Program-made: the position numbers and the translations under genes | Notes under the pieces: generated by a model | The model's database searches: none | Seen by the model: the letters and a program-made list of their open reading frames with translations, nothing else | Told to the model about the DNA's origin: nothing | In this document: positions 1-64,000 of the stretch, piece by piece | Position numbering within the stretch: position 1 is the stretch's first letter | How the letters are laid out: each line of letters starts with the position of its first letter | Assembly: GCA_964494885.1 (NCBI GenBank) | Contig: CAZBTH010000002.1 | Coordinates: 29,271-93,270, forward strand | Direction of reading: 5' to 3' | Source of the DNA: an uncultured Gammaproteobacteria bacterium | GTDB lineage: Bacteria > Patescibacteriota > Microgenomatia > UBA8517 | Length of the DNA: 64,000 nt

Positions 1-26
1 TGGCCCCCGCTGTTTCATTTATAGCA

Positions 27-1283
27 ATGCCAGGTTACATGATCGGCAAAAGTTTAGGGGCATCACAAGTGGGAGCCTTTGCCACATCTTCTTTTTTTGG
101 TGCTGTAAATTTACTTTTGATTTATTTGATTGTCACAAAATTGACAAGTAAGAAACTCGCGGGACTTATTGCAGGATTTGGGTTTTTATTTGCAACACCC
201 GCGTTTGTTTACGCCGTAAGTTTATACCAGCATCACATATCAACATTCTTAATTTTGATGGCGTTTTATGCCCTAATTTCGTGGAATAATTTTTGGTCTT
301 ATGGATTAATTTTCTTTCTCTGCGCAATGTCGATCCCAGTTGACTACCCCAATTTAATTTTAATGTTCCCAATAGGTTTGGCAGCATTTCTTAAACTTTT
401 CCACTTATCCAGTATTAAAAATAAAATTAGCGTAAGAATTAACTACATTCGAATACTTAGCGTATTTTTTGTAATAATTCCACTTCTCTTCTTTATGTGG
501 TTCAACAAAAATTCCTACGGGAACCCACTTCAGTTTTCAGGAACAGTTGGTGGTGTACATGAAATCGATGCGAACGGGAATCCGACCTCTCCAAAGAAAA
601 CTCAGTTTGAAGACGTTACGGCGTTTGTGAACCCGGAAGCTCAGAAAAAAACAGCTACAGGATTCTTTAAATCTAGAAACATGCTAAATGGATTTTATAT
701 CCACTTGATAAGCCCAGACAGAGGTATCGTTTATTTTGCACCCATCATCCTTTTCGGACTTTACGGGCTGTATTTAATGCACAAGAAAGATGAAAAATAT
801 CTTGGTGTTTTGGTAGGCGTAGTTGCAGCTAATATAACCCTTTATTCATTGTGGGGTGATCCGTGGGGTGGTTGGGCATTTGGTTCGAGATACCTTATAC
901 CTAGCTATTCGATAATGAGTATTTTTATCGGCTATGCGCTAACTAATGTAAAAAGAGTATGGATATTTGCAATATTAATGCTTCCGATCATGGTTTTCTC
1001 TACTTCAGTAAACACTCTGGGGGCAATTACATCCAACGCCAATCCACCACAAGTTGAAGCTGATGCATTATCAAAACTTTCCGGTAAAAATGAAAGATAT
1101 TCATTTGACCGAAACTGGGAATATTTGAACAATATCGGATCGAAGTCTTTTGTTTATCAAACATGGCTGAGTAATAAAATTCCAGCGGTTAACTACTACT
1201 ATGTGATAGCGGGCAGTTTGATCACCGTACAAATTTTTATGAATTTACTTCTTATTATTCAATCTCGAAATAAAAAGCAATGA
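27..1283 (+). CDS. Polytopic membrane protein, possible GT-C fold glycosyltransferase (PMT/ArnT-like); the reading frame is open back to window position 3, so the N-terminus may lie outside the window
   Basis: About 10 predicted TM helices; no in-frame stop upstream of the ATG at 27; 4-bp ATGA overlap with the downstream GT2 gene. Confidence 0.35.
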   Translation: MPGYMIGKSLGASQVGAFATSSFFGAVNLLLIYLIVTKLTSKKLAGLIAGFGFLFATPAFVYAVSLYQHHISTFLILMAFYALISWNNFWSYGLIFFLCAMSIPVDYPNLILMFPIGLAAFLKLFHLSSIKNKISVRINYIRILSVFFVIIPLLFFMWFNKNSYGNPLQFSGTVGGVHEIDANGNPTSPKKTQFEDVTAFVNPEAQKKTATGFFKSRNMLNGFYIHLISPDRGIVYFAPIILFGLYGLYLMHKKDEKYLGVLVGVVAANITLYSLWGDPWGGWAFGSRYLIPSYSIMSIFIGYALTNVKRVWIFAILMLPIMVFSTSVNTLGAITSNANPPQVEADALSKLSGKNERYSFDRNWEYLNNIGSKSFVYQTWLSNKIPAVNYYYVIAGSLITVQIFMNLLLIIQSRNKKQ

Positions 1284-2179
1284 CAAAAAAGAAAATAACA
1301 ATCGGAATACCAGCTTATAACGAAGAGGCAAATATCGGTCATCTTTTGCACGCACTGATCGTGCAAAAAAGCAAGAACGCGAATATCTCAAAAATAATAG
1401 TTGTTTCGGATTGCAGTTCTGACAAAACGAACAAAATTGTACGAGATCTTAAAGATAGAAGAATAAAACTCATATCAAACAAGAAACGGCTCGGACAGGC
1501 AGAATGCCAAAATATAATTATTAAAAAAGCAAACACCGACATTCTTCTGTTACTCAATGCTGACGTGTTACCCAAATCACATAATTTCATCGAAAATATC
1601 ACCATGCCGATTATTAAAGATGGTGCTGATTTAGCGGCAGCAAGAGTAAAGCCGATACTCCCGTCAACAGTTATGGAGAACATACTATATACGAGTTACG
1701 AATTCAAAAATAATATTTTTGAAGAATTTAAAAATGGAAACAACTTATATACTTGCAACGGGAAGGCAAGAGCTTTTTCAAAAAGGTTTTACAAAAAACT
1801 TAAATTTAAACATAGCCCGCAGGAAGATGCATACTCGTACCTATTCTGTGTAAAAAACGGCTATAACTATATATATGTTAATAATGCAATAGTGTTTTAC
1901 GCCCTACCCAAAAATTGGAATGACCACGCTGGCCAAAGCCTTAGATTTCTTAAAAATAAAAGTTATCTAAATAGCCTTTTTGGAGAGGTATTTGTTGCGG
2001 CCAACTATAAACTTCCGACATTGTTATTTGTCAAAAGCATTAAAAACAGATTTATAAAAAATCCATTGATGTCGATTCTGTATGTATTTGTGTTTTCAAT
2101 AATGAAAATACTTACTTTCTTTGTACCCGAGGATGGGAATATCTGGCATACATCCAAGTCAACTAAATCAATTGTATGA
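1280..2179 (+). CDS. Family 2 glycosyltransferase, polyprenyl-phosphate sugar synthase type (DPM1/GtrB/ArnC-like)
   Basis: N-terminal IGIPAYNEEANI motif typical of GT2 and a DxD-like region; C-terminal hydrophobic helix; translationally coupled to its neighbours. Confidence 0.7.
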   Translation: MTKKKITIGIPAYNEEANIGHLLHALIVQKSKNANISKIIVVSDCSSDKTNKIVRDLKDRRIKLISNKKRLGQAECQNIIIKKANTDILLLLNADVLPKSHNFIENITMPIIKDGADLAAARVKPILPSTVMENILYTSYEFKNNIFEEFKNGNNLYTCNGKARAFSKRFYKKLKFKHSPQEDAYSYLFCVKNGYNYIYVNNAIVFYALPKNWNDHAGQSLRFLKNKSYLNSLFGEVFVAANYKLPTLLFVKSIKNRFIKNPLMSILYVFVFSIMKILTFFVPEDGNIWHTSKSTKSIV

Positions 2180-3087
2180 ACAAAAAATTAACAGTAACCG
2201 TGGCAATCAGCGCATTTAACGAAGAGAATAATATTATTCCTTTTATAGAATCTGCACAAGTGCAAAAGGGCGATAATTTTATAATTGAAAAAATACTTGT
2301 AATTAATGACGGATCCACGGATCACACAATAAAAAAACTCAAAAAAATTAAGTCCCATAAAGTGAGAATCATCAATCACGCAGAAAGGGTGGGCAAATCG
2401 ACAAGATTAAACGAAATATACAGAGAACTGAAATCTGAAATTTTAGTACAGAGTGATGCCGATGTTGTTTTTTCCCATAAGTACATCATTCGAGATTTAG
2501 TGGAACATTTTATTGACGACAATACCGTCGGTATGTGTGGGGGTCGACCTACTCCGAAAAAAAGTATTACTTTTACTGAAAAGGCGATCAACTCAACATT
2601 TAATATCTATGACAGACTAAGGCCAATAATAAATGGTGGACATAACATGCTTTCCGCAGATGGAAGACTGCTAGCATATAGAAAGGGACTAATCAAAAAG
2701 ATCAGGATACCTGGAGACATGATTGCAAACGATCTTTATACATATTTCTGTTGCATCTCCGAAGGCTATAAATATGATTTTGTTAAAACTGGCGTTGTAT
2801 GGTTTCGATCGCCACAAAATTTACACGACCACCTTAGACAAAATACCCGATTCATCGCGGCCAGAACTAGAATGTTAAAATATTTTCCTGAAAGTCTTGT
2901 AAAAAAAGAATTGCGAATTCCAAAAGGTGAATTTTTATTAAGCAGTATCCAAGAAGTCCTGAGACACCCCGTCCTATGTCTTTATATTAAGGCAATAAAT
3001 TTATACATAAGTGCCGAGTCGACAAAGGTAGAAAAAGAGCTAAATTCTGCCTGGCCAATGGCAATATCAACCAAAAATCTTTATTAA
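2176..3087 (+). CDS. Family 2 glycosyltransferase
   Basis: VAISAFNEENNI N-terminal GT2 motif; SDADV DxD-like motif; 4-bp overlap with the upstream gene. Confidence 0.65.
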   Translation: MNKKLTVTVAISAFNEENNIIPFIESAQVQKGDNFIIEKILVINDGSTDHTIKKLKKIKSHKVRIINHAERVGKSTRLNEIYRELKSEILVQSDADVVFSHKYIIRDLVEHFIDDNTVGMCGGRPTPKKSITFTEKAINSTFNIYDRLRPIINGGHNMLSADGRLLAYRKGLIKKIRIPGDMIANDLYTYFCCISEGYKYDFVKTGVVWFRSPQNLHDHLRQNTRFIAARTRMLKYFPESLVKKELRIPKGEFLLSSIQEVLRHPVLCLYIKAINLYISAESTKVEKELNSAWPMAISTKNLY

Positions 3088-3090
3088 ACT

Positions 3091-4746
3091 ATGAAAAAAA
3101 ATACTAAAAACAAAAAATCAAAAATAGTAATAAACCCCGAAATTACCCTTTCTGTCAATAAAAATTTACTATTATGGACTCTTGGTTTTTTTGAGAAAAA
3201 GCTATTTTTTATTGTTTCCTTAATTTTGACTTCAGTTTCTGTTTATTTCTTTGTTTATTACTTAAACAACAAACTTGGACTTAGCTATAACGATGCCAGA
3301 AGTCATTTGGACATTGGCCGGCGCGTTGTAGAGGGACTAAAACCGGGACTTGCCCAGTTGGGAAGTGTTTGGCTGCCGTTAAACCACATATTAATGATCC
3401 CATTAGTTTGGAGTGACTGGGCTTGGCATTCTGGTTTTGCCGGAGCATTTTGGAACATGATCAGTTTTGTAGGCACGGGTCTTGTTATTTACAAAATTCT
3501 GGAAAAACTTAGAGTTGGTTACTTAGGCCGAATAATGGGCGTAATCGTCTTTGCGGCAAACTTAAATATTCTATATTTGCAGTCCACCGCCATGACCGAA
3601 CCAATTCTTTTGGCAACAATGACCGCGGGTTGTTATTACCTTATTCTTTGGGCGGAGAACGACAACATTCTGAATCTTATTAAGGCCTCTTTTTGGGTTA
3701 TGCTTTCGACATTGGTTCGATACGACGGCTGGTTTTTGCTTTTGTTCGCCGCGGCAATTGTGGGAATTACTACTTGGGTCAAAAGGGGATACCGCGTAGC
3801 GGAAGGCCTTTCTGTTTTATTCCTGACAATGGGCGCTTTGGGAATAGTTCTTTGGTTTGGATGGAACGCCGCTATTTTTAAAGATCCTTTATATTTCGCT
3901 CTTGGTCCATTTTCCGCCCATGCCCAACAGCAACAAATGCTTGAGGCAGGAAGCTTACCCACAAAATGGAACATGCTTCTTTCGACTCAACTTTATTTCT
4001 ATTCAATCCTTTATAACTGCATCGCCTTTGTCGCTATTTTAGGATTTTTGGGAGGGATATTTCTTTGGCTGGACAAGAAAATCAAAGGAGCCGTTCGGTT
4101 CGCCACGGTCTCACTTATGGCCCCATTGGTATTTAACATTTTGTCCCTGTTTTTGGGCTTTTCCGTGCTGTTCGTTCAGGGAATATCGGGTAACACCTGG
4201 TTTAACATTCGCTACGGAATCATGATGATGCCAGCATTTGCCGTATTTATTGGGTACCTGGTCGGGAAACTTAAAGATTTAAGGTGGGTGATAATCGGAC
4301 TATATATATTTGTTATGTTCTTTGCCTTTGCCAACGGCGATGCGGTTACGATTGATGACGCGAGAGTGGGAAGTTCTCAGAAAAATGTCAGCGAAGTTGC
4401 AGGGTTTCTTTATAAATCGGCAAAGGATCAAAAAGGATACATTCTTATTTCAGCAGCCTCTCACGACGCTATTATATTTTCGTCCAATCTTCCTATGGCT
4501 CGTTTCATTCACGAAGGAACGGGTGGTTATTGGGAATCGGCAACGCTACAACCCGACAGATGGGCCCGCTGGATTGTAATGAGAACATATGACAATAACG
4601 ATTTAACTTATAAATTTGTGAGTAAAACCACGGGGTTTGCAAAATATCATTTGGTGGATTCTTATCCATTTGCCGATGTATACGAAATTGACGCGAAGTA
4701 TCTGGATCAACTCAACTACACTCCAATACTCGGAAAGCAGAAATAA
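3091..4746 (+). CDS. GT-C fold glycosyltransferase (PMT_2/ArnT-like, GT39/GT83 family), polytopic membrane protein
   Basis: More than 10 TM helices; YNDARSHLDIGR first-loop motif resembling the D-E/D acidic loop of PMT/ArnT; sits in the same operon as the GT2 genes. Confidence 0.5.
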   Translation: MKKNTKNKKSKIVINPEITLSVNKNLLLWTLGFFEKKLFFIVSLILTSVSVYFFVYYLNNKLGLSYNDARSHLDIGRRVVEGLKPGLAQLGSVWLPLNHILMIPLVWSDWAWHSGFAGAFWNMISFVGTGLVIYKILEKLRVGYLGRIMGVIVFAANLNILYLQSTAMTEPILLATMTAGCYYLILWAENDNILNLIKASFWVMLSTLVRYDGWFLLLFAAAIVGITTWVKRGYRVAEGLSVLFLTMGALGIVLWFGWNAAIFKDPLYFALGPFSAHAQQQQMLEAGSLPTKWNMLLSTQLYFYSILYNCIAFVAILGFLGGIFLWLDKKIKGAVRFATVSLMAPLVFNILSLFLGFSVLFVQGISGNTWFNIRYGIMMMPAFAVFIGYLVGKLKDLRWVIIGLYIFVMFFAFANGDAVTIDDARVGSSQKNVSEVAGFLYKSAKDQKGYILISAASHDAIIFSSNLPMARFIHEGTGGYWESATLQPDRWARWIVMRTYDNNDLTYKFVSKTTGFAKYHLVDSYPFADVYEIDAKYLDQLNYTPILGKQK

Positions 4747-4764
4747 TTAGGTTAGAATATAAAT

Positions 4765-6018
4765 ATGCCGAAGATTAATATTAAAATATTAGTAATTATA
4801 TTCCTAGTAACCGTAATTGGATTTTTTTCTCTTCAGTGGCGTAAAAATACATTGGACTTGGCCAACAAACAGATTTCTTTTTGGCAAATGCAATCAGTCG
4901 ACACCGTCAAATATAGTAGAGACCTTGCCAGACAGTATGAAAAAGACACAAGTTATGATAAAGAGATAGATCTACAAGTTAAATCAATAGCAAGTAGCGG
5001 TGCCAATTTTGTTGCTATAGGTACCCCGTACGATAAAGAATTTGTTCCTTTCTTAAAAAGATGGGTCGATTCTGCCCGTAAATACGGCCTAAATGTTTGG
5101 TTCAGGGGAAACTTTTCGGGTTGGGAGGAATGGTTTGAATACCCGGCAATTACCAGAGCGGAGCATGAGAAAATGCTTAAACAATTTATTTTGGATAACG
5201 GAAGTTTATTCCAAGACGGCGATGTTTTTACTGCCTGCACCGAATGCGAAAACGGAGGACCCGGGGATCCGCGCCAAACAGGTGACGCCTCGGGACACCG
5301 ACAATTTTTAATTAACGAATACCAAATAGGGAGAAATGCTTTTTCCGAGATCGGCAAAAATGTTGCCACAAATTATTTCCCCATGAATGCCGATGTGGCA
5401 AAATTGATAATGAACCCCGAAACAACCAAGGCTCTAGGTGGAATCGTGGTCATAGATCATTACGTACCAACTCCTCAAGACCTGGACCAAGGTGTAACCG
5501 ACTTGGCAGAATCTTCAGGCGGCAAAGTGGTTTTGGGGGAATTCGGTGCTCCTATTCCGGATCTGCACGGAAAATTAACAGAAGCCCAACAAGCCGACTG
5601 GATAAAATCTGCTTTAACACTACTTGCCGATAATAAAAACTTGATCGGGGTAAATTATTGGACAAGCTTTGGCGGTTCGACAGAACTTTGGGACGGGGAC
5701 GGAAATCCGAGACTTGCTGTTTCTGTAATCAAAAATTATTTTGTTCCGAAAGTTATTAGAGGTATTGTAAGCGACGAAATCGGAAGCCCTATAATGGGGG
5801 TCAAAGTATCCGACGGTCTACGCATGGCAAGTACAAATACATTGGGACAATTCTATTTTCCATACATATCAGACAATATCAGTTTGACTGCGTCCGCCGA
5901 AGGATACACTTCCGTTAAAATGAACAACTTGCCAAAAGATAGCCCAATTACAGTTGTTCTTAAAAAACAAAAGGAAGGTTTCTTCTTTAGATTCAGAAAA
6001 TTGCTCCATTCTCTATAG
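4765..6018 (+). CDS. Membrane-anchored glycoside hydrolase-like protein (GH5-like TIM barrel), possibly with a C-terminal carboxypeptidase-regulatory-like beta domain
   Basis: N-terminal TM helix; VVLGEFGAP motif resembling a GH5 nucleophile region; C-terminal IRGIVSDEIGSPIMGVKVSDG. Confidence 0.3.
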   Translation: MPKINIKILVIIFLVTVIGFFSLQWRKNTLDLANKQISFWQMQSVDTVKYSRDLARQYEKDTSYDKEIDLQVKSIASSGANFVAIGTPYDKEFVPFLKRWVDSARKYGLNVWFRGNFSGWEEWFEYPAITRAEHEKMLKQFILDNGSLFQDGDVFTACTECENGGPGDPRQTGDASGHRQFLINEYQIGRNAFSEIGKNVATNYFPMNADVAKLIMNPETTKALGGIVVIDHYVPTPQDLDQGVTDLAESSGGKVVLGEFGAPIPDLHGKLTEAQQADWIKSALTLLADNKNLIGVNYWTSFGGSTELWDGDGNPRLAVSVIKNYFVPKVIRGIVSDEIGSPIMGVKVSDGLRMASTNTLGQFYFPYISDNISLTASAEGYTSVKMNNLPKDSPITVVLKKQKEGFFFRFRKLLHSL

Positions 6019-6064
6019 TTTGACTTTCGTTTTTTAACGTGGTACAATCCCATAATTATTAGCT

Positions 6065-6640
6065 ATGAAGAAAATATTAACCGTTCTATTGTCAGTTTTT
6101 ACTCTTTTGGCCTTCCAACTTGCCTTAATACCTGGGATAGCTTTTGCCGTTAATGACCCCGTTTTCCCTGCCTGTGCCAACCCCCAAGGAACATTGATCG
6201 CCTCATACGACAACGGCGTCCATGGAATTCCCGGCGACACAGGCACCTACAACGGAAGCGATAAGGTGTATAGCGTAACAGGAGATACCCTGATTCAATG
6301 TTTTTGCGCAGTAAATGGGAACGGGATCCAAACAAACTGGTGGAAAGTATCCTCACTTAGCCAAGATCAAATTGACGTTCTTAAATCTGAGGGGTGGACA
6401 TTTGTTCCCAACGGAATCGCCTGGGGGCTTGAAGACAGCGCCTACATGATTAAAAATGCAGGATATTCATGTGGAGGGACGGGTAACGGCGGATCAAACT
6501 CAAACTCCTCATCTGATTCCAATTCTTCAACTGGACAGGTTTTAGGTTTGGCATTCACGGGAAATATTATTTTTGTCTTTGCCTTTTTGGGGTTTGGGAT
6601 CTCTTCTCTTCTTCTCGGTCTTTATCTAAGTAGAAAATGA
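6065..6640 (+). CDS. Secreted surface protein with a C-terminal sortase-type sorting signal (LAFTG, TM segment, SRK tail)
   Basis: Signal peptide; Ser/Asn-rich linker; LAFTG motif followed by a hydrophobic segment and basic tail; immediately upstream of a sortase gene. Confidence 0.5.
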   Translation: MKKILTVLLSVFTLLAFQLALIPGIAFAVNDPVFPACANPQGTLIASYDNGVHGIPGDTGTYNGSDKVYSVTGDTLIQCFCAVNGNGIQTNWWKVSSLSQDQIDVLKSEGWTFVPNGIAWGLEDSAYMIKNAGYSCGGTGNGGSNSNSSSDSNSSTGQVLGLAFTGNIIFVFAFLGFGISSLLLGLYLSRK

Positions 6641-6795
6641 AGCTCCCCAACACACACAACAGAGTATCTTCTCCCAAACTTCATCGGGAGCGAAATCCCT
6701 CGCGCCGCCGGCAAAGCCTTTGGCGACGCACGGCCGAAGCGAAAAAAATTCGCTTACCCACAAAGACTTTAAGCCCGAGGTATTCGCGAAGGGGG

Positions 6796-7332
6796 ATGAA
6801 AACTACCGGAAAGGTCTTAGTTTTTCTTGGTCTTATATCAACTATTTTCGGATTATATCTGGCTTGGCAGAGAATCAATCCCGAAAGAATCTCCTTTAAT
6901 ACCCCTAAGTTTGACTCGCCCAATTTACAAAAGAAAACTAACTTAACGCCTATCGAAATTAAGATGGGGGAGCAGAGTATTGATTTGCCGATTTACCCTG
7001 CATCTATAAACGGTACGTCCTGGGAAACAACAACTAAAGGCGTCTCCTATTTAAAAAACACGCCGACTCCGGGAGAAATCGGAAATAGTGTCATGTATGG
7101 TCACAACTGGACCAATCTTCTCGGCCCGTTGGTCCGGGCAAAACCCGGGCAAAAAATAGAGATTACATATAGTGATGGAAGTAGAAAAAATTTTGAGATT
7201 ACTTTTACGCAAACCGTCTCCCCCGATCAAACATTTATTCTAAATAACACCAACGACAGAAGAATTACTATTTATACATGCACAGGATTTCTTGATAGTA
7301 AAAGATTTGTGGTCGTAGCAACCCTGATATAA
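6796..7332 (+). CDS. Sortase family transpeptidase
   Basis: GHNW (His), ITIYTCTG (TLxTC-like Cys) and a following Arg; N-terminal TM helix. The track ORF starts at 6637, but the ATG at 6796 is preceded by GGGGG and removes an implausible basic N-terminal extension. Confidence 0.7.
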   Translation: MKTTGKVLVFLGLISTIFGLYLAWQRINPERISFNTPKFDSPNLQKKTNLTPIEIKMGEQSIDLPIYPASINGTSWETTTKGVSYLKNTPTPGEIGNSVMYGHNWTNLLGPLVRAKPGQKIEITYSDGSRKNFEITFTQTVSPDQTFILNNTNDRRITIYTCTGFLDSKRFVVVATLI

Positions 7333-7371
7333 CCCTTGTTCGGATGTTCCTTGTAAGTTAAAATGACACCC

Positions 7372-7386
7372 GAGAAGCTGGCTAGC
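7372..7386. repeat. Left arm of a 15-bp inverted repeat (GAGAAGCTGGCTAGC) flanking a GC-rich gene
   Basis: Reverse complement of 7953-7967 with one mismatch. Confidence 0.6.
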
Positions 7387-7411
7387 TCATTTAACACAAG
7401 GAGAACACCGA

Positions 7412-7909
7412 ATGAAAAAGATCGTTTTTGTCGTGCTTACCGTGTTGGCCCTGGTCTTAATGCCAACCACCCCCGCTTTCGCAAGCGGCGGATTCAATGA
7501 ATTCGGCTACAACTACAACGCCCACATCTTCGTTGGCTCGGCTGACGGTGTTGACCGCGCGTTGGACGGTGCAGTTTGGGGCGACCCGACTTATGCCAAC
7601 GACCGTCTGGTCATGAAGTGGAACGCGGCCTGGGACGCATGCAACGATAACGGATACGACAATCCGGCTTTCTGCGCGGGCGCATGGACCACCAACCAGT
7701 GGAACGGCATGAATCCTGATGGGAGCCAAAGCAATTGGCATTACAAGATCATCTGGGTCGGCTCATTGGGATCCGCAAGCCCCTATTGGCGCGATGGCGG
7801 TTATTCTGTTTGGGGAAACTACGAAGTCATTCAAGACTTCGGCTTTGACCCCACCGGCCACTATCGCTATGCTCAAGCCCGCCCTGCAGGCCTCGGAAAC
7901 AACCAATAA
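7412..7909 (+). CDS. Secreted hypothetical protein; GC-rich, possibly horizontally acquired
   Basis: Signal peptide ending AFA-SGG; GC content is well above the surrounding DNA, roughly 55% against roughly 38% by eye; strong AAGGAG SD. Confidence 0.6.
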   Translation: MKKIVFVVLTVLALVLMPTTPAFASGGFNEFGYNYNAHIFVGSADGVDRALDGAVWGDPTYANDRLVMKWNAAWDACNDNGYDNPAFCAGAWTTNQWNGMNPDGSQSNWHYKIIWVGSLGSASPYWRDGGYSVWGNYEVIQDFGFDPTGHYRYAQARPAGLGNNQ

Positions 7910-7952
7910 CACCAAAAACAGAGATTTGACGGCCTAAAAACCATCAAATAAT

Positions 7953-7967
7953 GCTAGCCAGCTCCTC
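7953..7967. repeat. Right arm of the 15-bp inverted repeat (GCTAGCCAGCTCCTC)
   Basis: Reverse complement of 7372-7386; followed by a T8 run. Confidence 0.6.
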
Positions 7968-8096
7968 TGTTTTTTTTGTTTTAGTATCTCCCCATTGCTT
8001 CATAAATATTGTTGAGGTAGAATCATTTAAGGCTAATTGAGCCTGTTTTTTATGTTCTTAATTATTAACTCTTAGTTATTAATTCTTAATTAACTT

Positions 8097-10724
8097 ATGG
8101 ATATCGGTAAAATTCAACAAACAGAGATAACCACAGAGCTTTCTAAATCATATTTGGATTACGCAATGAGCGTTATCGTTGCCCGAGCCTTGCCGGATGT
8201 ACGGGACGGACTTAAGCCGGTTCACAGGAGAATTTTATATGCAATGCATTTGATGGGACTTCATTTTGTAGGTTCTTCCACAACAAAATCTGCTAAGGTC
8301 GTTGGAGAAGTTTTGGGTAAATATCATCCACACGGAGACATGGCAGTCTACGACGCGATGGTTCGGCTTGCCCAAACCTTTTCGATGCGCTACCCCTTGG
8401 TCCATGGACAAGGAAACTTTGGGTCTGTTGATGGCGACCCGCCAGCAGCCATGCGTTACACCGAGGTTAAACTTGCCAAAATCGCGGACATGATGCTTGC
8501 GGATATGGAGAAAGAAACCGTAGACTTTACGGACAACTTCGACGCAACACTTAAAGAACCGGTTTTTCTTCCCGCAGTTTTACCCAATTTACTCCTTATG
8601 GGAAGCGAGGGAATCGCGGTCGGAATGGCAACAAAAATCCCTCCACATAATTTAACTGAACTTGTTGACGGAATATGCGCCATGATCAAAAAGGGTAAAG
8701 TTATTACCGAGCAAAAGGCACAGGAAGAACAAACAGATTTCGTTATCAAAAAGATCAATCTGGTAGCTTCAGGCGGGTCCAAAGCGTTAACTGAGGCGGA
8801 GGTTAATCCGACAGCAGTTTCTTTTGAAAGCGAAATTGATATTGACGAGCTCACCAATATTATTCCGGGCCCGGACTTTCCTACTGGGGGAGCAATTTAT
8901 GATGCCAACGGACTTAAAGAACTTTATGCAACAGGTCGCGGCAAAATAGTTGTCAGAGGAATTGCAGAAATTGTAGAGGGTGTTAAAGGTAAACAGCAAA
9001 TAATAATTAGTGAACTTCCGTATCAGGTCAATAAAAGTGAACTTGTAGCCAAAATTGCCGAACTTGTAAAAGATAAAAAGGTTGTAGGAATTGCAGATCT
9101 TAGAGATGAAAGCGATAAAGACGGTATGAGGGTGGCGATAGATCTCAAACGCGACGCAAAACCAAAATCTGTTTTGAATAATATTTTCAAACACACCAGA
9201 CTTCAAAGTAGCTTCCCTGCGAATTTTGTGGCACTTGTTGACGGCACCCCCCACACATTAAATCTCAAAACAATTCTGGTTGAATACGTTAAACATAGAC
9301 AAAGAGTGGTCATAAGACGTACCATCTTTGAGTTAACGGAGGCCAAAAAGCGAGCTCATATTTTGGAAGGGCTTAAAATCGCATTAGACAATTTAGATGC
9401 AGTAATCAAAACCATTAGAGAAAGTAAAACTCAGGAGGATGCAAAGAAAAACTTAATTGAAAGATTTAAATTGTCCGAAATCCAAGCAACCGCCATTTTA
9501 GATATGCAACTCAGACGCCTTGCGGCACTTGAGAGGGAAAAAATTGAGAAAGAATATGCAGAAATTAAGAAACTGATAGACCAACTTGTTGCGATCTTAA
9601 AAGACCCTAAGCAGGTTTTAAATATTATTGTTAAAGAACTTGGGGAGTTAAAAGAAAAATATGGTGATGCAAGACGAACAAAAATCTACAAAAACCCGCT
9701 CGGGGAAATCAGCGAAGAAGATTTGGTTGCCAAGGAAGAAACATTGATTACAGTCACAAAAACGGGTTATGTTAAACGTCTTTCTGCCACAAGTTACCGC
9801 GCACAGCGTCGGGGAGGGAAGGGTGTAATCGGAATGGCAACAAAGGAGGAGGATGAAATAGAACACATTCTATCGGCAACCACCCACGATACGATATTAT
9901 TCTTTACCAATAAAGGCCGTGTTTTCGGGCTAAAAGCATGGGAAATTCCTGAAAGCAGTAGACTGGCAAAGGGACAGGCCCTTGTTAACTTATTGAATCT
10001 TGAACAGGGTGAAGAAATAAAATCTATTTTACCGCTTTCAAAAGAAATGGGGATTAAAAATTTGGTAATGGCTACCAAAAACGGACTCATTAAAAAAACA
10101 AGTATCGATCAATTCGAAAATTTGAGGGCATCCGGGCTAATAGCAATCAAGCTTAGGGATAATGACATGCTCATTTCTGTTCACCCGACTACTGGCGACG
10201 ACCATATTATTCTTCTTACTCGGAACGCCAAGTCAATAAGATTTCCAGAGACAAATGCCAGGCCCATGGGTCGTGCCACAACCGGAGTCACGGGAATAAA
10301 GATGGACGCTGGGGATGAGCTGATTGGAATGGAAGTCTTCCCAGCAAAAGAAAATATCCCAGCTGACAAAAGGAAAAAGTTCTACCGCGATATTTTGACA
10401 ATTGCCGAGCACGGACTCGGGAAACGTACCCCAATTCATCTTTTCCCTATACAAAAAAGGTCTGGCAAAGGTGTTAAAGCGGCAGTGGTTTCAGCAAAAA
10501 CCGGGGATTTAAAAACAGCCGCAATGGTCACTGAAAAATTTGATCAGGTGATAATTACTTCAAAAATTGGGCAGGTGATTAAACTACCATTGAAAAATAT
10601 TCCCCAACTTGGAAGAGCTACGCAAGGAGTAATACTTATGCGCTTTGCGGATAAAGCAGATTCTGTTGCCGCAGCAGCTGTTTTGGAAAAAGGAGTAGAC
10701 GAAGAAGAAGAGGAAGAGGATTAA
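8097..10724 (+). CDS. gyrA: DNA gyrase subunit A
   Basis: [15 protein letters not shown] and YHPHGD motifs, AAMRYTE active-site Tyr, repeated C-terminal blades, acidic tail DEEEEEED. Confidence 0.95.
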
Positions 10725-10729
10725 CAAAT

Positions 10730-11388
10730 ATGGCTGATCGTGCAGACATAGACAAAAACATACTTCAAAATAAACCAAAACAAGAAGAAATCCCTTATAA
10801 ATTTCACGGCAACTACACAAAGGAGGAGCTTGGTGTTTTAGCTGATTTTATGCATGCCGAGTTCCCACATATTACATATGGGGGGGGAGAGATAGAAAAA
10901 TCATTATTGAAGTTCCACCGAAAGATATCTGCTCTTTTGATGAATGGAAACAAATTTTAGACACAGTTCTTGCTCCAGAAATAAAAACATTTCACCCAAC
11001 TATTAGAAGAAATCAGGAAATCATTGTTCGTTTTGTGAATAAACTCTGGGACAGAAACAATGCTCTAGAATCAGGTGGAACCGGCATGGGTCACAATGAT
11101 GAGCATTGGTTTCGACTATCAATAAATGGCAAAAGTAAAGAAGATTTAACTTTTTGTTTGATGCACGAACTTGTTGAATATGATTTTTGGGAAAAAACGA
11201 AACCTGGCGACACTGAAGCCGAAGTCAAATCTACAGACGAAATTAATGCTTTCAAAGCAGATGATCTAACTTACCAGAACTTACTTGACGAGAAAATTGC
11301 TAACCGAAGAGCTTTAAAAGCGGTTAGAAGAATGTGGCCTTTTGCTCATTTTGATAATCCGGACATGATCTATGGCGAAGACAAATGA
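10730..11388 (+). pseudogene. Hypothetical protein gene interrupted by a frameshift at a G8 homopolymer (10880-10887). The ORFs at 10730-10960 and 11035-11388 are one gene if a G is added
   Basis: Frame 1 is open with no start codon from 10801 to 11034 and overlaps the frame-2 ORF across the G8 tract; with G9 there is a continuous 219-codon ORF. Confidence 0.5.
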
Positions 11389-11390
11389 AT

Positions 11391-11420
11391 AACCACCAGC
11401 TTACGCAGGTGGTTTCTTCT
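11391..11420 (+). terminator. Hairpin AACCACC-N10-GGTGGTT after the 11035-11388 ORF
   Basis: 7-bp stem followed by a TCTTCT run; weak T-tract. Confidence 0.3.
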
Positions 11421-11599
11421 AACCCGATTAACTAAAGTTAATCGTCCTCGCATAGAATGCTCGGAAAATCTTCATCGCACTTGCTTACGCAAGTGGTTTA
11501 ACCGATTTGTAGTTATAAAAAGATCGCATAATTCCCCCTCTGAGTTCAGCTTCATTTATTTTTTCAAAGCTTAACTTTTTCCTACCTCCATCCTCAAAT

Positions 11600-11625
11600 A
11601 CTATAATAATATATATTATTATAGT
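11600..11625. repeat. Perfect 26-bp A/T-only palindrome ACTATAATAATATATATTATTATAGT, 7 bp downstream of the yerC-like stop
   Basis: The reverse complement is identical; a second copy (24 of 26 identical) lies at 12085-12110. Confidence 0.8.
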
Positions 11626-11631
11626 TAGAGG

Positions 11632-12078
11632 TTAAATTTTTTTAATAAATCTTTTAATTTTTCTATCCCTTTCCAAAATTGGCTTTCGATATACTTCACC
11701 AGTTAGGGTCCTCTTTTTCTGTGAGAATATTCCCAATATTTCTTCAATTAAAGCCATACCCAAATCTGAATTAGCTATATTTTCCGCTACTTTTTTTACA
11801 GCCCCATTACCGTATTTTATCTTCAAGCTCATTTTGTTGATAGTATTGGGGGTTACCCGTAAAATATTTGATATATTTTCGTAAATATTTCCTTTTTCTA
11901 AAAGTACGGCAATTGCCAACCTTTTAGCAAGTATTGTTTTTTCGATAGGGGATAAGAAATCATTCAAAAAGTTAATTATTTCTTTTTTATTTCTAAATTT
12001 AATTAGTGTATTTTCCAGAAGATCATAAATTCTTTGATCTACTTCTGGTCTCAATCTTATTTTCGAAACCTGTGTCAT
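11632..12078 (-). CDS. TrpR-like DNA-binding protein, YerC/YecD family
   Basis: LSPIEKTILAKRLAIAVLL...NISNILRVTPNTINKMS matches the TrpR/YerC helix-turn-helix core; a paralog lies at 20398-20844. Confidence 0.65.
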   Translation of the reverse strand: MTQVSKIRLRPEVDQRIYDLLENTLIKFRNKKEIINFLNDFLSPIEKTILAKRLAIAVLLEKGNIYENISNILRVTPNTINKMSLKIKYGNGAVKKVAENIANSDLGMALIEEILGIFSQKKRTLTGEVYRKPILERDRKIKRFIKKI

Positions 12079-12084
12079 ATGTTT

Positions 12085-12110
12085 ACTATCTTAATATATA
12101 TTATTATAGT
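12085..12110. repeat. Second copy of the 26-bp palindrome (ACTATCTTAATATATATTATTATAGT), 6 bp upstream of the yerC-like start; contains a TATAAT
   Basis: 24 of 26 identical to 11600-11625. Confidence 0.75.
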
Positions 12111-12194
12111 AAAACACAGAAAGTCAAACAACAACTAAACTAGCAATCAACTAATTGCAAACAATATAAATTTGATTTAATATAGTATTAACTT

Positions 12195-12959
12195 ATGGAA
12201 GAAAAGAAAACTATTCCGCCACAAGCAAACTCCGCAGGGGCAGTAATAATATTTTTTATTCTTCTTTTTGTTTTCGCCAAGTGGGGACCGGCAATTAATT
12301 TTTCGACAACGTCGCAATCAAAAGGTGAGCCGTTTGTTGTAAGCGGGGAGGGAAAGGTCTCGGTAACACCAGATGTCGCGAAAATCACCTTTGGTATTCA
12401 GGAGAACGGACAATCCCTGAAACAAGTTCAGGGTGAAGTAAACACTAAATCTAAAACCTTGACCGCCGCAGTTAAAAAGCTGGGCATTGCCGACAGCGAT
12501 ATTAAAACTACCTCATACAATGTCTACCCTCAATATGATTACACAAATTCAAACCAAAAAATAACCGGATACCAAGTTTCCACTGATTACCAGATCACCG
12601 TCAAAGACTTCGACAAAGTAAATGAGGCTATTGTCGTGGCCACATCGGCAGGGGCAAATATTATTGGAGGGGTTAGTTTTGAACTAGACGACTCCACAAA
12701 ATTAGAAAAAATGAACGAAGCCCGCACTAAAGCTGTTGCAGACGCCAAAACTAAAGCAGAGGGGTTGGCCAGTGCCGCAGGAATTTCTTTGGTAAAAATT
12801 ATAAATATTTCTGAAAATCAAAACCAGAATATCAGGCCTTTTGCATTTGCCGAAAAAGCAGTGAGCTTGGACACGGGAACACCTGCCGCCAAACCTGATA
12901 TCCAACCCGGCGAAACCGAAATCCAGTTAACTGTTTCCCTGTCTTACGAAATTAGATAA
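12195..12959 (+). CDS. SIMPL/DUF541 (YggE-like) periplasmic protein
   Basis: N-terminal TM helix; GEGKVSVTPD...ITGYQVS...VSFELDD pattern characteristic of the SIMPL family. Confidence 0.65.
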   Translation: MEEKKTIPPQANSAGAVIIFFILLFVFAKWGPAINFSTTSQSKGEPFVVSGEGKVSVTPDVAKITFGIQENGQSLKQVQGEVNTKSKTLTAAVKKLGIADSDIKTTSYNVYPQYDYTNSNQKITGYQVSTDYQITVKDFDKVNEAIVVATSAGANIIGGVSFELDDSTKLEKMNEARTKAVADAKTKAEGLASAAGISLVKIINISENQNQNIRPFAFAEKAVSLDTGTPAAKPDIQPGETEIQLTVSLSYEIR

Positions 12960-13000
12960 ACCTACCCCATAAACGCTCTTTAACTTGAAAGGAGAGCAAA

Positions 13001-13807
13001 GTGAAAAAACTTGTTCTTGCCCTTGTTCTGTTATTGATCACGTGCTTGCCAAGTAATACAGAAGTTGCCCCAACGACATTACCAACTAATACAGCACAGC
13101 CGATCTTAACATCAAGACCCAAGACGCAGACGCCAATCCCGAAACCAACTACAACTTCAACACCGTCACCTACACCACCACCTTCGCCAACACCAACCAT
13201 CAACACATACGTGGTTCAGCCGGGTGACACTCTGTGGGAAATCGCAAACCGTTTTGGAATAACCGTCGAATCACTTGCGCTAATAAATGACATTACCGAC
13301 CCAAGTTTGATATACCCGGGTCAGGTTTTGATCATAAGAGGCGACAAAGCCGGTGTAGAGCCGATTGCCCCCATACCCAACATGCTAAAAGGTAAAGAAA
13401 TTGTTGTTATGATACACACTCAACGAACTTACGCCTTTGAAGACGGATCCTTACTTAGAACATTCGTCGTTTCAACCGGAGTAGCCGCACATCCAACAAA
13501 AATCGGCAAGTTCAGAATCATGGTAAAACTTGATTTTGACGACATGACTGATAATCTAACCTATTATCTCCCAAAGGTCCCGTGGGTAATGTACTTCGGT
13601 AATGACGACGTTTCCTGGCAAGAAGGATACTCACTTCATGGAACTTACTGGCATCACAATTTTGGTGTACCAATGAGTCACGGATGTGTTAACTTAAGTA
13701 TCCCCAATGCGGAATGGCTATATAACTGGTCGGACCCATTGCCAACTGGAGGCGAAACCGACGCAACAGAAGCTAACCCGGGAACTATCGTATGGATAAT
13801 TCCGTGA
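13001..13807 (+). CDS. Lipoprotein with LysM and L,D-transpeptidase (YkuD) domains
   Basis: LLITC lipobox; Pro/Thr-rich linker; LysM ([17 protein letters not shown]); L,D-transpeptidase catalytic HG...SHGC motif. Confidence 0.8.
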
Positions 13808-13815
13808 GGAAGTGA

Positions 13816-13868
13816 AAAGGGAATCTTAATGATTTAAAAAGAATCAAAAGGTTCCCTTATTTTTTTAG
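13816..13868 (+). terminator. Rho-independent terminator candidate after the L,D-transpeptidase gene
   Basis: 11-bp stem AAGGGAATCTT / AAGGTTCCCTT with one G-U pair and a large loop, followed by TTATTTTTTT. Confidence 0.45.
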
Positions 13869-13911
13869 ATGGAAATAGTACTTGATTTTTATATTCCACT
13901 AAGTAAAATGG

Positions 13912-14010
13912 TCTTTATATCAAGAGGCGGCCAGGGACTAGCCCGATGACCCGCCAACAACCTCCTGAATTTAGTTCGGGAAAGGTGCTAAAACTAGAAC
14001 GATATGAAAA
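13912..14010 (+). promoter_or_regulatory. SAM-I (S-box) riboswitch in the metK leader
   Basis: TATCAAGAG-GCGGCCAGGGACTAGCCCGATGACCCGCCAACAACC matches the S-box core (UAUCAAGAG, AGGGACUGGCCCGAUGA, GCAACC) and GGTGCTAAAAC follows; the P1 3' strand GATATGAA includes the metK start codon. Confidence 0.8.
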
Positions 14011-15062
14011 ATATATTTTTAGATACTTTCAAAAATTACACTGTTGAATCCGTAACAAGCGGGCACCCCGATAAAATCTGCGACCAAGTTTCCGATGCTA
14101 TTCTGGATGAGTGTCTCCGTCAAGATCCCAAAAGTAGAGTTGCCATAGAAAGTTTTGGCGCGCACGGACTTTTTGTGATTGGCGGAGAAGTCACGACCAA
14201 TGCTAAGTTTGACGCAAAAAAAATTGCAGCCAGAGTTTACAAAGAAATAGGCCACCTTGATAAACTTAAATTTGTAACAAACATAATTAAACAATCCCCG
14301 GACATTGCCATGGGGGTAGATACAGGCGGGGCAGGGGACCAGGGCATTATGTACGGATTTGCGACTGACGAGACCCCCGAATATTTACCCAAAGCCGTTG
14401 CACTTGTTCACAAACTTACAAAAGGACTGGAAGACCTGAGAAGATCAAAAAAAATTAAATGGCTCCTCCCCGATGGCAAAGCCCAGGTCACAATAGAAAA
14501 TGGAAAAATCAAAACAGTTTTAGTTTCGGCACAACACAAGAAAGGTGTAAAGCTTGAACAAGTCCGCAAAGAAATTTCCGAAAAATTAATTAAAAAGCTT
14601 GTTCCTGGTATTAAAGACAAAAACATTTTGGTTAACCCTACAGGTAAATTTGAAGTCGGAGGGTTTATTGCCGATACGGGCTTAACCGGTAGAAAAATCA
14701 TGGTTGACTCTTACGGCGGTCTTATTCCACACGGCGGTGGAGCGTTTTCCGGAAAAGATCCTACAAAAGTGGACAGGAGTGGCGCCTACATGTGCCGATT
14801 TGTTGCTAAAAATCTGGTTGCAAAAGGCAAAGGCAAAAGTGTTCTGGTATCAGTTGCCTATGCTATCGGTAAAGCCGAACCTTTAATGGTCGATGCCAAA
14901 AACGAAAAGGGTAAAGATCTTTCAGACTACGTTAAAAAACATTTCGACTTTAAGCCCCTGGCAATTATCGAAAAACTAAAACTTAGAAGCCCCATTTATT
15001 CCCAAACCGCCGCCTATGGCCACTTCGGCAAAAAAGGCCTCCCTTGGGAAGAAATTGAATAA
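14004..15062 (+). CDS. metK: S-adenosylmethionine synthetase
   Basis: ESVTSGHPDKICDQVSDAILD N-terminus aligns to MetK; GGGAFSGKDPTKVDRSGAYMCR near the C-terminus. Confidence 0.9.
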   Translation: MKNIFLDTFKNYTVESVTSGHPDKICDQVSDAILDECLRQDPKSRVAIESFGAHGLFVIGGEVTTNAKFDAKKIAARVYKEIGHLDKLKFVTNIIKQSPDIAMGVDTGGAGDQGIMYGFATDETPEYLPKAVALVHKLTKGLEDLRRSKKIKWLLPDGKAQVTIENGKIKTVLVSAQHKKGVKLEQVRKEISEKLIKKLVPGIKDKNILVNPTGKFEVGGFIADTGLTGRKIMVDSYGGLIPHGGGAFSGKDPTKVDRSGAYMCRFVAKNLVAKGKGKSVLVSVAYAIGKAEPLMVDAKNEKGKDLSDYVKKHFDFKPLAIIEKLKLRSPIYSQTAAYGHFGKKGLPWEEIE

Positions 15063-15112
15063 ACTGTCTCACCCTCAAACTTTTAAAGCGATATAATTAA
15101 TATATAACTCCC

Positions 15113-16108
15113 ATGTCAGATTTTGATAAAAATGAGGGATTTTTACAACCAGCCGAACAGTACAAACCGTCTGTCAAATTTATCCAAATAAGACATTCCG
15201 ACAATGATGCGCCAAATGTCTGGTTAGAAGCAAAAAAAAACGATGTTATTTTACTTGAAGTTGGGGATCTAACAATACATGAACGAGAGGCTCGCGAAAC
15301 AGGTGCCAATAGTGTAGCTTCTTTAGAAGATCCTACAGAAAGAAAAAGAAAACTCGGTAATGCCTATTCAGATGGATCTTTCTTATCGCAAATCATGAAG
15401 GGTGCAATACTCGAAGGGAAAGAAATTCACTTTGTCGACATTCCAGAAAACCACGATACTAATAAAACTCAAAATGAGGAATTGAGTTACTTACAAAAAA
15501 GTTATGACTGCTTTTTTGAAGCCGATTTCAAAGGTTCATTATTACATCTCCGCAATTACATACTTGCCGATGGTGAGTCTGGTCAACTTCGAGAAAAAAT
15601 CGTAGTTTCTCAAATTGAAAATTTATTACAAAAAAATCAAACAAAATGGAAGAATAAATCTGTCTGTGTTATCCAGGGTATGAACCATGTTAAAAGTTAT
15701 CATATTTTCAAAAATAGAAACCCAGGGGTATCATCCTCACGTACTTTTTTGAATGGAAAGCGATTCTCTTTCTTACTTGAACACGAGGCACGACAAAGAT
15801 TAAATGCGGGTTCCAAAGAAGATCAAAAGTTATCTATTGAGCGCTTATTCATTTCTCGCCTAATTTTGCCGGCACTTATAACAGATGAAAATATCAATGA
15901 AAAAAATAAAAAAACGGATGAATTGGCCAGGATGATTGGTAGAGATGAAATCAACACTATTTTTAAAAAACTTACCGAAATACGAAGAGATGTGAAATCG
16001 GAACTCCACATGAATAACCCAGAATATATTAAAGCATACATTAATAAACGAGTTGAGCTTCTCGCACAACAAATATTAGAACAGCATCCTCTTTCGCAAA
16101 AAATTTGA
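15113..16108 (+). CDS. Hypothetical protein, paralog A of a tandem pair; possibly distant TraB/GumN/TIKI-like
   Basis: Clear paralogy to 16279-17322 (FIQIRHSD..DVILLEV and KWKNKSVCVIQGMNHVKSYHIF against FVQIEHAPEN..DVVLLEC and KWKNKTICVIQGQNHSRTYHIF); the GxxH motif and N-terminal pattern resemble TraB/TIKI, at low confidence. Confidence 0.5.
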   Translation: MSDFDKNEGFLQPAEQYKPSVKFIQIRHSDNDAPNVWLEAKKNDVILLEVGDLTIHEREARETGANSVASLEDPTERKRKLGNAYSDGSFLSQIMKGAILEGKEIHFVDIPENHDTNKTQNEELSYLQKSYDCFFEADFKGSLLHLRNYILADGESGQLREKIVVSQIENLLQKNQTKWKNKSVCVIQGMNHVKSYHIFKNRNPGVSSSRTFLNGKRFSFLLEHEARQRLNAGSKEDQKLSIERLFISRLILPALITDENINEKNKKTDELARMIGRDEINTIFKKLTEIRRDVKSELHMNNPEYIKAYINKRVELLAQQILEQHPLSQKI

Positions 16109-16185
16109 CCTCTGCTGTGATTGAACGAGCAATGCCGATTGGTAGACGCGTTAATGACCTCAATTAAGTCTAAAAACGTGGTGTC

Positions 16186-16227
16186 CACTTCGGCAAAAAA
16201 GGATTGCCTTGGGAAGAAATTGAGTAA
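16186..16227 (+). pseudogene. Remnant of a metK 3' end (encodes HFGKKGLPWEEIE-stop)
   Basis: 39 coding nt plus stop aligned to 15024-15062 with 4 nt differences, all synonymous; an in-frame TAA lies 4 codons upstream, so it is a fragment only. Confidence 0.6.
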
Positions 16228-16278
16228 CTTTTCCTTCCTCAATGACTATTAAAGAGATACAATAGTTGTGTATATATT

Positions 16279-17322
16279 ATGGAGTTATTTGACAGATTGA
16301 ACATACCATTATTAAAAAGGGCACAGGAATCCAGAGTGAGATTTGTGCAAATTGAACACGCTCCTGAAAACGCAACCAAGATCTGGGAAGAGGCGAGAAA
16401 ATACGACGTTGTTTTACTTGAGTGTACAAACGTTTCGGAAAAACGACGAGTCGATCTTGAAAATACGATAAACAAAGTATCGTCACTAGAAACACGGTCT
16501 CAAAGAGAGAAAGTTCTCGGAACCGTCTTCTCAGGAAAAGAATTTGACAATCAAATAATTAGAAGTTTAATCCTTGAAGGTAAAGAGTTCCATTATATCG
16601 ATGTTTTTGACAATGACGAAGCGAACACACTACGCAGAGAATCAAGGACGCTAAGGAAACTGGAAACTGATTATTTTTGTCAAGGTAAATTTGATCTTTC
16701 GTTTGTCTATTCTAAAAAAGCCACCATCGCTAGAGCCCATAGTGATTTTGCAAGAGAAGAAGTAGTTTCAAAACAAATAGAGGATCTAAGAACCAAATCG
16801 TCGAAAAAATGGAAAAATAAAACTATATGTGTTATACAAGGTCAAAATCACTCTCGAACTTATCATATATTCAAAAGGGATTACCCCTCGGTAGAATCTT
16901 CGAGAACATTTCTTGAAGACGACGTGTTTGTCTTCTCCCTCACAACCGAGGCTAAAAATCGCCTCCTAGCTGGATCACCAGAAAGTCGAGAAATTGCTTT
17001 CAAAAGGTCATTTATTGCACAAAATGTTTTGTTTCCACGGTCGGACAGCGACCAAGATATCGGAGAAAGAATAGAAATATCTGACAAAATTGCCAGAAAT
17101 CTATCTACAACCGAAATTGACGAGATATTTACTAGTCTAACAATGATCCAACAATTTATTCGGGAAAATTTTAGCAATATGCCAGACTTGGCCACATTTT
17201 ATGCTTTAAAACATGCTGAAATTTTAGGTCGACAGATAATCGAAAAACACCCACTTTTTCCCGAAAATTCGACACAAGTAGTATGTCATCCTCCCCGCCA
17301 TTCTGGCTGGGTAGCCGTCTAA
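16279..17322 (+). CDS. Hypothetical protein, paralog B of the tandem pair
   Basis: Collinear similarity to 15113-16108 along most of its length. Confidence 0.5.
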   Translation: MELFDRLNIPLLKRAQESRVRFVQIEHAPENATKIWEEARKYDVVLLECTNVSEKRRVDLENTINKVSSLETRSQREKVLGTVFSGKEFDNQIIRSLILEGKEFHYIDVFDNDEANTLRRESRTLRKLETDYFCQGKFDLSFVYSKKATIARAHSDFAREEVVSKQIEDLRTKSSKKWKNKTICVIQGQNHSRTYHIFKRDYPSVESSRTFLEDDVFVFSLTTEAKNRLLAGSPESREIAFKRSFIAQNVLFPRSDSDQDIGERIEISDKIARNLSTTEIDEIFTSLTMIQQFIRENFSNMPDLATFYALKHAEILGRQIIEKHPLFPENSTQVVCHPPRHSGWVAV

Positions 17323-17401
17323 ACGAGGATGACATATCAGCGTTCAATTCATCCGCGGGCTCATCGCCCTTGGTTTTCTTGAATGCTGTTATAATATATC
17401 C

Positions 17402-19120
17402 ATGCCTGAACAAACCGAAGTACTCGATGCTTACGAAGAAAAGTGGGGTGAATATAGTGAACCTGCCGAGCGCGGCGGGGGAAGAGGCAAACGCCCCAAA
17501 AACGGCCCCACCAAAAGCCAGGAGGCTTCATCTGCGGAAGAGAACGCAAGGCTTGCGCGTGAGCGCCAGGAGTTCGCTGAAAACCAGATCTTGGAATACG
17601 TTGATACCACCTGGAAAAGCTTCAAAGAGGAAGATCGGCCTAAAAAAATCGCTGAATACGCAAGATGGATGGAAAAGGCCGCCAAACAAAGAGAGTTTAA
17701 AATTGACACAAATGAAGTAAGGTTTAAATCTAAATTATCAAGCGGCAACGGTGGTCAAAATGTTCAAAAAAATGAAACCGCCATAGATGCTAAACATATT
17801 CCAACTGGACTTAGATCCGGCTCTCAGGACGAAACTAGCCAGCTACACAACAAACAAGTCGCACTTCAAATATTAACATTGAATATTAAATCTCAACTTA
17901 AACTCTGGAAAGAAACATCAAAAGAATTCAGGAAAAAATTAATGCACCCCGAAGAGTCCGAAAAATTCGAAACCGGTTTTGTGCCACTTCCCGAAGGAGT
18001 AACAATCGACAGCCTCAGGGCGCAAGTGCCGCCATCAGAAGAACTAACCGTTATGTTTGGTTGGGAAGGTGATATCGATGGTAAGCCCAAAAGCGCCACA
18101 GTCGCCGGTGAAAATTTTTATTTATATCCCGCAATAGAATACCGGGTAAATTATAATTCATCCCAAAATGGCGATGTCTACATGAACCCAGTTGACCTAA
18201 AAAGTGGCGCACCGGAAGTTTCCGATATCCCGGCCGCTCTTGATATACATTTGGCATCAGGAAAGGGTAGGCAGACATCATGCATTAATATTTCTGCTAA
18301 AAGTTCGGATGGGAAAATATCAAAAGCTATCGGTAAAATTCAAATGGGAATTGAAAGGTTGCAGGATATTGACAGACTCAAGACTTTTGCCCAAGAATAT
18401 TACCAATCGAATCTTGCGACCGATCTGAAAACAATAAAAGAAGCATTAGACATTACCACTTTTCAAGAAGGGTCCCGTGCAGACCAAATAATATACCGCC
18501 AAGCCTGGCTAATATTCGAAAGTGAGTTTTACATAAGATTAGATGAAAACAGGAATACAGACAATCTAAAGGAACTAATGCAAGACTCCCTGATTCAATA
18601 TATGGAGCAAATTAAAGATATTTTAGAAAACAGACCGACAGAATTAATTAATATAACCGACGACCCAAATAGCATAGTTATACATTTTGACACTATCCCA
18701 ACCGACTTAAGCGACCCGGATCATGGTCTTATTGTACTGACAACTTATATTCCGAACCGCGGTTGGACCGTAATGGCCCCAATTGGTGATTGCCCAAATT
18801 TTGCAGCCTACATGCTCAAGGATTTTGCCACCGGCCCGAACAAAGAAAACCAAGCATCAATATTTGCGTATTCATTTCAAACTGCGAAAGAGAGCGGAGA
18901 ATTGGACATTTTAAACGGCGGTAAAACATTATTGTTTAAAAACTTATCGGACCTTAATCCCTACATGGCCGTTTTTCATAGCGACGACCACACCCTCAAA
19001 ATGGCTTTAGAAACTCTCAGGGTTGCAGGGGATCCGGTTCTCGGAGAGGATACCTTTAATTTTATTATCTATAAAAAGAGCGAGGTTGTTCCTGAAATTT
19101 TATCCTTAGATTTGACATAA
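17402..19120 (+). CDS. Large hypothetical cytoplasmic protein (572 aa) with a charged, low-complexity N-terminus
   Basis: Long uninterrupted ORF with no recognisable motifs; follows the paralog pair. Confidence 0.5.
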   Translation: MPEQTEVLDAYEEKWGEYSEPAERGGGRGKRPKNGPTKSQEASSAEENARLARERQEFAENQILEYVDTTWKSFKEEDRPKKIAEYARWMEKAAKQREFKIDTNEVRFKSKLSSGNGGQNVQKNETAIDAKHIPTGLRSGSQDETSQLHNKQVALQILTLNIKSQLKLWKETSKEFRKKLMHPEESEKFETGFVPLPEGVTIDSLRAQVPPSEELTVMFGWEGDIDGKPKSATVAGENFYLYPAIEYRVNYNSSQNGDVYMNPVDLKSGAPEVSDIPAALDIHLASGKGRQTSCINISAKSSDGKISKAIGKIQMGIERLQDIDRLKTFAQEYYQSNLATDLKTIKEALDITTFQEGSRADQIIYRQAWLIFESEFYIRLDENRNTDNLKELMQDSLIQYMEQIKDILENRPTELINITDDPNSIVIHFDTIPTDLSDPDHGLIVLTTYIPNRGWTVMAPIGDCPNFAAYMLKDFATGPNKENQASIFAYSFQTAKESGELDILNGGKTLLFKNLSDLNPYMAVFHSDDHTLKMALETLRVAGDPVLGEDTFNFIIYKKSEVVPEILSLDLT

Positions 19121-19147
19121 CCCCATATCTAAAGTTATATTTACTAT

Positions 19148-19549
19148 ATGGCCAAAGGGTTTGTCCAAAATTTAGAAGAATTAACAGCGCAAAATTCCAA
19201 CTTCAGAAAAGTAATATATACCGCAAAACATTCCCAATTGGTTTTGATGTGCCTTAAACCGAACGAGGAAATTGGGATGGAAAACCACCTGGATAATGAC
19301 CAATTTTTAAGAATCGAGAGCGGGGAAGGGAAAGCCATAATTGACGGAAACGAACAGACTTTTAGCACCGGATGGTGTGTGGTGGTTCCTGCAGGTTCCC
19401 AACACAACATAATTAATACTTCGGCCACCAGTGAACTCAAACTCTACACAGTCTATTCTCCCGCCCATCACAAAGACGGAACAGTCCACGAAACAAAGGA
19501 AATAGCCATGTCTTCAGAGGAGGACTTTGACGGAGTTACTTCAGAATAA
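19148..19549 (+). CDS. Cupin-domain protein
   Basis: Cupin_2-like beta-barrel pattern (EIGMENH...LRIESGEG...VVVPAGSQHNIINTS). Confidence 0.6.
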   Translation: MAKGFVQNLEELTAQNSNFRKVIYTAKHSQLVLMCLKPNEEIGMENHLDNDQFLRIESGEGKAIIDGNEQTFSTGWCVVVPAGSQHNIINTSATSELKLYTVYSPAHHKDGTVHETKEIAMSSEEDFDGVTSE

Positions 19550-19559
19550 GAACTAAAAA

Positions 19560-19826
19560 TTAATTCCCAAACTCTCTACTTACCGGCAAGACACTTTGTT
19601 CTTGCTTTGTTTTTATCTTGATTAATAAAGCCTCAAGGGCTTCACCTGTAAGTGCTTGCCCCTCAACAGATTCACCACATTTTGGACACACAATCGAATC
19701 GTCAACCACCTTACCCTGGTAGCCACAACTAAAGCACTCAATGTCATGTGTAGCCCTACTCATGTCGTTATTGTACTCTAGGTTGTCAAATTTTGAAACT
19801 ACTGGTATTTTCAATTTATGACACAC
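19560..19826 (-). CDS. Small zinc-ribbon protein
   Basis: CFSCG...CPKCG double CxxC. Confidence 0.4.
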   Translation of the reverse strand: MCHKLKIPVVSKFDNLEYNNDMSRATHDIECFSCGYQGKVVDDSIVCPKCGESVEGQALTGEALEALLIKIKTKQEQSVLPVSREFGN

Positions 19827-19845
19827 TGAGTTAAAATACCTTATT

Positions 19846-20316
19846 ATGGTAATGGACCCCGAAGCAATTCAAGAAAACTTTGAATCTGACATGTACCAAA
19901 CGAAACGCCCTTCACTACCAGTTAGGGGCAAGGGGGCCGAAAGGCTAAGGATATACGAGACCGAAAAAGCCGAACAAGCAATTCAAAAACATGTACACTT
20001 TTTGGAATCGGATCAAAACCCAAAAACACGACAGGAAAAACTAGGCAAGTATTGGGGATGGGTCAATGAATGTATGAGAATGCGATACCTCCCCCAAACA
20101 GAAATTGAAGATTTTGAGATTTCTCAGACAGAAAACACAGTTACGGTACTTCACAAACCGTCACAATTGTCATCAACGTTTTCCGGAGCCAAAGACCAGC
20201 ACGAGAATGAGAAGGGTGCATACGAACGAATTTGGGGAATTCTCGAAGATCACAGAGATGCATGGAAACACAGGGTTTCCAAAAAATTCAAGGCAAGACA
20301 CAAAGTTATAAGTTAA
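19846..20316 (+). CDS. Hypothetical protein
   Basis: ORF only; start uncertain because only 19 bp separate it from the divergent upstream gene. Confidence 0.35.
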   Translation: MVMDPEAIQENFESDMYQTKRPSLPVRGKGAERLRIYETEKAEQAIQKHVHFLESDQNPKTRQEKLGKYWGWVNECMRMRYLPQTEIEDFEISQTENTVTVLHKPSQLSSTFSGAKDQHENEKGAYERIWGILEDHRDAWKHRVSKKFKARHKVIS

Positions 20317-20351
20317 TTAAATATTTTAGTTCTCTTACCAACTGTCTACAA

Positions 20352-20379
20352 TACTTTAATGATCTAGATCGTTAAAGTA
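20352..20379. repeat. 28-bp near-palindrome TACTTTAATGATCTAGATCGTTAAAGTA, 18 bp downstream of the second yerC-like gene
   Basis: Palindromic apart from one T/G position; the GATCTAGATC core is repeated in inverted form at 20853-20876. Confidence 0.7.
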
Positions 20380-20397
20380 TTTGCAGCAAAACTAGCC

Positions 20398-20844
20398 CTA
20401 GATTCCCTTCTTAAAACGGCTGATGTTTTTATTTCTTTGAAACACTTTTTTGTGATATTCACTTAAGGGTAAACCTTTTATTGGAATATTGAACATGCTT
20501 TGGATTTCCTCCCAAATTATTCTGGCCGAATCCCGCTTTAAAACATTCCCAACCACTTCATTCGTTCCCTTTTCTCCATACTTTATATGCAAATTCATTT
20601 TGGCAATCGTCGCCGTGGTAACATGCAAGATCCTTTTGATTTCCTCGTAACTGTTTCCTTTTGCCAAAAGTACTGCCAAAGCAAATCGTTTTGCCAACAT
20701 TATTTTTTCGGTAGGGGATAAGAAGTCATTTAGAAATATATCAAATTTCTCTTTGTTTTTGATTGAAAGAAGCGATTCACTAAAGAGGTTGAATATCCTA
20801 TCCCAAACTTCCGGTCTTAATTTAAACCTCGAAACCATTGTCAT
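20398..20844 (-). CDS. TrpR-like DNA-binding protein, YerC/YecD family (paralog 2)
   Basis: LSPTEKIMLAKRFALAVLLAKGNSYEEIKRILHVTTATIAKMN; same length and collinear with 11632-12078. Confidence 0.65.
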   Translation of the reverse strand: MTMVSRFKLRPEVWDRIFNLFSESLLSIKNKEKFDIFLNDFLSPTEKIMLAKRFALAVLLAKGNSYEEIKRILHVTTATIAKMNLHIKYGEKGTNEVVGNVLKRDSARIIWEEIQSMFNIPIKGLPLSEYHKKVFQRNKNISRFKKGI

Positions 20845-20852
20845 ATTAATAG

Positions 20853-20876
20853 TATATTGATCTAGATCATTAAACT
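20853..20876. repeat. Palindromic site TATATTGATCTAGATCATTAAAC, about 8 bp upstream of the second yerC-like start; includes a TATACT -10-like hexamer on the minus strand
   Basis: Shares TTTAATGATCTAGATC, in inverted orientation, with 20352-20379. Confidence 0.65.
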
Positions 20877-21004
20877 AAATGGGCTTAAAAAATCGTGATT
20901 ATTTATTAGGACATCAGCAGATGGTATCCGACAAAAATTCTAAAAAAGAATTTTCAGGTTAAGGTATTCTAGAAATTAAAGATTCTAATACCATCAAGTA
21001 AATA

Positions 21005-21649
21005 TCAAATATCAACCAATGGTTCCTTACTGTCTTTTACAAAGGCTTCATCGATTCTTTGCATTCCAATAAGATCCGGTTTAACCCTGATTAAATCTCC
21101 TCGTATAATACGATCTAAATATTTTTCTTTCAATGTTTCACTAAAAAGTTCAAATTCGCTATGGGGATCTGGATCACTCGGCTTAGGTTTAACAAAATGT
21201 CCAAATACATGCTCCCCATCTATTGTTGCATGAATGATGGGGTGTGCTGTGTTTGTTAGTTTATAAACAATCTCGACATCAGTAAACAACTCTGCACACG
21301 CAACGGCAAATAAAAAGGATGGTAACTTACAATCACGCCGCTCGGAATTATCAAGCTCCCGTACCTGCCCTCCTATTGTATTACATCCAGAGCGACGATC
21401 TTTAAACTGATAGTCAATTCCAACTTCTCGTCCTAGGTTCTCAAAAGTTTGTTTTTTGTAGTCTTCTGCAATATAACTTTTCGCATAAGCATGGGCGATG
21501 CCTTGCGCCTTAGAAAAATCTTCCACGGTACTTATTGGTAGCTCTCGAGGAATCCCAACCTTGTCTCTAGAATGTAGTCTGCGCACTCTTGTATATCCTC
21601 CATATTCCGTTCCCTCTTCAGCCCCCATGTTACTTTTCTCCTCTCCCAT
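21005..21649 (-). CDS. Hypothetical protein overlapping the recombinase gene by 20 bp and probably co-transcribed with it
   Basis: 214-aa ORF with no recognisable motifs. Confidence 0.45.
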   Translation of the reverse strand: MGEEKSNMGAEEGTEYGGYTRVRRLHSRDKVGIPRELPISTVEDFSKAQGIAHAYAKSYIAEDYKKQTFENLGREVGIDYQFKDRRSGCNTIGGQVRELDNSERRDCKLPSFLFAVACAELFTDVEIVYKLTNTAHPIIHATIDGEHVFGHFVKPKPSDPDPHSEFELFSETLKEKYLDRIIRGDLIRVKPDLIGMQRIDEAFVKDSKEPLVDI

Positions 21650-22661
21650 GGAATTGTTCGTGAATATCTCTTAATTGTTTATTGGTCACATGTGTATAAA
21701 TCTGAGTTGTAGAAATATTTTTGTGTCCCAACATCTCTTGTACCGAACGAATATCCGCCCCGGCGTTTAATAAATCAGTTGCGAAACTGTGTCTCATGAC
21801 ATGAGGCGTGACTTCCATCGGCATTTTCATTTTATGAGAATACTTTTTTATCATTCTCTGGACCGAGCGGGGAGTGAGTCTCATTTTTTCATCCGGCGTG
21901 GCCGGATCAGACTTCCCTTTGTGATGAATGAAAAGGGGTTTGTAGTGATCGCGCCTTTCATTTAAATATTTAATTAACCAATCAGTTGCACGGCTGGAAA
22001 GAAACACTACCCGAGCCTTTCCACCTTTTCCCACAATCCCGAATTCTTTTGTATCAAGGTTTACTTTGTCACGGTCAAGTTTGGTAAGTTCCGAAACACG
22101 AAGGCCTGTAGAAAATAAAACTTCCAAAATCGCTTTGTCCCGCTTACCCTGAATAGAATCTTGTGAGGGAGCATTCAGCATTCTGTCGACTTGCTCACCA
22201 CTTAAAAATTTTACCTGCCGTTCTTCCACCTTAGGCAAATCAATTTTATCCGGAGCCATAGCCTGAAAATCATTCCTAATAAGCCATTTAAGAAAACTTC
22301 TAAGAGCAATAACATGATAACTCTGAGTGCGGCGTCCCATTAGGTGACCATTTTCCCCAGGCAGGGTTGTTAAAAAAACTCTAAAACTCCTTACAATGTC
22401 CTGATTGATATCAATTATGTTTTCCCGGATTCCCTGAGATTCCATCCATAAAATAAGTCTGGATAAATAATGTCTGTAATTCCGAAGGGTTAGGGGAGAG
22501 GCGCCACGTTCTACCTGGAGATATTCCAAAAAGTCTTCAACCTTCTGAGCAATCTCTGAATTGTTAATTTGAGCAGACTGACTGTTTGCGAAACCCCTAC
22601 GAAGCCTTGGCGTAGTAGGGTTTGCAATTTCGCTTTGATTGATCGGTGCATTATCAACCAT
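21630..22661 (-). CDS. Tyrosine site-specific recombinase (XerC/XerD-like / phage integrase family) with a roughly 40-aa N-terminal extension
   Basis: EDFLEYLQVERGASPLTLRNYRHYL N-terminal SAM-like domain; catalytic R...HVMRHSFAT...LGHKNISTTQIYTHV (R-H-R-Y). Confidence 0.85.
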   Translation of the reverse strand: MVDNAPINQSEIANPTTPRLRRGFANSQSAQINNSEIAQKVEDFLEYLQVERGASPLTLRNYRHYLSRLILWMESQGIRENIIDINQDIVRSFRVFLTTLPGENGHLMGRRTQSYHVIALRSFLKWLIRNDFQAMAPDKIDLPKVEERQVKFLSGEQVDRMLNAPSQDSIQGKRDKAILEVLFSTGLRVSELTKLDRDKVNLDTKEFGIVGKGGKARVVFLSSRATDWLIKYLNERRDHYKPLFIHHKGKSDPATPDEKMRLTPRSVQRMIKKYSHKMKMPMEVTPHVMRHSFATDLLNAGADIRSVQEMLGHKNISTTQIYTHVTNKQLRDIHEQFHGRGEK

Positions 22662-22734
22662 AAAAAAGATACTTAATACTAAGATATTAAGATACTAAGG
22701 GCGGAGTGTCAATAACATTGTGCGACATTAACTA

Positions 22735-23454
22735 TTAAGATTGATAATAAAGTAAATCTTCAAATATGGAGATATTTGGAAAAAGGATGCGTCTTTCTCC
22801 GGCTAATCCCGCCAAATCTTCGTTCATGTTCGGAAATCCCAAAAAACCAATATCCGGAACTTTTTGAAGAAGAGTACGTGCGAGCTTCATTGAGTCATCC
22901 AAGTGAACCAGGCCCGGGTTTCTTTTATAAAGTTCTGCAACCCGCCGGGCTTTGAATTCATTTCCATCCAAAATAGAATTGGAATTAATACCGATATGGT
23001 CATTTGGAATCCAGGCAAAATTGCGGTTTAACCACATAAAAGTTGATTCAGCCAAAGTCGAAACTCTTGAAGTCGTAACAAATTGTTCTATGCCTCGCAG
23101 GTTAGCCACACGAGACAGACCTCTCAATTTTTGATTTGCCTCTCCCGCCAATAGAATCTTCGGATCTGTCCATACATGCCGTTCATATTCGAAGGCGTCA
23201 TTTTTGTTCATTAATCCATCTTCAACAAGCCAGTTGGCAACACTATTCCAACCGATTATCTTCCGGCCCGAAAAATTTGTTCCAAGGTCTTTATCAACAT
23301 AACCCAAAACCGGAATTTCTGTTTGTGCTAAAACCTGATCGATGTCCCAACTTATTACCAATTTTTTTTGATTTAAATTTACAATTCCGAATAAATATAT
23401 CCGCTGTGAGTAACTTAACGTGTCGAGATAATATTGGACAATTTCTTTTGGCAT
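22735..23454 (-). CDS. Hypothetical protein, possibly HAD-like
   Basis: ISWDIDQV resembles HAD motif I (DxDxV); weak. Confidence 0.3.
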   Translation of the reverse strand: MPKEIVQYYLDTLSYSQRIYLFGIVNLNQKKLVISWDIDQVLAQTEIPVLGYVDKDLGTNFSGRKIIGWNSVANWLVEDGLMNKNDAFEYERHVWTDPKILLAGEANQKLRGLSRVANLRGIEQFVTTSRVSTLAESTFMWLNRNFAWIPNDHIGINSNSILDGNEFKARRVAELYKRNPGLVHLDDSMKLARTLLQKVPDIGFLGFPNMNEDLAGLAGERRILFPNISIFEDLLYYQS

Positions 23455-23982
23455 TTCGGTAAATATACAGCTTATGATTAGTTATATCAAATTGAGGCTA
23501 AATGCGACCTCACCAAATCGATTTTAAAGCCCCTCTAAACCAAAAGACGACTAGATAGTCATCCAATTAAGGTCGTATTTACGGTATAAATGTGTAATTA
23601 GCCTATTTTAAAATACTTTTGTATGAAAGGTGGGGGAGAGCAATGGTGAGCGAAGTCAAACCCTTCGGTCTTTATTCGGAAGAAGTATTTTATGGAAAAA
23701 ACTAAAAATAGAGTATTTATACAATCTCAAAACATAAAAGATGAAAATTAAAAGCTAAAAGTTTTTTTATAATAACATAAGAAGTACTACACTACATCAC
23801 CAAAATTATTCTGCGTCGCAAAAGTATTATTGTGCGACATTCTATAATTAGCCTTCTCCATGAACGATCACTATATACACATATGGCATTGCGTAATAGG
23901 GTTAAACAAGCCCAAATACTAAACGTATAAAGGATACCTATTCCCTCATGAAGAAGTATCAATTTATCGCTCAACTACTTAG

Positions 23983-23991
23983 TTATCCACA
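23983..23991 (+). promoter_or_regulatory. Perfect consensus DnaA box TTATCCACA in an 800-bp AT-rich intergenic region
   Basis: Exact 9-mer; I found no clustered boxes, so origin function is not supported. Confidence 0.25.
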
Positions 23992-24161
23992 CTACAAGAG
24001 AAGAACATCGGGCCGGTATAATCTTGAGCTTGTTTAATATATCAATCTATATCACCTTCTCGCTGAGGAGCTGTTGTGTTTTCTTCGGGTTGACAAATAC
24101 GTCGCATTTCGTGAAAACAACCTGTAATTTTCGTGAAAAACTCATTGATTGAAGTAGTTAT

Positions 24162-24179
24162 ACCCTATAATTATAGGGT
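24162..24179. repeat. Perfect 18-bp palindrome ACCCTATAATTATAGGGT
   Basis: The reverse complement is identical; lies next to a 40-nt polypyrimidine tract (24181-24221). Confidence 0.7.
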
Positions 24180-24257
24180 GTTCCCTTCACCTCCTCCCCT
24201 CTCTTCTTCACTTTCCTGTCCAAAATTTTTAATTCTTAATTCTTAATTATTATTTTT

Positions 24258-25028
24258 TTAGCCTCCCCAATGAGTGGCAATAAACATTGCTATTAAAACT
24301 AAAGTACCCACCACGAGGTGCTCTCTAACGATTGTCGGAAAAAGACGGGCCTCAAGTTTGGCCTGACCAAGTCCTAATAGCATGTAGAAACTTACGGTCA
24401 AAAAAAGCGATCCCACCATTACGGTTACCGGCCAAAAATATAAAGCACCACCAATTTCGGCGGTTACAAGCGAGCAAATTAATGAAAGGGTTAGCATGTC
24501 TTTCGAGAATTCTTTCTCCAAAACTACCGACCAAAAACCCTGAAAGAAAAGTGGCAGAGAAATAATAAATATGAGAGGAATCAAATAATATATTTCCACC
24601 TTAAGGGAAAGTACTGCATCAAAAACAAAAAAGGAAGTAACTAGGGTGAGAACAAAACCCACTCCCCTCGCCGCTCGCAAAAGAGCAATTGTACGGATTG
24701 CTGCCACAGAATAAATATTCATTGTGAGGCTCAACACATACATCCCGACTGCATAAAATATCACAATCGGTATTCGTGTAAAAACGCTTGCGGGAAGAAG
24801 AAACCAGAAAATCCCAACACCCAACGTAAAGGCTGTAGGAAGAACAAGCGTCAGAAGGGTCATATCTCGCCCCAAGCTCCCCCACAACGACCAACCAAAA
24901 AGAACGGTAGTAAGAAGTCCTAAAGCACCTATTGCCCAAAGTCTGTTTACATCGGTTAAAAACTGAATACCGACAAAGCCAAAAGAAAGTAAAAGTGAGG
25001 CGATAACAAAACGACGGCGTTTAGACAT
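24258..25028 (-). CDS. Polytopic membrane protein (about 8 TM helices)
   Basis: Hydrophobicity pattern only. Confidence 0.45.
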   Translation of the reverse strand: MSKRRRFVIASLLLSFGFVGIQFLTDVNRLWAIGALGLLTTVLFGWSLWGSLGRDMTLLTLVLPTAFTLGVGIFWFLLPASVFTRIPIVIFYAVGMYVLSLTMNIYSVAAIRTIALLRAARGVGFVLTLVTSFFVFDAVLSLKVEIYYLIPLIFIISLPLFFQGFWSVVLEKEFSKDMLTLSLICSLVTAEIGGALYFWPVTVMVGSLFLTVSFYMLLGLGQAKLEARLFPTIVREHLVVGTLVLIAMFIATHWGG

Positions 25029-25031
25029 ATT

Positions 25032-25778
25032 CTAGATACTAGTAGCTAGTTTATTCATGACTTCATCCGGAATTTCGACATTGGAAAAAACTTTTTGTAC
25101 ATCTTCAAGCTCGTCTAGTGCATCCAAAAATTTAACGACTTTAGACGCTTGGGTTGGGTCTGAGATTACCTGTAAATTCTTGGGCTTCATCTGAAGTTCG
25201 ACTTGAATTATTTCAAAACCTTTAGCTAGTAGATCTTTGTGTACGTCTCCAAGTTTTTCAGAAGCAGTATAAATCTCAATACCATCATCGGTCTCATTCA
25301 CATCTTCTACTCCTGATTCGATTAGGGAAAGCATTTCACCCTCAGGATCATCGGTTTTTTTTACGAGAATAAAACCTTTGCTTTCAAAATTGAATGAAAC
25401 TGCTCCCGGCCCAGCCAAATTTCCTCCATTTTTATCGAAAACATTTTTCATCTCTTGGGCCGTTCTGTTTTTATTATCACTTGCAACATTGACCATTACA
25501 GAAATCCCAGCAGGCCCAAAACCTTCGTAAATGATTTCCTCCAGGCTGGCAGCGTCTGTGGAAGCCTTTGCAATCGCACGATCAATATTTTCTCTTGGCA
25601 TACTTACACTCCTAGCCTTGTCGATTTCAAATCTCAACTTGAAGTTCATGTCAGGGTCTGCTCCGCTTTTTGCAGCTATCATAATTGCACGAACAATTTT
25701 GCTAAAAACATTCCCCTTGGCCGCATCGTTTATAGCCTTCTGTCTTTTAATGGTTGCGAAATGACTATGACCACTCAT
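25032..25778 (-). CDS. yebC: YebC/PmpR family transcriptional regulator. I moved the start to the internal Met (MSGHSHF)
   Basis: MSGHSHFATIKRQKAINDAAKGNVFSKIVRAIMIAAKSG matches the YebC/TACO1 N-terminus. Confidence 0.85.
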   Translation of the reverse strand: MSGHSHFATIKRQKAINDAAKGNVFSKIVRAIMIAAKSGADPDMNFKLRFEIDKARSVSMPRENIDRAIAKASTDAASLEEIIYEGFGPAGISVMVNVASDNKNRTAQEMKNVFDKNGGNLAGPGAVSFNFESKGFILVKKTDDPEGEMLSLIESGVEDVNETDDGIEIYTASEKLGDVHKDLLAKGFEIIQVELQMKPKNLQVISDPTQASKVVKFLDALDELEDVQKVFSNVEIPDEVMNKLATSI

Positions 25779-25909
25779 ACCAATCGTTATTATACCCAAG
25801 AAACTCGAGTTTGCATAGCAAACGAGAACTTTCGGGTATATAATTTCTTGCGAAAAGTCGCAAACTCAAGCAAGAGGAGTATATATCAGAATTTCACATC
25901 GCAAAGTAC

Positions 25910-26656
25910 TTGACAGAAACTTCTCTCTCTTTATACTCAATTACAATAGTGGAAAACACTCTTGCCCAAAAAGCTATAGATTTCGCCCTAAGCGGACAGT
26001 GGAGCGCGGCAATTAAAATTAACCTCCAAATAATTGAAGATAATCCCCAAGATGTAGACGCTCTAAATAGGTTAGCTAGGGCCCACTCAGAGCTTGGCAA
26101 ACTTCAAGAGGCGAGAAGTGCTGCATTGAAAGTTATTACGATCGATCCCCTAAATCCAATTGCCCTTAAATGTTTGGAGAAATGGAAAGATTTAAAAAGC
26201 TTGGGGAAAAATCACTCCCAAGTCGTAAGCGTCGATTCTTTCCTGGAAGAACCTGGCAAAACAAAGCTCGTCTCTTTGCTTAATACCGGGGACGAAAGGA
26301 CTTTTGCAACCACCGATCCAGGGGAAGAGGTAAAGCTTTCTACCAATGGCCACAGGGTTACAATCTTGACCCAAGAAAACAGATACCTTGGACGTCTTCC
26401 CGATGATATTTCGGCCCGGATTAAGAATTTAATTAAAGACGGGTATAAATACCAGGTACTTATAAAGTCAATAGACCCCAAAGATGTAACCGTCTTTATG
26501 AGAGAAGTGGAAAAAGGAAAAGGAGATAATAAAATGGTTTCATTCCCTACCGAGAAAATTGAATATGTGAGCTTTACACCACCAGAATTGGTCCACAAAG
26601 ACGAACCATTCGAAAGTGGTGAAGATTTAGAAGAGGTGGAGGGGTTTAATACCTAA
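25910..26656 (+). CDS. TPR-repeat protein
   Basis: Repeated 34-residue TPR-like helices in the N-terminal half. Confidence 0.5.
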   Translation: MTETSLSLYSITIVENTLAQKAIDFALSGQWSAAIKINLQIIEDNPQDVDALNRLARAHSELGKLQEARSAALKVITIDPLNPIALKCLEKWKDLKSLGKNHSQVVSVDSFLEEPGKTKLVSLLNTGDERTFATTDPGEEVKLSTNGHRVTILTQENRYLGRLPDDISARIKNLIKDGYKYQVLIKSIDPKDVTVFMREVEKGKGDNKMVSFPTEKIEYVSFTPPELVHKDEPFESGEDLEEVEGFNT

Positions 26657-27622
26657 TTAAAAAGTTTTAGAAAACTCCGAACCCAATCTAACCTCTAAAT
26701 CAAAGTCTGTATTTTCGGGCACACCCTTACATCCGAATAAGTTCACCACTTTCTTAACTAATTCTTTATCTCTACCAGATATCTCGCAAACAAAGCCGCG
26801 CACCCCCTGACTTTTATCAATCGATACAACTTTGCCACCCATTACTTCAAATATCCTCCCCACTTCTTGTGAAATATCAGACCGTCCCGTTGAGTCAACG
26901 ATATAAATTTTAATATTTTTCCCGGTAAGAGCAGGCTTAATAAAATCATTATCGGTAAAATAAACAGTCAGACGACCAGAGGTCTCACCCGGAATTATAA
27001 AGCCAGATTCTCCGTCGGTCAGGGTCTGTTTGACAACAAATTGGCTCTTTGCCAAATCGATTTCTGTTTTATTCAGATTTTTAACTTTTAACGAAAAAAG
27101 GGCGACAGAAATTCTGTCTCCAAACGCGATATTCGTCATTTTCGGAAAGAAAACAAATTTAAAAAGATTGGGTAAATTATTTTTCCCAACACTTCGTCCT
27201 AATTCGTCTGACCATAGAAAAACGGGGAAAGAAAAATTTTTGGCTATAGTTTTAACTAAAATTTGCCCGCCAAACTTTTCATTTATGCCAAGCTGCCATA
27301 CATTTTTAATTCTCATCATTCCGTAATTCATAGCAAGCAGAACTTCAGTGTCTCCCGGAATCACCATCGTGGCCATCTCATTTACCGCAGGCTCCAACAC
27401 TGTAACACCTACATTGCCGTTATCGTCGGGAAACACAAAGGCAAACTTATTACGCCCATCCCAAAAATGTTTATTCAAAACAACCACCAAAAACGCGATC
27501 AAGATTAAAAACAATCCGAGGATGGGAAGAATAAACCTCTTACGCCACAACGAAGGTAGTGATTTTCTCTCCTTTCTCTTTAAATAGGCGCTCCTCCGGG
27601 CAGATTTCATAATTTTAGGCAC
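26657..27622 (-). CDS. Membrane-anchored protein with a LytR_C-like C-terminal domain (possibly LCP family)
   Basis: N-terminal TM helix; C-terminal IKIYIVDSTGRSDISQEVGRIFEVMGGKVVSI resembles the LytR_C fold. Confidence 0.4.
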   Translation of the reverse strand: MPKIMKSARRSAYLKRKERKSLPSLWRKRFILPILGLFLILIAFLVVVLNKHFWDGRNKFAFVFPDDNGNVGVTVLEPAVNEMATMVIPGDTEVLLAMNYGMMRIKNVWQLGINEKFGGQILVKTIAKNFSFPVFLWSDELGRSVGKNNLPNLFKFVFFPKMTNIAFGDRISVALFSLKVKNLNKTEIDLAKSQFVVKQTLTDGESGFIIPGETSGRLTVYFTDNDFIKPALTGKNIKIYIVDSTGRSDISQEVGRIFEVMGGKVVSIDKSQGVRGFVCEISGRDKELVKKVVNLFGCKGVPENTDFDLEVRLGSEFSKTF

Positions 27623-27642
27623 TAGGTACTAGTAACTAGATA

Positions 27643-29340
27643 CTAGTTTCTGTTCTGTGAATGGGAAACTCTTAAACTTTTTACCGCTTCGGAAATTTCG
27701 TCTCTGTTTTTACCCTTACTTATAAGAACGCTTCTAACAATTTCAATTGCGGCCTCAAACTCCGGTTGAACTATTTTGTCAACCCTGAGAGTTTTAAGTT
27801 TCTCCCAATCTTTATCTTCGTGGGCCCTAGAAATAATCTTTACATTCGGAGCAACGGTCTGCACATAGGTAATTAATGTTTCTTGGGCGACTCTATCGGG
27901 AATTGCCAATATGACCGCCTTAGCCTGTCTGATCCCAACCGCCTCCAAAACTTCGGGTTCGGTTGGGTCCCCATATAAAACGGATATCCCTCCTTCTGTT
28001 AATTCATTTACAACATTCTGGTTATATTCAACTACCACGAAAGGTATGTCAAAAGTCGAAAGGGCGCGTCCTACCCACTTCCCTACCCGCCCATAACCAC
28101 AAATTATTATATGATCCGAAAATCCGGTATCTGAGCTATCTCCACGCTTCTCACCCGAAGAAAAAAATTTTCCTAAGGCCGGCCATTTGCTGGTAATATC
28201 TCTCGTCTTTCTCCAGAAAGGTACTACTTTATCGAAAAGAAGTGGTGCAATTATAAGTGTAAGCAAGGTCACTGAGATTCCCAAAGAAGTATCACTTGCG
28301 CTTATCAATTTAAGTCCCAAGGCAGTCGAAAAAATTACAAAAGCAAATTCTCCAACTTGGGCTAGTCCAAAACTATTGGCAATTCCCGTCCTACCTTTAT
28401 ATCCAAATAAAACGCTTATCAAAAAAACTACCACCACCTTAACAACAACAACCATCAACGCCACTGCAATTATCAGTGGGAATTTTACGATTACCACTGA
28501 AGGTGTTACCAAAAATCCCATCGTAACAAAAAACAATGCAACAAATAGATCTCTTAAGGGTCGCGTTTCTGCAAAAATGGCATGATGTTCCTGAGATTCA
28601 GATATAACAATTCCCGCGAGGAAAGCCCCAAGAGCGGGAGAAATTCCAAAAAAAGATGTACCGGCAGCTGTTCCGAAAGCAATTCCAACCGATGTCAAAA
28701 GTAGCAATTCTCTAGAATTGGCCTCAGCTACAAAATGTATTATGTATGGCACAACAAGTTTTCCTAAAATAACCGCGGCAGATATTACAAGAGTTGCCTT
28801 TACCAAAGATAAAATAATTAAACCTGCTACCCCGTCCCCGGCATGACCTAAAATCGGCAAAATTACCATAATAGGAATTACAGCCAAATCTTGAACCAGA
28901 AGCCAAGCAACCGTGACTCCACCGTGGATAGTTCCAGTCTCCCCGCGGTCACTTAGTATCTTGACGCAAACCGCAGTTGAAGAAAGCGAAAAACCGACAG
29001 ACAAAATTAATGACGTCGTAGGATTCATACCAAAACCGACAAGAAGTAAATAACTAATAGCCGTTACTAAAACAATTTGAATTAACGCCCCAAATACCGC
29101 AACCTTAAAGAACTTTGACAATCTATCAAAGGAAAGCTCAACACCTATTGAAAACAAAAGAAGAATAATTCCAATTTCTGCCAAAGATGATGCTGATTTT
29201 AGGTTTTCGGGTAAAACAGACCCAACCATGATCCCCATAACAATGTATCCAACAAGAGGTGGAAGTTTTAAAAATTTTGCTAAGACACCTCCGGCAACGG
29301 CAGCGACAACTATCAAAAAGAGTCCAAGAACTATTTCCAT
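27643..29340 (-). CDS. Monovalent cation:proton antiporter (CPA2, Kef-type) with a C-terminal RCK/TrkA-N domain
   Basis: 12-13 TM helices; Rossmann GYGRVGKWVGRAL motif in the C-terminal domain. Confidence 0.8.
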   Translation of the reverse strand: MEIVLGLFLIVVAAVAGGVLAKFLKLPPLVGYIVMGIMVGSVLPENLKSASSLAEIGIILLLFSIGVELSFDRLSKFFKVAVFGALIQIVLVTAISYLLLVGFGMNPTTSLILSVGFSLSSTAVCVKILSDRGETGTIHGGVTVAWLLVQDLAVIPIMVILPILGHAGDGVAGLIILSLVKATLVISAAVILGKLVVPYIIHFVAEANSRELLLLTSVGIAFGTAAGTSFFGISPALGAFLAGIVISESQEHHAIFAETRPLRDLFVALFFVTMGFLVTPSVVIVKFPLIIAVALMVVVVKVVVVFLISVLFGYKGRTGIANSFGLAQVGEFAFVIFSTALGLKLISASDTSLGISVTLLTLIIAPLLFDKVVPFWRKTRDITSKWPALGKFFSSGEKRGDSSDTGFSDHIIICGYGRVGKWVGRALSTFDIPFVVVEYNQNVVNELTEGGISVLYGDPTEPEVLEAVGIRQAKAVILAIPDRVAQETLITYVQTVAPNVKIISRAHEDKDWEKLKTLRVDKIVQPEFEAAIEIVRSVLISKGKNRDEISEAVKSLRVSHSQNRN

Positions 29341-29467
29341 ATATATTCAGTCTAAAGAAGGATCTTCTTTGTGTAAAGGGGTTGTGAAATACAGAACAAA
29401 CAAATAAGCAAATTATAAATCTACTAATAAATATCCGAATGGCTGAATCAGTAAATAATTTGAATAT

Positions 29468-30199
29468 TTATTTGTAGATTTGCAGATTTGTAGATTTGTC
29501 TATTTTGTCCAAAGCGTTTTGGAGATCTTGAGGAAATTCTGATTTGTATTCTACCTCTTTCCCTGTCTTTGGATGAATAAATTTAATTCCGGACGCATGT
29601 AAAAACAATCTCGGACACCATTTGCGGTCGTTCCTCGCGGTCTTCCTGCCGGCGTAAAATTCGTCGGCGACTATTGCGTGGCCAATATGTTTTGAGTGAA
29701 TACGTATTTGATGAGTTCTCCCTGTCTTTGGATAAAATTCTACTAATGAATGACCTGCATTGTTTCCCGGGTAAAACTTTAACACTTTATATAAACTTAG
29801 AGATTCCCGACCTCCCGGGACAACCCCAAACCGGTCACGTCTCCAAGGCAACCTCCCCACTTCAGCTTTTATTTCGCCTTTTGCCGGCTCGACCTTGCCA
29901 TGAAGCAAGGCGGTATATGTTTTTTGTACCTCTCTATTCTTAAATTCAGACTGAAGTTTTTCAAATGCTTCTTTAGTCTTTGCAACAAGAAGAATTCCGC
30001 TGGTTTCTTTATCCAGCCTATGAACAATTCCGTCCCTTAACTCAGCATTTCCTTTTAACCGATAGTCAAAATTCTCCCGAACCCAAGTTTGGATAACAGG
30101 CTGAGTAGTTGTGGTATCTGCATCATTGGTAATCCAACCGGAAGGTTTTTCCACAACAAACAATGAATCATCTTGAAAAATTATTTTTGGTTCCTCCAT
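29468..30199 (-). CDS. RluA-family pseudouridine synthase
   Basis: HRLDKETSGILLVAKT catalytic-Asp motif; no S4 domain. Confidence 0.8.
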   Translation of the reverse strand: MEEPKIIFQDDSLFVVEKPSGWITNDADTTTTQPVIQTWVRENFDYRLKGNAELRDGIVHRLDKETSGILLVAKTKEAFEKLQSEFKNREVQKTYTALLHGKVEPAKGEIKAEVGRLPWRRDRFGVVPGGRESLSLYKVLKFYPGNNAGHSLVEFYPKTGRTHQIRIHSKHIGHAIVADEFYAGRKTARNDRKWCPRLFLHASGIKFIHPKTGKEVEYKSEFPQDLQNALDKIDKSTNLQIYK

Positions 30200-30269
30200 A
30201 TGTATATTTTAACACTAAAAAACCGCCCCTTGGCGGCTTCCCGATATACTATATACAATATACTAAATA

Positions 30270-30662
30270 CTACTTCTCCCTTTTCCTTGCGTCCTTTGTA
30301 CAAAGTGTAGCTTCGGGGAAAGCTATAAGGCGGTCAGTGTCTATTATTTGTCCACACTCTTCACAAATTCCATATTTCCCTATTCTAACCCTGGTAAGGG
30401 CCTTCCTTATTTGCACCATTCCGCGGTTTAACTCGGTTTTAATTGCGCTTGTTCTGGCATGACCGAATTGTTCGTCTGCTTCAATATCGGGGGCTGCGTT
30501 ATCGTTAACCCTTGATAAATCTTTAAACGGATCTTCCTTTGTTATTTGTTTTTTTCTCTTTTCCATAACATGGAGCCTGGCACTCAAAAAATCAGCAACG
30601 GGTTTCAAAACATTCGCCGGAAAACTCGGTGTGATGTCTTTAATTTTTGATTTCTTGATCAT
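30270..30662 (-). CDS. DksA/TraR-family C4-type zinc-finger protein
   Basis: CEECGQIID...LCTKDA four-Cys finger at the C-terminus. Confidence 0.55.
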   Translation of the reverse strand: MIKKSKIKDITPSFPANVLKPVADFLSARLHVMEKRKKQITKEDPFKDLSRVNDNAAPDIEADEQFGHARTSAIKTELNRGMVQIRKALTRVRIGKYGICEECGQIIDTDRLIAFPEATLCTKDARKREK

Positions 30663-31339
30663 ATTTTTTGTCTTCCCAAATTGTATAGTCCCAATAAACA
30701 GACGAGAGTGATACTACCTGAAATTGCAGCTTCGCTGCGCTGGTTCACAAAGGATAGCATAGTGATTCCCATTATAGCAACAAGGGATCTTGCCAAAAAA
30801 ATTAGGACCAAAATCGTCAATCCGGAAAACCCAATCTTACCGGATTTATACCAGCTAAAATTTTTGTAATGGACGTCCAAGTAATAAAAAACGAACATCA
30901 GAATCAGTATTGCCAAAAATCCCAGGAAAGAGCTTAAAGATGCGCTGGCCACCGAATCGGCCAGAAAGAACAATGAAAGCCAAGGCATGAATCCGATGGT
31001 GGCAGCTTCCAAAGTTTCAAAAAACCTGACTCGTAATCTTGAAGCAGCAATCAAAACACCTATGGGTATACCGGCTGCTTCAATAAAAAATAACCACCCG
31101 CTCAAAAATTGACTACCCGACACAAAAAAAACGGCGAGAACAACAAGAAGTAAAAAGGCTGTTTTAAAAATTATTTCACTTGAATAGTCCTCCTTGAGTC
31201 TTTTCCAAAAAATGAATAGGAAAATCAAAACTCCGATCGACCCAACAATAAAGTTGACTAGCATGAGCTTATTATATAACATTGTTTTCACAATGCTAGA
31301 AACCCCGCACGTGGCTGTAGGAATTGCAATTGCCACCAA
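30659..31339 (-). CDS. Polytopic membrane protein. The start is probably at an internal Met, because the N-terminus overlaps 31194-31754
   Basis: Hydrophobic helices; overlapping divergent ORF. Confidence 0.4.
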   Translation of the reverse strand: MVAIAIPTATCGVSSIVKTMLYNKLMLVNFIVGSIGVLIFLFIFWKRLKEDYSSEIIFKTAFLLLVVLAVFFVSGSQFLSGWLFFIEAAGIPIGVLIAASRLRVRFFETLEAATIGFMPWLSLFFLADSVASASLSSFLGFLAILILMFVFYYLDVHYKNFSWYKSGKIGFSGLTILVLIFLARSLVAIMGITMLSFVNQRSEAAISGSITLVCLLGLYNLGRQKI

Positions 31340-31754
31340 ATTTCCAAACCCTTGGATTTCTATTCCCCTTGCCTTCGCAAGTCATTTTATTTTAGACAAA
31401 GTCCCTCATTGGAACCCGCATCTTTATACCGAAACCCAAAAAACCGGCCATCCCTCAAAAAACAGCACCGTTATGGCAATCGTCGATATCGCTACCGCAC
31501 TACTTCTTGGTTCTACATTCGCCTTCAAAGCCTTGCCAAATATCCAAATGGCTGTTTTGATACTGGCATGCTCACTTGCTTCAGTTGCCTCGGACGTTAT
31601 TAAATATCCATATTATTATTTTCATTTAAGGCAGGAGTGGCTGGTAAAATGGGTAAATTTTGAAAGATCAATTCAAGTGGATACAAAAAGTATATTTTGG
31701 GGACTTGTAACCCAAGGGTTAGTTATTGCAGCTTCAATTTGGTGGATACTCTAA
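31194..31754 (+). CDS. Membrane protein, possibly YdjM/DUF457-like metal-dependent hydrolase. The start is probably a later Met, around 31263 or 31293
   Basis: SHFILD motif (HxxxD) and TM helices; weak. Confidence 0.3.
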   Translation: MSLFQKMNRKIKTPIDPTIKLTSMSLLYNIVFTMLETPHVAVGIAIATKFPNPWISIPLAFASHFILDKVPHWNPHLYTETQKTGHPSKNSTVMAIVDIATALLLGSTFAFKALPNIQMAVLILACSLASVASDVIKYPYYYFHLRQEWLVKWVNFERSIQVDTKSIFWGLVTQGLVIAASIWWIL

Positions 31755-31756
31755 AT

Positions 31757-32326
31757 CTAGATAATATATTTCCTTATTTCTCCTGGTTCCAAGCGCGAAG
31801 GTGAGTCTGAATAGAAATTTTCATCGTCTATTTCTTTTTCAAGCAGAGCCAGTTCAAGACATCTGAGAAAATTTTGATGACCACAAATAAGTATGTTTTT
31901 CTCAGACAAACTCTTGATTTTTTCTAAAACCAATTGAGCCCGTTTAAAGACATCGACAGTTGATTCTCCACCAGGCGGAACCCATTCGGTTTTTGTTTTA
32001 CCGCTCGCAGCCATAGACTCGGGAATTTTTCCATCACCTTGAATAGTATTAGTTAAATCGCCCAGTGAACGTTCAATTGATAATGGTTCTATTATGATAC
32101 TTGGCTGGATTTTGAGCGTATCCAAGTAAGGCTGAATCGATTGTCGAGTCCTTTTAAGAGGGCTTACAATAATCAAATCGTAATTATATTTAGAAAGTGT
32201 CGAAATTAACGACTTCGCATCACGAGCACCTTTTTCCGAAAGAGGTGTATCGGTTTGGGAACCATTTATACCAAGTTCGCTGTCTCTGGTTGAACAATGC
32301 CTTAGTAAAAACAGTGTTTTATTCAT
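31757..32326 (-). CDS. Histidine phosphatase superfamily protein (phosphoglycerate mutase-like)
   Basis: LLRHCST...DTPLSEKG...SPLKRTRQS and a late GH motif. Confidence 0.6.
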   Translation of the reverse strand: MNKTLFLLRHCSTRDSELGINGSQTDTPLSEKGARDAKSLISTLSKYNYDLIIVSPLKRTRQSIQPYLDTLKIQPSIIIEPLSIERSLGDLTNTIQGDGKIPESMAASGKTKTEWVPPGGESTVDVFKRAQLVLEKIKSLSEKNILICGHQNFLRCLELALLEKEIDDENFYSDSPSRLEPGEIRKYII

Positions 32327-32925
32327 TTTTTGGTCATTTCTTTTTGAAAATATTTTATTCGTTTTTTGTACAATCTTTCATATTCCGCCTTACCGTAATC
32401 AGAAATAGATTTTGAAAAGCGCAAAGTTTTACTTTTTTTCATAAATCTTTCTTCAGATTCTTTGTATTGAAATACGCCCATGACATCGATGTCCATTCCT
32501 CCTAAACTATCAGCTTCCATAAGTACTAATTCGTCAATCTCTTTTAAATTTTCCAACTTATCATGAACTGAGACTAAATGAGCTGCCCGTTCTTTCCGCG
32601 CCTCAGTCAAAAAATTAAAAAAATCATCTTTTAGGAGTTTTTGCAACTTTTGTAAACCAGCTAACATATGAGAATCCTTTTGAGCGCCTATGGTTGCCAA
32701 TCTAAGTGACTCCCCTCCTTTAAACATGTCTGTATATCCCCAATCGTGGGCATAACCGGCAATTAAAAGAACATCGAGATCCAGCTTCTCATTTGCCAAA
32801 CTTTTAACAATCTCCTTTAGATATTTAGCCACTAAAAGCGTATGTGGCTTATCGCCCAGCCGTCCCCTTTCAACGTCTGGAAAGATTTTTTCTTGCAGAA
32901 AGTCCTCAAGTTTTTTTGTATCCAT
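32323..32925 (-). CDS. HD-domain phosphohydrolase-like protein
   Basis: H...AGYAHDWGY HD motif. Confidence 0.4.
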   Translation of the reverse strand: MDTKKLEDFLQEKIFPDVERGRLGDKPHTLLVAKYLKEIVKSLANEKLDLDVLLIAGYAHDWGYTDMFKGGESLRLATIGAQKDSHMLAGLQKLQKLLKDDFFNFLTEARKERAAHLVSVHDKLENLKEIDELVLMEADSLGGMDIDVMGVFQYKESEERFMKKSKTLRFSKSISDYGKAEYERLYKKRIKYFQKEMTKK

Positions 32926-32951
32926 AAAAATGTGGCCGAGGAGGGGACATA

Positions 32952-33257
32952 TTAAATTTGCACTGCTTTGAAAACTTTTTCTTCCAATTTTTCGATCCTA
33001 TCCGTGTGATTCTTTGAATGAGCGGAAAGAAGGGTTTGTTCCTCATCAAATTTTTTAAATCCTTTTGCTAGACCATCGATGTGATTCATGACTTTGTTAT
33101 ATCTTTTTTCATTTCTTTTGTCGATTTCCTCAGCTTGTTTTTCTATTCGCTTGACATCCATTTTCACAAAGTCTAAGGAAACCTCCATCTTGTCAAACCT
33201 GGAATCAAATTTTTTAGATAGATCTTTAATCAATTTGATTGTCATATCGTCCGCCAT
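32952..33257 (-). CDS. Small coiled-coil protein
   Basis: Heptad-rich charged sequence. Confidence 0.35.
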   Translation of the reverse strand: MADDMTIKLIKDLSKKFDSRFDKMEVSLDFVKMDVKRIEKQAEEIDKRNEKRYNKVMNHIDGLAKGFKKFDEEQTLLSAHSKNHTDRIEKLEEKVFKAVQI

Positions 33258-33310
33258 AGTTCAATTTAGTCCGTGATAAATGACCTGTCAAATGGTAAAA
33301 TAACGCTTAA

Positions 33311-33396
33311 GCCGAGGTGGCGGAATGGCAGACGCGCAGGTCTCAAAAACCTGTAGAGCCTTAAACTCTGTGAGGGTCCGACTCCCTCCCTCGGCA
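33311..33396 (+). tRNA. tRNA-Leu, anticodon CAA
   Basis: 7-bp acceptor stem GCCGAGG / CCTCGGC, D-arm with GG, anticodon stem CAGGT/ACCTG with loop CTCAAAA, long variable arm (class II), T-arm GAGGG-TCCGACT-CCCTC, discriminator A; CCA is not encoded. Confidence 0.85.
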
Positions 33397-33565
33397 CAAG
33401 TTGACACAATTTCATTTGGTATAACCAGCAATTTGCTTATTTAGACTTCGACCCATAGAATACTGGGCGCTCGTTTAAAAGTAGTATTTGTTCTATCCTC
33501 ATCTACGGATTTGGAATAATTAGTACGCGCTTTTCATCAACCAAAATCAAAAAGGAGAGATCGAA

Positions 33566-33772
33566 ATGAAACGAAAGACTATTCGTAATTTGGTTATCGT
33601 ATTGCTCATAAGCATATTGGTATCAAATATCATCCTAGGTATCGCAGCATTTGAACTTGGGATAACATTTCCAACTGGACCGGCAATTGGGGTTTATAAC
33701 ACCCTCGTCAGCCTAATGGACTTTGTAACGGTGATCCTGGCAATTTGGGTTTTTGTTAAAAGTGAGAGATGA
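33566..33772 (+). CDS. Small two-TM membrane protein
   Basis: ORF with a TTGACA-N17-TATAAC promoter at 33402-33430. Confidence 0.4.
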   Translation: MKRKTIRNLVIVLLISILVSNIILGIAAFELGITFPTGPAIGVYNTLVSLMDFVTVILAIWVFVKSER

Positions 33773-33825
33773 ATTCGCATGGGCGTGGCTATTTAGACAA
33801 TTTTTAAAAGCCACGCCCAGAACTT

Positions 33826-35154
33826 TTATTGCTTGTGTTTTGCGTCTCTCCCGAAGAACTTGATCCTGTCTCCCCTGAAGTGAAGCGGAATGTTTTTTAA
33901 AGGTCCATTTCTGTGTTTGGCAATATCCAGCATCATGTTTTCCTGATTTTCATCATCTTCACGCCAAAGAAACATCACAACATCCGCATCCTGCTCTATA
34001 CTCCCCGACTCCCTAAGATCCGAAAGTTGGGGCTTCTTACCACCTCTGGTTTCGACGGCGCGGGAAAGCTGAGACAGTACCAAAACCGGAATTTTGAGTT
34101 CTCTAGCCAAGTTCTTCATTCCCTGGGAAATTTCCGAAACCTCCTGAACCCTGTTTTCCAAGTTGCGGGAACGGGCTAGCTGTAAGTAATCTACAACCAA
34201 AAAATCGAGGCCGTTTTCAACCTGAAGCCTACGGGCTTTTGTTCTCATCTCGAGCACCGAAAGCGCCGGAGTATCGTCAATAAATAGCGGGGCCTCTGCA
34301 AGCTCTCCCATGGCGTTACTTAGTTTCGTAAAATCATCTTCGGATAATTTTCCGGTTTTGAGCTTCCAAGCATCAATATCAGCCTGTGCTACTAGTAAAC
34401 GGTCAACAAGTTCCTCCTTGCTCATTTCAAGTGAGAAAAATCCCACCGGCCGTTTTAGATTAACGGCAATATGTTGGGCAATGTTCATCGCCAGCGATGT
34501 TTTTCCAACTCCGGGACGTGCAGCTAAAATCAGGAGGTTGCTTCTTTGCATTCCGGCTAAAGCATCGTCCAGATCTTTAAATCCTGTAGGAGTTCCCCTC
34601 ATCCCCTCTCCCTGTTTATGAAGTTCGTCGAGTCTGTCGAAACTTTCTGCCAATGTTTCCCGAACAGATGTAAACGCTTTGCTTAATGATTTTTGACTTA
34701 AAGAAAAAATTTCACTTTCAGCAGCGTCAAGCACTTCGCTGGCTCCTCGACTTTCATCCATCGAAATATCGACCAAACGACTTGCTGCCGCCATTAAAGC
34801 TCTTTTGGTAGCCGTATCCCTAACTATTCTGCCATAATGTTCAACATGCGCGGCCGTCGGAACTTTATTCGCAAGGTCAGCTAAAAAAGACGAACTCTCG
34901 CTGATTTTAAAGGTTTTTCTTTTTTTAAGTTTTTCCGTCACCGTCAAGACATCTATAGGCGTCCGTTCCTCATAAAGATCCAGACAAGCCTTATAAACTT
35001 CTTGTAAGCGTTCATCATAAAAATCTTCGGGATGTAGGAATTCGGCTACAGCAATAACTGCGTCTTTGTCTAAAAGCATTGCCCCCAAAACACTTTCTTC
35101 TGCTTCTTGTGAGTGTGGAGGAACACGAAGTGATTGTTTTTGTAAGTCTGCCAT
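33826..35154 (-). CDS. dnaB: Replicative DNA helicase. I moved the start to MADLQKQSL
   Basis: PPHSQEAEESVLGAMLLD N-terminus, Walker A GVGKTSLAMN, LLVVDYLQL, Arg finger region. Confidence 0.9.
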   Translation of the reverse strand: MADLQKQSLRVPPHSQEAEESVLGAMLLDKDAVIAVAEFLHPEDFYDERLQEVYKACLDLYEERTPIDVLTVTEKLKKRKTFKISESSSFLADLANKVPTAAHVEHYGRIVRDTATKRALMAAASRLVDISMDESRGASEVLDAAESEIFSLSQKSLSKAFTSVRETLAESFDRLDELHKQGEGMRGTPTGFKDLDDALAGMQRSNLLILAARPGVGKTSLAMNIAQHIAVNLKRPVGFFSLEMSKEELVDRLLVAQADIDAWKLKTGKLSEDDFTKLSNAMGELAEAPLFIDDTPALSVLEMRTKARRLQVENGLDFLVVDYLQLARSRNLENRVQEVSEISQGMKNLARELKIPVLVLSQLSRAVETRGGKKPQLSDLRESGSIEQDADVVMFLWREDDENQENMMLDIAKHRNGPLKNIPLHFRGDRIKFFGRDAKHKQ

Positions 35155-35231
35155 AATAACCAGCTTGTACTGATGATAATGGCAGGAGTAAACGATCAAG
35201 AAATTAGACACTAGAAACCAGCTACTAGTTA

Positions 35232-35915
35232 CTAATGCCTAGTATCTAGTACTATTATTTTAGTATTCTGATCTTCCAAAATATCTTCCTTTTTAATTGA
35301 AAACTTTTGCGAATTCTCAGTGGGAAGACCGGACTCCTTCAAAAAATCCTCGACAGGTAAAAGTTTAGAAAAAGAAGCCGAGTTCAAACCGCTTGCCTGA
35401 TAATGCATTGGTATTACAAAAAAAGGTTCGATTTTATTAACAGTTTCACTCGCCTCTTTTGGCCCAATCGTAAATTCACCGCCAACAGGAACCATAAGAA
35501 CATCAACGTCCCCCATCTCATTGATCAGGTCTTCACTAAGAGTGTGTCCCAAATCTCCCAAATGAACCAAACGAAGCCCCTCCGCCTCATAGACATAAAT
35601 TGTATTCTTGCCTCTTTCGTCGCCTGTCTTTGAGTCGTGGAAACTTGGATAGCCAACGATTGAAACACCTTGTATTTCATACTCCCCTGGTCCGGTAACA
35701 ACCTTCTTCGCCCCGGAAACTAAATTTGCCGCATTGTGATCGTTGTGATCGTGTGAAACAGTAACAATATCACCATCTATTCCGGAATATTTAAGCCCGA
35801 CCATTTTGGGATCAAACGGATCGGTGATCACGGTAGTTTTTGTTTTTATGCCAGCAGGCGAGGAACCGAAGGTGACTATTCTAAAGGATGAATGTCCTAA
35901 ATAAGTAATGTCCAT
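35232..35915 (-). CDS. MBL-fold metallo-hydrolase
   Basis: VSHDHNDHN (HxHxDH) motif. Confidence 0.75.
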   Translation of the reverse strand: MDITYLGHSSFRIVTFGSSPAGIKTKTTVITDPFDPKMVGLKYSGIDGDIVTVSHDHNDHNAANLVSGAKKVVTGPGEYEIQGVSIVGYPSFHDSKTGDERGKNTIYVYEAEGLRLVHLGDLGHTLSEDLINEMGDVDVLMVPVGGEFTIGPKEASETVNKIEPFFVIPMHYQASGLNSASFSKLLPVEDFLKESGLPTENSQKFSIKKEDILEDQNTKIIVLDTRH

Positions 35916-35969
35916 ATACGCACTCTAACAAATTGACAAAATTTTGGCAATACCGTATATTGACGGCTG

Positions 35970-36980
35970 ATGCGAAAAGAGTTAATTTGGGCGGCAGGAA
36001 TAGGAATTACATTCGGGCTAATCATAGCCTTCGGTGTTTGGCGCATAAATTCATCAATAAAACCAAAAGAGATAAGTGTCACGCAAACTCCAAGACCCCA
36101 AGTTAATACCGAATTTAAAATAACCCTCGATAAACCCGAACAAAATGATGTTGTCACACAAGATTCCGTTACCGTCTCGGGAATTACCAAACCTCTTACA
36201 TGGGTTACATTTTCAGGCGAAAATAGTGACTATATAATTGAATCCGGCACAGACGGGGTTTTTGTCCAAGACGTCAGACTAATTCCCGGGGTCAATCAAA
36301 TAAAAATAACAGCGTTCGACACTGAAGGAAATAGAAGCATTGAAAAAGTAGTTGTTGTCTATTCATCATCTTTCCAGGTTAACTCATCTTCACCAACCAC
36401 GACAGAAGATTCTTCAGAATCATCTGATGTTAGAACCAGAGTACAAGAAAAGGTACGCGAGGCCTTAAATAAACCAAAAGCTTATCTGGGAACGGTAACA
36501 GACATCGCCGATTCAACCATTCAGATAAAGACTTCGGAAAGTCAGATAAAGCAAATCTCAACAGACATCATCGCTACAACAGTCGTTAAAACCGGAACCG
36601 TCAATAAAACCGTAAAACTGGCAGACATTGCAATTGGTGATTTCATAGTAGCCATGGGCTATGTAAACAGCAGCTCGGTTCTTTCTGCGCAGAGAATTCT
36701 TATCTCCTCCCCCGTCACCGAACCTAAAGTTGAGGCCGTACTGGCCAAAGTCACTACCGTGTCCAAAAAAGTAATAATGGCAGAAGACCCTAAAGATGGC
36801 CAAAGTACAACTATCACCCCAAGCACAAAAACAAATATTGAAACGTACGATAAAGGTAAGCTGACAAGCATAAAAATCGCAGGCATCGCTCAGGGTGATT
36901 TGATAATTTACATAACCGATTCAAGCACGGAAACGCCTACCATCCGCTCCATATTTGTGATTCAACAGCCTCAAAGCTAG
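35970..36980 (+). CDS. Membrane-anchored extracellular protein with beta-rich, Ig-like repeats
   Basis: N-terminal TM helix; Thr/Val-rich repeats. Confidence 0.45.
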   Translation: MRKELIWAAGIGITFGLIIAFGVWRINSSIKPKEISVTQTPRPQVNTEFKITLDKPEQNDVVTQDSVTVSGITKPLTWVTFSGENSDYIIESGTDGVFVQDVRLIPGVNQIKITAFDTEGNRSIEKVVVVYSSSFQVNSSSPTTTEDSSESSDVRTRVQEKVREALNKPKAYLGTVTDIADSTIQIKTSESQIKQISTDIIATTVVKTGTVNKTVKLADIAIGDFIVAMGYVNSSSVLSAQRILISSPVTEPKVEAVLAKVTTVSKKVIMAEDPKDGQSTTITPSTKTNIETYDKGKLTSIKIAGIAQGDLIIYITDSSTETPTIRSIFVIQQPQS

Positions 36981-36982
36981 TT

Positions 36983-37013
36983 GACAGGGTGCGACCCTGT
37001 CTGTCTTATCTTA
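36983..37013 (+). terminator. Rho-independent terminator (GACAGGGT-GCG-ACCCTGTC followed by a T-rich run)
   Basis: Perfect 8-bp stem, 3-nt loop, then TGTCTTATCTT. Confidence 0.55.
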
Positions 37014-37019
37014 TAATAC

Positions 37020-37048
37020 TTGACAAGCGCTAAAAGGTGTGATATCAT
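37020..37048 (+). promoter_or_regulatory. Sigma-70-type promoter TTGACA-N17-(TGa)TATCAT reading into the ORF-free region
   Basis: Consensus -35, 17-bp spacer, extended -10. Confidence 0.45.
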
Positions 37049-37532
37049 TCCCAAGTTGGATTTAATCCAGCACTCGCACATTTAATATCAGTTCGCAAGG
37101 CGCTTACGGGCCGCAACTTGCCAACCATTTATTGGTTGGCAGCTTTCGGTTCGCAAGTGTCATGCGGGAACTCGGTTGAAAAACCCTGTTCAACGTGGGC
37201 GGTGCCTACGTTTCAAAACCGGCAATGCGCGTTGCCTCCTTGACAGATGTATCGCCCAGCGATCATCTTAAAGCAGCCTCAACATGAGGTTTGGCAATAG
37301 CTAGTCCGTGATGCAGATCATTGACCTTGAGTAGGCCACCTGTTGTCTATCCATTATTTTTTGGAGAAACAGACTCCGGCTTACTGGCTTTGATTTTGCA
37401 TTTTGACGCTTGCGAACCGTTTTTTTAATAATTTCTAGGGGAAAGGACTGGATTCCTCTCTCAGATGTGTTTTGACCAATTTGCGGTCATTGCTTTCTGA
37501 GCTCAAAGAATCCTATTTATCCCCCTTTTATC

Positions 37533-37600
37533 CGAGCCCAGTTTTGGACTGAAACAACAAACATTTTTTTATATTGTTGTTTCTTTTCAGACTGGGCTCG
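37533..37600 (+). repeat. About 68-nt long imperfect hairpin / inverted repeat (CGAGCCCAGT ... ACTGGGCTCG with paired inner arms)
   Basis: 10-bp outer stem plus CTGAAA/TTTCAG and CAACAA/TTGTTG inner pairings around an A/T loop. Confidence 0.6.
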
Positions 37601-37640
37601 CTTACTTTTAGAGCCTAAATTTATCAAATAAATCCTTATT

Positions 37641-37668
37641 TGTTCTACTGTTCTAGAACAATAGAACA
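37641..37668. promoter_or_regulatory. 28-bp near-palindrome TGTTCTACTGTTCTAGAACAATAGAACA (four AGAAC/GTTCT half-sites), directly upstream of a promoter
   Basis: Perfect 12-bp core TGTTCTAGAACA; outer half-sites at 8-bp spacing; -35 TTGACA at 37677-37682 and -10 TATATA at 37699-37704. Confidence 0.5.
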
Positions 37669-37950
37669 CTTCAAATTTGACATAAAGATCAATGTTGTTA
37701 TATACTTCCCACAGTTAAATAAATCCGTTTGCATTGGAGTCACGATCCAAAATCCTCCTTCGCTAAAGCTACGGAAGGAGAACGGAGCCTCACAAAATTG
37801 AGGACGCAGGTCGAAGCGTAAGCAAAGCTTGGCGAATCCAAGCCCCGCTAAAAAAGAAGACAACCATTGTCATCCTGAGCAAATCGAATGGATAGAGATG
37901 GACCAAGAGATCAGTTCGCGCAAGCGGATTGGTAACAAAGAATGGGACCG

Positions 37951-38046
37951 CGGAGGTCGGAAGACCCTCGTTTCTTAAGCGAAGTTTAATGCTGAATTTA
38001 TTTCAGCATCTAAGGTACTTGGCTTGATGAACGAGGGTTTTTTGGT
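37951..38046 (+). terminator. Terminator (CCCTCGTT ... AACGAGGG plus T6) ending 9 nt before the 38055 start codon, with an overlapping alternative GNRA-capped hairpin (CGGAGGTC-GGAA-GACCCTCG): candidate attenuator or riboswitch expression platform
   Basis: 8-bp stem enclosing the sub-hairpin ATGCTGAA/TTCAGCAT, then TTTTTT; the upstream hairpin shares the CCCTCG strand, so the two structures are mutually exclusive. Confidence 0.45.
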
Positions 38047-38054
38047 GAAAAAAT

Positions 38055-39329
38055 ATGGAAAGCATCAATAGACAAAATGATTGGAAAAATGCAACCCCTT
38101 ACGGACGCGAAACCATCCAGGGGAGGTCGGAACGTGCATTGACACTTCCCCGCGAAGTTCTAGATCAATACAAAGAAACTGCCTCAGCCTTTGGTGCCTT
38201 TACCCAAACAGTTTTAGGAAACTGGGATTACATTTTAAAAGAAAGCCGTCTGGCTCAAATAATTTGGAGCAAATTTGGACCAGTTCAAAAAGCTTTATTC
38301 CGAAAGTCCTCAGAACAAATACTGGGCGGCATTCCGTATACGATCCGTTTTGACAGCACCCTAGGAGAAGACGGAAATGTAGCTATATTTGAACCTGAGA
38401 TTCAAAATTGCGGTGACGGTCCCTTGTTTCAAAAAATAAACGAATATGGCAGAGATTCAACCATTGGTAACACTGATTTGCTTCAGAAAATACAGGAGTA
38501 CCTTAAAGAAAAAGGTCCAATAGCTGTATCTAGATCCAGAGACAACATGACTTTCTATTGGCCTACAATTAAAACTTTGTCGCAAGCGATTAGAACATCC
38601 GGAATCGAAACAATTCCAGTGACGCTTGACGATCTGGAAATCTCTGAGAACGGAATTTTTTGGATCCCTGACGAAACATCTGAAAGTAAAGGTGAACTAT
38701 TAACCTCACCTACCTGGTACAAGATTAAAAGCGACCGTCTTAAAATACAGACCTTATATAACCAACTAGGCACAAAAGCAATATTTTTTCCCAACGACCA
38801 GGAGGTAGCTCTTTTTCAAACCTATCGCTTAAATAAAGTTGATATCTTTCCAACTCCAAATCCTCTAATCGCATCCAAAGCTATATTGGCTCTCATGTGG
38901 GATGAGCAAATCAGAGAAACTTTATTAAATATTGATACCAAATTAAATAAAGAAATACAGGCTTTAAGAACTTACGTTCCACCTTCGTTCATAGGAAAAT
39001 TGAATTGTCCCCCACCCAATCAAATCCTACCAGCCGTAATTAAACCGATTTTCGGCGCCAAGCAACAAGGAATCGAAATAATTGGTTTACCCAGACAACT
39101 TGAAAAAGTCAAACAAGATACAAACATGATTATCCAAAGGTGGGTCCAGCCTTATATTTGGAGATTCAAGATTGACGGAGAAGAGAAAAGATTCAAAACC
39201 AGACTCGAATCATTTTGCTGGATAGAAAACGGCCAAGGAATACCTGTAGATTTTCTCGCAACCGGATCAACTAGCGACATTGTTGGCGGTAACCGATATG
39301 GACCGATGACAACAGTATATTTTAAATAA
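38055..39329 (+). CDS. Glutathionylspermidine synthase-family (GspS/YgiC/YjfC-like) ATP-grasp ligase
   Basis: AVIKPIFGAKQQGIEII matches the YgiC VVKPIFSREGANVSII ATP-grasp strand; LIASKAILALMWDE matches the SNKALLPLLWE region. Confidence 0.55.
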   Translation: MESINRQNDWKNATPYGRETIQGRSERALTLPREVLDQYKETASAFGAFTQTVLGNWDYILKESRLAQIIWSKFGPVQKALFRKSSEQILGGIPYTIRFDSTLGEDGNVAIFEPEIQNCGDGPLFQKINEYGRDSTIGNTDLLQKIQEYLKEKGPIAVSRSRDNMTFYWPTIKTLSQAIRTSGIETIPVTLDDLEISENGIFWIPDETSESKGELLTSPTWYKIKSDRLKIQTLYNQLGTKAIFFPNDQEVALFQTYRLNKVDIFPTPNPLIASKAILALMWDEQIRETLLNIDTKLNKEIQALRTYVPPSFIGKLNCPPPNQILPAVIKPIFGAKQQGIEIIGLPRQLEKVKQDTNMIIQRWVQPYIWRFKIDGEEKRFKTRLESFCWIENGQGIPVDFLATGSTSDIVGGNRYGPMTTVYFK

Positions 39330-39334
39330 TAAAA

Positions 39335-39622
39335 ATGGGAGAAAGAAAAAGCTGGTCAACTGAAAACTATTCGGAAATACTGCCATATCTGAATGGTCCA
39401 AAAAAAACGATAGCAACTGTAGAATTAACCAGATCCCACACAACCATCGTTTACTGGATTCCACCTGACGGTAGGAATGAAGTAAGAGAATGCGATGATT
39501 GCAAAGAACAAGCTGAGTATTTATATTTTGATCAGGATCACACAATGCGATATTATCTAAGACTTTTTTGCAAAGATCATGCGTCCTACCCACTCTCGAG
39601 ATGGTTAAATGAAGAAAGATAA
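39335..39622 (+). CDS. Small Cys-containing hypothetical protein, overlapping the next gene by 14 bp
   Basis: CDDCK...FCKDH; ORF only. Confidence 0.3.
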   Translation: MGERKSWSTENYSEILPYLNGPKKTIATVELTRSHTTIVYWIPPDGRNEVRECDDCKEQAEYLYFDQDHTMRYYLRLFCKDHASYPLSRWLNEER

Positions 39623-40733
39623 AATGAATACTATCGAAATTTTACAAAAACTAATATCTATCCCCTCTTGGGTTGACAACAAAACTAACGAACGGGAAAT
39701 TGGAGAGTGGATTTATAAGTTCCTGAAAACAAATTCAAATCTTGAAGTTTCCAAACAACCCGTCGGTCAGGGAAGATTCAATATAATAGCCCAAAAGGGC
39801 CGAGGGATCGATGTTTTAGTTACCGGACACATTGATACTGTTCAACCAAATTCTAACTGGACTGATAGTCCAACATCGGGAAAGATGATTAATGGCCAAA
39901 TCTTTGGGCGAGGCGCAAGTGATATGAAATGCGGAGTGGCTATTATGCTTTATCTTGCTACACTGCCCAAGTTGAAAGACCGTATTTCTTTTCTGTTTTA
40001 CTGTGATGAGGAATATGACTTTTTGGGAATGAAAGAGTTTGTGAAACTATACACACCTTCCAAGGTCGGACCTTTAAAGGTGAAGCCGAAACTAATTATT
40101 TCACTTGACGGAGAAGGTTTACAGATTGGCAATTCCTGTCGGGGACTAATTGAAATGAAAGTCGAAATCGAGGGCCAAGCTGGACACTCTGCTAATCCAA
40201 AATCTGGAATCAATGCTATCACCGAATCATTTAAGGTAATTGAGAGGTTGAAAAGATGGGTACTAAATTTTAAGAGTGAAGAGCTGGACACTTCAACCCT
40301 AAATATCGCCTATATAAATGGTGGTGGAGGTGAAGGAAACATCATTGCAGAAAAATGTGAGTATATCGTCGAAATTCGTGTAGCCAATGAAAAACTTAAC
40401 GCGAACCTAGCAAAGAAATTTATTACTGAAAATTCTAAAAAATTAGGATTGGAAATCAAGGATATAAAAATTAGACATGATTTGGGAAGTTGGATAACAC
40501 CAAAGAAAGAGTTAAAAAATATTATTTCACTTGCACCAAAGAAAAAACTTAGAAGTGCGAAGAAAAGTGGATATATTGATATTCAAATGCTTTGGAAAGC
40601 TTTTGACAAAGTTCCGACTTTTAGTCTTGGTGCCGGTGAACCCGGGCAATCGCACAAAGCAAATGAGTACGTAAAAATTTCAAAGGTGATGAAAGTTCAA
40701 AAATTTTTCGAAGCTATTCTGGCAAATAAATAA
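39609..40733 (+). CDS. M20-family metallopeptidase/deacylase (ArgE/DapE/CPG2-like)
   Basis: VLVTGHIDTVQPN, GRGASDMKCGVA and EEYD metal-binding motifs. Confidence 0.8.
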   Translation: MKKDKMNTIEILQKLISIPSWVDNKTNEREIGEWIYKFLKTNSNLEVSKQPVGQGRFNIIAQKGRGIDVLVTGHIDTVQPNSNWTDSPTSGKMINGQIFGRGASDMKCGVAIMLYLATLPKLKDRISFLFYCDEEYDFLGMKEFVKLYTPSKVGPLKVKPKLIISLDGEGLQIGNSCRGLIEMKVEIEGQAGHSANPKSGINAITESFKVIERLKRWVLNFKSEELDTSTLNIAYINGGGGEGNIIAEKCEYIVEIRVANEKLNANLAKKFITENSKKLGLEIKDIKIRHDLGSWITPKKELKNIISLAPKKKLRSAKKSGYIDIQMLWKAFDKVPTFSLGAGEPGQSHKANEYVKISKVMKVQKFFEAILANK

Positions 40734-41957
40734 ATGTTAAACTTTAAAGAGATGAATAAATTACAAACATTAAAAGGTTTTAGGGACTTTCTACCGAAAG
40801 ATGCCCTAAAACGAACGTGGGTTAGAAACAAGATGATTTCCGTTGCCGAAAGGTGGGGTTATGAACCGATCGAAACGCCCACACTTGAACCCTATTCCCT
40901 ATTCAAAGGAGAAATCGGGGAAGATGAAAAATTATTTTACAAATTTACCGATAATGGAGATCGTGAAGTTATGCTTAGGTACGACCAAACAGTCCCAACT
41001 TGCAGGTATGTTGCAGCTAACCAAAATTCGCTGACATTCCCTTTCAAGAGATATCAATGTCAATCGGTCTTTAGGGCAGAAAATACACAACGAGGACGAT
41101 ACCGCGAATTTACACAATTTGATTTGGACATTTTCGGAGTTGCCTCGGCGTCGGCTGATGCCGAGGTTATAGCTGAAAATTTGGATACATATTTAAACAT
41201 AGGATTTAAAAAACCCATTGTCGTCTTCAACAACAGGGATCTAATGAAAGATATTCCCTATGAAGCGATAGTGGCCATCGATAAACTTAAAAAAATTGGT
41301 GAACAAGGAGTAATTGAAGATATGATTAAGAAGAGAATATCAGAAAATCTGGCCAAGGAGTATTTCAAAAAAGTTCTAGAAATAAAACCCGACGAAACGG
41401 TCAAAACTATAATTTCCTATCTTGAAAAATCCGGATTCGGAAGTGAATATTATCGCTTTGAGCCCACACTCGCCAGATCCTTCTCCTACTCTCAGGGACC
41501 CATTTGGGAAATTGTTATTGAAGATTACGGCGCCGGTTCGGTTGGCGGCGGAGAACGTTATGATGGAATGATGAAACGCCTGACCGGCCTGGACATTCCG
41601 GCAACTGGGATTGCTTTTGGTTTTGACAGAACGGTGGAAGCAGCAGATCAATTAAATCTTATTCCTGTTGAACTTACTAAAACCAAAGCACTTGTTACAA
41701 TTTTTGCCCCGGACTTACTCGAAAACTCAATAAAAGTTGCCCGCGATTTAAGGGAAAACAAAATTAATACAGAACTTTATCCAAATGAAAATGCAAAACT
41801 TGATAAACAACTCAAATATGCCGACAAAAAAGGAATTCCCTATGTAGTGATAATCGGACCGGAGGAAGTTAAAGAAAATAAAGTAGTTCTTAAGAATCTC
41901 AAAACCAAAGAGCAAACAAAAACAACAACAGAGAATCTGATTTCATTGATTAAATAA
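40734..41957 (+). CDS. hisS: Histidyl-tRNA synthetase
   Basis: LKGFRDFLP N-terminus, class II motif 2 FRAENTQRGRYREFTQFDLDIFG, motif 3 GGERYDGM, C-terminal anticodon-binding domain. Confidence 0.9.
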   Translation: MLNFKEMNKLQTLKGFRDFLPKDALKRTWVRNKMISVAERWGYEPIETPTLEPYSLFKGEIGEDEKLFYKFTDNGDREVMLRYDQTVPTCRYVAANQNSLTFPFKRYQCQSVFRAENTQRGRYREFTQFDLDIFGVASASADAEVIAENLDTYLNIGFKKPIVVFNNRDLMKDIPYEAIVAIDKLKKIGEQGVIEDMIKKRISENLAKEYFKKVLEIKPDETVKTIISYLEKSGFGSEYYRFEPTLARSFSYSQGPIWEIVIEDYGAGSVGGGERYDGMMKRLTGLDIPATGIAFGFDRTVEAADQLNLIPVELTKTKALVTIFAPDLLENSIKVARDLRENKINTELYPNENAKLDKQLKYADKKGIPYVVIIGPEEVKENKVVLKNLKTKEQTKTTTENLISLIK

Positions 41958-41981
41958 CAGTCTTCGTCCATAACATTACCC

Positions 41982-42013
41982 AATTGTAAATTGTAAATTG
42001 ATAATTGATAATT
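41982..42013. repeat. Tandem 7-mer repeat (AATTGTA twice, then AATTGAT twice) upstream of the EamA gene
   Basis: Four and a half tandem units. Confidence 0.5.
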
Positions 42014-42018
42014 AGTTT

Positions 42019-42927
42019 ATGAACTCTGCCCGAAAACGCGCTTATATTGAGCTCCTAATTGTGACCATTATCTGGGGTGCGGCAACCCCGATCATTAAAT
42101 ATACGCTGGAGGGTTTTAATACTCTTACATTTCTTACATACCGCTTCGGACTCTCTACAATCCTTGCCGTCCTAGCATTTATAATCTTAAAACAGCACCT
42201 ACCCAAAGATAAATCTACGTTAGTTAAACTGTTGAAATTCGGCTTTTTGACATCAACAGTGTCTTTGGGCTTTTTGTTTTTTGGTTTGGAGAACACAACC
42301 GTGCTGGACGCAAGTCTAATTACCCTCGCAAACCCAATCTTAATAACTGTTGCCGGTGTTATGTTCCTTAGAGAGCGCGTGACCAAACGGGAAAAGATCG
42401 GCATGGCAATTGCCCTTGCCGGAACACTCCTGACTGTTATTGAGCCGATTTTACAAAATCACGGCGGACAAATTAGGCTTTCAGGAAACGTATTAATAGT
42501 AGGCTATTTAGTTGCCACAGCTTGGGGAGCGGTTCTGGCTAAGGAGCTTCTAAGAACAGGGGTATCTCCATTGATTATGACAAATGCATCATTCGTAATT
42601 GGCTTTATTTCACTTTTACCGCCATTTCTAATTACAAACATCCAGCCATTGACCGCCATTGTTTCTGCTCCGATATTTTATCACCTTGGAGTTTTCTTCA
42701 TGGCGTTTTTATCCGGAAATTTGGCCTACTATCTGTCGAACAAAGCCCAGAAAACTATCGAGATCGGAGAGGCATCCCTATTCTCATACCTCTACCCCGT
42801 CTTCTCTACCCCGCTTGCTATTCTCTGGCTTGGAGAATCAATTACCCCTGTTTTTATTGCCGGTGCAGTTATAATCACGCTCGGAGTCATTCTTGCCGAA
42901 ACAAAGAAGGCGAAAAAAACTGGTTAA
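42019..42927 (+). CDS. EamA/DMT-family transporter
   Basis: 10 TM helices in two EamA-like halves. Confidence 0.7.
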   Translation: MNSARKRAYIELLIVTIIWGAATPIIKYTLEGFNTLTFLTYRFGLSTILAVLAFIILKQHLPKDKSTLVKLLKFGFLTSTVSLGFLFFGLENTTVLDASLITLANPILITVAGVMFLRERVTKREKIGMAIALAGTLLTVIEPILQNHGGQIRLSGNVLIVGYLVATAWGAVLAKELLRTGVSPLIMTNASFVIGFISLLPPFLITNIQPLTAIVSAPIFYHLGVFFMAFLSGNLAYYLSNKAQKTIEIGEASLFSYLYPVFSTPLAILWLGESITPVFIAGAVIITLGVILAETKKAKKTG

Positions 42928-42959
42928 CTGTTTACTGCTGAACTGATTACTGGTATAAT
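42926..42959 (+). promoter_or_regulatory. 34-bp promoter element AACTGTTTACTGCTGAACTGATTACTGGTATAAT (extended -10) upstream of rpmE
   Basis: 32 of 34 identical to the element upstream of rpsF on the minus strand (47161-47200). Confidence 0.5.
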
Positions 42960-43012
42960 ACAAGCTCAGACGATCTCTAAGTACTCTGTACTTTGAACTC
43001 TGCACTATTTTA

Positions 43013-43324
43013 ATGAAAGTAAAAATTCACCCAACTTGGTTTAATGACGCAAAGGTAACCTGCGCTTGTGGAAACGTGTTCACAACGGGGGCAACTTTTC
43101 CCGAGCTTCGTGTCGACGTTTGCTACAATTGTCACCCCTTCTACACAGGCACAATGAAGCTTCTTGATACAGCCGGTCGGGTTGACGCTTTTAAAGCTAA
43201 AATGGCAGGTGCAGGCAAGAAAGTTATGAGCAAAACCGAGAAAAGAAGACTCAAACAAGAAAAGAGGCTCCTTGAAGAAAGTGCAAGACCAACTACTCTT
43301 AGTGAGCTTCGCTCCGAAGAGTAA
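43013..43324 (+). CDS. rpmE: Ribosomal protein L31 with a C-terminal extension
   Basis: MKVKIHP...CACGN...VCYNCHPFYTG zinc-ribbon L31 signature. Confidence 0.85.
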   Translation: MKVKIHPTWFNDAKVTCACGNVFTTGATFPELRVDVCYNCHPFYTGTMKLLDTAGRVDAFKAKMAGAGKKVMSKTEKRRLKQEKRLLEESARPTTLSELRSEE

Positions 43325-43339
43325 CTTTCGAATTGCCAA

Positions 43340-44035
43340 ATGGATAATCAAAATGCATATTTAGAAATTCGTGGTGCCACAGGCGGAGATGAAGCTAAAC
43401 TTTGGGGAGCCGACCTTCTTCGTATGTATATGCGTTTTGCCCAAAAAAAAGCTTGGAAAGTGCTTCAGATTTCAGACGCGACCATAAAAATAACAGGCCA
43501 AGGCGCGTTTAACGCGCTCAAAAATGAGTCCGGTGTTCATAGAGTTCAGCGTGTTCCTGTTACCGAAAAAAGGGGCAGAATTCATACTTCCACAGCCACA
43601 GTCGTGGTACTCCCTGAAATTAAGGAAAACGACGTTCAAATTAACCCCATTGACCTTGAATGGTCTTTTACAACCGGAGGCGGGCACGGCGGCCAGAACG
43701 TAAATAAGGTTGCTACAGCTGTACGACTTGTCCATAAACCAACCGGTACCGTCGTAGAAGCCCGGGAGGAGAGGTTTCAGGAACAAAACCGCCAAATTGC
43801 ACTGTCACTCCTAAGATCCCGCCTATGGGAAAGGCAAGAAGCAGAAAAGATACGCACGGTTGCAGGCTACCGGAGCGCTATAGGTCGGGGCATGAGGAGC
43901 GAAAAGATCCGCACTTACAACTTCCCCCAGGACCGTGTTACGGATCATAGAATCGGCAAAAACTGGGGAAAACTTGACGCAATCATAGACGGCGATTTAG
44001 ACAAGATAATTGAACTGACAAAAGATGTCCAGTAA
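43340..44035 (+). CDS. prfA: Class I peptide chain release factor, RF1-type (PVT motif), lacking N-terminal domain 1
   Basis: Aligns to RF1 from about residue 110 onward: LEIRGATGGDEAKLW, VQRVPVTEKRGRIHTS, GGQ motif GGGHGGQNVNK, RTYNFPQDRVTDHR; only 15 bp separate it from rpmE, leaving no room for domain 1. Confidence 0.7.
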   Translation: MDNQNAYLEIRGATGGDEAKLWGADLLRMYMRFAQKKAWKVLQISDATIKITGQGAFNALKNESGVHRVQRVPVTEKRGRIHTSTATVVVLPEIKENDVQINPIDLEWSFTTGGGHGGQNVNKVATAVRLVHKPTGTVVEAREERFQEQNRQIALSLLRSRLWERQEAEKIRTVAGYRSAIGRGMRSEKIRTYNFPQDRVTDHRIGKNWGKLDAIIDGDLDKIIELTKDVQ

Positions 44036-44108
44036 GGACGCCAACTTGACACCACACGTCGCAAGCGTTTTTTTGACAAAATGATGTATGTAATGATATA
44101 ACCCATTT

Positions 44109-44795
44109 ATGGCCGAAAGAATTAGCGGAAACCCCAGAGAACTAAAGTTTGGCGGTGAAGGAAAAGCGGAAAGCATAAACCGCGGTTTTGCAATCGCGAC
44201 ACTCAGAAACCCAAGAGCTGAATACAACTTCTCAAGAGGTGAAAGAATACTTACCAACTGTTTTGACGACAACAAAAAAGTCTCTGTAGTTGTGGTAGCA
44301 AATGAAATAAAACAGCTCAATGATTTTTCCGTCCCACAACTTGCTTTAGACGGATTTTTCTCCGCACCTCACGTTGTAAACGGAATGAAAACATATCCAG
44401 GTTATGAAAAATTAAACAAAAAATCGATTGTTCAAGCCGTCACCTTTGTTAAAGAGGGCGCCTTTAACAAATTGTCCAAAGATCTACAAAAAGATATTTT
44501 AGCGCACTACGATATATTTGACGGATTAGTAAAAATGCCTGAACTTAGGCATCTATTCTTTCCCACCATGTGTTTTTGGCTTACAGAAAATGGCGGAGAT
44601 ATCAAAGACTGGGTAGATTTTCTAAAAGTAAATCACCTGATTTTAGATAAGGAAAAAAAGAATATGGAAAGTTATACCAATATGGGAAGCAATATGTTCA
44701 GGCTTTTAACAGGTCGGTCTGGAATGCTTCAAGAGATTTCACAAGACTCCAAAGATGGATTATTTAAACCATTGGTCTTAGGGATTTTTGATTAG
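44109..44795 (+). CDS. Hypothetical protein
   Basis: ORF; TTGACA promoter-like sequences upstream. Confidence 0.4.
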   Translation: MAERISGNPRELKFGGEGKAESINRGFAIATLRNPRAEYNFSRGERILTNCFDDNKKVSVVVVANEIKQLNDFSVPQLALDGFFSAPHVVNGMKTYPGYEKLNKKSIVQAVTFVKEGAFNKLSKDLQKDILAHYDIFDGLVKMPELRHLFFPTMCFWLTENGGDIKDWVDFLKVNHLILDKEKKNMESYTNMGSNMFRLLTGRSGMLQEISQDSKDGLFKPLVLGIFD

Positions 44796-46031
44796 TTAAT
44801 TAAAAAGTTTGATCGCTCCCTGGAGTATCACATCTTCCTTATCAGTATCTTTTGGAGTAATTACTACGTCTGGTGCTAAACCAACTTCATGGACCCAGGT
44901 TCCGTTTGGAGTTAACCACTTAGCCGTAGTCACATGCAAACCGCTTCCGTTTGTTGTATCAATTGGTTCCTGAACGGTACCTTTTCCAAAACTTTTCTCC
45001 CCCACCAGTTTAAAATAGCGGACGTCACGGAGCGCGCCGGAAAAAATTTCACTGGCAGAAGCACTCCCACCGTTAATTAAAATCACCACTTCATAATTTT
45101 GGAGTCTTCCCAACTTTTCTGATTTATATTCGATTTTTGTTCCGTCTCCCCTTTCTTCCATAACAATCGTTGTATCGGTAGGAACAAAATCACCGGCCAC
45201 TTCCACCGCAGATTGCAAATAACCACCAGGGTTGTTTCTAAGATCGACAATTATTCCCTTAACTTTACTGTTTTGTAAAATCTGGCCTGCAGCTTTGTCC
45301 CATTCAGAAGTTGTCTCCGAGTCAAACTTGCTGAGTTTAATATTCGCAATGTTTTGATCCTTACCCACAAAACTGAGGGTAACTGACGGCACATCAAGTT
45401 TTGCACGAGTTATTTCGACTACAATAGGAGTTTGATTCCCGTCACGAACCAGGGTTAAACTAACCTTTGTACCTGCCGGACCCCTTATACTCTGGACCGC
45501 CTCAGGGAGAGTAATCGAATTTGTTGCAACATCTATTTTTTTAGCCGTATCTGTGATTCGTACTATAAAATCACCAGCCTTAACTCCAGCGCGCTCAGCA
45601 GGAGAATTGGGTAGTGGACTTACCACCGCTAACTTATTTTCTTTATAACCAATTTCAATTCCAACGCCTTCAAAAGAACCGCTTAAGTCTTCGTTTACAA
45701 CCTTGTTTTCCTTTGGAGGCAAAAACATTGTATAAGGGTCCCCCACCGCCGCAACCATTCCGGCAATTGCGCCATTGACCATTTCCGAAGGAACAAGTTT
45801 GCTTTTATCATAATATTTTGCGCTTAACGTATCCCAGACTTGCCAAAAAAGAGAAAAGTCAACATTTTTATCCGGTGGAATTTGCCTGTCTATTTTTACC
45901 TGAAAGGATTTTGTTACTTCGGCGCGAAAACCCTGTACGCCTAGCTGATATCCTCCGACAAAGACAAATATCAAAAGGAGAATTCCAAGAATTGATTTTC
46001 TAACCTTTGAAAAACTAAGTTTAAAAGCCAT
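44796..46031 (-). CDS. S41-family C-terminal processing peptidase (CtpA/Prc-like) with a PDZ domain
   Basis: N-terminal TM helix; PDZ; GGSASASEIFSGAL catalytic-Ser motif. Confidence 0.85.
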   Translation of the reverse strand: MAFKLSFSKVRKSILGILLLIFVFVGGYQLGVQGFRAEVTKSFQVKIDRQIPPDKNVDFSLFWQVWDTLSAKYYDKSKLVPSEMVNGAIAGMVAAVGDPYTMFLPPKENKVVNEDLSGSFEGVGIEIGYKENKLAVVSPLPNSPAERAGVKAGDFIVRITDTAKKIDVATNSITLPEAVQSIRGPAGTKVSLTLVRDGNQTPIVVEITRAKLDVPSVTLSFVGKDQNIANIKLSKFDSETTSEWDKAAGQILQNSKVKGIIVDLRNNPGGYLQSAVEVAGDFVPTDTTIVMEERGDGTKIEYKSEKLGRLQNYEVVILINGGSASASEIFSGALRDVRYFKLVGEKSFGKGTVQEPIDTTNGSGLHVTTAKWLTPNGTWVHEVGLAPDVVITPKDTDKEDVILQGAIKLFN

Positions 46032-46043
46032 ATGAAGATGATA

Positions 46044-46298
46044 TCAGATTCTGGGAGTGAACGGAAGCAACGCCAGATGTCTGGCGCGTTTAATTGCAAG
46101 GGCCACACGCCTTTGATGTTTTGCACAAAGGCCTGTTCTGTCTTTGCCTAGTACTTTAGCCCTGTCGCTAACGTACTTGTTTAGCGAGGCGACATCTTTA
46201 TAATCCGGCTCTGTACCGTTTTTGTCAAAAGGACAATTGCGTGCAACAGGCGCTTCTTTTAATATTCTTCTTTTTTTGTTGTCTTTTTTCTTACTCAT
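46044..46298 (-). CDS. rpsR: Ribosomal protein S18
   Basis: [13 protein letters not shown]...[21 protein letters not shown]. Confidence 0.85.
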
Positions 46299-46333
46299 GT
46301 TTTAGTCATCCTGAATTCATTTCAGGATCCTCG

Positions 46334-46834
46334 TTAAAACGGTATATCCTCCTCACCAACCTCATCCTTATTTTCCTCAACTTTCACTTCTTCGGTTTTT
46401 TTGTCTTTTTTAGCAGGCTTTTCTGCTGCCTCGACAGGCACTTCTTGTGATTCAATCTTTTGCTCAGGAACTTCAATTTCGCCGCCACCTACTTCGTCAG
46501 ATTTCTTATCCAAAATTAGCATGTCGTTTATTACAACTTCGGTCCTCTGTTTTTGAGTCCCATCGGTCCCTTGCCAAGATCTGGTTGTGAGTCTACCCTC
46601 CACGAAAACTTTTCTTCCTTTTTTGAGAAGTTGCGCGCAAATCTCAGCTAATTTATTCCAAGCAACTATATTATGAAATTCAACGTTTTCCTTTTTCTCT
46701 CCAGCGTCATTCGTCCAACTGCTGTTTGTGGCAATTCCAAAAGTACAAACCGCTGTTCCTTGCGGAGTATAACGCATTTCGGGATCTCTGGTCATATTCC
46801 CGATCAACATTACTCTATTTAATGATTTTGCCAC
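46334..46834 (-). CDS. ssb: Single-stranded DNA-binding protein
   Basis: OB-fold N-terminus (NRVMLIGNMTRDPEMRYTPQG) and acidic C-terminal tail ending DIPF. Confidence 0.85.
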   Translation of the reverse strand: MAKSLNRVMLIGNMTRDPEMRYTPQGTAVCTFGIATNSSWTNDAGEKKENVEFHNIVAWNKLAEICAQLLKKGRKVFVEGRLTTRSWQGTDGTQKQRTEVVINDMLILDKKSDEVGGGEIEVPEQKIESQEVPVEAAEKPAKKDKKTEEVKVEENKDEVGEEDIPF

Positions 46835-46853
46835 TTCGTCTCGCCGTAGCTCC

Positions 46854-47153
46854 TTAAGCGGAGGCGGATCCTTCCTTTCTAATTAAAAGATATCTAATAA
46901 CGTCAACGTCAGTTCTAAGTTTATCATCAAGCGCCTTGGCACCGGCGGGATCGAGTTCTATTTCAAAAAAGAGATATAAACCGGATTCGCTTTTGCCGAT
47001 CTTGTAGGCAAGCTCTTTGACTCCCCACTCTTTAGATTCTTTGATAGCTCCTTTGAAAATCTGGAGGGTTTTTTCAAAAGCCTCTACAACCTTCTTTTTC
47101 TTGGCCGCTCCGGCCTTGCCGTCCAAAACTACCGTAAGTTCGTATTTGTTCAT
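46854..47153 (-). CDS. rpsF: Ribosomal protein S6
   Basis: MNKYELTVVL...WGVKELAY; conserved rpsF-ssb-rpsR order. Confidence 0.8.
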   Translation of the reverse strand: MNKYELTVVLDGKAGAAKKKKVVEAFEKTLQIFKGAIKESKEWGVKELAYKIGKSESGLYLFFEIELDPAGAKALDDKLRTDVDVIRYLLIRKEGSASA

Positions 47154-47160
47154 GCCTGAA

Positions 47161-47200
47161 TTATAACAGTAAACAGTTCAGCAGTAAACAGTTAAACTGC
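47161..47200 (-). promoter_or_regulatory. Twin of the 34-bp promoter element (minus strand: AACTGTTTACTGCTGAACTGTTTACTGTTATAAT), with the -10 only 7 nt from the rpsF ATG
   Basis: Direct repeat CAGTAAACAGTT x2 on the plus strand; 32 of 34 identical to the rpmE element. Confidence 0.5.
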
Positions 47201-48319
47201 TTAGGATCCGATTTTGAATTCCACAACATCACCGTCATGTATTACGTAGTCGCGGCCCTCGCTCGTCACCTTTCCGGCCTCGCGGGCGGCTTTCCAGCCG
47301 CCAGCTTTAACGAACTCGTCAAATCTGATTACATCTGATTTGACAAATTTTTTAATAAAATCCGTATGAATTACACCGGCGGCTTCCTGCGCACTGATAC
47401 CTACCGGTATCGTCCACGCCCTCACTTCCTTCTCCCCCGCTGTTAGAAAGGTAATAAGACCTAACGTTTTAAATGCTTTCTGAATTAAACGCTCAAGTCC
47501 CGATTTTTTAATTCCAAGATCCTCCATGTATATTTTTTGGTCTTCGTTAGAAAGTTCCGCAAGTTCGCTTTCGGTTTTGGCGCAAATTGCCACAACTTGA
47601 TCGGGGCTTAATTTAAGCTTTTCGGCAAACGAAATTTCCAAATCATGAGCGTTAACCAGATCTTTTTCATCCACATTTAAAACCACCAGTATGGATTTTG
47701 CAGTCAAAAGCCCCAGTTCCTTGGCCATTCTTTGCTCGTCTCCGGTCACTGCTATCATTCGAATGGTAGAAGAGGAATTAAGTGCCTGTTTGAATTTTTG
47801 AATTATCTTCCAACGATCTTTCAACTCCTTATCTGGAGTGTTTCCCGGATCTTTCTGTTTTTCAAGAGTTTGAAGATCTGCAAGGGCAAGTTCTGTTTCG
47901 ACAACTTCTAAATCAGTTTTAGGATCTGAAACGCCTCGTTTGACAATATCAGGGTCGCTAAACGCGCGAAGAACAAAACAAATTGCGTTGGTTTCCCTAA
48001 TGTGACTTAAAAATTTATTCCCCAACCCCTCCCCTTTTGAAGCGCCGGCAATAAGCCCTGCAATATCGACAAATTGAACGACCGCCGGAACTTCCGGCGG
48101 GAGCGAAACCCTGAGCGAAGTCGAAGGGTTCAACTCTTTTGCCACTACTTCCGCTAATTGAGGTAAACGTTCATCCGGCACAGGTACAATCCCTATATTT
48201 GGTTCAATAGTGGCAAAAGGAAAATTGGCAACATACGCTTGTTGCTTTTTAAGCAGAGCGTTAAAAAGTGTACTTTTGCCTACATTTGGAAGACCCACTA
48301 TTCCGACGCTCAATCCCAT
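47201..48319 (-). CDS. ychF: Ribosome-binding ATPase YchF (Obg-like GTPase family)
   Basis: MGLSVGIVGLPNVGKSTLFNAL G1 motif; C-terminal TGS domain. Confidence 0.9.
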   Translation of the reverse strand: MGLSVGIVGLPNVGKSTLFNALLKKQQAYVANFPFATIEPNIGIVPVPDERLPQLAEVVAKELNPSTSLRVSLPPEVPAVVQFVDIAGLIAGASKGEGLGNKFLSHIRETNAICFVLRAFSDPDIVKRGVSDPKTDLEVVETELALADLQTLEKQKDPGNTPDKELKDRWKIIQKFKQALNSSSTIRMIAVTGDEQRMAKELGLLTAKSILVVLNVDEKDLVNAHDLEISFAEKLKLSPDQVVAICAKTESELAELSNEDQKIYMEDLGIKKSGLERLIQKAFKTLGLITFLTAGEKEVRAWTIPVGISAQEAAGVIHTDFIKKFVKSDVIRFDEFVKAGGWKAAREAGKVTSEGRDYVIHDGDVVEFKIGS

Positions 48320-49892
48320 GTTCCAAGTATTGGGTATTTATTGGTATGTTTATCCATGTATTTACCTCTCCTCCTTTCTTAATGACTATTTTACTCACTA
48401 AATCCCTTAATACCAAGTCCTTATTTGAAAAGTCCTGTGATTTTAATACCTCCTTTGCTGCTTCATAAAGTAAAGATTTTTCAGTTTCATTAATGGTAAT
48501 TTTTACGGGTTTAAATTTAAGAAGTTTTTTAAGTTTTATTTCAAAGTTTAATTTCTTTTCCTTTACCTGCTTCATTAACCCCCTAAGTTGATCAATATCT
48601 ATCAAATTTTCTGCATACATTTGGGCAAATTTATTCTCTTGATCAAACAAATTAGATATTTTTGCCTTAGTTGTAAGAATATCTTGCTCTAAAGATAGAT
48701 TGACTTGTGATCTGCTCTCGGCATAATCCGTTATCTTTTGTTTAAGAAAAACATCATCAGATATTATGTTTTTAATGTGATTCCACCAAAGCCCCTCAAT
48801 TACAAAAACATTCACCCCCTCGCAATCACATGTTCTTAATTCATTTCTTCTCACCTTATCGCTACTTCTGTAATATCTTTGCGATCCTTGCTTTCCATCA
48901 CCAACCATAGGGAAACCATGTTCACAAAAGAATTTACCTGTGAGCAAATAGTTATATTTCTTGTTCTTGTGAGCAAATTTTTTGTTGTAATTTAATAATT
49001 CCAAGGACTTATTAAAAAGGAACTTATCATCAATAAGAACTGGAACATCAAACGGAATCCACTCTTCTTTTGGTCTTACCCTTCTGCTATTTTTCTTTAC
49101 TCTGATATATTTTTCATTTTTAATTCGTTTTTTACTTACAACTGATTCTGATTTATTGTAATAAGCAACGCCAGTAAAATATGTTTCGCAACACAAGATT
49201 CTACCTACTGGTCCTTTTGTCCAATATTTACTTTTACCCTTTTTTGTAGGAATACATTGGTCGGACAATTTTTTTATGATTTCATGAATACTCATCTTTT
49301 CAACAACAAACCAGTGAAAAATATTTTTAACAACATTACTTTCAAATTCATCTATTTCCCAATGTGTTGGAGTAGTTTCCGTTTTTTTAATGTATTTATA
49401 TCCATACAAAGCTGAACCATTGATTACTATTCCATTCTTTGCCTTATATAACTTCCCCCTTCTCATCCTCTCAATAATTTTTACTCTTTCATATTCATGA
49501 AAAACTCCCTGCATTGCTTGTAATACCTTTTCCTCAGGGGTATCAGCCTTGGTATCGTGCAACGATATAAATGAAACGTCATGGTCTTTCAATTCCTCAA
49601 TGATTACTTCCTGATGCGCAAACCTTCGGGACAATCTGCCACGATCATATACATACAAAGAGGTAAATTTCCCAACTACAGCAGCATCCCTCATCCTGTC
49701 TAAATCGGGTCGTGCTATTAGTTCCCCAGTCCAGCCATCATCAATAAATATATTTTCATCAGGAAGAATATTAGCGTCTTGAGCAATTTTTAACTTTAAT
49801 TCATCTATTTGAGATTCAATTGTAGCTTCTTGTTCTTGCCTTCCAGTAGAAACTCTTGCATACAAGGCAACTATCTTTCTGTCATTGTTCAT
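48261..49892 (-). CDS. Large serine recombinase (serine integrase)
   Basis: N-terminal resolvase domain with VALYARVSTGRQ catalytic Ser; recombinase domain; Cys-rich zinc-ribbon region; 543 aa; the C-terminal 59 nt overlap the ychF start. Confidence 0.85.
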   Translation of the reverse strand: MNNDRKIVALYARVSTGRQEQEATIESQIDELKLKIAQDANILPDENIFIDDGWTGELIARPDLDRMRDAAVVGKFTSLYVYDRGRLSRRFAHQEVIIEELKDHDVSFISLHDTKADTPEEKVLQAMQGVFHEYERVKIIERMRRGKLYKAKNGIVINGSALYGYKYIKKTETTPTHWEIDEFESNVVKNIFHWFVVEKMSIHEIIKKLSDQCIPTKKGKSKYWTKGPVGRILCCETYFTGVAYYNKSESVVSKKRIKNEKYIRVKKNSRRVRPKEEWIPFDVPVLIDDKFLFNKSLELLNYNKKFAHKNKKYNYLLTGKFFCEHGFPMVGDGKQGSQRYYRSSDKVRRNELRTCDCEGVNVFVIEGLWWNHIKNIISDDVFLKQKITDYAESRSQVNLSLEQDILTTKAKISNLFDQENKFAQMYAENLIDIDQLRGLMKQVKEKKLNFEIKLKKLLKFKPVKITINETEKSLLYEAAKEVLKSQDFSNKDLVLRDLVSKIVIKKGGEVNTWINIPINTQYLEHGIERRNSGSSKCRQKYTF

Positions 49893-49893
49893 T

Positions 49894-50055
49894 TTATTTT
49901 ATAATTAACATCTTCTTCAGTTCGTTTTCGTTTATCCTCCACATTTTCCCAAATTTTACTGCAGGAATTTGTTTTCTTCTTGCCATACGATACACAGTTT
50001 GTTTATTAACCTTTAGTTTTCGTGCAACCTCATCAAGAGTAAGATATTGATCCAT
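49894..50055 (-). CDS. Excisionase/AlpA-like HTH DNA-binding protein (53 aa). Absent from the ORF track because it is under 60 aa
   Basis: Minus-strand translation MDQYLTLDEVARKLKVNKQTVYRMARRKQIPAVKFGKMWRINENELKKMLIIK; HTH_17/excisionase pattern; its stop is 1 nt from the integrase start. Confidence 0.55.
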   Translation of the reverse strand: MDQYLTLDEVARKLKVNKQTVYRMARRKQIPAVKFGKMWRINENELKKMLIIK

Positions 50056-50234
50056 ATATACTTATTTATACTTTAGTGTATTTTAGCGACATGTTAGAGT
50101 CAATGGTCTTTTCCCTTATTTTTGCCAGCAATTTGTCAAACATATCAAAATAAAATCTGTTAATTATTTGAGCATCCTCTTCATTCCCCTGAGGAAAAAA
50201 ATAAAATTTAAGCTTTCTAACCTTGTTCATATAT

Positions 50235-50630
50235 TTAAAAATCATTAATCACATTTTTAGAGGGACATGAAACTTCATAGCATTTTGATATTTGAGGATC
50301 TGGAAAGTTAGGTTTAGCAATCCAATCTTTTTTGTGCAGAAGATCTTCCTTAGCTTCCAGTGCTAATTCTTTAACTTTATTAAGATTACCCCCTTTTAAT
50401 GCCTCTCTTTGCTCGTAAAATCGCTTACAAGCCCTTGATAAAGAAACCTTATGGCAATAGTCATTCCAAACACTAATTCTTCTTTGATTCTCTATAGAAG
50501 AAATTTGTATTTTGCCACATTCGCACTTCATCTCCGAGTTATCATAAGACATCAACCACTTGTGGTTGTGTTTAGGAATGTTTGGGTGTGTAAATCTAAC
50601 GCTCATGAATATTTGCCTTTCCAATTTCAT
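50235..50630 (-). CDS. Hypothetical protein (element cargo)
   Basis: ORF; Cys pairs. Confidence 0.35.
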   Translation of the reverse strand: MKLERQIFMSVRFTHPNIPKHNHKWLMSYDNSEMKCECGKIQISSIENQRRISVWNDYCHKVSLSRACKRFYEQREALKGGNLNKVKELALEAKEDLLHKKDWIAKPNFPDPQISKCYEVSCPSKNVINDF

Positions 50631-51360
50631 TAGCTACGTTCATCAAATCAAAACCCTTTTCAACCCAAAAACGATCTTTTTCCATCCAATCAATTTGTCT
50701 ATTTACTGCATCAAATAAATATCCAGCAGCTAAGAGTTTATGAAGAGCGTTAATTTGCTTACCAAAATTAGGAAATTTTACCCCCCTACTTTCGGCAAAA
50801 CTATTAACAAATTCTATACACCCACCATGTCCTTCATTTACATTGGGGCACTTGTGTTTCTTATTAGAATTATTTTCTTCACGATCACTTTTAAGTGAAG
50901 AGTGAATCAAACCATTGTTTTCATTATTATATTTATTGTTAGTGGTTGGTGGTTGGTTATCGGTAGGTTGTTTTGGTGGTTTAAGAGTCGGTTCCTCTGT
51001 TGAATAATTATTGAAGAAAATTCCGTCAGCAAGGTATTTTCCGATGGTGTATTGGGTGGTTGATCCAACGGTTGTTATTAAATTAAGACGCTCTAATTTT
51101 TTGTATAAACTTCTATATTCTTGTTCTGATATACCAACTCTTTCTGAGGTATTTTTTCTACCTGTTACGAACTCCCTAACTTTTAGGCTAATCAACTTGC
51201 CGTTATACTCAATATCTGCATCATCTCTTCTTGACCTTTCGGCAAATTCATAAAGCAACCTAAAAGCTTTAGGATTCGTTCTTATCCAATCTGGCATGTT
51301 TTTGGTTCTCGCGCCCTGTATCCAACTGTCGGGTCTGATACCTAATTCTGCTTTTTTCAT
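50596..51360 (-). CDS. Putative replication-initiator-like protein (N-terminal winged-helix-like region, low-complexity middle)
   Basis: N-terminal basic helix region; Asn/Pro/Thr-rich linker; translationally coupled to an upstream small zinc-ribbon ORF. Confidence 0.35.
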   Translation of the reverse strand: MKKAELGIRPDSWIQGARTKNMPDWIRTNPKAFRLLYEFAERSRRDDADIEYNGKLISLKVREFVTGRKNTSERVGISEQEYRSLYKKLERLNLITTVGSTTQYTIGKYLADGIFFNNYSTEEPTLKPPKQPTDNQPPTTNNKYNNENNGLIHSSLKSDREENNSNKKHKCPNVNEGHGGCIEFVNSFAESRGVKFPNFGKQINALHKLLAAGYLFDAVNRQIDWMEKDRFWVEKGFDLMNVANEIGKANIHER

Positions 51361-51530
51361 TCCGCTCCCTCCTCTCTTTTTATGGGAACAAGAATGTAAC
51401 CTTTGCCTTTACACGCATGGCAAATAAGCGTGCCATATTTGAGCGTTCCAAAGCTATTGCAAACTGGACACTTTTGAGCAATGTGCGTAGCTTTAGGGCT
51501 TTCATTAAATGTATTTTGTGTGTTTTGCAT
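51357..51530 (-). CDS. Small zinc-ribbon protein (57 aa), translationally coupled by an ATGA overlap to 50596-51360
   Basis: Minus-strand MQNTQNTFNESPKATHIAQKCPVCNSFGTLKYGTLICHACKGKGYILVPIKREEGAE; GGAGGGAG SD for the downstream gene lies inside its 3' end. Confidence 0.35.
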   Translation of the reverse strand: MQNTQNTFNESPKATHIAQKCPVCNSFGTLKYGTLICHACKGKGYILVPIKREEGAE

Positions 51531-51955
51531 TTAACCATTAAAAAAGACACAGTTAGAAACTTGTTAAATCTCTTGGCTGTGCCTGGTCAAATGCTCAATA
51601 TGGAGCGTGAATCGGGCTAAATGCCTATTTGATTAGTATTAAGAAGAAGAGTCTGGAGCTTAATTATCATTCTTTGCTTCAATCCCTCCCTCTATCCAGC
51701 TAAATTTTTATACCCTTTTAAAGTTGATGTCAACTAGATATTCCAAAACCTCAAGTATGGGGTAGGTATAGTTCAATTATCAAACCTATTGCTTAGCAAT
51801 ATAGTCATTACACTTACACAGAGGGTAGCCTACAATTTGTCAAAGCTATTGTATTGGAGTTGTATTGTTGTTGTAGATGGCAAGATACGAAGCTTTAGCC
51901 TTGAGATGAGAGGGGTCGTTGGCATATTTGGGTGTAGTCCCCATACACAAAAGCC

Positions 51956-52603
51956 CTAGTTACTTTGAGGTCTAACAACACAAGAGGTTTGATACCAAAC
52001 TGGAATAAATTTGCTTTCTTTATAAATATATCTAGTGGTTTTATACTCCCCCGTATTCCAATCTACATTTTCATTTAAGAAAAAACCATTATTATCTCCA
52101 ACTTCTTTGATATAAACATTTGCTCCCTTAGCTTTGAAAACTACATATCCATCTTTAACAATTACAGCTAAATTTGGTGTGTGATTCATAGCAATATCAG
52201 CAGAGAGTATCCTTTCATTCTTTTGATCATTATCTACATCAAATTTTCTTTCTATCCACGCATCATTTGGAAGAACCACATATAATTCTTCACCATATGG
52301 AGATTTTGTAGGATCAAACTTCTCTTTTAATGGAAGAGTTTCTTCACTTGAATTTACTAATTTTGGTGGATACGTAACCATCACTTCATTAAAAATATTT
52401 GAAAAATATTCTTTTGGAAAGTTTTTATCCATGTAATGTGGACAATTAACGCTAACTAATTGAGATTTTTGAATATCATCAAACTGACTTGATTTTATTG
52501 CTCCAGATAATATAAGTGTTCCTATTATTGAAACGGTTGACAACAATATGTAGGATAAGTATTTTCTCACTTGCATTGTGGAAAAACTAAAATTTTTGAG
52601 CAT
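51956..52603 (-). CDS. Secreted/membrane-anchored hypothetical protein
   Basis: N-terminal hydrophobic segment. Confidence 0.4.
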   Translation of the reverse strand: MLKNFSFSTMQVRKYLSYILLSTVSIIGTLILSGAIKSSQFDDIQKSQLVSVNCPHYMDKNFPKEYFSNIFNEVMVTYPPKLVNSSEETLPLKEKFDPTKSPYGEELYVVLPNDAWIERKFDVDNDQKNERILSADIAMNHTPNLAVIVKDGYVVFKAKGANVYIKEVGDNNGFFLNENVDWNTGEYKTTRYIYKESKFIPVWYQTSCVVRPQSN

Positions 52604-52770
52604 CCTTGACCCGTTAAGTTATTTACTTTTGCACCCCAACCGAGTGGACTGTATGAATATCTATTTAACCAGATCAATAAACAAAGAAGCAAAACAATAA
52701 TTATAAGTATAATTTTTGTGAAATATCTTTTATCTAATATTGATTTTGCAATTTTAATCCATTTAAACAT
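52567..52770 (-). CDS. Small membrane protein
   Basis: Single TM helix. Confidence 0.3.
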   Translation of the reverse strand: MFKWIKIAKSILDKRYFTKIILIIIVLLLCLLIWLNRYSYSPLGWGAKVNNLTGQGCSKILVFPQCK

Positions 52771-52811
52771 AGTGCTATTATTTATTAAATAAAATGCTCA
52801 GTTAGTATTAA

Positions 52812-53504
52812 TTATTTCAATTTAAATATGAATTTACCGACAATGTTTTTTCTATCAATTTGATTAACGTCTTTTTCTCTTTTATCAAACATGATTAAAT
52901 ATTTATTTTCTTCCAATTTAATATCAATAATTTTATCGTCCTCCCAGCCTGACCAATCTACATAGGGCTCATTCAACAAATCCCCATTCACAATTACCTC
53001 TCCTTTTTTTAATATTAAATTTTCATTAGGTAAGCCGATAATTCTTCCCATAATTGATCCACCGCTATTTGATCTATACTCAACAACATCACTTCGTTTT
53101 GGATCTATCAATTTGTAAGAAATAACACTCACAAGGTAATACTCATCATTTTTATATGCGGGTTCCATTTTTTGCCCAGTAACTATTGCGTATCTTGCAA
53201 CAAATATGGGGGTTAAAAAGATAATCCCCGTCAATATCAACATTGAAACAAGAATTATTTTTATAATTTTATTTACAGACAAAAATAACCACCATAAAAA
53301 CGACAAACCCCCTATTACCAAAGATAAGAGTATTGTAAGTGTAATTATATTGAGAGTATCTCCACTTTGATTACCAGAAACCTCCATCATTAACCAAACA
53401 ATTGAGAGAATAAATAAAAAAACAGATATCAACCAAACCTTTAGTAAGATTTTCTTTTTGGGGTTCTTTTGTTGTGTAAGAACTTGTTTGTCTTCATTGG
53501 TCAT
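52812..53504 (-). CDS. S26 signal-peptidase-I-like protein with 3 N-terminal TM helices; canonical catalytic Ser/Lys positions appear substituted
   Basis: TGQKMEPAY aligns to box B SGSMxPTL with Ser replaced; GRIIGLPNENLILKKGEVIVNGDLLNEPY matches boxes D/E but lacks the Lys. Confidence 0.5.
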   Translation of the reverse strand: MTNEDKQVLTQQKNPKKKILLKVWLISVFLFILSIVWLMMEVSGNQSGDTLNIITLTILLSLVIGGLSFLWWLFLSVNKIIKIILVSMLILTGIIFLTPIFVARYAIVTGQKMEPAYKNDEYYLVSVISYKLIDPKRSDVVEYRSNSGGSIMGRIIGLPNENLILKKGEVIVNGDLLNEPYVDWSGWEDDKIIDIKLEENKYLIMFDKREKDVNQIDRKNIVGKFIFKLK

Positions 53505-53599
53505 ATATCAACTGTTATTTCCTATTATAAGAGCTATACCTCAATAAATGCAAGATATATCTGGTAAAGATTTATTTTGGAATCTACTACCCTTAGGGT

Positions 53600-53812
53600 A
53601 TGAATTACCAACCGATTTATAGAAAGTTAGGTGAAAGGATTGAGTGGTTTCGTAAGGAAAAGGGGTTAACGCAAGAAGAACTAGCTGAAAAAGCGGGACT
53701 ACATAGGGCTTATTTTTGGGATATTGAAAAAGGAAGAAATATCTCAATAAGAACCGCATATAACCTATCAAAAGCACTTGGAGTATCACTCTCCGAATTA
53801 TTCAATATTTGA
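53600..53812 (+). CDS. XRE-family HTH transcriptional regulator
   Basis: GLTQEELAEKAGLHRAYFWDIEKGRNISIRTAYNLSKALGVSLSELF. Confidence 0.75.
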   Translation: MNYQPIYRKLGERIEWFRKEKGLTQEELAEKAGLHRAYFWDIEKGRNISIRTAYNLSKALGVSLSELFNI

Positions 53813-53818
53813 TAATTC

Positions 53819-54118
53819 TTAAAAAGCATCTTCTGTGCCAATTGGAGGATCAAATACTGGAGCAGGCGTTACTGGTGTCGGAATGTTTGGCATCGTAGGT
53901 TTAGGTCTAGGGCTTCTTGAAACTGGTAATATTTGAAAAGTATTGCGTAATGCATAATAAAATCCGTTCCTCTCAAAAAGTTGTCCCAAAAAACTCCCAG
54001 TTGGACTCCAGATATAATTTTGATTGTCTAACCAACCTAAATACTCGCCATCCCATCTAAAAATATTATTCTGATCCGTAAACGCTAAATATTTTCCACT
54101 CGTTTTATATATATTCAT
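53819..54118 (-). CDS. Hypothetical protein
   Basis: ORF; 4-bp overlap with the protease gene. Confidence 0.35.
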   Translation of the reverse strand: MNIYKTSGKYLAFTDQNNIFRWDGEYLGWLDNQNYIWSPTGSFLGQLFERNGFYYALRNTFQILPVSRSPRPKPTMPNIPTPVTPAPVFDPPIGTEDAF

Positions 54119-54840
54119 GTTTTTTTATTTCTAGATCCTTTGATTTTATTGTTTAAATTTAATGCTTTACTTATTATCTTGTGTTCTGGTATATAACTTG
54201 CGGGTATGGCATACCCAATACCAAGTTGCAAATTACTCATAAGTGCTTTGTAAATATCAACTAAATCTACACTATGTATTGATATAGCACCTGAATACAT
54301 TTTATTGACTTTGTCTAGTATTTCCTTTCCTTCTCTTCTTTGAGCATTAACTACACCAATTACACTACCATCTTCAGCCAATAAAGGACAACCACTATTC
54401 CCTGGGTTGACGGTTCCATCAATCAGATAAGTGGTAACACCAGTAGCGTCTTGTGTTATAGAGGATATGATACCCCGATGAGTAGTCAAATCATCTAAGT
54501 CAAGAGGGTAACCAGAAAACAGAACTTCTATACCAGGCTTTACATCGCCCTCAAATTTTATCAATGGTTTTCGGTCTGAATCTTGAATACCCAGCAAGGC
54601 TAAATCATGCTCTTCGTCTCTTAACAATACTTTGGCTACTCTGAATTCACTATCATCCTGAAACTTAACAAAATTAATATACTCTGAACCTAGAATCACA
54701 TGATTACAGGTAACTATAATTCCCGATTTGAAATAAACAAAGCCTGTGCCAGTCCCTACGGATTTCTTAATGTTGGGGTCAAAAGTTATTATTTTCGCAA
54801 CACTATTTCTAATTTTCAATATAGTGTTTGAGGAATCCAT
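54115..54840 (-). CDS. Trypsin-like (S1/chymotrypsin-fold) serine protease
   Basis: Catalytic triad context TCNHV (His), DLALL (Asp), GNSGCPL (Ser). Confidence 0.7.
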   Translation of the reverse strand: MDSSNTILKIRNSVAKIITFDPNIKKSVGTGTGFVYFKSGIIVTCNHVILGSEYINFVKFQDDSEFRVAKVLLRDEEHDLALLGIQDSDRKPLIKFEGDVKPGIEVLFSGYPLDLDDLTTHRGIISSITQDATGVTTYLIDGTVNPGNSGCPLLAEDGSVIGVVNAQRREGKEILDKVNKMYSGAISIHSVDLVDIYKALMSNLQLGIGYAIPASYIPEHKIISKALNLNNKIKGSRNKKT

Positions 54841-55087
54841 TAATTCAGATTATACAGATAAAATATGGTTATTAAAAGATCAATAAAAGAAACTTTTATA
54901 TTAAGAATTACTTTTTGTCTAGTTTTAATATAAAAAGGGTTGTATTTTTGATTGTTTAATCCTTCCAAAGTTATCTCTTGATAAAATTAATCTAGCTTTA
55001 CAAGGTTCTGGCAATATAAATGAAGAAACCAATTCTATTTTTGGAATAGTGAACTGTATGTTCCCACAGATAAACTCATATGAAGTA

Positions 55088-55366
55088 TTATACCGCAATT
55101 GCCTTTTGTTCCAATTTGGAGACTCTTTTTTCCAATTTATTAAATTCTTCGACAGTCGGGGCATCATCCTCCAAATTTGCCACCTGCAAACCAATCTTGT
55201 CAATTCTCTGTGTAAGGTTCTTATTAACTTTGTCGATCTTATCATTAACACCCTCAAAGCCTTTTTGTGTTTCTTTTCGAAGCTTACCGATTTCACCAAG
55301 CAGTTCAGACTTCATGGCGCTTTGGCCGTTAATTAGCACTCGCAACATTTTCTTTGTGTCGTCCAT
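55088..55366 (-). CDS. Small coiled-coil protein
   Basis: Heptad repeats; I prefer it to the overlapping 54925-55299 ORF. Confidence 0.35.
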   Translation of the reverse strand: MDDTKKMLRVLINGQSAMKSELLGEIGKLRKETQKGFEGVNDKIDKVNKNLTQRIDKIGLQVANLEDDAPTVEEFNKLEKRVSKLEQKAIAV

Positions 55367-55595
55367 GCATTCAATATATCACTTAGTAGTCACCAATTTC
55401 AACGCTATTCAATCCATAAAGAATATCATCAATCTGTCATTCAACTGGTTCGACTTCGATCGCATGGGTCTGTTCAGAAGGGTAAATTTGGAACAGTGAA
55501 AAGACTATCCCGAAAGAAAGCTGTGGCGTGGCTAGATTTTAGCATACTCTCTCCCCTATTTTTACTCCTCAGAAGATTAGTGTATAATTCCCGCC

Positions 55596-56777
55596 ATGAA
55601 ACAGGAAATACTATTTGCCGAAGCTAAAAACCTTAAGGCTGAATTCACCTTTTCAAAACTGGACGCAGAGGAAAAAGAAATAGTTGACTCACTTGTTACA
55701 TGGTCAAACCCGGAAAGGTTTGCCGACCGAATCGAACAACTTCATGGCAGAAGTGTGGTTATTAAAAGCCCGACAAGACATGTTTCGGATCCTACAGACT
55801 TTTTCATGGAAAAATATGACGGAATTCAACTTTTTGGATTCGGAGGCGCAAGGGCAATGATACGTGAAGGTGTCGCTGAGGTACCAAAAAAAATTGAAAT
55901 CACACAACTTAACGAGGCCGACCATTCAAACGAGCTTGCACAAATTATCGAGCTAAGGGACTTTGATGACAACGGCAGATTAAAAACATGGAATAGGACT
56001 TACGCCCCATTGCACGGAATGGACAAGGGCGAAGCAAAGGCCAGAAAGGCAATAACAGTAAAAATTGCCGAATATCACAGCAAAGTATTAAAAGAACAGG
56101 GAGTTCCTTTTTTCTGTGTCCCCGAATTTGTTGCAGAAGGTTTTTTTCCTGACAAAAGAGACCTTTCGGGTAATCCCCTGGTTTTCCAAGCATACAGAGT
56201 TCCTGTGATTGATCGATTTCCTTCTCAGTTGGTTCGAACCGCCGGTACGGAAGGCATGGAAGCCATGTTTAAACGTTTGCAAACATTTTCTTTCTTGGCA
56301 GGCAGATTTTTAAGAACCCTCCACAAAACATTCGAACTGGCCTACATGGACGGACATATGGGAAATATGAGTTTACTAAGAACCGGAAAAATGGCCGGAA
56401 TTTATGCAACCGATTTGGGAAGCGCCAAAGATATAAAAAGCCACCCGTTTGCAGAAAAATTCAGAGGAATTGATATATACACTTATATAGCAACATCACG
56501 TCGGCTTATAGTAAGCTTTATTAATTATTTGAAAGAAAGACATGTCAGTGACAAAACCTTAAAAGATATTCAGAATTCACTTACATCTATCGGTGTTGAC
56601 GGCTTTGCCTCGGGATATTTTGAAAGTGAAATATCGGGAGGTGAAACCATGGCCCCAAGAGAAATTATTGAGAAAGGGAAAAAATTTGGAAACGACCTTA
56701 TGAAGATATTCTCCCCAAATAGCAGTCCTCAAGTCTCACTGGATATGTTTGAGATATACCTTAAAGAAATGGTTTAG
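55596..56777 (+). CDS. Hypothetical protein, possibly protein-kinase-like / phosphotransferase fold
   Basis: DGHMGNM (HxxN-like catalytic loop) and ATDLGS (DFG-like) motifs; weak. Confidence 0.4.
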   Translation: MKQEILFAEAKNLKAEFTFSKLDAEEKEIVDSLVTWSNPERFADRIEQLHGRSVVIKSPTRHVSDPTDFFMEKYDGIQLFGFGGARAMIREGVAEVPKKIEITQLNEADHSNELAQIIELRDFDDNGRLKTWNRTYAPLHGMDKGEAKARKAITVKIAEYHSKVLKEQGVPFFCVPEFVAEGFFPDKRDLSGNPLVFQAYRVPVIDRFPSQLVRTAGTEGMEAMFKRLQTFSFLAGRFLRTLHKTFELAYMDGHMGNMSLLRTGKMAGIYATDLGSAKDIKSHPFAEKFRGIDIYTYIATSRRLIVSFINYLKERHVSDKTLKDIQNSLTSIGVDGFASGYFESEISGGETMAPREIIEKGKKFGNDLMKIFSPNSSPQVSLDMFEIYLKEMV

Positions 56778-57077
56778 TGATTTAAAGCGTTAAAAACGTG
56801 TGGTTTTCCCAACCTTGCTAACGTAACAATTCCCAAAGAAAGTGACATTAAATATTTTTACACTTTTCTGGAAACACTCGGGTCTATCTTTGGGCGTCGT
56901 ATTGAATTTTTGCAACTTCTGCTTCTGCTGCCTGTCTGATTTTCTTGCTCGCTTCGTCAGCGGCTGTTTGCCTTTGTTCAATAGCCAAACGATCAGCCTC
57001 ATCTTTAGTTTTTTGAGCCTCTCGGTCTATAGCCATCTTTTGTTGTCGTAGGTCTGTCATATGTTTCTGACTACGCA

Positions 57078-57329
57078 TTATAGCAGCCTGCTAATGACAA
57101 GGACTAAAAGTGAACCCGCAACTGCAACAAAGAAAGATGTTAAGTTAAAGCCGGTGACCCCGACTCCAAAAAATCTTTGTCCCAGATAACCACCCACAAC
57201 TGCTCCGATAATTCCCAAAATGATTGATCCAACAATTCCCCCCATTGAACTGGGAGAAATAAAATTGGCAATCGCCCCTGCGATAAGTCCAAAAATAACC
57301 CAATAAATAATTTCAGTCATATTTATCAC
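57078..57329 (-). CDS. GlsB/YeaQ/YmgE-family transglycosylase-associated membrane protein
   Basis: Gly-rich TM pattern GAIANFI...GGIVGSIILGIIGAVVGGYLG. Confidence 0.6.
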   Translation of the reverse strand: MINMTEIIYWVIFGLIAGAIANFISPSSMGGIVGSIILGIIGAVVGGYLGQRFFGVGVTGFNLTSFFVAVAGSLLVLVISRLL

Positions 57330-57333
57330 CCCC

Positions 57334-57528
57334 TTATTTTGTCTGATTAACGTTTACATCAATCTCACTGGGTATATTTACCTGCGGGGTTCCCATTTGT
57401 CTAAGCGCGGGAAGCCCATACACAAATCCCAGATAACCCAAAATAACCAAAACTACAATTACGACGATCATTCCCATGGGTCCACCTGAATTGTCGGAAG
57501 ACGGCGGATTATTTACAATAGTTGTCAT
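57334..57528 (-). CDS. Small membrane protein
   Basis: Single TM helix. Confidence 0.3.
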   Translation of the reverse strand: MTTIVNNPPSSDNSGGPMGMIVVIVVLVILGYLGFVYGLPALRQMGTPQVNIPSEIDVNVNQTK

Positions 57529-57608
57529 ATAATATTCACCTCTTTTCCAAAAAGGCTGGCATTTAAACCTTTAATTTTGATTCAAATGCCAAGTCCTTAC
57601 CCTAGAAC

Positions 57609-57872
57609 CTAAAGCTTGCTCTTAACAGCTTTCTTTGCCTCTTCAACCTTCTTCTCCCCTTGATTAACCACGTCCTTGGCCTGATCGGCAACACCCGATG
57701 CAACCTCTTCTACTTTATCCTTAACTTCACTAAACTTTTTACCAATTGCTTTCCGATTTCTCTCCTCGGAAAGAACAACTGCTGTTGCCCCTACTGCTGC
57801 TCCTACTACGGCTCCTACCACCCCAGCGGCAATAGGACTCATCCCTTTGTCATTATTTGCCATCTTTAACAC
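57609..57872 (-). CDS. Small stress-protein-like membrane protein (YtxH-like)
   Basis: Gly/Ala-rich TM helix plus a charged coiled tail. Confidence 0.35.
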   Translation of the reverse strand: MLKMANNDKGMSPIAAGVVGAVVGAAVGATAVVLSEERNRKAIGKKFSEVKDKVEEVASGVADQAKDVVNQGEKKVEEAKKAVKSKL

Positions 57873-58089
57873 CCCCCTTCTTTACGAACATGTCCTTCAA
57901 ATAAATAATTCCTTTTTTAATAAAATCCTTAAGTTCTTCTGCATCTTTTGCAATAGCGTCTACTTTTTCTAAAATTGAAGTTAGTTCTTTAAGAGTGTTG
58001 GAAAGGTTAAATGCCGAGTACGACACAAACCCTACCAGTACTAAAAATCCGATTGCCAAAGAGTAATTTAGAAGATCGTAAGAATTCAT
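57853..58089 (-). CDS. Small membrane protein (DUF948-like)
   Basis: N-terminal TM helix plus a charged helix. Confidence 0.3.
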   Translation of the reverse strand: MNSYDLLNYSLAIGFLVLVGFVSYSAFNLSNTLKELTSILEKVDAIAKDAEELKDFIKKGIIYLKDMFVKKGGVKDGK

Positions 58090-58097
58090 ACTCTTAG

Positions 58098-58394
58098 TTA
58101 TGTTGATTTTCCGGTAACTTCAAAAATACTTTTAATCTGGGGGTTTGTGACCTTGTAGAATATATTTTTACCTTGACGCCTAGACTTAACCAGCCCTGTA
58201 AGCCTTAATATTTTTAAATGTTGGGAGGTGTTAGATTTTCTGACCTTTAGAACTTTTGATAGTTCATTGACCGTAACTTCGAAATTCATAGTCATACTTA
58301 GAATTTCAAGTCTTTTGGAGTTGGCAATAGCTTTGAACAGTTCGGCCATTTGTTCATAAACTTTTGGTGTGTATGAAAGTTTATTTGTTACCAT
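58098..58394 (-). CDS. ArsR/SmtB-family HTH transcriptional regulator
   Basis: LFKAIANSKRLEILSMT...VNELSKVLKVRKSNTSQHLKILRLTGLV. Confidence 0.75.
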   Translation of the reverse strand: MVTNKLSYTPKVYEQMAELFKAIANSKRLEILSMTMNFEVTVNELSKVLKVRKSNTSQHLKILRLTGLVKSRRQGKNIFYKVTNPQIKSIFEVTGKST

Positions 58395-58444
58395 ATCTAA
58401 TATGCTAATATGTTACATATTTGTAACATATACTAACACCTGTG

Positions 58445-59074
58445 TCAAGTCCCTAAATCGGTAAACACCACAAGACGTTTACTGTAACTCTTATTTGCTT
58501 TGTCCCACGAGCCATAACAAGTAATAAGATTAAGATGAGCAGCATCGTCTAGCGTGAATATCTCTTCTGCATAACCCGGACTATAAATACGGTTTTCCCG
58601 TACAACAAAAGTGATCAGTTCTCCCTTATTATCCTCTATGAACAATCTGTCTCCTACTTTTAATTTATCTAAATCAAAAAACACACCGGGCTCACCACTC
58701 TTTCCGTCTATATGTCCGTCAATTACAGCGCTTCCTACTGCCCCCGGCACTGTCCCGGAACTAAACCAACCAACGTTGGTAACACTGCTTGGCACGTCCA
58801 TTTCACCATTAGATTTGATTCCCACATATTCAACGTATGTATCAACATTTATAGTTGGAATTATCAAACGTACAGGCAATTTTTCTTCTCTGTTTTGAGA
58901 TTCGTTTGCTAAAACACTGCTGCCAAATTGGGAATACCAAATATTGTTCCATATTTGACCCATAGCAAAAAATAGAATTAGTATAGAAGAAAACAACACA
59001 AAAATTATTTTTATCAAAGATTGTCTTAAGGTTGTTATCTTTATATATTTACGCGATTGAATATCCTTGTACAT
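58445..59074 (-). CDS. Sortase family transpeptidase
   Basis: N-terminal TM helix; VIDGH (His); LNLITCYG (TLxTC); RLVVF (Arg). Confidence 0.7.
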   Translation of the reverse strand: MYKDIQSRKYIKITTLRQSLIKIIFVLFSSILILFFAMGQIWNNIWYSQFGSSVLANESQNREEKLPVRLIIPTINVDTYVEYVGIKSNGEMDVPSSVTNVGWFSSGTVPGAVGSAVIDGHIDGKSGEPGVFFDLDKLKVGDRLFIEDNKGELITFVVRENRIYSPGYAEEIFTLDDAAHLNLITCYGSWDKANKSYSKRLVVFTDLGT

Positions 59075-59087
59075 AGAAGTTGAAAAA

Positions 59088-60056
59088 TTACCGTCTTCTA
59101 ATTTTTACAATTAAAAAGACTATCGACAGTATGAGGAAAGTCGTAATTGACGCATCAAATGGAGTTTCATATAAACTTTTTATGGGGCTAAAAAGATTTT
59201 GGGATGCCGAGGATGCTATTTTCTCAACCAACATCGGTGTTGGAACAGCTGACGGGGTAGCAATTATGGCAGTTGATGGAAGTTTTGCTTTAACCGCCAC
59301 TATCGGCTTTGGTTTAACCATGACTGCCCCCTCTCCCGGAATCGCGTCGGTAAACACTACCAGGCGCTGGGGATAGGTGCCGTTTACCTGATTCCAAATT
59401 CCTTCACACGTTATCAAATTAAGATGGGCAAGCCCGTCACCGGATGTGAAAACAGTTGTGGGATCGGCGTTTCGGTCAAAAGATTGCACCGCTCTTACCA
59501 TAAACGCAAGAGTTTCGCCTTTGTCATTTAATACATATACCTTATCGCCAATTTTAAGTTTATCTAAGTTATAAAAAACAAATGGTACCCCATTACTTAT
59601 ACCGAAGTGTCCCCCGATAACCGAACTCCCCACCTGACCCGGATGAGGACCAAGAGAAAACCAGGCGACGTTTACCGAACCTATGGGAACATCCATTCTT
59701 CCATCATTTGTAATAAGTGCATCCTCAACTACCGAATCTACACCTATAGTCGGGATTTGAAGACGTACCGGAAGCCCCCGGGGAATCCCACCTGGGTCCC
59801 TAATGCTGGAATATGCAAGCTGGGAGCCGGGACTAATTGATACATCAAAAAGCGGAGGGGAACCGACATTTGCAATATTGCCCGTTGTTGGAGCAAATTT
59901 TGTTTTTGGAAATCTCCATCCAAAAGATTTGTCAGTGAATACATTTACAGAGCTATTTTGATTAATAACATTTGGCAACCAAAAAAAACCTGCGCCAAAG
60001 ACTCCAATCAATGCTGATGTAAATACGATAAATTTGGTTAAATTTGATATCTTCAT
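59088..60056 (-). CDS. Sortase family transpeptidase (paralog) with an extended N-terminal region
   Basis: VIGGH, LNLITCEG, RLVVF; the N-terminal region contains SPPLFDVSISP, shared with the upstream substrate-like gene. Confidence 0.7.
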   Translation of the reverse strand: MKISNLTKFIVFTSALIGVFGAGFFWLPNVINQNSSVNVFTDKSFGWRFPKTKFAPTTGNIANVGSPPLFDVSISPGSQLAYSSIRDPGGIPRGLPVRLQIPTIGVDSVVEDALITNDGRMDVPIGSVNVAWFSLGPHPGQVGSSVIGGHFGISNGVPFVFYNLDKLKIGDKVYVLNDKGETLAFMVRAVQSFDRNADPTTVFTSGDGLAHLNLITCEGIWNQVNGTYPQRLVVFTDAIPGEGAVMVKPKPIVAVKAKLPSTAIIATPSAVPTPMLVEKIASSASQNLFSPIKSLYETPFDASITTFLILSIVFLIVKIRRR

Positions 60057-60964
60057 CGCTTTCTACGGGTTAAAAAGTAAACTATGACTAACACCGCCAA
60101 AATGCCGGACAGAATGGCCCACACTACAATTTTGGGATTATTAGTTACCAGCATAAGAGGACTGATAGATACATCAAAAAGTGGAGGGGATTTTGCATTT
60201 GGATTGTCGACTTTAACGGATAAAGTGGCCATGCCCTCCGCTTTTAATCCATTGGCATAAGCTGTAACAGTAACAGTGTCTGTGGTCGTTTGCCTTATTG
60301 GCATTGTACATGAATAAATCCAGACTTCATTTATATCTAAAAGTTGGTTGCCATTAGTGTCCCCCAATTTTCCTGACATTGCGCTACATTTATCATCAGT
60401 GACTGCTACATCATTTAAAGACACCAAGCCGGGATTATTTACTTTATACGTATATGTTATATCGCTCCCGCCTTCCGGCAAGACCAACGGGTACTCAACT
60501 TTTGTGGTGTTAATTATACTCACAAGAGGTGGCAGATTTTTAGAACCGACCACAACTGTTGAGTAAGCTTTGTGTGTTGCAGTTGTGTTGTTAGCAATAC
60601 CTGTGGCAGTTGCAGTATTTTTAGTTGTACTGGAGATCGTGGTGGTACAGTTAAATCTCCATGTTTCACTATAGTCGAGTTTGGAATTATTGTTATCGTC
60701 CCCTGTTACAAATTTAACAGACCCGCATTTGTCATCGACAACATTTACGTTGCTCAATGGTACCTCCGGGAGAAAATTTTTAACCGCGTAGTTGTAAATT
60801 ACATTACCTCCGCCACTGGGAAGATTTAAAGGTGTCGGCACTGAGGTAATGCCTATCAAGGGAACATACAGCACGCTTTCACTTTCCTGCGCTGAAACAT
60901 CTCTCACTAAAAAAGCAAACTGCGTTAAAAAAGTTAGCAGTACCGCCACAAACTTTATTTTCAT
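60053..60964 (-). CDS. Secreted surface protein with a C-terminal TM anchor and basic tail (RRKR); candidate sortase substrate without a canonical LPXTG
   Basis: Signal peptide; Thr-rich repeats; C-terminal hydrophobic segment plus RRKR. Confidence 0.5.
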   Translation of the reverse strand: MKIKFVAVLLTFLTQFAFLVRDVSAQESESVLYVPLIGITSVPTPLNLPSGGGNVIYNYAVKNFLPEVPLSNVNVVDDKCGSVKFVTGDDNNNSKLDYSETWRFNCTTTISSTTKNTATATGIANNTTATHKAYSTVVVGSKNLPPLVSIINTTKVEYPLVLPEGGSDITYTYKVNNPGLVSLNDVAVTDDKCSAMSGKLGDTNGNQLLDINEVWIYSCTMPIRQTTTDTVTVTAYANGLKAEGMATLSVKVDNPNAKSPPLFDVSISPLMLVTNNPKIVVWAILSGILAVLVIVYFLTRRKR

Positions 60965-60968
60965 TGCA

Positions 60969-62270
60969 TCAAGTGCGTTTTAGCTTGAGTAAGAAGAATG
61001 AAAACAGGAAGACTCCTCCTACAAGCGTGTACCACGGAATATTGTTTCTCTGAGAACTAAAACCTGTATTTGGAAGACAAGGGACCAAAGGATTGCCCGT
61101 AGTCGGACATGGCGCACTTGCAGTACCCCCAACAAGTTTAGCCGGCCCATAGCTACCTATCGCGCAATCATTTCTACCGGCAATTTGGAACCACATAGGC
61201 TGGTTTGCAGGTAAATTATTTATTGTAGTCGAAAATCCTGTGACGTTGGTATTGTATAACCAATTCGCGTTTGAAGGACCGTACTGAATATTAAAACTGT
61301 CTACACCCGAGTTGGGACCCCAGCTTAAAAAGATACTTGTGGAGCTTACCCTTCTCGAATCTATTATACTCAGAGCAACCAGTGTACTTGGAAGCGGAGG
61401 GCAGGATATTTCAGCCGGTCCGGCCGCAGAAGTGGTTGTTGTTGATGTGGTTGTGGCAGTTGTAGTTGCAGCTGCGGCACATGACGGGTTATTAACCGTT
61501 GTATTTCTAAAAGTAATTGCGGCCGTTTGAGCCAAGACTCTTCCATTAACAGTCGCTCCACCCGCGGGGAAGTCGACCGACGCTTGCGCCAAGACAGTCC
61601 CTTCAAATGTGGTGGTTCCGTTAAAAGTCGCAGAAGATCCGACTGTCCAAAATACATTACAAGACTGCACTCCTCCGCTTAGAAGTACTCTACTTCCCGT
61701 ATCGGTAATAAGCGTGGATGCCATACGGAATATAAAAATGGAATCTGCATCACCACTAAGTGTGAGGTCTCCTGTCAAATTAGTAGTGTCAGCCGGTACA
61801 TCATAAACACCTTGCGTTAAGGTTTGACCGCCAAGTTGAGCCAAAAGAGTTGTGTCGGCCGATCTCCCGTTGAGATCGGTAACAACTGCCGTCGCGTCCG
61901 TTTGACCTTGCAGTGCAACTGCATTCTGATACTGAATAGTGCCATTATTTATAGTTCCATTTGTCGTAACCCCAGTACAAGGACTGGGGAAACCTGTACA
62001 CGTAGCAGGGCTATCTAACCCCATATCACCATCGTTAAGTACAGTTCCGGCGACATCATTGGTAATTGTAGATTTTGCCAAAGCGGCAAAGTTATCTACA
62101 GTCAGTAACGAAACCGCTGCCGGATTTGAATATGCTTGAGCCTTAGGTATTGGCACAAAAACAAATTGCACAAAGACCATTAGAACTACTGCCAAAATTT
62201 TCTTTATTATATTTAATGTTTTCATTGTAATCTCCCTGAAACAATCTCGACCAGCTGAACTATCCCCCAT
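60969..62270 (-). CDS. LPXTG-type cell-surface protein (LPNTG, then a hydrophobic segment, then a KLKRT tail)
   Basis: Signal peptide; Thr/Ala/Ser-rich low-complexity regions; classic sorting signal at the C-terminus. Confidence 0.6.
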   Translation of the reverse strand: MGDSSAGRDCFREITMKTLNIIKKILAVVLMVFVQFVFVPIPKAQAYSNPAAVSLLTVDNFAALAKSTITNDVAGTVLNDGDMGLDSPATCTGFPSPCTGVTTNGTINNGTIQYQNAVALQGQTDATAVVTDLNGRSADTTLLAQLGGQTLTQGVYDVPADTTNLTGDLTLSGDADSIFIFRMASTLITDTGSRVLLSGGVQSCNVFWTVGSSATFNGTTTFEGTVLAQASVDFPAGGATVNGRVLAQTAAITFRNTTVNNPSCAAAATTTATTTSTTTTSAAGPAEISCPPLPSTLVALSIIDSRRVSSTSIFLSWGPNSGVDSFNIQYGPSNANWLYNTNVTGFSTTINNLPANQPMWFQIAGRNDCAIGSYGPAKLVGGTASAPCPTTGNPLVPCLPNTGFSSQRNNIPWYTLVGGVFLFSFFLLKLKRT

Positions 62271-62581
62271 GCAAGTACGGCATAAACAACCATGGCAACA
62301 AGTGTGGCCGGCTCAAGAACCGCCGTGACTTCTACCCCCGGAGTGGTTGCCTGACGAAATATTCCGACAAAAGGCATAATAAATATTTGTGTTAATGAGT
62401 TTATAAAACTTACAAAGCCGCTTGCGGGGTTTGCTCCGGTCATCTTGAATACAGTGCGGAATACCAATAACACCTCGATTATTCCAAAAAGGAAATAAAT
62501 CAAATATTGAAGAGTCTGCGAACTATCTGCTTGTTCTTCCCCCGCCGATATTGTTGTTTTTCTTGTTATAGTGTCTATCAT
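62222..62581 (-). CDS. Small membrane protein (possibly YggT-like)
   Basis: Two or three TM helices; weak similarity only. Confidence 0.3.
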   Translation of the reverse strand: MIDTITRKTTISAGEEQADSSQTLQYLIYFLFGIIEVLLVFRTVFKMTGANPASGFVSFINSLTQIFIMPFVGIFRQATTPGVEVTAVLEPATLVAMVVYAVLAWGIVQLVEIVSGRLQ

Positions 62582-62718
62582 TTAGATGTTACTAAACTGT
62601 AACATATTAATGTTAAAATAAATTTTCACGGGTTGTCAATACCCAATTGCTGGCACTTGACAAAGTTTGGTATCTGCGATGTAATGAAACTAAGTTACTA
62701 ATTTGTAACTATATATAA

Positions 62719-63141
62719 ATGAAGAAAATACTTATTGTCGAAGACGAACCATCTTTCCTTAACCTACTCCACAAAGAGTTAACTTCAAAAGGATATACCG
62801 TTGTTGACGCCAAGGATGGAAAAGAAGGTTACGATACCGCAGTTCTTGTTAAACCGGATCTTATTCTTCTGGACATCCTTATGCCAGGAGTTGACGGCCT
62901 CACCATGCTCGAACTTTTGAGAAAAAGCAAGGAGGGAAAGGACATGAAGGTTATTATTCTCACCAATTTGGAGCTGGACAATAACGTAATGAAACGGGCG
63001 CTGGACGCCAAACCTCTTTATTACTTCGTAAAAAGCGATATCGCCCTTTCCGCCTTAATTGAAAAAATAGATGAAGAGCTAATGGAGCAGGAAGTAAAAG
63101 AACTGGTCGAAGAAGACAACGAACATAAAGGAATCATTTGA
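62719..63141 (+). CDS. Stand-alone response-regulator receiver (CheY-like) domain protein
   Basis: KILIVEDEP...DLILLDILMPGVDG...KVIILT receiver signature with the phospho-acceptor Asp. Confidence 0.75.
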   Translation: MKKILIVEDEPSFLNLLHKELTSKGYTVVDAKDGKEGYDTAVLVKPDLILLDILMPGVDGLTMLELLRKSKEGKDMKVIILTNLELDNNVMKRALDAKPLYYFVKSDIALSALIEKIDEELMEQEVKELVEEDNEHKGII

Positions 63142-63392
63142 TACCCGCAATGAATGCTATTATCTGGATCGCAATCGGAATAATCGGAGGTTGGTTAATC
63201 GCAACATTTGTAAAACATTCCACAAGCAATCTTATCGATCTTATTTTTGGCCTTGTTGGCAGTTTAGTCGGCGCCTTTGTTGCCAGCTCACTTATCGGCA
63301 TCCCGTCAACAAGCGTTTTTACTTTTATATCAGCAGCAATTGGGGCCGTAGTTTTTATTTTTCTGGGAAGGCTTCACGGGATTTTTAAGTAG
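63138..63392 (+). CDS. GlsB/YeaQ/YmgE-family transglycosylase-associated membrane protein
   Basis: IGIIGGWLIATFV...GLVGSLVGAFVASSL. Confidence 0.6.
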   Translation: MIPAMNAIIWIAIGIIGGWLIATFVKHSTSNLIDLIFGLVGSLVGAFVASSLIGIPSTSVFTFISAAIGAVVFIFLGRLHGIFK

Positions 63393-63452
63393 AGACGAGA
63401 ATTCTTTTTTCTGGTTTTGCAAATATCTTGTTGCCATGTAATAATTAGTGAC

Positions 63453-64000
63453 ATGAAGTTTGTCTTCGTGTCTGGTGGGGTTGTCTCGGGTTTGGGTAAA
63501 GGCATTACCTGTTCTTCAATCGGCGCCATTTTAGAATCTTTCGGAATCAAAGTCACCGTCGTTAAAATTGATATGTATCTCAATGTTGACGCGGGAACAA
63601 TAAGGCCCCAAGAACACGGAGAAGTTTTTGTAACCGAGGATGGATTAGAAACCGATCAGGATTTGGGTAATTATGAGCGCTTTTTGAATCATTCGCTCCA
63701 CAGGGAAAATTATATGACTGCAGGCCAAGTATATAAATCGGTTATTGACCGCGAACGGGCGTTTGGTTATGAAGGCGAAGACGTGGAAGCGATCCCCCAT
63801 GTAACCGATGAGATAACCAACCGAATAAAGGCCGCAGGAAAAATTAACAAGGCTGATGTAGTAATAATTGAACTTGGGGGAACAGTCGGTGAATATCAAA
63901 ATGCCATCTTTTTTGAAGCAAGCAGAATTTTAAAGCTCAGAAAACCCAAAGACGTTCTCCAAATACATGTCACTTACCTCCCCTTCCTTAAAAATATTGG
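63453..64000 (+). CDS. pyrG: CTP synthase, 5' portion; continues past the window end
   Basis: MKFVFVSGGVVSGLGKGITCSSIGAILE...GEVFVTEDGLETDQDLGNYERF aligns to the PyrG N-terminus. Confidence 0.9.
   Translation, partial: MKFVFVSGGVVSGLGKGITCSSIGAILESFGIKVTVVKIDMYLNVDAGTIRPQEHGEVFVTEDGLETDQDLGNYERFLNHSLHRENYMTAGQVYKSVIDRERAFGYEGEDVEAIPHVTDEITNRIKAAGKINKADVVIIELGGTVGEYQNAIFFEASRILKLRKPKDVLQIHVTYLPFLKNI

Follow-up and report, generated by a model that had tools for sequence, protein, structure and literature searches.

The E. coli trpR gene is autoregulated via a palindromic operator at its promoter, and we know of no 3' operator for E. coli TrpR. In lambda, the operator regions OR and OL bracket the genes cI-rexA-rexB, and CI binds to both of them. 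RAYT genes are bracketed by cognate REP palindromes, with differing palindromes for differing paralogs; the RAYT proteins belong to the HUH nucleases, and hundreds of REP copies are scattered over a genome. Among the TrpR-like proteins, HisR recognizes the consensus cACTTTA-N6-TAAAGTg, for which binding in vitro was validated at one R. gnavus site, and autoregulation is indicated by the presence of such a site ahead of about half of the hisR genes themselves (PMC9413887). LacI halts its own transcript at O3, located at the 3' end of lacI, when O3 is looped to O1, and thus forms a roadblock (PMC3711431). The looping context of lambda CI is described in PMC3708714.

The locus considered here resembles each of these systems in part. 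It was found in a 64-kb stretch of contig, which was analysed as a whole and is called the window below; the source was an uncultivated groundwater bacterium of the Candidate Phyla Radiation (CPR). The features of the first gene, paralog 1, were as follows:

11600-11625, no strand: 3' copy of the paralog-1 palindrome, ACTATAATAATATATATTATTATAGT, candidate auxiliary operator
11632-12078, minus strand: paralog 1, 148-aa TrpR/HisR(YerC)-like DNA-binding protein (Pfam PF01371)
12085-12110, no strand: 5' copy of the paralog-1 palindrome, ACTATCTTAATATATATTATTATAGT, candidate primary operator, overlapping the promoter
12100-12127, minus strand: promoter-like element of paralog 1, TTGACT (12127-12122), 16 nt, AATAAT (12105-12100), consensus match only

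The 3' copy formed a perfect 26-bp palindrome, and the inverted repeat was continued by its flanks (CCTC...GAGG). It was located 6 nt (11626-11631) past the stop codon, not 7 bp as given in the initial annotation, which had also described the palindrome as A/T-only; strictly it was not, because position 2 was C and position 25 was G. The 5' copy reported 6 bp upstream of the start codon of the 148-aa gene was confirmed by direct reading of the sequence, with 24/26 identity to the 3' copy and a distance of 6 nt (12079-12084) from the ATG. When up to three mismatches were allowed, the palindrome had two matches only in the 64 kb and none in 100 dinucleotide-preserving shuffles. The window contained just four 24-bp palindromes in which 11 or more of the 12 pairs matched, as compared with zero or one in the shuffles. 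Both copies were also present in independent ENA, JGI, and Logan assemblies (L001-L004, L007).

The paralog-1 protein matched the Pfam family Trp_repressor over residues 20-97 (38.5 bits against a gathering cut-off of 27, E 1.2e-9), while its score of 34.5 bits for TIGR02531 (YerC/YecD) did not reach the cut-off of 42.2 bits. A TrpR-like domain (about residues 11-103) was followed by a family-specific C-terminal extension (residues 105-148), and this extension of about 45 aa was conserved across the family. The nearest profile matches in the PDB were 3FRW, 3G1C, and 3KOR, with E of about 1e-12. The AF2 model had a pLDDT of 80, rising above 90 over residues 11-100, and its target-normalised TM-scores (TMt) in Foldseek were 0.77-0.82 to 3FRW, 3KOR, and 3G1C; for E. 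coli TrpR they were 0.65-0.71. On this model, paralog 1 is predicted to fold as an all-helical TrpR-like protein whose HTH is close to the C-terminal end of the domain, and by profile and model comparison its closest solved relatives are HisR-type proteins (B. subtilis YerC). E. coli TrpR belongs to the same family as paralog 1, but the sequence similarity is marginal (E about 0.7) and the operator consensus is different. The Patescibacteria family to which paralog 1 belongs shares with HisR the fold, and its candidate operators are palindromes with half-sites resembling the ACTTTA/TAAAGT type. HisR proteins are, however, under about 110 aa in length, whereas the members of the family have about 145-150 aa including the C-terminal extension. 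The arms of the HisR site are 6 bp apart, while most sites of the family are 26 bp long with arms 14 bp apart; the family also differs from HisR in having several paralogs per genome with private sites and a second site past the stop codon. The one HisR locus checked, that of Blautia (L142), had no bracket; it had a Shine-Dalgarno sequence, and the gene ended in a terminator of the classical kind.

A second member of the family was located in the same window, 8.7 kb from paralog 1, and was bracketed by its own, different palindrome:

20353-20378, no strand: 3' copy of the paralog-2 palindrome, ACTTTAATGATCTAGATCGTTAAAGT, 19 nt past the stop codon
20398-20844, minus strand: paralog 2, 148-aa family protein, 47% identical to paralog 1
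20851-20876, no strand: 5' copy of the paralog-2 palindrome, AGTATATTGATCTAGATCATTAAACT on the plus strand, about 21/26 identity to the 3' copy

The inverted repeat of the 3' copy reached 20350-20381, and in this extended form it started 16 nt past the stop codon. The 5' copy ended 6 nt ahead of the ATG, so that its gene-proximal arm, the -10-like TATACT, was followed by 6 nt and then by the ATG. Two copies each of two distinct palindromes were thus contained within 9.3 kb.

The same arrangement recurred across the family, which comprised 1,614 clusters at 50% identity (E <=1e-10). Of 77 homologous loci in diverse Patescibacteria, 57 had a locus-specific palindrome on both sides of the gene, as compared with 3.7% of mismatched pairs; a bracket was called when the upstream and the downstream flank, aligned without gaps, gave a best match with a score of at least 14, and mismatched flank pairs served as controls. 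Relatives had been proposed as a check on the palindromes, which might have been missing there, and what was observed was the opposite of absence, although a clear bracket was missing in about a quarter of the 77 loci. The centre of the palindrome was most commonly located 19 nt 5' of the ATG for the upstream copy and 16 nt 3' of the stop codon for the downstream copy. No difference in the quality or length of the palindrome in favour of the 3' copy was significant (Wilcoxon p=0.16). Orthologs with 55% protein identity retained both the position and the two sites, and sequence comparison indicates that the loci are inherited vertically. In L008, the gene order was SIMPL, the paralog-1 ortholog, and gyrA; no conserved neighbour genes were found among the 77 loci.

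The palindromes also varied together with the protein. Particular inner palindromes were associated with particular types of recognition helix, and the partial Mantel correlation between operator and recognition helix, with the rest of the protein controlled, was r=0.27 (p about 5e-4). The operator was also correlated with the rest of the protein once the helix was controlled, and the covariation of operator and helix is confounded by shared ancestry. In the ortholog L008, identical changes had occurred in both copies of the palindrome. The flanking palindromes of L063 and L073 were exact HisR consensus sites and that of L085 was near-exact. The outer arms of the window sites (ACTTTA, ACTATA) echoed the HisR consensus, but with a spacer of 14 bp versus 6 bp, and therefore one TrpR-type dimer cannot contact both arms in the fashion of HisR. 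TrpR dimers bind in tandem (title of PDB entry 1TRR), which by analogy may bear on the 18-bp versus the 26-bp sites. No his genes were found near any of the 77 loci or in the parts of the contig with gene lists. On an unrelated contig (L120), a solitary palindrome of the paralog-1 type was located between hisF-like and hisI-like ORFs, whose N-termini were judged by eye.

We consider it likely that the family members are HisR/YerC-type repressors and that both 26-bp palindromes are operators of the encoded protein, the 5' copy for autorepression and the 3' copy as an auxiliary site, with private pairs of this kind across the family. The initial annotation had proposed that an HTH protein flanked by its own operators regulates itself, and this proposal gained good support from the comparative evidence, namely the second bracket, the 57 of 77 loci, the covariation with the helix, and the HisR motif. 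From sequence comparison, the palindromes are most likely the binding sites of the encoded protein; we infer in this way the binding, the autorepression and, above all, the role of the 3' copy. What the analysis showed directly were the sites, how they are conserved and placed over the family, the fold, and the likeness to validated HisR operators. Each paralog has a matching pair of palindromes, and the protein and its sites would diverge together, giving private repressor-operator pairs.

The promoter-like elements were consistent with autorepression at the upstream copy. In a consensus scan, the predicted -10 of paralog 1 and the expected start site fell within the upstream palindrome, so that the protein bound there would silence its own gene. 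An effect on the SIMPL-domain gene at 12195, which is divergent, is also possible. The scan favoured TTGACT-16-AATAAT over the TATAAT of the upstream copy, which had been put forward earlier and which by its sequence is a possible -10 of paralog 1. No Shine-Dalgarno sequence was present ahead of the paralog-1 ATG, where the order GATAGT, 6 nt, ATG suggests a possible near-leaderless geometry. Across the family, TTGAC was found 5' of the upstream copies and pointing at the gene in 13 cases, as compared with at most two in each of three other contexts. A -10-like hexamer exactly 6 nt ahead of the ATG was the commonest single spacing, yet it occurred in only 11 of 57 loci; on this count the leaderless geometry was dropped as a rule for the family and was considered possible only for the two genes of the window.

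The downstream copy went with the 3' end of the repressor gene itself, whatever the neighbour, and would be a second, auxiliary operator. It was closer to the family gene than to the neighbour at all 34 of 34 loci, and it was found with 32 of 46 convergent and 24 of 30 co-directional neighbours. A general role as the operator of the next gene was rejected, since 46 of 76 neighbours were convergent and the site always hugged the family gene, but in the arrays of L075 and L039 the downstream copy may serve the next gene. By analogy with lacI, the downstream copy probably acts as an auxiliary operator through a roadblock, looping, or both. In a roadblock, the protein on the 3' copy could halt RNA polymerase when it reaches the stop codon or slightly earlier, like Lac repressor at O3; in looping, it could bridge about 485 bp to the upstream site and thereby strengthen repression. 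We regard the roadblock as at least as plausible as looping. The centre-to-centre distance ranged from 441 to 564 bp, mostly 475-503, with no convincing 10-11-bp periodicity, which is uninformative and not negative for looping. The paralog-2 site, 16-19 nt past the stop codon, implied that a strict geometry in which the transcript ends before the stop codon is not universal.

LacI is like the family in that an operator, a candidate one in the family, lies at the 3' end of the repressor's own gene. It differs in that it has no operator at its own promoter, that O3 serves first of all as auxiliary operator for lacZYA, and that LacI belongs to another protein family; in the Patescibacteria family a site lies at both ends of the gene and is kept across the whole family, and the roadblock or loop is proposed only by analogy. 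Lambda CI offers the likeness of a repressor gene between operator regions of its own product, with a long-range loop tuning autoregulation, but its operators are tripartite and 2.4 kb apart, and it comes from another protein family in a phage setting. Unlike the RAYTs, the family has a plain HTH repressor fold and its sites are essentially confined to the gene flanks.

Another explanation is that the palindromes are sites of a different factor, such as a nucleoid protein, a bidirectional promoter core, or a repeat, which merely tend to adjoin these genes. Solitary 26-28-bp copies (cACTAT..ATAGTg) were indeed found on other metagenomic contigs in intergenic gaps beside assorted housekeeping genes, with the family gene nowhere within reach, and these copies represent either wider regulons or another factor reading such sites. 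In L075 and L039, three to four copies punctuated consecutive genes. The outer arms of the sites, spanning 26 bp, resembled pieces of -35 and -10 elements (ACT ... TATAGT), but the -35-like motifs went with the upstream copies only. Each paralog had a different palindrome, which flanked that gene only, and no further copy of either palindrome was found in about 82 kb of contig (the window plus about 18 kb walked), so the scatter over many unrelated sites of the genome that had been contemplated in the initial annotation was not seen. Moreover, the sites of some members were identical to the validated motif of the closest relatives that have been characterised. We therefore consider this explanation improbable.

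The palindromes could also function in the transcript as RNA hairpins, a terminator or stabiliser at the 3' end and a translational block at the 5' end, and not as DNA operators. The downstream copies occupied the usual position of a terminator and, as RNA, folded into extended hairpins of -14.4 kcal/mol for paralog 1 and -17.7 kcal/mol for paralog 2 (z -3.7 and -2.9, respectively). The stems, however, were AT-rich and lacked a U-tract, the terminator scan of 11300-12300 returned 0 sites, and the 8 nt past the 3' palindrome contained a mean of 2.4 T, equal to the background (56 loci). The upstream copy of paralog 2 folded no better than shuffles (z -0.16), and, judged from the promoter-like elements, transcription would start within the upstream palindrome or past it. 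A role in RNA needs neither the same hairpin sequence at the 5' and 3' ends nor its tracking of the recognition helix. No Rfam family was found at gathering scores, nor at relaxed thresholds around the paralog-1 locus. An intrinsic terminator in particular was rejected on the consensus scan and the absence of a T-run behind the 3' palindromes, and hairpins in general are quite unlikely to account for the bracket.

It is very unlikely that the palindromes are sites of Xer (dif-like) or another tyrosine recombinase and that the gene forms a cassette, of the pdif or IMEX type, which can be excised or inverted, the dif-like module of the initial annotation, since the sites were fully symmetric, two per gene and specific to each paralog, with one cargo family in syntenic loci (L008, L009, L014). 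Some resemblance was present: as in dif and pdif, the sites were AT-rich, about 26-28 bp long with a 6-bp centre, and flanked a short segment, the paralog-1 core AATAA-TATATA-TTATT resembled the inner arms of dif, and the 12-mer AATATATATTAT, noted earlier as part of B. subtilis dif, was present in dif as printed in PMC3025954. A XerC/D-type integrase gene was located about 0.8 kb from paralog 2, and in L009 and L014 it immediately preceded the paralog-2 orthologs; the region looked like a terminus, with a peak of cumulative GC skew at about 8-18 kb and a flip in gene orientation, both read from the 64-kb window only. However, dif is a single-copy 28-bp site which is conserved across genomes and palindromic in its inner arms alone, the outer arms for XerC and XerD being distinct (PMC3025954), whereas the window sites were 26 bp long and symmetric out to the last base, differed between paralogs 8.7 kb apart, and were highly diverse over the family. 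The integrase was 97% conserved between the window and L009 while the palindromes varied widely, and an integrase was adjacent in only 4 loci; the other neighbours were unrelated housekeeping genes. The bracketed gene invariably came from one family, unlike the variable cargo of pdif or IMEX elements, and orthologs at only 55% protein identity would not still have their place and both sites if the repeats were actively recombining. Plasmid, phage, and viral collections yielded no homologs, PADLOC returned nothing, and the search for a mobile, phage, or defence context gave one weak PHROG match of unknown function (E 0.003). Recombination breakpoints were also considered for the metagenome matches enriched at contig ends and for a 126-bp stretch common to L105 and L128; assembler breaks at perfect palindromes were preferred because L005 and L006 also ended at a perfect copy.

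For the operator reading, no description of a regulator gene between two of its own operators was found in the searchable literature on Patescibacteria/CPR, and the layout points to an undescribed design of self-regulation. A more specific version, which we hold to be doubtful, is that of a Patescibacteria-specific repressor family (>1,600 clusters at 50% identity) built as a bracketed cassette, in which the promoter operator would occlude initiation and the stop-codon operator would roadblock the gene's own transcript. At many loci this would yield mRNAs ending before the stop codon, which would be substrates of trans-translation as at lacI O3. In this version the site pair would co-evolve with the recognition helix, and each genome would hence hold several mutually orthogonal repressor-operator units. 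If the encoded protein does not bind the sites, the strict bracket demands another, stranger explanation.

Hardly anything of transcription regulation in the CPR has been characterised, as most of these bacteria have not been cultivated. The family described here is abundant among them. The genomes show the probable site of each member twice, so that specificity can be read without experiments. To our knowledge, knowledge of autoregulation from the 3' end has so far come chiefly from one example, lacI O3, and a conserved operator just past the regulator's own stop codon would be a general, testable case of it. The many diverged protein-palindrome pairs would also supply orthogonal repressors for studying and engineering DNA recognition by the TrpR fold.

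Paralog 1, one of two TrpR/HisR(YerC)-like genes in the window, comes from a groundwater bacterium that resembles Woesebacteria, within the Patescibacteria (Candidate Phyla Radiation, CPR). The initial annotation had placed this gene between two copies of a palindrome, and both the sequence positions and the independent ENA, JGI, and Logan assemblies, in which each copy was identical, bore this out.

11632-12078, minus strand: paralog 1, 148 aa (stop codon 11632-11634, ATG 12076-12078)
11600-11625: downstream (3') copy, ACTATAATAATATATATTATTATAGT, a perfect palindrome 6 nt past the stop codon
12085-12110: upstream (5') copy, ACTATCTTAATATATATTATTATAGT, a 24/26 match 6 nt short of the ATG

At up to three mismatches, the palindrome had no match in the window beyond these two copies and none in 100 shuffles. 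Near-perfect 24-bp palindromes were scarce (4 in 64 kb versus 0-1 in shuffles). By consensus match (TTGACT-16-AATAAT), the -10 element and start site of paralog 1 fell within 12085-12110. Read on the plus strand, the 5' copy gave TTTACT-17-TATAGT (in 12082-12195) facing the divergent SIMPL-domain gene (12195-12959), which, since this divergent pairing was kept in L008, a locus holding an ortholog, may be co-regulated with paralog 1. Two similar hairpins, 11395-11420 (CCACCAGCTTACGCAGGTGG) and 11478-11500 (CACTTGCTTACGCAAGTG), were located in the 240-nt gap 3' of paralog 1; the former resembles a terminator for the convergent 117-aa gene, and the two 27-aa minus-strand ORFs overlapping the hairpins are probably not genes.

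The same arrangement, with a different palindrome, was observed at the second family gene of the window.

20398-20844, minus strand: paralog 2, a second Trp_repressor gene, 148 aa, 47% identical to paralog 1
20353-20378: 3' copy, ACTTTAATGATCTAGATCGTTAAAGT, the 26-mer beginning 19 nt past the stop codon
20851-20876: 5' copy, about 21/26 identical to the 3' copy, 6 nt short of the ATG

Homologous loci (80, with 77 usable genes) were collected from species-representative genomes of Woese-, Gottesman-, Levy-, Curtiss-, Davies-, Roizman-, and Shapirobacteria, Parcubacteria, and Saccharibacteria, and their two 100-nt flanks, upstream of the ATG and downstream of the stop codon, were compared by the best ungapped match (threshold ≥14). 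The threshold was reached in 57/77 loci versus 3.7% of mismatched locus pairs, with median scores of 18 and 8, respectively. The matched flanks were palindromes varying by locus, such as ACTTCAATGATATATATCATTGAAGT, TGTTATCATGTTCTAGAACATGATAACA, GGTAAAGTGGTTTGAACCACTTTACC, ACTACGATATATCGTAGT, and ACTTCGATTAATCGAAGT, of two length classes 8 bp apart (18 and 26 bp), with centers 15-25 nt upstream of the ATG (mode 19) for the 5' copy and 14-22 nt past the stop codon (mode 16) for the 3' copy. The bracket of paralog 1 is thus a pattern across the family and not an accident. In contrast, the HisR locus of Blautia, a thin control of a single genus, had a Shine-Dalgarno sequence and a classical terminator but no bracket; no G-rich Shine-Dalgarno signal was found before the family genes. 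A palindrome at 58408-58431 (ATATGTTACATATTTGTAACATAT), immediately 5' of a 98-aa ArsR/HTH_5 gene (L140 5380-5676), resembles the usual lone operator of an autoregulated gene, unlike the two-sided bracket.

Both palindromes belong to the bracketed gene, since the 3' palindrome was nearer to the family stop codon than to the neighboring gene in all 34 loci whose intergenic gap was 40 nt or longer (medians of ~22-25 versus 95-117 nt), and the 5' palindrome was likewise nearer to the family gene in 43/43 loci. No conserved neighbor accompanied the family genes, the adjoining genes being unrelated housekeeping genes. The downstream neighbor was convergent in 46/76 loci, and the bracket rate was alike for convergent (32/46) and co-directional (24/30) neighbors. 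TTGAC -35-like motifs aimed at the gene occurred upstream of the 5' copies in 13 cases and at most 2 in the other three contexts, which marks the 5' copy, and not the 3' copy, as promoter-associated.

The protein of paralog 1 exceeded the threshold of Pfam Trp_repressor, with a YerC/YecD equivalog score under the cut-off, and its closest solved structures were the HisR/YerC-type TrpR-like 3FRW, 3G1C, and 3KOR (profile E ~1e-12). The AlphaFold model was confident at residues 11-103, with a predicted fold superposing on these structures at a target-normalised TM-score of ~0.8; residues 105-148 form a basic, family-specific C-terminal extension modeled with low confidence. YerC of B. subtilis is HisR, a histidine-dependent repressor with the operator consensus cACTTTA-N6-TAAAGTg; in vitro, the Ruminococcus gnavus protein bound a predicted site, and roughly every second hisR gene has an upstream site (PMC9413887). 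The flanking palindromes of two retrieved loci, L063 and L073, matched this consensus exactly (CACTTTAATTAATTAAAGTG), and the window sites retained outer arms of the ACTATA/ACTTTA type. Across the family, the inner palindrome varied with the recognition helix.

Table. Recognition helices and inner palindromes
xGT: ATGATTCGAATCAT
[LVA]TT..ASVN: ATGATTTAAATCAT
VGLETV: GTTCTAGAAC
SKPTIA: GGTTTGAACC
SPSTV.RF: CGATATATCG

Operator distance correlated with recognition-helix distance when the rest of the protein was controlled (partial Mantel r=0.27, p ~5e-4); the converse test, with the helix controlled, was significant too, so shared ancestry may explain the correlation. In L008, the ortholog of paralog 1 likewise lay between SIMPL and gyrA, and both palindrome copies departed from the window sequence in the same ways, which indicates concerted change.

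The alternative of the initial annotation, a dif/pdif recombination module, was not supported, although the inner arms are dif-like, the 12-mer that the initial annotation matched to B. subtilis dif is indeed present there, and an XerC/D-type integrase (21630-22661, minus strand) adjoins paralog 2, as an Xer-type integrase does its orthologs, with a terminus-like skew and an orientation switch close by. By definition dif is a single, conserved site whose outer arms are asymmetric, and the palindromes departed from it on all three points; the gene between them was always of the same family at syntenic positions, an integrase was adjacent in just 4 loci, and plasmid, phage, and viral-contig collections showed no link to the family. 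Cumulative GC skew peaked at ~8-18 kb and gene orientation changed from mostly plus to mostly minus near 19.5 kb; the region of about 8000-22700 looks like a replication terminus, which a 64-kb window is too short to establish. Action as RNA hairpins does not account for one sequence being common to the 5' and 3' copies and tracking the protein, and no folding was seen for the 5' copy of paralog 2. Against a generic element, each paralog has its own sequence, and neither sequence occurred beyond the brackets in ~82 kb of the contig.

A metagenome scan with the paralog-1 core returned 50 loci, including 6 orthologous bracketed genes, a few unrelated matches (among them an ArsR operator and very low-GC DNA), and ~25 solitary intergenic 26-28-bp palindromes (cACTAT..ATAGTg) in CPR-like contigs, often directly before or after assorted genes. 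One of these paralog-1-type sites (L120, 8320-8345), on a contig without a family gene, was separated by 7 nt from the preceding hisF-like gene and by 10 nt from the following hisI-like ORF (both recognized by eye from N-terminal sequences), which hints that a HisR-like histidine regulon was kept in some relatives. Three to four locus-specific copies were present in consecutive intergenic gaps of L075 (1441-3551) and L039 (2428-3458), preceding several neighbors (NUDIX, membrane proteins, a transporter); these arrays look like local regulons, so some family members probably regulate further genes. No extra sites were found for the window paralogs. Many metagenome matches stood at contig ends, which was attributed to the assemblers, since L005 and L006 also stop at the perfect copy. 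In a lake-metagenome contig (L105 1320-1432, same in L124), a phosphoglycerate kinase gene carried an in-frame insertion of ~85 aa, in which a perfect and a degenerate palindrome of the paralog-1 type were separated by 87 nt and tandem repeats resembling NSREGF came after them. A 1.07-kb gene-free gap of the window (36981-38054) held a near-perfect 28-bp palindrome, TGTTCTACTGTTCTAGAACAATAGAACA (37641-37668), whose core GTTCTAGAAC is the operator core of family members L021 and L026. No family gene lies close by, and the site may be the orphan operator of some third paralog located beyond the window. The long, nearly perfect hairpin at 37528-37610 in the same gap, to which Rfam gave only a spurious miRNA match, is possibly an unannotated small RNA or terminator. 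A SAM riboswitch (RF00162, 57.5 bits) was found at 13914-14008, immediately 5' of the S-adenosylmethionine synthetase gene (14004-15062).

The palindromes are likely the cognate operators of the protein, with autorepression. As the 5' copy overlaps the promoter, its occupation by the gene's own protein would cause autorepression. The 3' copy is anchored to the stop codon and has no promoter; a terminator was rejected because no U-tract was present. Roadblock and loop are established mechanisms that fit, each of them a tentative assignment for the 3' copy. As a roadblock, repressor bound there would block RNA polymerase, by analogy with Lac repressor at O3, an operator at the end of its own gene lacI, where truncated transcripts arise and the truncated products are SsrA-tagged and degraded (PMC3711431). 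In paralog 1, and in most loci whose site begins no more than 6 nt past the stop codon, the RNA from the stalled polymerase would stop short of the stop codon; at paralog 2 (16-19 nt past) it would not, so such ends are not general. A loop of ~485 bp may let the 3' site act together with the 5' site.

Neither the protein family nor autoregulation through palindromic operators is new. In the searchable literature, no description was found of a bracket conserved on both sides of the gene, a 3' operator anchored to the stop codon, the longer protein, or multiple private protein-site pairs in Patescibacteria. The interest of the bracketed repressor lies in a design that is immediately testable.

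Follow-up and report, generated by a model that had tools for sequence, protein, structure and literature searches.

In this Candidatus Woesebacteria genome, metK is followed by two diverged cassette genes, A and B, with a 42-nt copy of the metK 3' end lying between them. The comparisons described below suggest that this array (metK, A, metK tail, B) was probably built by recombination between two diverged versions of a metK-cassette locus. Inter-lineage recombination in the Candidate Phyla Radiation (CPR) is hard to document, as the organisms have not been cultured and all that is known of them comes from metagenomes. The remnant, with private changes that are silent only, would be a clean internal record of DNA joined from a second functional metK locus; it further directs attention to a tiny hypervariable islet 3' of metK.

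A truncated metK 3' end lies between two cassette genes

All features described here are on the forward strand of the window, the whole 64 kb stretch of DNA that was analysed. The resident metK (14004-15062) is intact and encodes 352 aa with three Pfam S-AdoMet synthetase domains and a match to TIGR01034 (421 bits). It is preceded by a SAM-I riboswitch at 13914-14008 (Rfam RF00162, 57.5 bits vs a gathering score of 44.4). The gene shares 98% amino acid and 87.9% nucleotide identity with metK of Ca. Woesebacteria CP066686.1. The organism itself belongs to the Candidatus Woesebacteria (CPR), is uncultured and comes from groundwater. Cassette gene A (15113-16108, 331 aa) and cassette gene B (16279-17322, 347 aa), a divergent family member, follow metK.

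The final 13 codons and stop of metK (15021-15062) recur as a remnant at 16186-16227, which reads CAC TTC GGC AAA AAA GGA TTG CCT TGG GAA GAA ATT GAG TAA and encodes HFGKKGLPWEEIE followed by a stop. The remnant matches the resident tail at 38 of 42 bases and the MetK C-terminus at 13 of 13 residues plus the stop. All four base differences (GGC>GGA, CTC>TTG, GAA>GAG) are silent, as the first-pass annotation of this DNA had described, and none of ~32 non-synonymous sites is changed. The remnant-type tail sequence is GGCAAAAAAGGATTGCCTTGGGAAGAAATTGAGTAA; genuine metK sequence preceding such a tail is ...GCCGCCTATGGCCAC. In a repeat search, no direct repeat in the region was longer than that formed by the two tails (46 nt at 89% identity, with a spacing of 1165 nt). 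Their longest identical runs are 17 nt, and each 17-mer half of the repeat occurs exactly twice in the 64 kb window, with no third copy of the site.

In-frame TAA codons lie 5' of the remnant at 16165-16167 and 16171-16173, and no similarity to metK was found upstream of ~16182. The remnant is a non-functional metK 3'-end fragment that cannot belong to a full-length gene, which had been concluded from the upstream stop and holds on both grounds. Since the homology stops abruptly at ~16182-16186, the edge is a breakpoint rather than a gradient of decay. The 77-nt non-coding spacer 5' of the remnant (16109-16185) ends at this putative recombination junction, and the sequence 16100-16185 had no match in any fetched locus and no similarity to the more upstream part of metK. 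A compensatory hairpin across the remnant start (GGCC...GGCC vs TCC...GGA) was considered and dropped, being too short to evaluate.

Downstream of both tails the homology continues. The spacers 5' of A (15063-15112) and 5' of B (16228-16278) share the core TTAAAGCGATATAAT with the spacer of the single cassette in the relative W442. The A spacer is ~62% identical to the B spacer and, by hand count, 63% to that of W442; the B spacer is homologous to the W442 spacer after metK at ~75%, likewise by hand count. A gap-free alignment pairs 16185-16268 with the metK tail and spacer of W442 (82% over 84 nt). The core is a putative promoter element; as a consensus promoter and terminator scan stayed at background level, this assignment is argued from conservation only.

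One way to obtain a repeated gene end is site-specific integration. In E. coli, prophage e14 (and phage 21) integrates into the 3' end of icd and leaves a displaced pseudo-icd 3' fragment (PMC6379469). A small mobile element (15063-16181) with A as its cargo might likewise have entered the metK 3' end, bringing its own copy of the last codons, with silent differences only as the protein must be restored, and displacing the original tail. Direct repeats of a gene 3' end flank the inserted DNA, most differences between the copies are silent, since each was required to specify a functional C-terminus, and the upstream homology ends sharply, which together form the e14/icd signature (PMC6379469). 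Two exact 17-nt blocks could serve as the core, and a gene for a tyrosine recombinase is found ~4.3 kb 3' of B. We nevertheless consider integration improbable. Homology extends past the repeats into spacers with the same promoter-like core and into genes of one family after both copies, as it would not at a boundary between chromosome and element. Only gene A lies between the repeats, with no recombinase or element genes. The downstream recombinase gene is convergent and syntenic in all relatives, including cassette-free ones, as expected of a housekeeping Xer-type gene. The window holds no third site copy, and at L106, the other locus with two cassettes, neither a six-frame motif scan nor the junctions that were read revealed a metK-tail remnant. 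An integron-type cassette array was rejected on the position and synteny of the recombinase, the lack of a third repeat copy in the window and the lack of a remnant in L106.

The arrangement is identical across assemblies

Eleven contigs, fetched in two look-ups and derived from six sequencing runs or assemblies (two ENA k127, one NODE-style ENA, JGI and Logan), showed 100% identity over the region 13900-17450. An exact look-up of the window MetK returned the same arrangement only. An assembly artefact, either a chimeric join of two strains' loci or a mis-resolved repeat, had been raised in the first-pass annotation as a possible source of the remnant. The source metagenome does have co-occurring relatives, and breaks in some Logan contigs fall within the region, at 15677 and 17344-17345 (three contigs end at the latter position). 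Against this, the 3.5 kb is identical in 11 contigs of several assemblers, and the contigs span the junction; no sequence is shared there by which a de Bruijn graph could be misled; and the repeat, at only 42 nt, is below the k used for the MEGAHIT assemblies. The identity across runs and assemblies argues against a collapsed or chimeric assembly, which we regard as extremely improbable, so the observation stands.

The remnant diverged within a functional metK

To place the four changes on a branch, codons were tabulated for nine metK tails, including those of the remnant, the resident, W442, GWA2_40_7, P0110 and P0115. Among the nine, GGA at codon 6, TTG at codon 7 (two changes) and GAG at codon 13 were private to the remnant, and these states were absent from the other five tails named. 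As the four states are private relative to the resident and five close relatives' tails, the changes arose on the remnant's own branch. Only 18% of single substitutions are silent, and the probability that all four are silent under simulated neutral change was 0.0007-0.003. This supports the earlier claim that the fragment diverged inside a functional metK, and suggests that it was truncated recently.

The extent of change in the remnant (4/42, pS about 0.44, over ~7 synonymous sites only, so that the depth of divergence is poorly constrained) equals that between the whole metK genes of the window and W442 (87.9% nucleotide identity, pS 0.50, pN 0.012). The C-terminal ending EEIE-stop was found in the window and W442 only, other cluster members ending in EEIEK, EVIEK or EKIEK. 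Together, these features suggest that the second metK belonged in or near the window/W442 subclade. The remnant is not intermediate between the resident and W442 tails (distances of 4, 7 and 5, counted from the codon table) and is thus not a frozen ancestor. A mosaic breakpoint was sought inside metK and none was visible.

These data also bear on an in-situ duplication of tail, spacer and gene in which gene conversion, or selection on a DNA or RNA element, kept the remnant metK-like and the silent pattern reflects chance or change in the resident. Such a history would fit the collinearity of the duplicated unit (tail, spacer and gene, spacing 1165 nt) and the position of the remnant directly upstream of the putative promoter of B. 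It fits poorly with four changes on the branch of the remnant rather than the resident, with a remnant that is not intermediate, with a probability of at most 0.003 that all changes are silent, and with cassettes that are not sisters (see below). Identical runs of only 17 nt are short for conversion, and the tails are 90% identical over 42 nt while the adjoining promoter-bearing spacers are only ~62% identical. We consider this history very improbable and already largely refuted.

Cassettes A and B are not sister genes

The two genes flanking the remnant are clearly related but highly diverged paralogs, as first reported, with 38% amino acid identity (E 7e-76), 52% nucleotide identity and saturated synonymous sites (pS 0.74). 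When the two segments were aligned with their flanks, tail, spacer and gene were all homologous. B is 45% identical to C, the W442 cassette, and 43-46% identical to P0104 and P0005. In a neighbour-joining tree, A grouped with C at 98% bootstrap, compared to 0.3% for a sisterhood of A and B. A is both the positional and the phylogenetic counterpart of the single W442 cassette; the first ~20 nt of its coding sequence are nearly identical to those of W442, and it keeps the near-invariant residues of the family. Relatives carry one cassette or none, L106 being the other two-cassette locus. On this tree and the silent-only private changes, simple in-situ duplication followed by decay is rejected, and the initial argument against it is upheld.

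The 3' end of B has a different affinity. Over positions 17205-17285, B matches the 3' terminus of the W442 cassette as closely as the flanks do (70-90% in 40-nt windows), the last ~28 nt being ~93% identical by hand count, and A has no such ending. The following segment of ~115 nt (17286-17401) is missing from W442 and supplies the extra C-terminal residues of B. This segment carries a perfect 11-bp inverted repeat (17283-17293 / 17325-17335), and the insert 17283-17405 had no match in any fetched locus. We also considered C as a recombinant of A and B and rejected this, because only its first ~90 nt lean towards A and its last ~80 nt towards B, the body being equidistant.

An old duplication of metK and cassette within one genome would require no foreign DNA: both metK copies would have stayed functional for long, and a recent deletion would have left 42 nt of one. 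This explains the silent-only divergence and the young breakpoint equally well. A deletion between A-type and B-type copies in the W442 lineage would moreover give a cassette whose body is A-like and whose 3' end is B-like, as W442 shows. Because B lies outside A+C, the duplication must predate the window/W442 split, and more events are then needed, namely the duplication, an exact removal in W442 and, late on, a deletion in the window. A redundant metK would also have to be retained for long in a genome close to 1 Mb in size (1.08 Mb for the W442 chromosome), and neither two metK copies nor a comparable clean remnant was found in eight lineages and 80 more distant metK loci. We consider such a duplication unlikely.

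The metK-to-cupin interval is variable among relatives

In W442 the gene order is metK, one cassette, an RF-1-domain gene and cupin. The window counterpart of the RF-1-domain (GGQ) gene (17402-19120, 572 aa; Pfam PF00472, 58.8 bits) forms the right-hand conserved flank, is 82-83% identical in amino acid sequence to that of W442 and is the usual neighbour of the cassette. Short RF-1-domain forms of 185-186 aa come after the cassette in L106 and L107. Gene content between metK and cupin differed in all eight lineages examined, between conserved flanks (metK 98%, cupin 90%). Cassettes are 37-48% identical in amino acid sequence between genomes whose flanking genes are 78-98% identical. The share of identical codons at conserved residues was 0.53 for cassettes and 0.66-0.72 for flanks (saturated baseline 0.45), suggesting that synonymous sites of the cassettes are nearer saturation.

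A search of genomes with four cassette sequences returned one genome locus. In a metagenome scan anchored on the MetK C-terminus, the matches listed comprised only lineages of 71-84% identity, none with a cassette. The cluster of Woesebacteria with a MetK at least 90% identical has 18 known members. In W442, L009 and L107, metK is directly followed by a single cassette-family member. A lineage in which the metK stop is directly followed by an orthologue of B had been anticipated; none of these three members is a close orthologue of B, the best match being 47%.

Loci for O-antigen, capsule and pilin are replacement-type variable gene islets between conserved flanks. The window locus resembles them in that conserved flanks bracket variable gene content and in that the shared gene is 37-48% identical, with synonymous divergence older than that of the flanks. 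It differs in being tiny (0-3 genes), in not being a surface-polysaccharide locus, and in that its cassette encodes an uncharacterised ChaN/EreA/TraB-like protein, usually adjoining an RF-1-domain protein. More speculatively, and we hold this to be doubtful, the interval might be a dedicated diversity-generating spot in this Woesebacteria clade, at which divergent alleles of a ChaN/EreA/TraB-like hydrolase are exchanged and occasionally stacked, and the usual pair with the RF-1-domain (GGQ) protein might act as a conflict or ribosome-related system, so far uncharacterised, that is under diversifying selection. If so, the remnant would provide the first direct trace of cassettes moving between lineages in a CPR genome.

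Proposed origin of the two-cassette array

We propose that both versions of the locus consisted of metK, a short promoter-bearing spacer and a fast-diverging cassette gene, and that they most probably came from two related Woesebacteria lineages sharing an aquifer. The junction at ~16182-16186 would be illegitimate, DNA 3' of A having been joined to a second, functional metK at a point 42 nt short of its stop. For the other end, resolution in conserved sequence is probable, either within the cassette's last ~80 nt and the RF-1-domain gene or, if the A unit was the newcomer, within metK itself. The last ~80 nt of B and the RF-1-domain gene, a candidate anchor, have flank-level identity to W442. 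That the second locus lay in another genome, how the join was made enzymatically and which unit moved are points that we infer. The foreign origin in particular is argued by inference, as protein searches returned no relative of B above 47% identity.

The first-pass annotation had proposed that the downstream paralog was acquired together with a foreign metK tail by homologous recombination. Recombination between diverged loci is retained here. Homologous recombination alone is insufficient, because the left junction lacks homology, so that an illegitimate join or a circularisation step is needed. The signals as to which unit arrived later disagree: the W442 cassette is the sister of A and has the same 5' end, whereas the spacer of B (75% vs 63% for that of A) and the 3' end of B are closer to W442. 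Acquisition of B is thus only one possible reading: its tail, spacer and 3' end are the parts most like W442, and a foreign fragment carrying a metK 3' end and A would leave the same remnant if it had entered 42 nt ahead of the resident stop.

Homology-facilitated illegitimate recombination would be expected to give this pattern, as would a single crossover involving a circularised fragment. The former was reportedly described by de Vries and Wackernagel in 2002 (cited in PMC8116780) for the uptake of related DNA. In that process conserved sequence receives one end of the incoming segment and the other end is attached without homology, leaving foreign DNA next to the conserved anchor and a truncated donor gene where the illegitimate join was made; the window probably shares this arrangement. 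In the window, by contrast, the process is deduced from its footprint alone. Such a footprint is of a known kind and would mark an ordinary event at an unusually variable spot, and the locus and cassette family are worth following up.

The cassette protein family

No Pfam or NCBIfam model matched the cassette protein; one of 24 family members reached PF01963, at E 0.13 (threshold E <= 5). The AlphaFold structure of B had a pLDDT of 89, with residues 330-347 disordered. On this model, the cassette protein is predicted to have a core fold of the ChaN/erythromycin-esterase/TraB type, shared with the Tiki/TraB/PrgY/GumN/ChaN/erythromycin-esterase superfamily. It differs from that superfamily in that ~158 of 347 residues align and the helical C-terminal half is extra. 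A Foldseek search against the PDB found nothing. Word-index protein searches with B, A and a profile of 24 sequences recovered little beyond the query sequences, and no relative of B above 47% identity was found in 5.8 billion or 1.84 billion proteins. A full HMMER scan of proteins did recover the family, with about a hundred representatives, often beside an RF-1-domain protein. Residues H27, E48, R159, Q187, G188 and H191 are nearly invariant in the family.

A copy of the metK 3' end lies between two diverged paralogs

In the window, metK is immediately preceded by a SAM-I riboswitch (RF00162, 57.5 bits; 13914-14008), which reaches into the start codon region of the gene. metK itself (14004-15062, + strand) encodes a 352-aa protein that has three S-AdoMet synthetase domains and matches TIGR01034 at 421 bits. 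It is followed by a 50-nt spacer, gene A (15113-16108, 331 aa), 77 nt of non-coding sequence, a 42-nt copy of the metK 3' end (the remnant, 16186-16227), a 51-nt spacer, gene B (16279-17322, 347 aa) and a gene for an RF-1 (GGQ) domain protein (17402-19120, 572 aa). Genes A and B belong to an unnamed family, here called the cassette, found between metK and a cupin gene. As the first-pass annotation had stated, they are related yet highly diverged, with 38% protein identity, 52% DNA identity and saturated synonymous sites (pS 0.74). The spacers before A and B are ~62% identical and have the core TTAAAG-N-GATA-Y-AAT in common; the repeated unit is thus tail, spacer and gene.

The remnant encodes HFGKKGLPWEEIE-stop. 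Alignment confirmed that it is a copy of the MetK C-terminus, with four base differences from the resident tail at 15021-15062 (GGC>GGA, CTC>TTG, GAA>GAG), all four of them silent. The in-frame TAA reported ahead of it is present at both 16165 and 16171, and similarity to metK stops sharply leftward of the remnant, at about 16182-16186. The region 13900-17450 was 100% identical across 11 contigs, which derive from six groundwater-metagenome sequencing runs or assemblies and from several assemblers; several of the contigs spanned the junction. An assembly artefact such as a collapsed repeat, previously named as a possible refutation, was rejected on this evidence.

Silent changes point to divergence within a functional metK

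Tail codons of the remnant were aligned with those of the resident gene, W442 (Candidatus Woesebacteria CP066686.1, locus L008, the nearest genome), GWA2_40_7, P0110, P0115 and three more distant relatives. In this alignment GGA (codon 6), TTG (codon 7) and GAG (codon 13) were seen only in the remnant, so the four substitutions arose on its own lineage. Gene conversion and a functional DNA element were both rejected because the changes are assigned to the remnant's branch. A frozen ancestor was also rejected: the remnant is 4 changes from the resident tail and 7 from W442, and those two are only 5 apart (counted from the codon alignment). When four random substitutions were simulated from the resident sequence under four mutation models, peptide and stop were kept in 0.07-0.27% of cases; 23 of the 126 possible single changes of the tail are silent. 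Private, silent-only changes in a sequence that is no frozen ancestor thus indicate that the fragment diverged under selection to encode MetK, in agreement with the earlier proposal that it spent its divergence time inside a functional metK. As none of its ~32 non-synonymous sites has changed, we infer that it lost its coding role only recently.

Remnant divergence is 9.5% (pS about 0.44); that of the whole metK between the window and W442 is 12.1% (pS 0.50). The EEIE-stop ending is common to the remnant, the window MetK and the W442 MetK only. Together, the W442-level divergence and this ending indicate that the second metK probably belonged to a close relative. A second functional metK within the same genome, recently truncated, would account for the silent changes, but it requires more events, and two metK copies were seen in no relative examined. 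Another relative (L110) has, 1.2 kb upstream of its metK, a second, degenerate stretch resembling the MetK C-terminus (KISPPLYSLHAGRPHFGNKQFFPWENF-stop, 4703-4783), on the strand opposite a called gene; it may be left from an older metK tail or have arisen by chance.

Cassette phylogeny argues against duplication in place

W442 is syntenic with the window, with amino acid identities of 82% for YkuD, 98% for MetK, 82% for the RF-1-domain protein, 90% for the cupin and 78% for SIMPL (codon-aligned, full length; 76% by tblastn). It carries one family member, gene C, between metK and the RF-1-domain gene. C is frameshifted, its A9 run (L008, about 6497-6505) having one A too many, and the second cassette of relative L106 (about 2940-2960) has a single-base frameshift a few bases past an A7 run. 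Pseudogene formation, phase variation and assembly error could each account for these frameshifts.

Between genomes with flanks of 78-98% identity, the cassettes share 37-48%. Where residues are conserved, identical codons make up 53% in both A-C and B-C, compared with 66-72% in flanking genes and 45% in a saturated comparison; the cassettes are thus older than their flanks or are exchanged between lineages. A neighbour-joining tree was built from 15 family members; of its 300 bootstraps, 98% joined A and C as sisters and 0.3% joined A with B. B fell outside A+C, beside that pair in 42% and together with the P0104/P0003/P0005 group in 47%. The split between A and B therefore predates that between the window and W442, while the tail joined to B is about as diverged as that of W442. 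In-place duplication followed by decay cannot produce this combination and was rejected. Of the original interpretation, the history inside a functional metK and the exclusion of simple local duplication are well supported, whereas the specific mechanism, direction and foreign source are probable, short of proof. The footprint is of a known kind.

Junctions and proposed history

The remnant and its spacer (16185-16268) align gap-free to the W442 metK tail and spacer at 82% identity, showing that they are one contiguous piece of a metK-cassette locus. The 77-nt stretch left of the junction matched nothing in any fetched locus. The last ~80 nt of B are 70-90% identical to the 3' end of C, and the final 28 nt about 93% (hand count from the alignment); A ends differently from both. 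The most likely history is recombination between two diverged forms of the locus. In it, the ~16182-16186 junction is illegitimate, given the unmatched stretch and lack of homology on its left side, and the other end was probably resolved in conserved sequence. Such a history would fit uptake of related DNA followed by homology-facilitated illegitimate recombination. Alternatively, a circularised fragment may have entered by a single crossover; A would then combine the resident body with the donor 3' end and B the donor body with the resident 3' end.

A shares its first ~20 nt with C, its sister in the tree; B's spacer is closer to that of W442 (75% vs 63% for A's, counted from the alignment), as is its 3' end. 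The same picture would result had a foreign fragment of metK 3' end plus A been inserted at a point 42 nt short of the resident stop. Comparison with relatives revealed no breakpoint inside metK. Site-specific insertion of the e14/icd kind also duplicates a gene end (PMC6379469), and an insertion of this kind into the metK 3' end would share that feature, but this explanation fails: each repeat is followed here by a homologous spacer and gene, and the DNA that separates the repeats encodes no recombinase.

A ~115-nt segment (17283-17401) separates the conserved end of gene B from the RF-1-domain gene; it is absent from W442 and has no second copy within the window. It contains a perfect 11-bp inverted repeat (17283-17293 / 17325-17335) and converts W442's stop codon to read-through, by which B gains 12 disordered residues. 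Three Logan contigs stop within it, at 17344-17345.

Variation of the metK-to-cupin interval

Relatives' contexts were taken from a 90% cluster of MetK with 18 members. The content of the metK-to-cupin interval varies between lineages: it holds nothing in GW2011_GWA2_40_7-type genomes, in two lineages an MFS transporter gene of opposite orientation, one cassette each in L009 and L107, and two cassettes with a short RF-1 gene between them in L106. At more distant metK loci, no cassette was present in 80/80 among the matches listed. The locus is of moderate interest as a small hypervariable islet with an unnamed protein family. In one GW2011_GWA2_40_7-type locus (L098), the cupin gene directly follows metK after a 135-nt spacer (7063-7197). 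Residues 154-190 of the RF-1-domain protein match this spacer weakly, at 35% over 37 aa and with stops interrupting the match, which suggests deletion of cassette and RF-1 gene in these Woesebacteria.

The YkuD-LysM-to-metK interval is also variable: it is empty in the window (13808-14003), and L008 (3665-4703), L108 (1580-3342) and L110 (4103-5837) have 2-4 small genes there, most of them reverse-strand. Two Trp-repressor-family genes bracket the region, at 11632-12078 (-) and about 20398-20838 (-), and a tyrosine recombinase gene lies downstream at about 21630-22661 (-); the latter two positions are offset-derived from gene calls. Synteny of the recombinase is kept in all relatives, so it probably has a housekeeping role of the Xer type and does not belong to a mobile element. 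The RF-1 / peptidyl-tRNA-hydrolase (GGQ) domain protein is encoded downstream of the cassette in four lineages, suggesting that it and the ChaN/EreA-like cassette protein act as a functional pair. It has 572-578 aa in the window and W442, and 185-186 aa in L106 (2335-2895) and L107 (7016-7573).

Follow-up and report, generated by a model that had tools for sequence, protein, structure and literature searches.

Paired palindromes around TrpR/YerC-like regulator genes of CPR bacteria: a putative self-regulating unit with a candidate second operator at the 3' end

The tryptophan repressor TrpR of E. coli is a homodimeric helix-turn-helix protein, and the palindromic operator of trpR overlaps the core promoter of the gene itself. 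Beyond trpR, the regulon includes trp, aroH, and mtr. To our knowledge, no second operator is found past the stop codon of trpR. Looping between two operators is known for LacI (O1/O2), GalR, DeoR, and the CI repressor of phage lambda, and these repressors form tetramers or octamers. In lambda the immunity region lies between the operators OL and OR, with the repressor gene enclosed by them, and specificity varies among related phages. The B. subtilis protein YerC, also named HisR, is a histidine repressor of the TrpR family that binds the 20-bp palindrome cacTTTAnnnnnnTAAAgtg (PMC9413887). The HisR motif, cacTTTAn6TAAAgtg, is found upstream of genes for histidine biosynthesis and uptake (PMC9413887).

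The regulators described here belong to the same Pfam and TIGR family as HisR and display the same fold. Solved YerC proteins carry STATISRVN at the helix position where one of the present proteins (paralog 2, see below) has the similar TTATIAKMN. The operators are palindromic in both cases, and the arm ACTTTA, with which the paralog-2 half-site begins and which is common to the paralog-2 lineage, is also part of the outer half-site of HisR, cACTTTA...TAAAGTg (PMC9413887). However, HisR consists of about 100 amino acids, while these proteins have 145-150 and contain two extra C-terminal helices; the HisR operator is 20 bp long, while the sites found here are 26 bp with the ACTTTA arms 8 bp further apart. 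The sites also differ in that they flank the regulator's own gene, and its neighbours are unrelated to histidine metabolism. The 20-bp palindrome upstream of histidine genes that characterizes the HisR subfamily was not found at these loci. The likeness to E. coli TrpR lies in a predicted operator that overlaps the regulator's own promoter and in the fold, which matches the TrpR structures 1tro and 1trr, while the difference is that almost all sites here are found at the regulator gene itself, including a second one past the stop codon. With the looping systems these loci share two predicted cognate operators hundreds of base pairs apart, but here the spacing displays no helical phasing and the second site is only a few nucleotides away from the stop codon of a single small gene.

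No description of this architecture or of CPR TrpR-like regulators was found in the literature searched, and the system is best filed as a variation on a familiar scheme, a putative CPR-specific, C-terminally extended autorepressor of the TrpR/YerC type with a predicted second operator at the 3' end and with paralogs that would not cross-react. The CPR bacteria (Patescibacteria) are uncultured organisms with very small genomes, and hardly any work has been done on their gene regulation. For a regulator family that is widespread among them, predictions are offered here of the operator sequence, the -35/-10 promoter, leaderless starts, and candidate specificity-determining residues. A conserved second operator at the 3' end could reveal control by looping or by roadblocks in minimal genomes, and the diversified pairs of protein and site could serve as orthogonal repressor-operator parts.

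Two regulator genes and their flanking sites

The window, i.e., the whole 64-kb stretch of DNA that was analysed, comes from an uncultured CPR bacterium (Woesebacteria) and contains two such regulator genes, each placed between two palindromic sites. The features of importance are as follows.

20398-20844, minus strand: paralog 2, a 148-aa TrpR/YerC-like DNA-binding protein (predicted from family and fold)
20353-20378: downstream (3') palindrome of paralog 2, 26 bp, plus-strand sequence ACTTTAATGATCTAGATCGTTAAAGT, 26.2 bits on the family matrix
20851-20876: upstream palindrome of paralog 2, AGTATATTGATCTAGATCATTAAACT, 21.1 bits on the family matrix; predicted operator within a leaderless promoter
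11632-12078, minus strand: paralog 1, a 148-aa TrpR/YerC-like protein, 46% identical to paralog 2
11600-11625: downstream palindrome of paralog 1, ACTATAATAATATATATTATTATAGT, 13/13 pairs, 6 nt past the stop codon, 31.7 bits on the family matrix
12085-12110: upstream palindrome of paralog 1, 6 nt ahead of the ATG, 21.8 bits on the family matrix
21630-22661, minus strand: Xer-type tyrosine recombinase, syntenic neighbour of the paralog-2 lineage, with no demonstrated role in the mechanism
21005-21649, minus strand: 214-aa ORF without a family match, a window-specific insert between recombinase and regulator

The original prediction for this locus placed near-palindromic sites on both sides of paralog 2, and both are indeed there, each 26 bp long; the downstream one may be extended to 20350-20381. 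The distances given were slightly off. Between the stop codon and the downstream 26-mer there are 19 nt and not 18 (16 if the extended palindrome is taken), and the upstream site ends 6 nt ahead of the ATG where about 8 had been stated. The two sites were also said to share a word in inverted orientation, and TTTAATGATCTAGATC occurs exactly once per site, on opposite strands. At one mismatch or less the core TGATCTAGATCA is found within the window in the paralog-2 sites only, against an expected count of 0.07, and none of 100 shuffles of the window contained two or more matches to it. Read on the gene strand, the upstream copy ends with a -10 box, TATACT, formed by its outer six bases (20851-20856), so that transcription would start at or next to the ATG. 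The site overlaps this box as had been proposed, and the proposed leaderless transcript is plausible at paralog 2 and family-wide as well (see below). The GATC motifs pointed out in the sites are incidental; they are not conserved, as the sites of two orthologous loci (L091 and L093) carry AATCTAGATT.

Paralog 1 displays the same layout as paralog 2 with a palindrome of its own. Its upstream site is found within a divergent intergenic region shared with a SIMPL-domain gene (12195-12959), and both paralogs face convergent genes. The sites of the two paralogs had been described as unrelated in sequence, and this did not hold. Both are 26 bp in the same register and share the frame ACTnTAATnATnTAnATnATTAnAGT, and a manual count gave agreement at 20 of the 26 positions between the paralog-1 downstream site and the consensus paralog-2 site in the version of L001, the closest relative of the window. 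Identical recognition helices, which the original prediction had named as an argument against separate specificities, were not found; the helices read VTPNTINKMSLK and VTTATIAKMNLH, with the stretch PNTINKMS in paralog 1 and TATIAKMN in paralog 2.

Both proteins match the Pfam family Trp_repressor (PF01371) and TIGR02531 (YerC/YecD). For paralog 2 the Pfam match has an E-value of 2e-13 and 50.6 bits (cutoff 27), and the TIGR02531 score of 43.5 bits is just above the cutoff of 42.2, while paralog 1 at 34.5 bits is under it. An AlphaFold model of the paralog-2 monomer, built on 32 homologs (pLDDT 79), displays the TrpR fold at residues ~10-103, followed by two additional C-terminal helices at residues 107-118 and 127-147. 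The best Foldseek matches are the YerC-like structures 3frw, 3g1c, and 3kor. E. coli TrpR comes next, and the target-normalised TM scores of these matches are 0.72-0.85 over ~95 residues. Model and matches thus place paralog 2 among the all-helical TrpR-fold proteins with a helix-turn-helix. In size, however, these proteins depart from the single domain of ~100 aa that is usual in the TrpR/YerC family. The homologs are 145-150 aa long and are found in CPR bacteria, including Woesebacteria/Microgenomates and Shapirobacteria. A profile search gave 1225 representatives of 50%-identity clusters at E<=1e-10, with more distant TrpR/YerC relatives among them.

Occurrence of the layout and its promoter across the family

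A total of 85 loci were fetched from genome and metagenome collections, and the gene and its flanks were located in each, giving 70 non-redundant records. Upstream and downstream copies that agree at 20 or more of 26 positions were found in 48 of these, and a wider search added six, so that about 54 of the 70 CPR metagenome loci are bracketed. Some 12 loci truly lack a downstream copy, and in several of these a long stretch separates the upstream site and the start codon. Typical positions across the family are 0-20 nt before the start codon and from -15 to +20 nt relative to the stop codon, with a few further away; in one locus (L003) the downstream copy reaches 15 nt into the 3' end of the gene. 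More than one paralog is found in the window and in the genomes of L060 and L067, and in L067 two tandem paralogs have a middle site in common. A separate CPR subfamily of 132-aa proteins (Nomurabacteria, Paceibacteria) has the same bracket with a different palindrome, CTATCATATATGATATACT, and here the downstream copy includes a TATACT -10 box.

A position matrix was built from the bracketing copies. The positions A1 C2 T3 and A6 A7 T8 G9 A10 T11 are near-invariant, together with their mirror image, while positions 4, 5, 12, and 13 vary. Within the window the matrix matches nothing but the four bracketing sites of the two paralogs. Among the 149 matches in 352 kb of related loci, 73 are upstream copies, 62 downstream copies, and 14 others. 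Sites away from regulator genes are thus scarce, which is odd for a repressor, as it would control little beyond itself. Some of the extra copies are found ahead of neighbouring genes, in L022 and its relatives and in L002/L033, and this suggests an operator-like behaviour. The proteins encoded behind the extra sites of L022 (373 aa) and L002 (214 aa) have no Pfam match, and no relationship could be detected between the 373-aa protein and a 347-aa ORF of the window.

The two copies of a locus resemble each other more than they resemble those of other loci, the average identity being 23.6/26 within a locus vs 18.3/26 between loci. In 24 of 43 loci no other locus provided a downstream site that fits the upstream site better than its own. 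Where the palindromes are imperfect, the imperfections are common to both copies, in direct orientation in 20 loci and in inverted orientation in four, and bases just beyond the palindrome are common to both copies as well. Imperfections in direct orientation are not required by a symmetric dimer; they could instead result from duplication or gene conversion.

The promoter was analysed in 47 non-redundant bracketed loci. A perfect TTGACA ends 3-4 nt ahead of the upstream site in 25 of these, and one more has a 5/6 match. TATCAT is found at site positions 15-20 in 23 of the 47 loci, giving a spacer of 17-18 bp to the -35 box. In 36 loci no more than 8 nt separate the site from the start codon, and a Shine-Dalgarno motif is missing in all of them; of the 11 loci with a longer gap, nine have such a motif. 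Given this -35/-10 spacing, the short gap, and the absent Shine-Dalgarno motif, leaderless mRNAs are to be expected for most of these genes, with the palindrome covering the spacer and the -10 box. The upstream copy of the window lineage deviates from the palindrome in its right arm, precisely where TATACT is formed, and L001 displays the identical deviation. The palindrome overlaps the -35/-10 region of the regulator's own gene, which is the arrangement of an autoregulated repressor; the repression itself is predicted.

Each of the two paralogs had been proposed to carry its own cognate pair of sites, and the pairing is stable within each orthologous lineage. Paralog-1 orthologs (56-73% identity) are always found between gyrA and the SIMPL-domain gene and keep an ATATAT centre, while paralog-2 orthologs (51-86% identity) are always found downstream of the Xer-type recombinase, in a lineage that keeps a CTAG centre. 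The core ATCTAGAT is kept in paralog-2 orthologs down to 60% identity; the ortholog at 51% (L094) has TTACGTAA. When it comes to the proteins, the recognition helix begins with a motif, V[TS]xxT[IV], that sorts with the half-site variants. Homolog pairs of less than 55% identity that have residues 77-78 in common have half-sites alike at 10.5 of 13 positions vs 8.7 of 13 for the others, at equal overall identity (0.42). Among 124 dipeptides tested, residues 77-78 were the strongest informative one for half-site similarity, in an analysis that is confounded by phylogeny. The site variants thus track the first two residues of the recognition helix, with the same confounding of the covariation, and the difference in specificity proposed for the paralogs is in line with this. 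From an alignment with the E. coli protein, the two residues are taken, as a lead only, to be the equivalents of Ile79 and Ala80, known specificity positions of E. coli TrpR.

Proposed mechanism and role of the downstream copy

As the two-site layout recurs across the protein family, with a palindrome of its own for each paralog, it looks like a conserved self-regulating unit and not like a mobile cassette or the target of a recombinase. Judging from sequence comparisons, the regulator is probably an autorepressor of the TrpR/YerC family that has one operator within its promoter and another cognate one at the 3' end of the gene, the latter of which would act through looping or as a roadblock. 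The upstream palindrome would lie downstream of the -35 box and ahead of the transcription start in the regulator's own, mostly leaderless, promoter, and would contain the -10 box. Since it spans this region, a dimer or pair of dimers bound there would exclude RNA polymerase, as the anatomy suggests together with what is known about TrpR and HisR.

The same protein would also bind the second copy, a few bases from the stop codon, as an auxiliary operator. Both copies have the same invariant bases, and mismatches are tolerated at the same positions, 4, 5, and 9, in both, which argues for a site contacted by protein and not for a bare hairpin. A bare structural element would not be expected to keep identical bases, and we infer from this that one protein contacts both copies. 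The second copy may cooperate with the promoter operator by means of a ~480-bp DNA loop around the whole gene, or the bound protein may alternatively be a roadblock by which the transcription unit is terminated or insulated. The centre-to-centre spacing of the two copies is 467-498 bp, and the absence of helical phasing in this spacing (Rayleigh p about 0.3) provides no positive support for looping. The paralogous lineages would have diverged at the first residues of the recognition helix and at the matching operator positions, so that several units that do not cross-react would be able to coexist in a genome. The neighbouring Xer recombinase would have no part in this mechanism.

Several other functions may be considered for the downstream copy. 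It might constitute the operator and -10 box of a second regulated unit, which would be a co-directional gene that follows or, in the case of a convergent neighbour, an antisense RNA, but this is fairly unlikely. In about 14 of the 47 loci a co-directional gene does start 2-27 nt past the downstream site, with the same spacing as between the upstream site and the regulator, and in L078 and L083 an ATG is found 2 nt past the site. The direct orientation of the copies with their common bases beyond the palindrome, the shared middle site of the tandem paralogs in L067, and the -10 box in the downstream copy of the 132-aa subfamily also fit such a function. However, none of the 47 downstream sites is preceded by a -35 box at the 5/6 threshold, and most loci, those of both window paralogs among them, are followed by a convergent or a distant gene. 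The downstream copy is not tied to any particular downstream gene; what is constrained is how far it lies from the stop codon of the regulator (mostly -7 to +20 nt) and not from a downstream start. The close co-directional neighbours encode proteins without a common function, among them surface proteins, phosphoesterases, a nuclease, TsaE-Sua5, DUF59, and TyrRS. A regulon common to the downstream genes was looked for among these functions, and none emerged.

It is likewise not very likely that the unit represents a self-contained module of a new type, by which CPR bacteria would insulate or terminate transcription and in which the repressor would clamp both ends of the gene, through a loop or through paired roadblocks. 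The repressor concentration would then set both its own synthesis and the transcription that passes into or from neighbouring genes, and paralogs with orthogonal palindromes would be several independent modules in one genome. Such a module could account for the near-confinement of the sites to regulator genes, for the link between the second copy and the stop codon, and for the hot spots of variable small ORFs on either side. It is mainly the scarcity of sites away from regulator genes that keeps this idea alive.

It is quite unlikely that the downstream copy functions mainly as a hairpin in RNA or DNA. It would in that case be a terminator without a U-tract, possibly bidirectional, or a 3'-end stabiliser, serving the regulator and often a convergent neighbour, and its likeness to an operator would be due to duplication or dual use. 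The position close to the stop codon agrees with this, as do the convergent genes faced by both window paralogs and the loci that lack a downstream copy, several of them with a distant upstream site. The downstream copies of the window also fold well as RNA, at -14.8 and -13.6 kcal/mol (z -3.7 and -4.1), while the upstream copies are weaker at -4.0 and -9.2 kcal/mol. Family-wide, however, the downstream copies differ from the upstream ones neither in stem extension (p=0.53) nor significantly in folding energy (p=0.08), and G-U pairs on the sense strand are not clearly enriched among the mismatches, so an extra hairpin function finds no support in these three properties. A pure hairpin would moreover be expected to drift, while the downstream copy keeps the invariant bases and tracks the upstream copy locus by locus.

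Ordinary bidirectional terminators, which the original prediction had itself named as a competing explanation for both palindromes, were rejected. No terminator-like site was found in 20250-21050 or 11500-12250, around the two window paralogs, no T-run follows the downstream copies, whose stems are A+T-rich and do not resemble those of intrinsic terminators, and matches to TGATCTAGATCA and to the matrix are confined to the brackets and not scattered through the window.

Neighbouring recombinase, synteny and mobility

The proximity of the tyrosine recombinase and the 214-aa ORF to paralog 2, on the same strand, was correctly noted from the beginning. The recombinase scores ~260 bits on both the XerC and the XerD model and 220.8 on XerA (cutoff 220), and it is 97% identical in L001. 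The gene order of the paralog-2 lineage is YebC, DUF5656, x, Xer, variable small ORFs, TrpR, variable ORFs, and Cupin. The 214-aa ORF, which had been regarded as a partner of the recombinase, is absent from L001, and other small ORFs take its place in orthologous loci.

Short sites with inverted arms that bracket a gene are also found in the Xer/dif and Acinetobacter pdif systems, and in the window a Xer-type recombinase is adjacent to such a bracket. The palindromes might thus be core sites of this recombinase, between which the regulator gene could be excised or inverted. In agreement with this the neighbourhood is conserved in the paralog-2 lineage, and the centres of the palindromes differ between loci but agree within a locus, with the asymmetric copies arranged as direct repeats, as recombination partners need. 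Variable small ORFs are found on both sides of the bracket, and the outer edge of the paralog-2 downstream site is precisely where the homology with L001 breaks off. Against this, most of the ~70 records examined are bracketed, while a recombinase is found near the regulator only in the L001/L006 contig, in the distant L005, and in four loci orthologous to paralog 2; in the paralog-1 lineage there is none. Direct repeats 480 bp apart next to an active recombinase should lead to deletion of the gene, yet the unit is stable in synteny across 51-100% identity, and two types of site that differ in their arms would be beyond a single recombinase. The upstream copy furthermore forms part of a promoter whose TTGACA lies outside the bracket, and the family sites are linked to the regulator and covary with its recognition helix. 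Neither recurrent Xer co-occurrence nor varied contexts nor empty sites, as known from dif and pdif modules, were found for these units, and a function as recombination sites is highly improbable. The adjacency of the recombinase is, as far as gene order tells, conserved synteny only, and its relation to the sites appears to be as incidental as those of the 214-aa ORF and the GATC motifs. The imperfections in direct orientation and the edge of the homology can be explained equally well by common descent of the two copies and by a constraint that ends at the site. Among the variable ORFs next to the downstream site, the homology between ORF156 of the window and a 175-aa ORF of L001 is not significant (E=0.03).

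The original prediction also suggested a self-contained cassette that might be met at different loci in related genomes, but both paralogs were instead found at conserved positions, paralog 1 between gyrA and SIMPL and paralog 2 in the order YebC-DUF5656-Xer-TrpR-Cupin. It is hardly credible that the unit is a small mobile or selfish element with terminal repeats bound by its own helix-turn-helix protein, in the manner of IS ends with InsA/OrfA: it is compact with repeats at both ends, the left of which overlaps the promoter as in many insertion sequences, several paralogs may be found in one genome, and the presence of paralog 1 differs between close relatives, but at neither paralog were a catalytic transposase, target-site duplications, or near-identical copies outside the syntenic position found, the paralogs are only 46% identical, each site is palindromic in itself so that the ends are not inverted copies of one another, and no relatives of the regulators were found in viral contigs. 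Mobility of the unit is therefore considered unlikely. More distant relatives have paralog 1 at the position where L001 lacks it, and L001 has thus evidently lost the gene. No leftover site was found as a scar at this position in L001, and the missing stretch extends well past the sites; it corresponds to 10716-12194 of the window and holds ORF117 in addition to the whole paralog-1 unit. Two further insertions are specific to the window in comparison with L001, one at 15060-19146 and one at 20954-21623.

Gene content around the two regulators

The entire unit of paralog 1, the 148-aa TrpR/YerC-like regulator at 11632-12078 (minus strand), is absent together with a neighbouring ORF (window 10716-12194) from L001, the closest relative of the window, where the gap between gyrA and the SIMPL-domain gene is 9 bp. 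The unit is present at the equivalent position in more distant relatives, and in some of these it is accompanied by a ParE/Phd toxin-antitoxin pair or by a response-regulator-like ORF. ORFs in regions that differ from L001 include the following.

Window ORFs in regions that differ from L001
11035-11388: ORF of 117 aa without family match
15113-16108: ORF without Pfam match, paralogous to the next
16279-17322: ORF without Pfam match, paralogous to the preceding one
17402-19120: 572-aa protein with an RF-1/GGQ peptidyl-tRNA hydrolase domain (E=6e-16)
19846-20316, plus strand: ORF that weakly matches an RF-1 domain (E=5.5e-4)

The 4.1-kb stretch at 15060-19146 also has no counterpart in L001; it contains the two paralogous ORFs, which are 38% identical, and the 572-aa RF-1/GGQ protein. 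In L001 the 590 bp immediately adjoining the downstream site of paralog 2 (19764-20352) give way to an equally long piece of non-homologous DNA, encoding a different convergent ORF of 175 aa (BLASTP against the window ORF, E=0.03), and still other small ORFs occupy this position in orthologous loci.

Palindromes in front of neighbouring genes

A promoter-like match on the plus strand at 12082-12110 (TTTACT, 17 nt, TATAGT) overlies the upstream palindrome of paralog 1 and is directed toward the divergent SIMPL-domain gene (12195-12959). Judged from this arrangement, paralog 1 may therefore control the SIMPL-domain gene as well. Extra copies of the locus-specific palindrome precede neighbouring genes in other loci, as in L022 (1731-1756; also L026, L038, and L040), where the gene is found directly upstream of the regulator and encodes a 373-aa protein without Pfam match. 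The same is seen in L002 (2358-2450; also L033); in L002 the copies form a tandem pair in front of a gene for a 214-aa predicted membrane protein, and this locus has no downstream palindrome copy.

Departures from the standard bracket

Five loci (L035, L042, L043, L055, and L063) lack the downstream copy, and their upstream palindrome is found 60-84 nt before the start, compared to 0-20 nt elsewhere. L035, L055, and L063 share the motif ATGCTnGAATT directly 3' of the stop codon, which could be the beginning of a co-transcribed gene. In L077 and L082 the CTAG centre is common to both palindromes, upstream and downstream, but their arms differ (17 of 26 positions agree). Such a bracket may either have been caught mid-divergence or be bound by two different paralogs.

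L067 (1141-2093) and L068 contain a tandem pair of paralogs of 147 and 141 aa. Both genes share one palindrome, ACTTTAATAATATATATCATTTAAGT, present in three copies in the order site-gene-site-gene-site.

The same bracket is displayed by a subfamily of 132-aa TrpR-like proteins that comes from Nomurabacteria and Paceibacteria.

132-aa TrpR-like genes in L095, L098, and L099
2501-2899 or 1103-1501: 132-aa TrpR-like gene

Their palindrome, CTATCATATATGATATACT, is shorter and different. Its two copies are in direct orientation, one some 12 nt ahead of the start codon and the other some 25 nt past the stop codon, with the TATACT -10 box inside the downstream copy.
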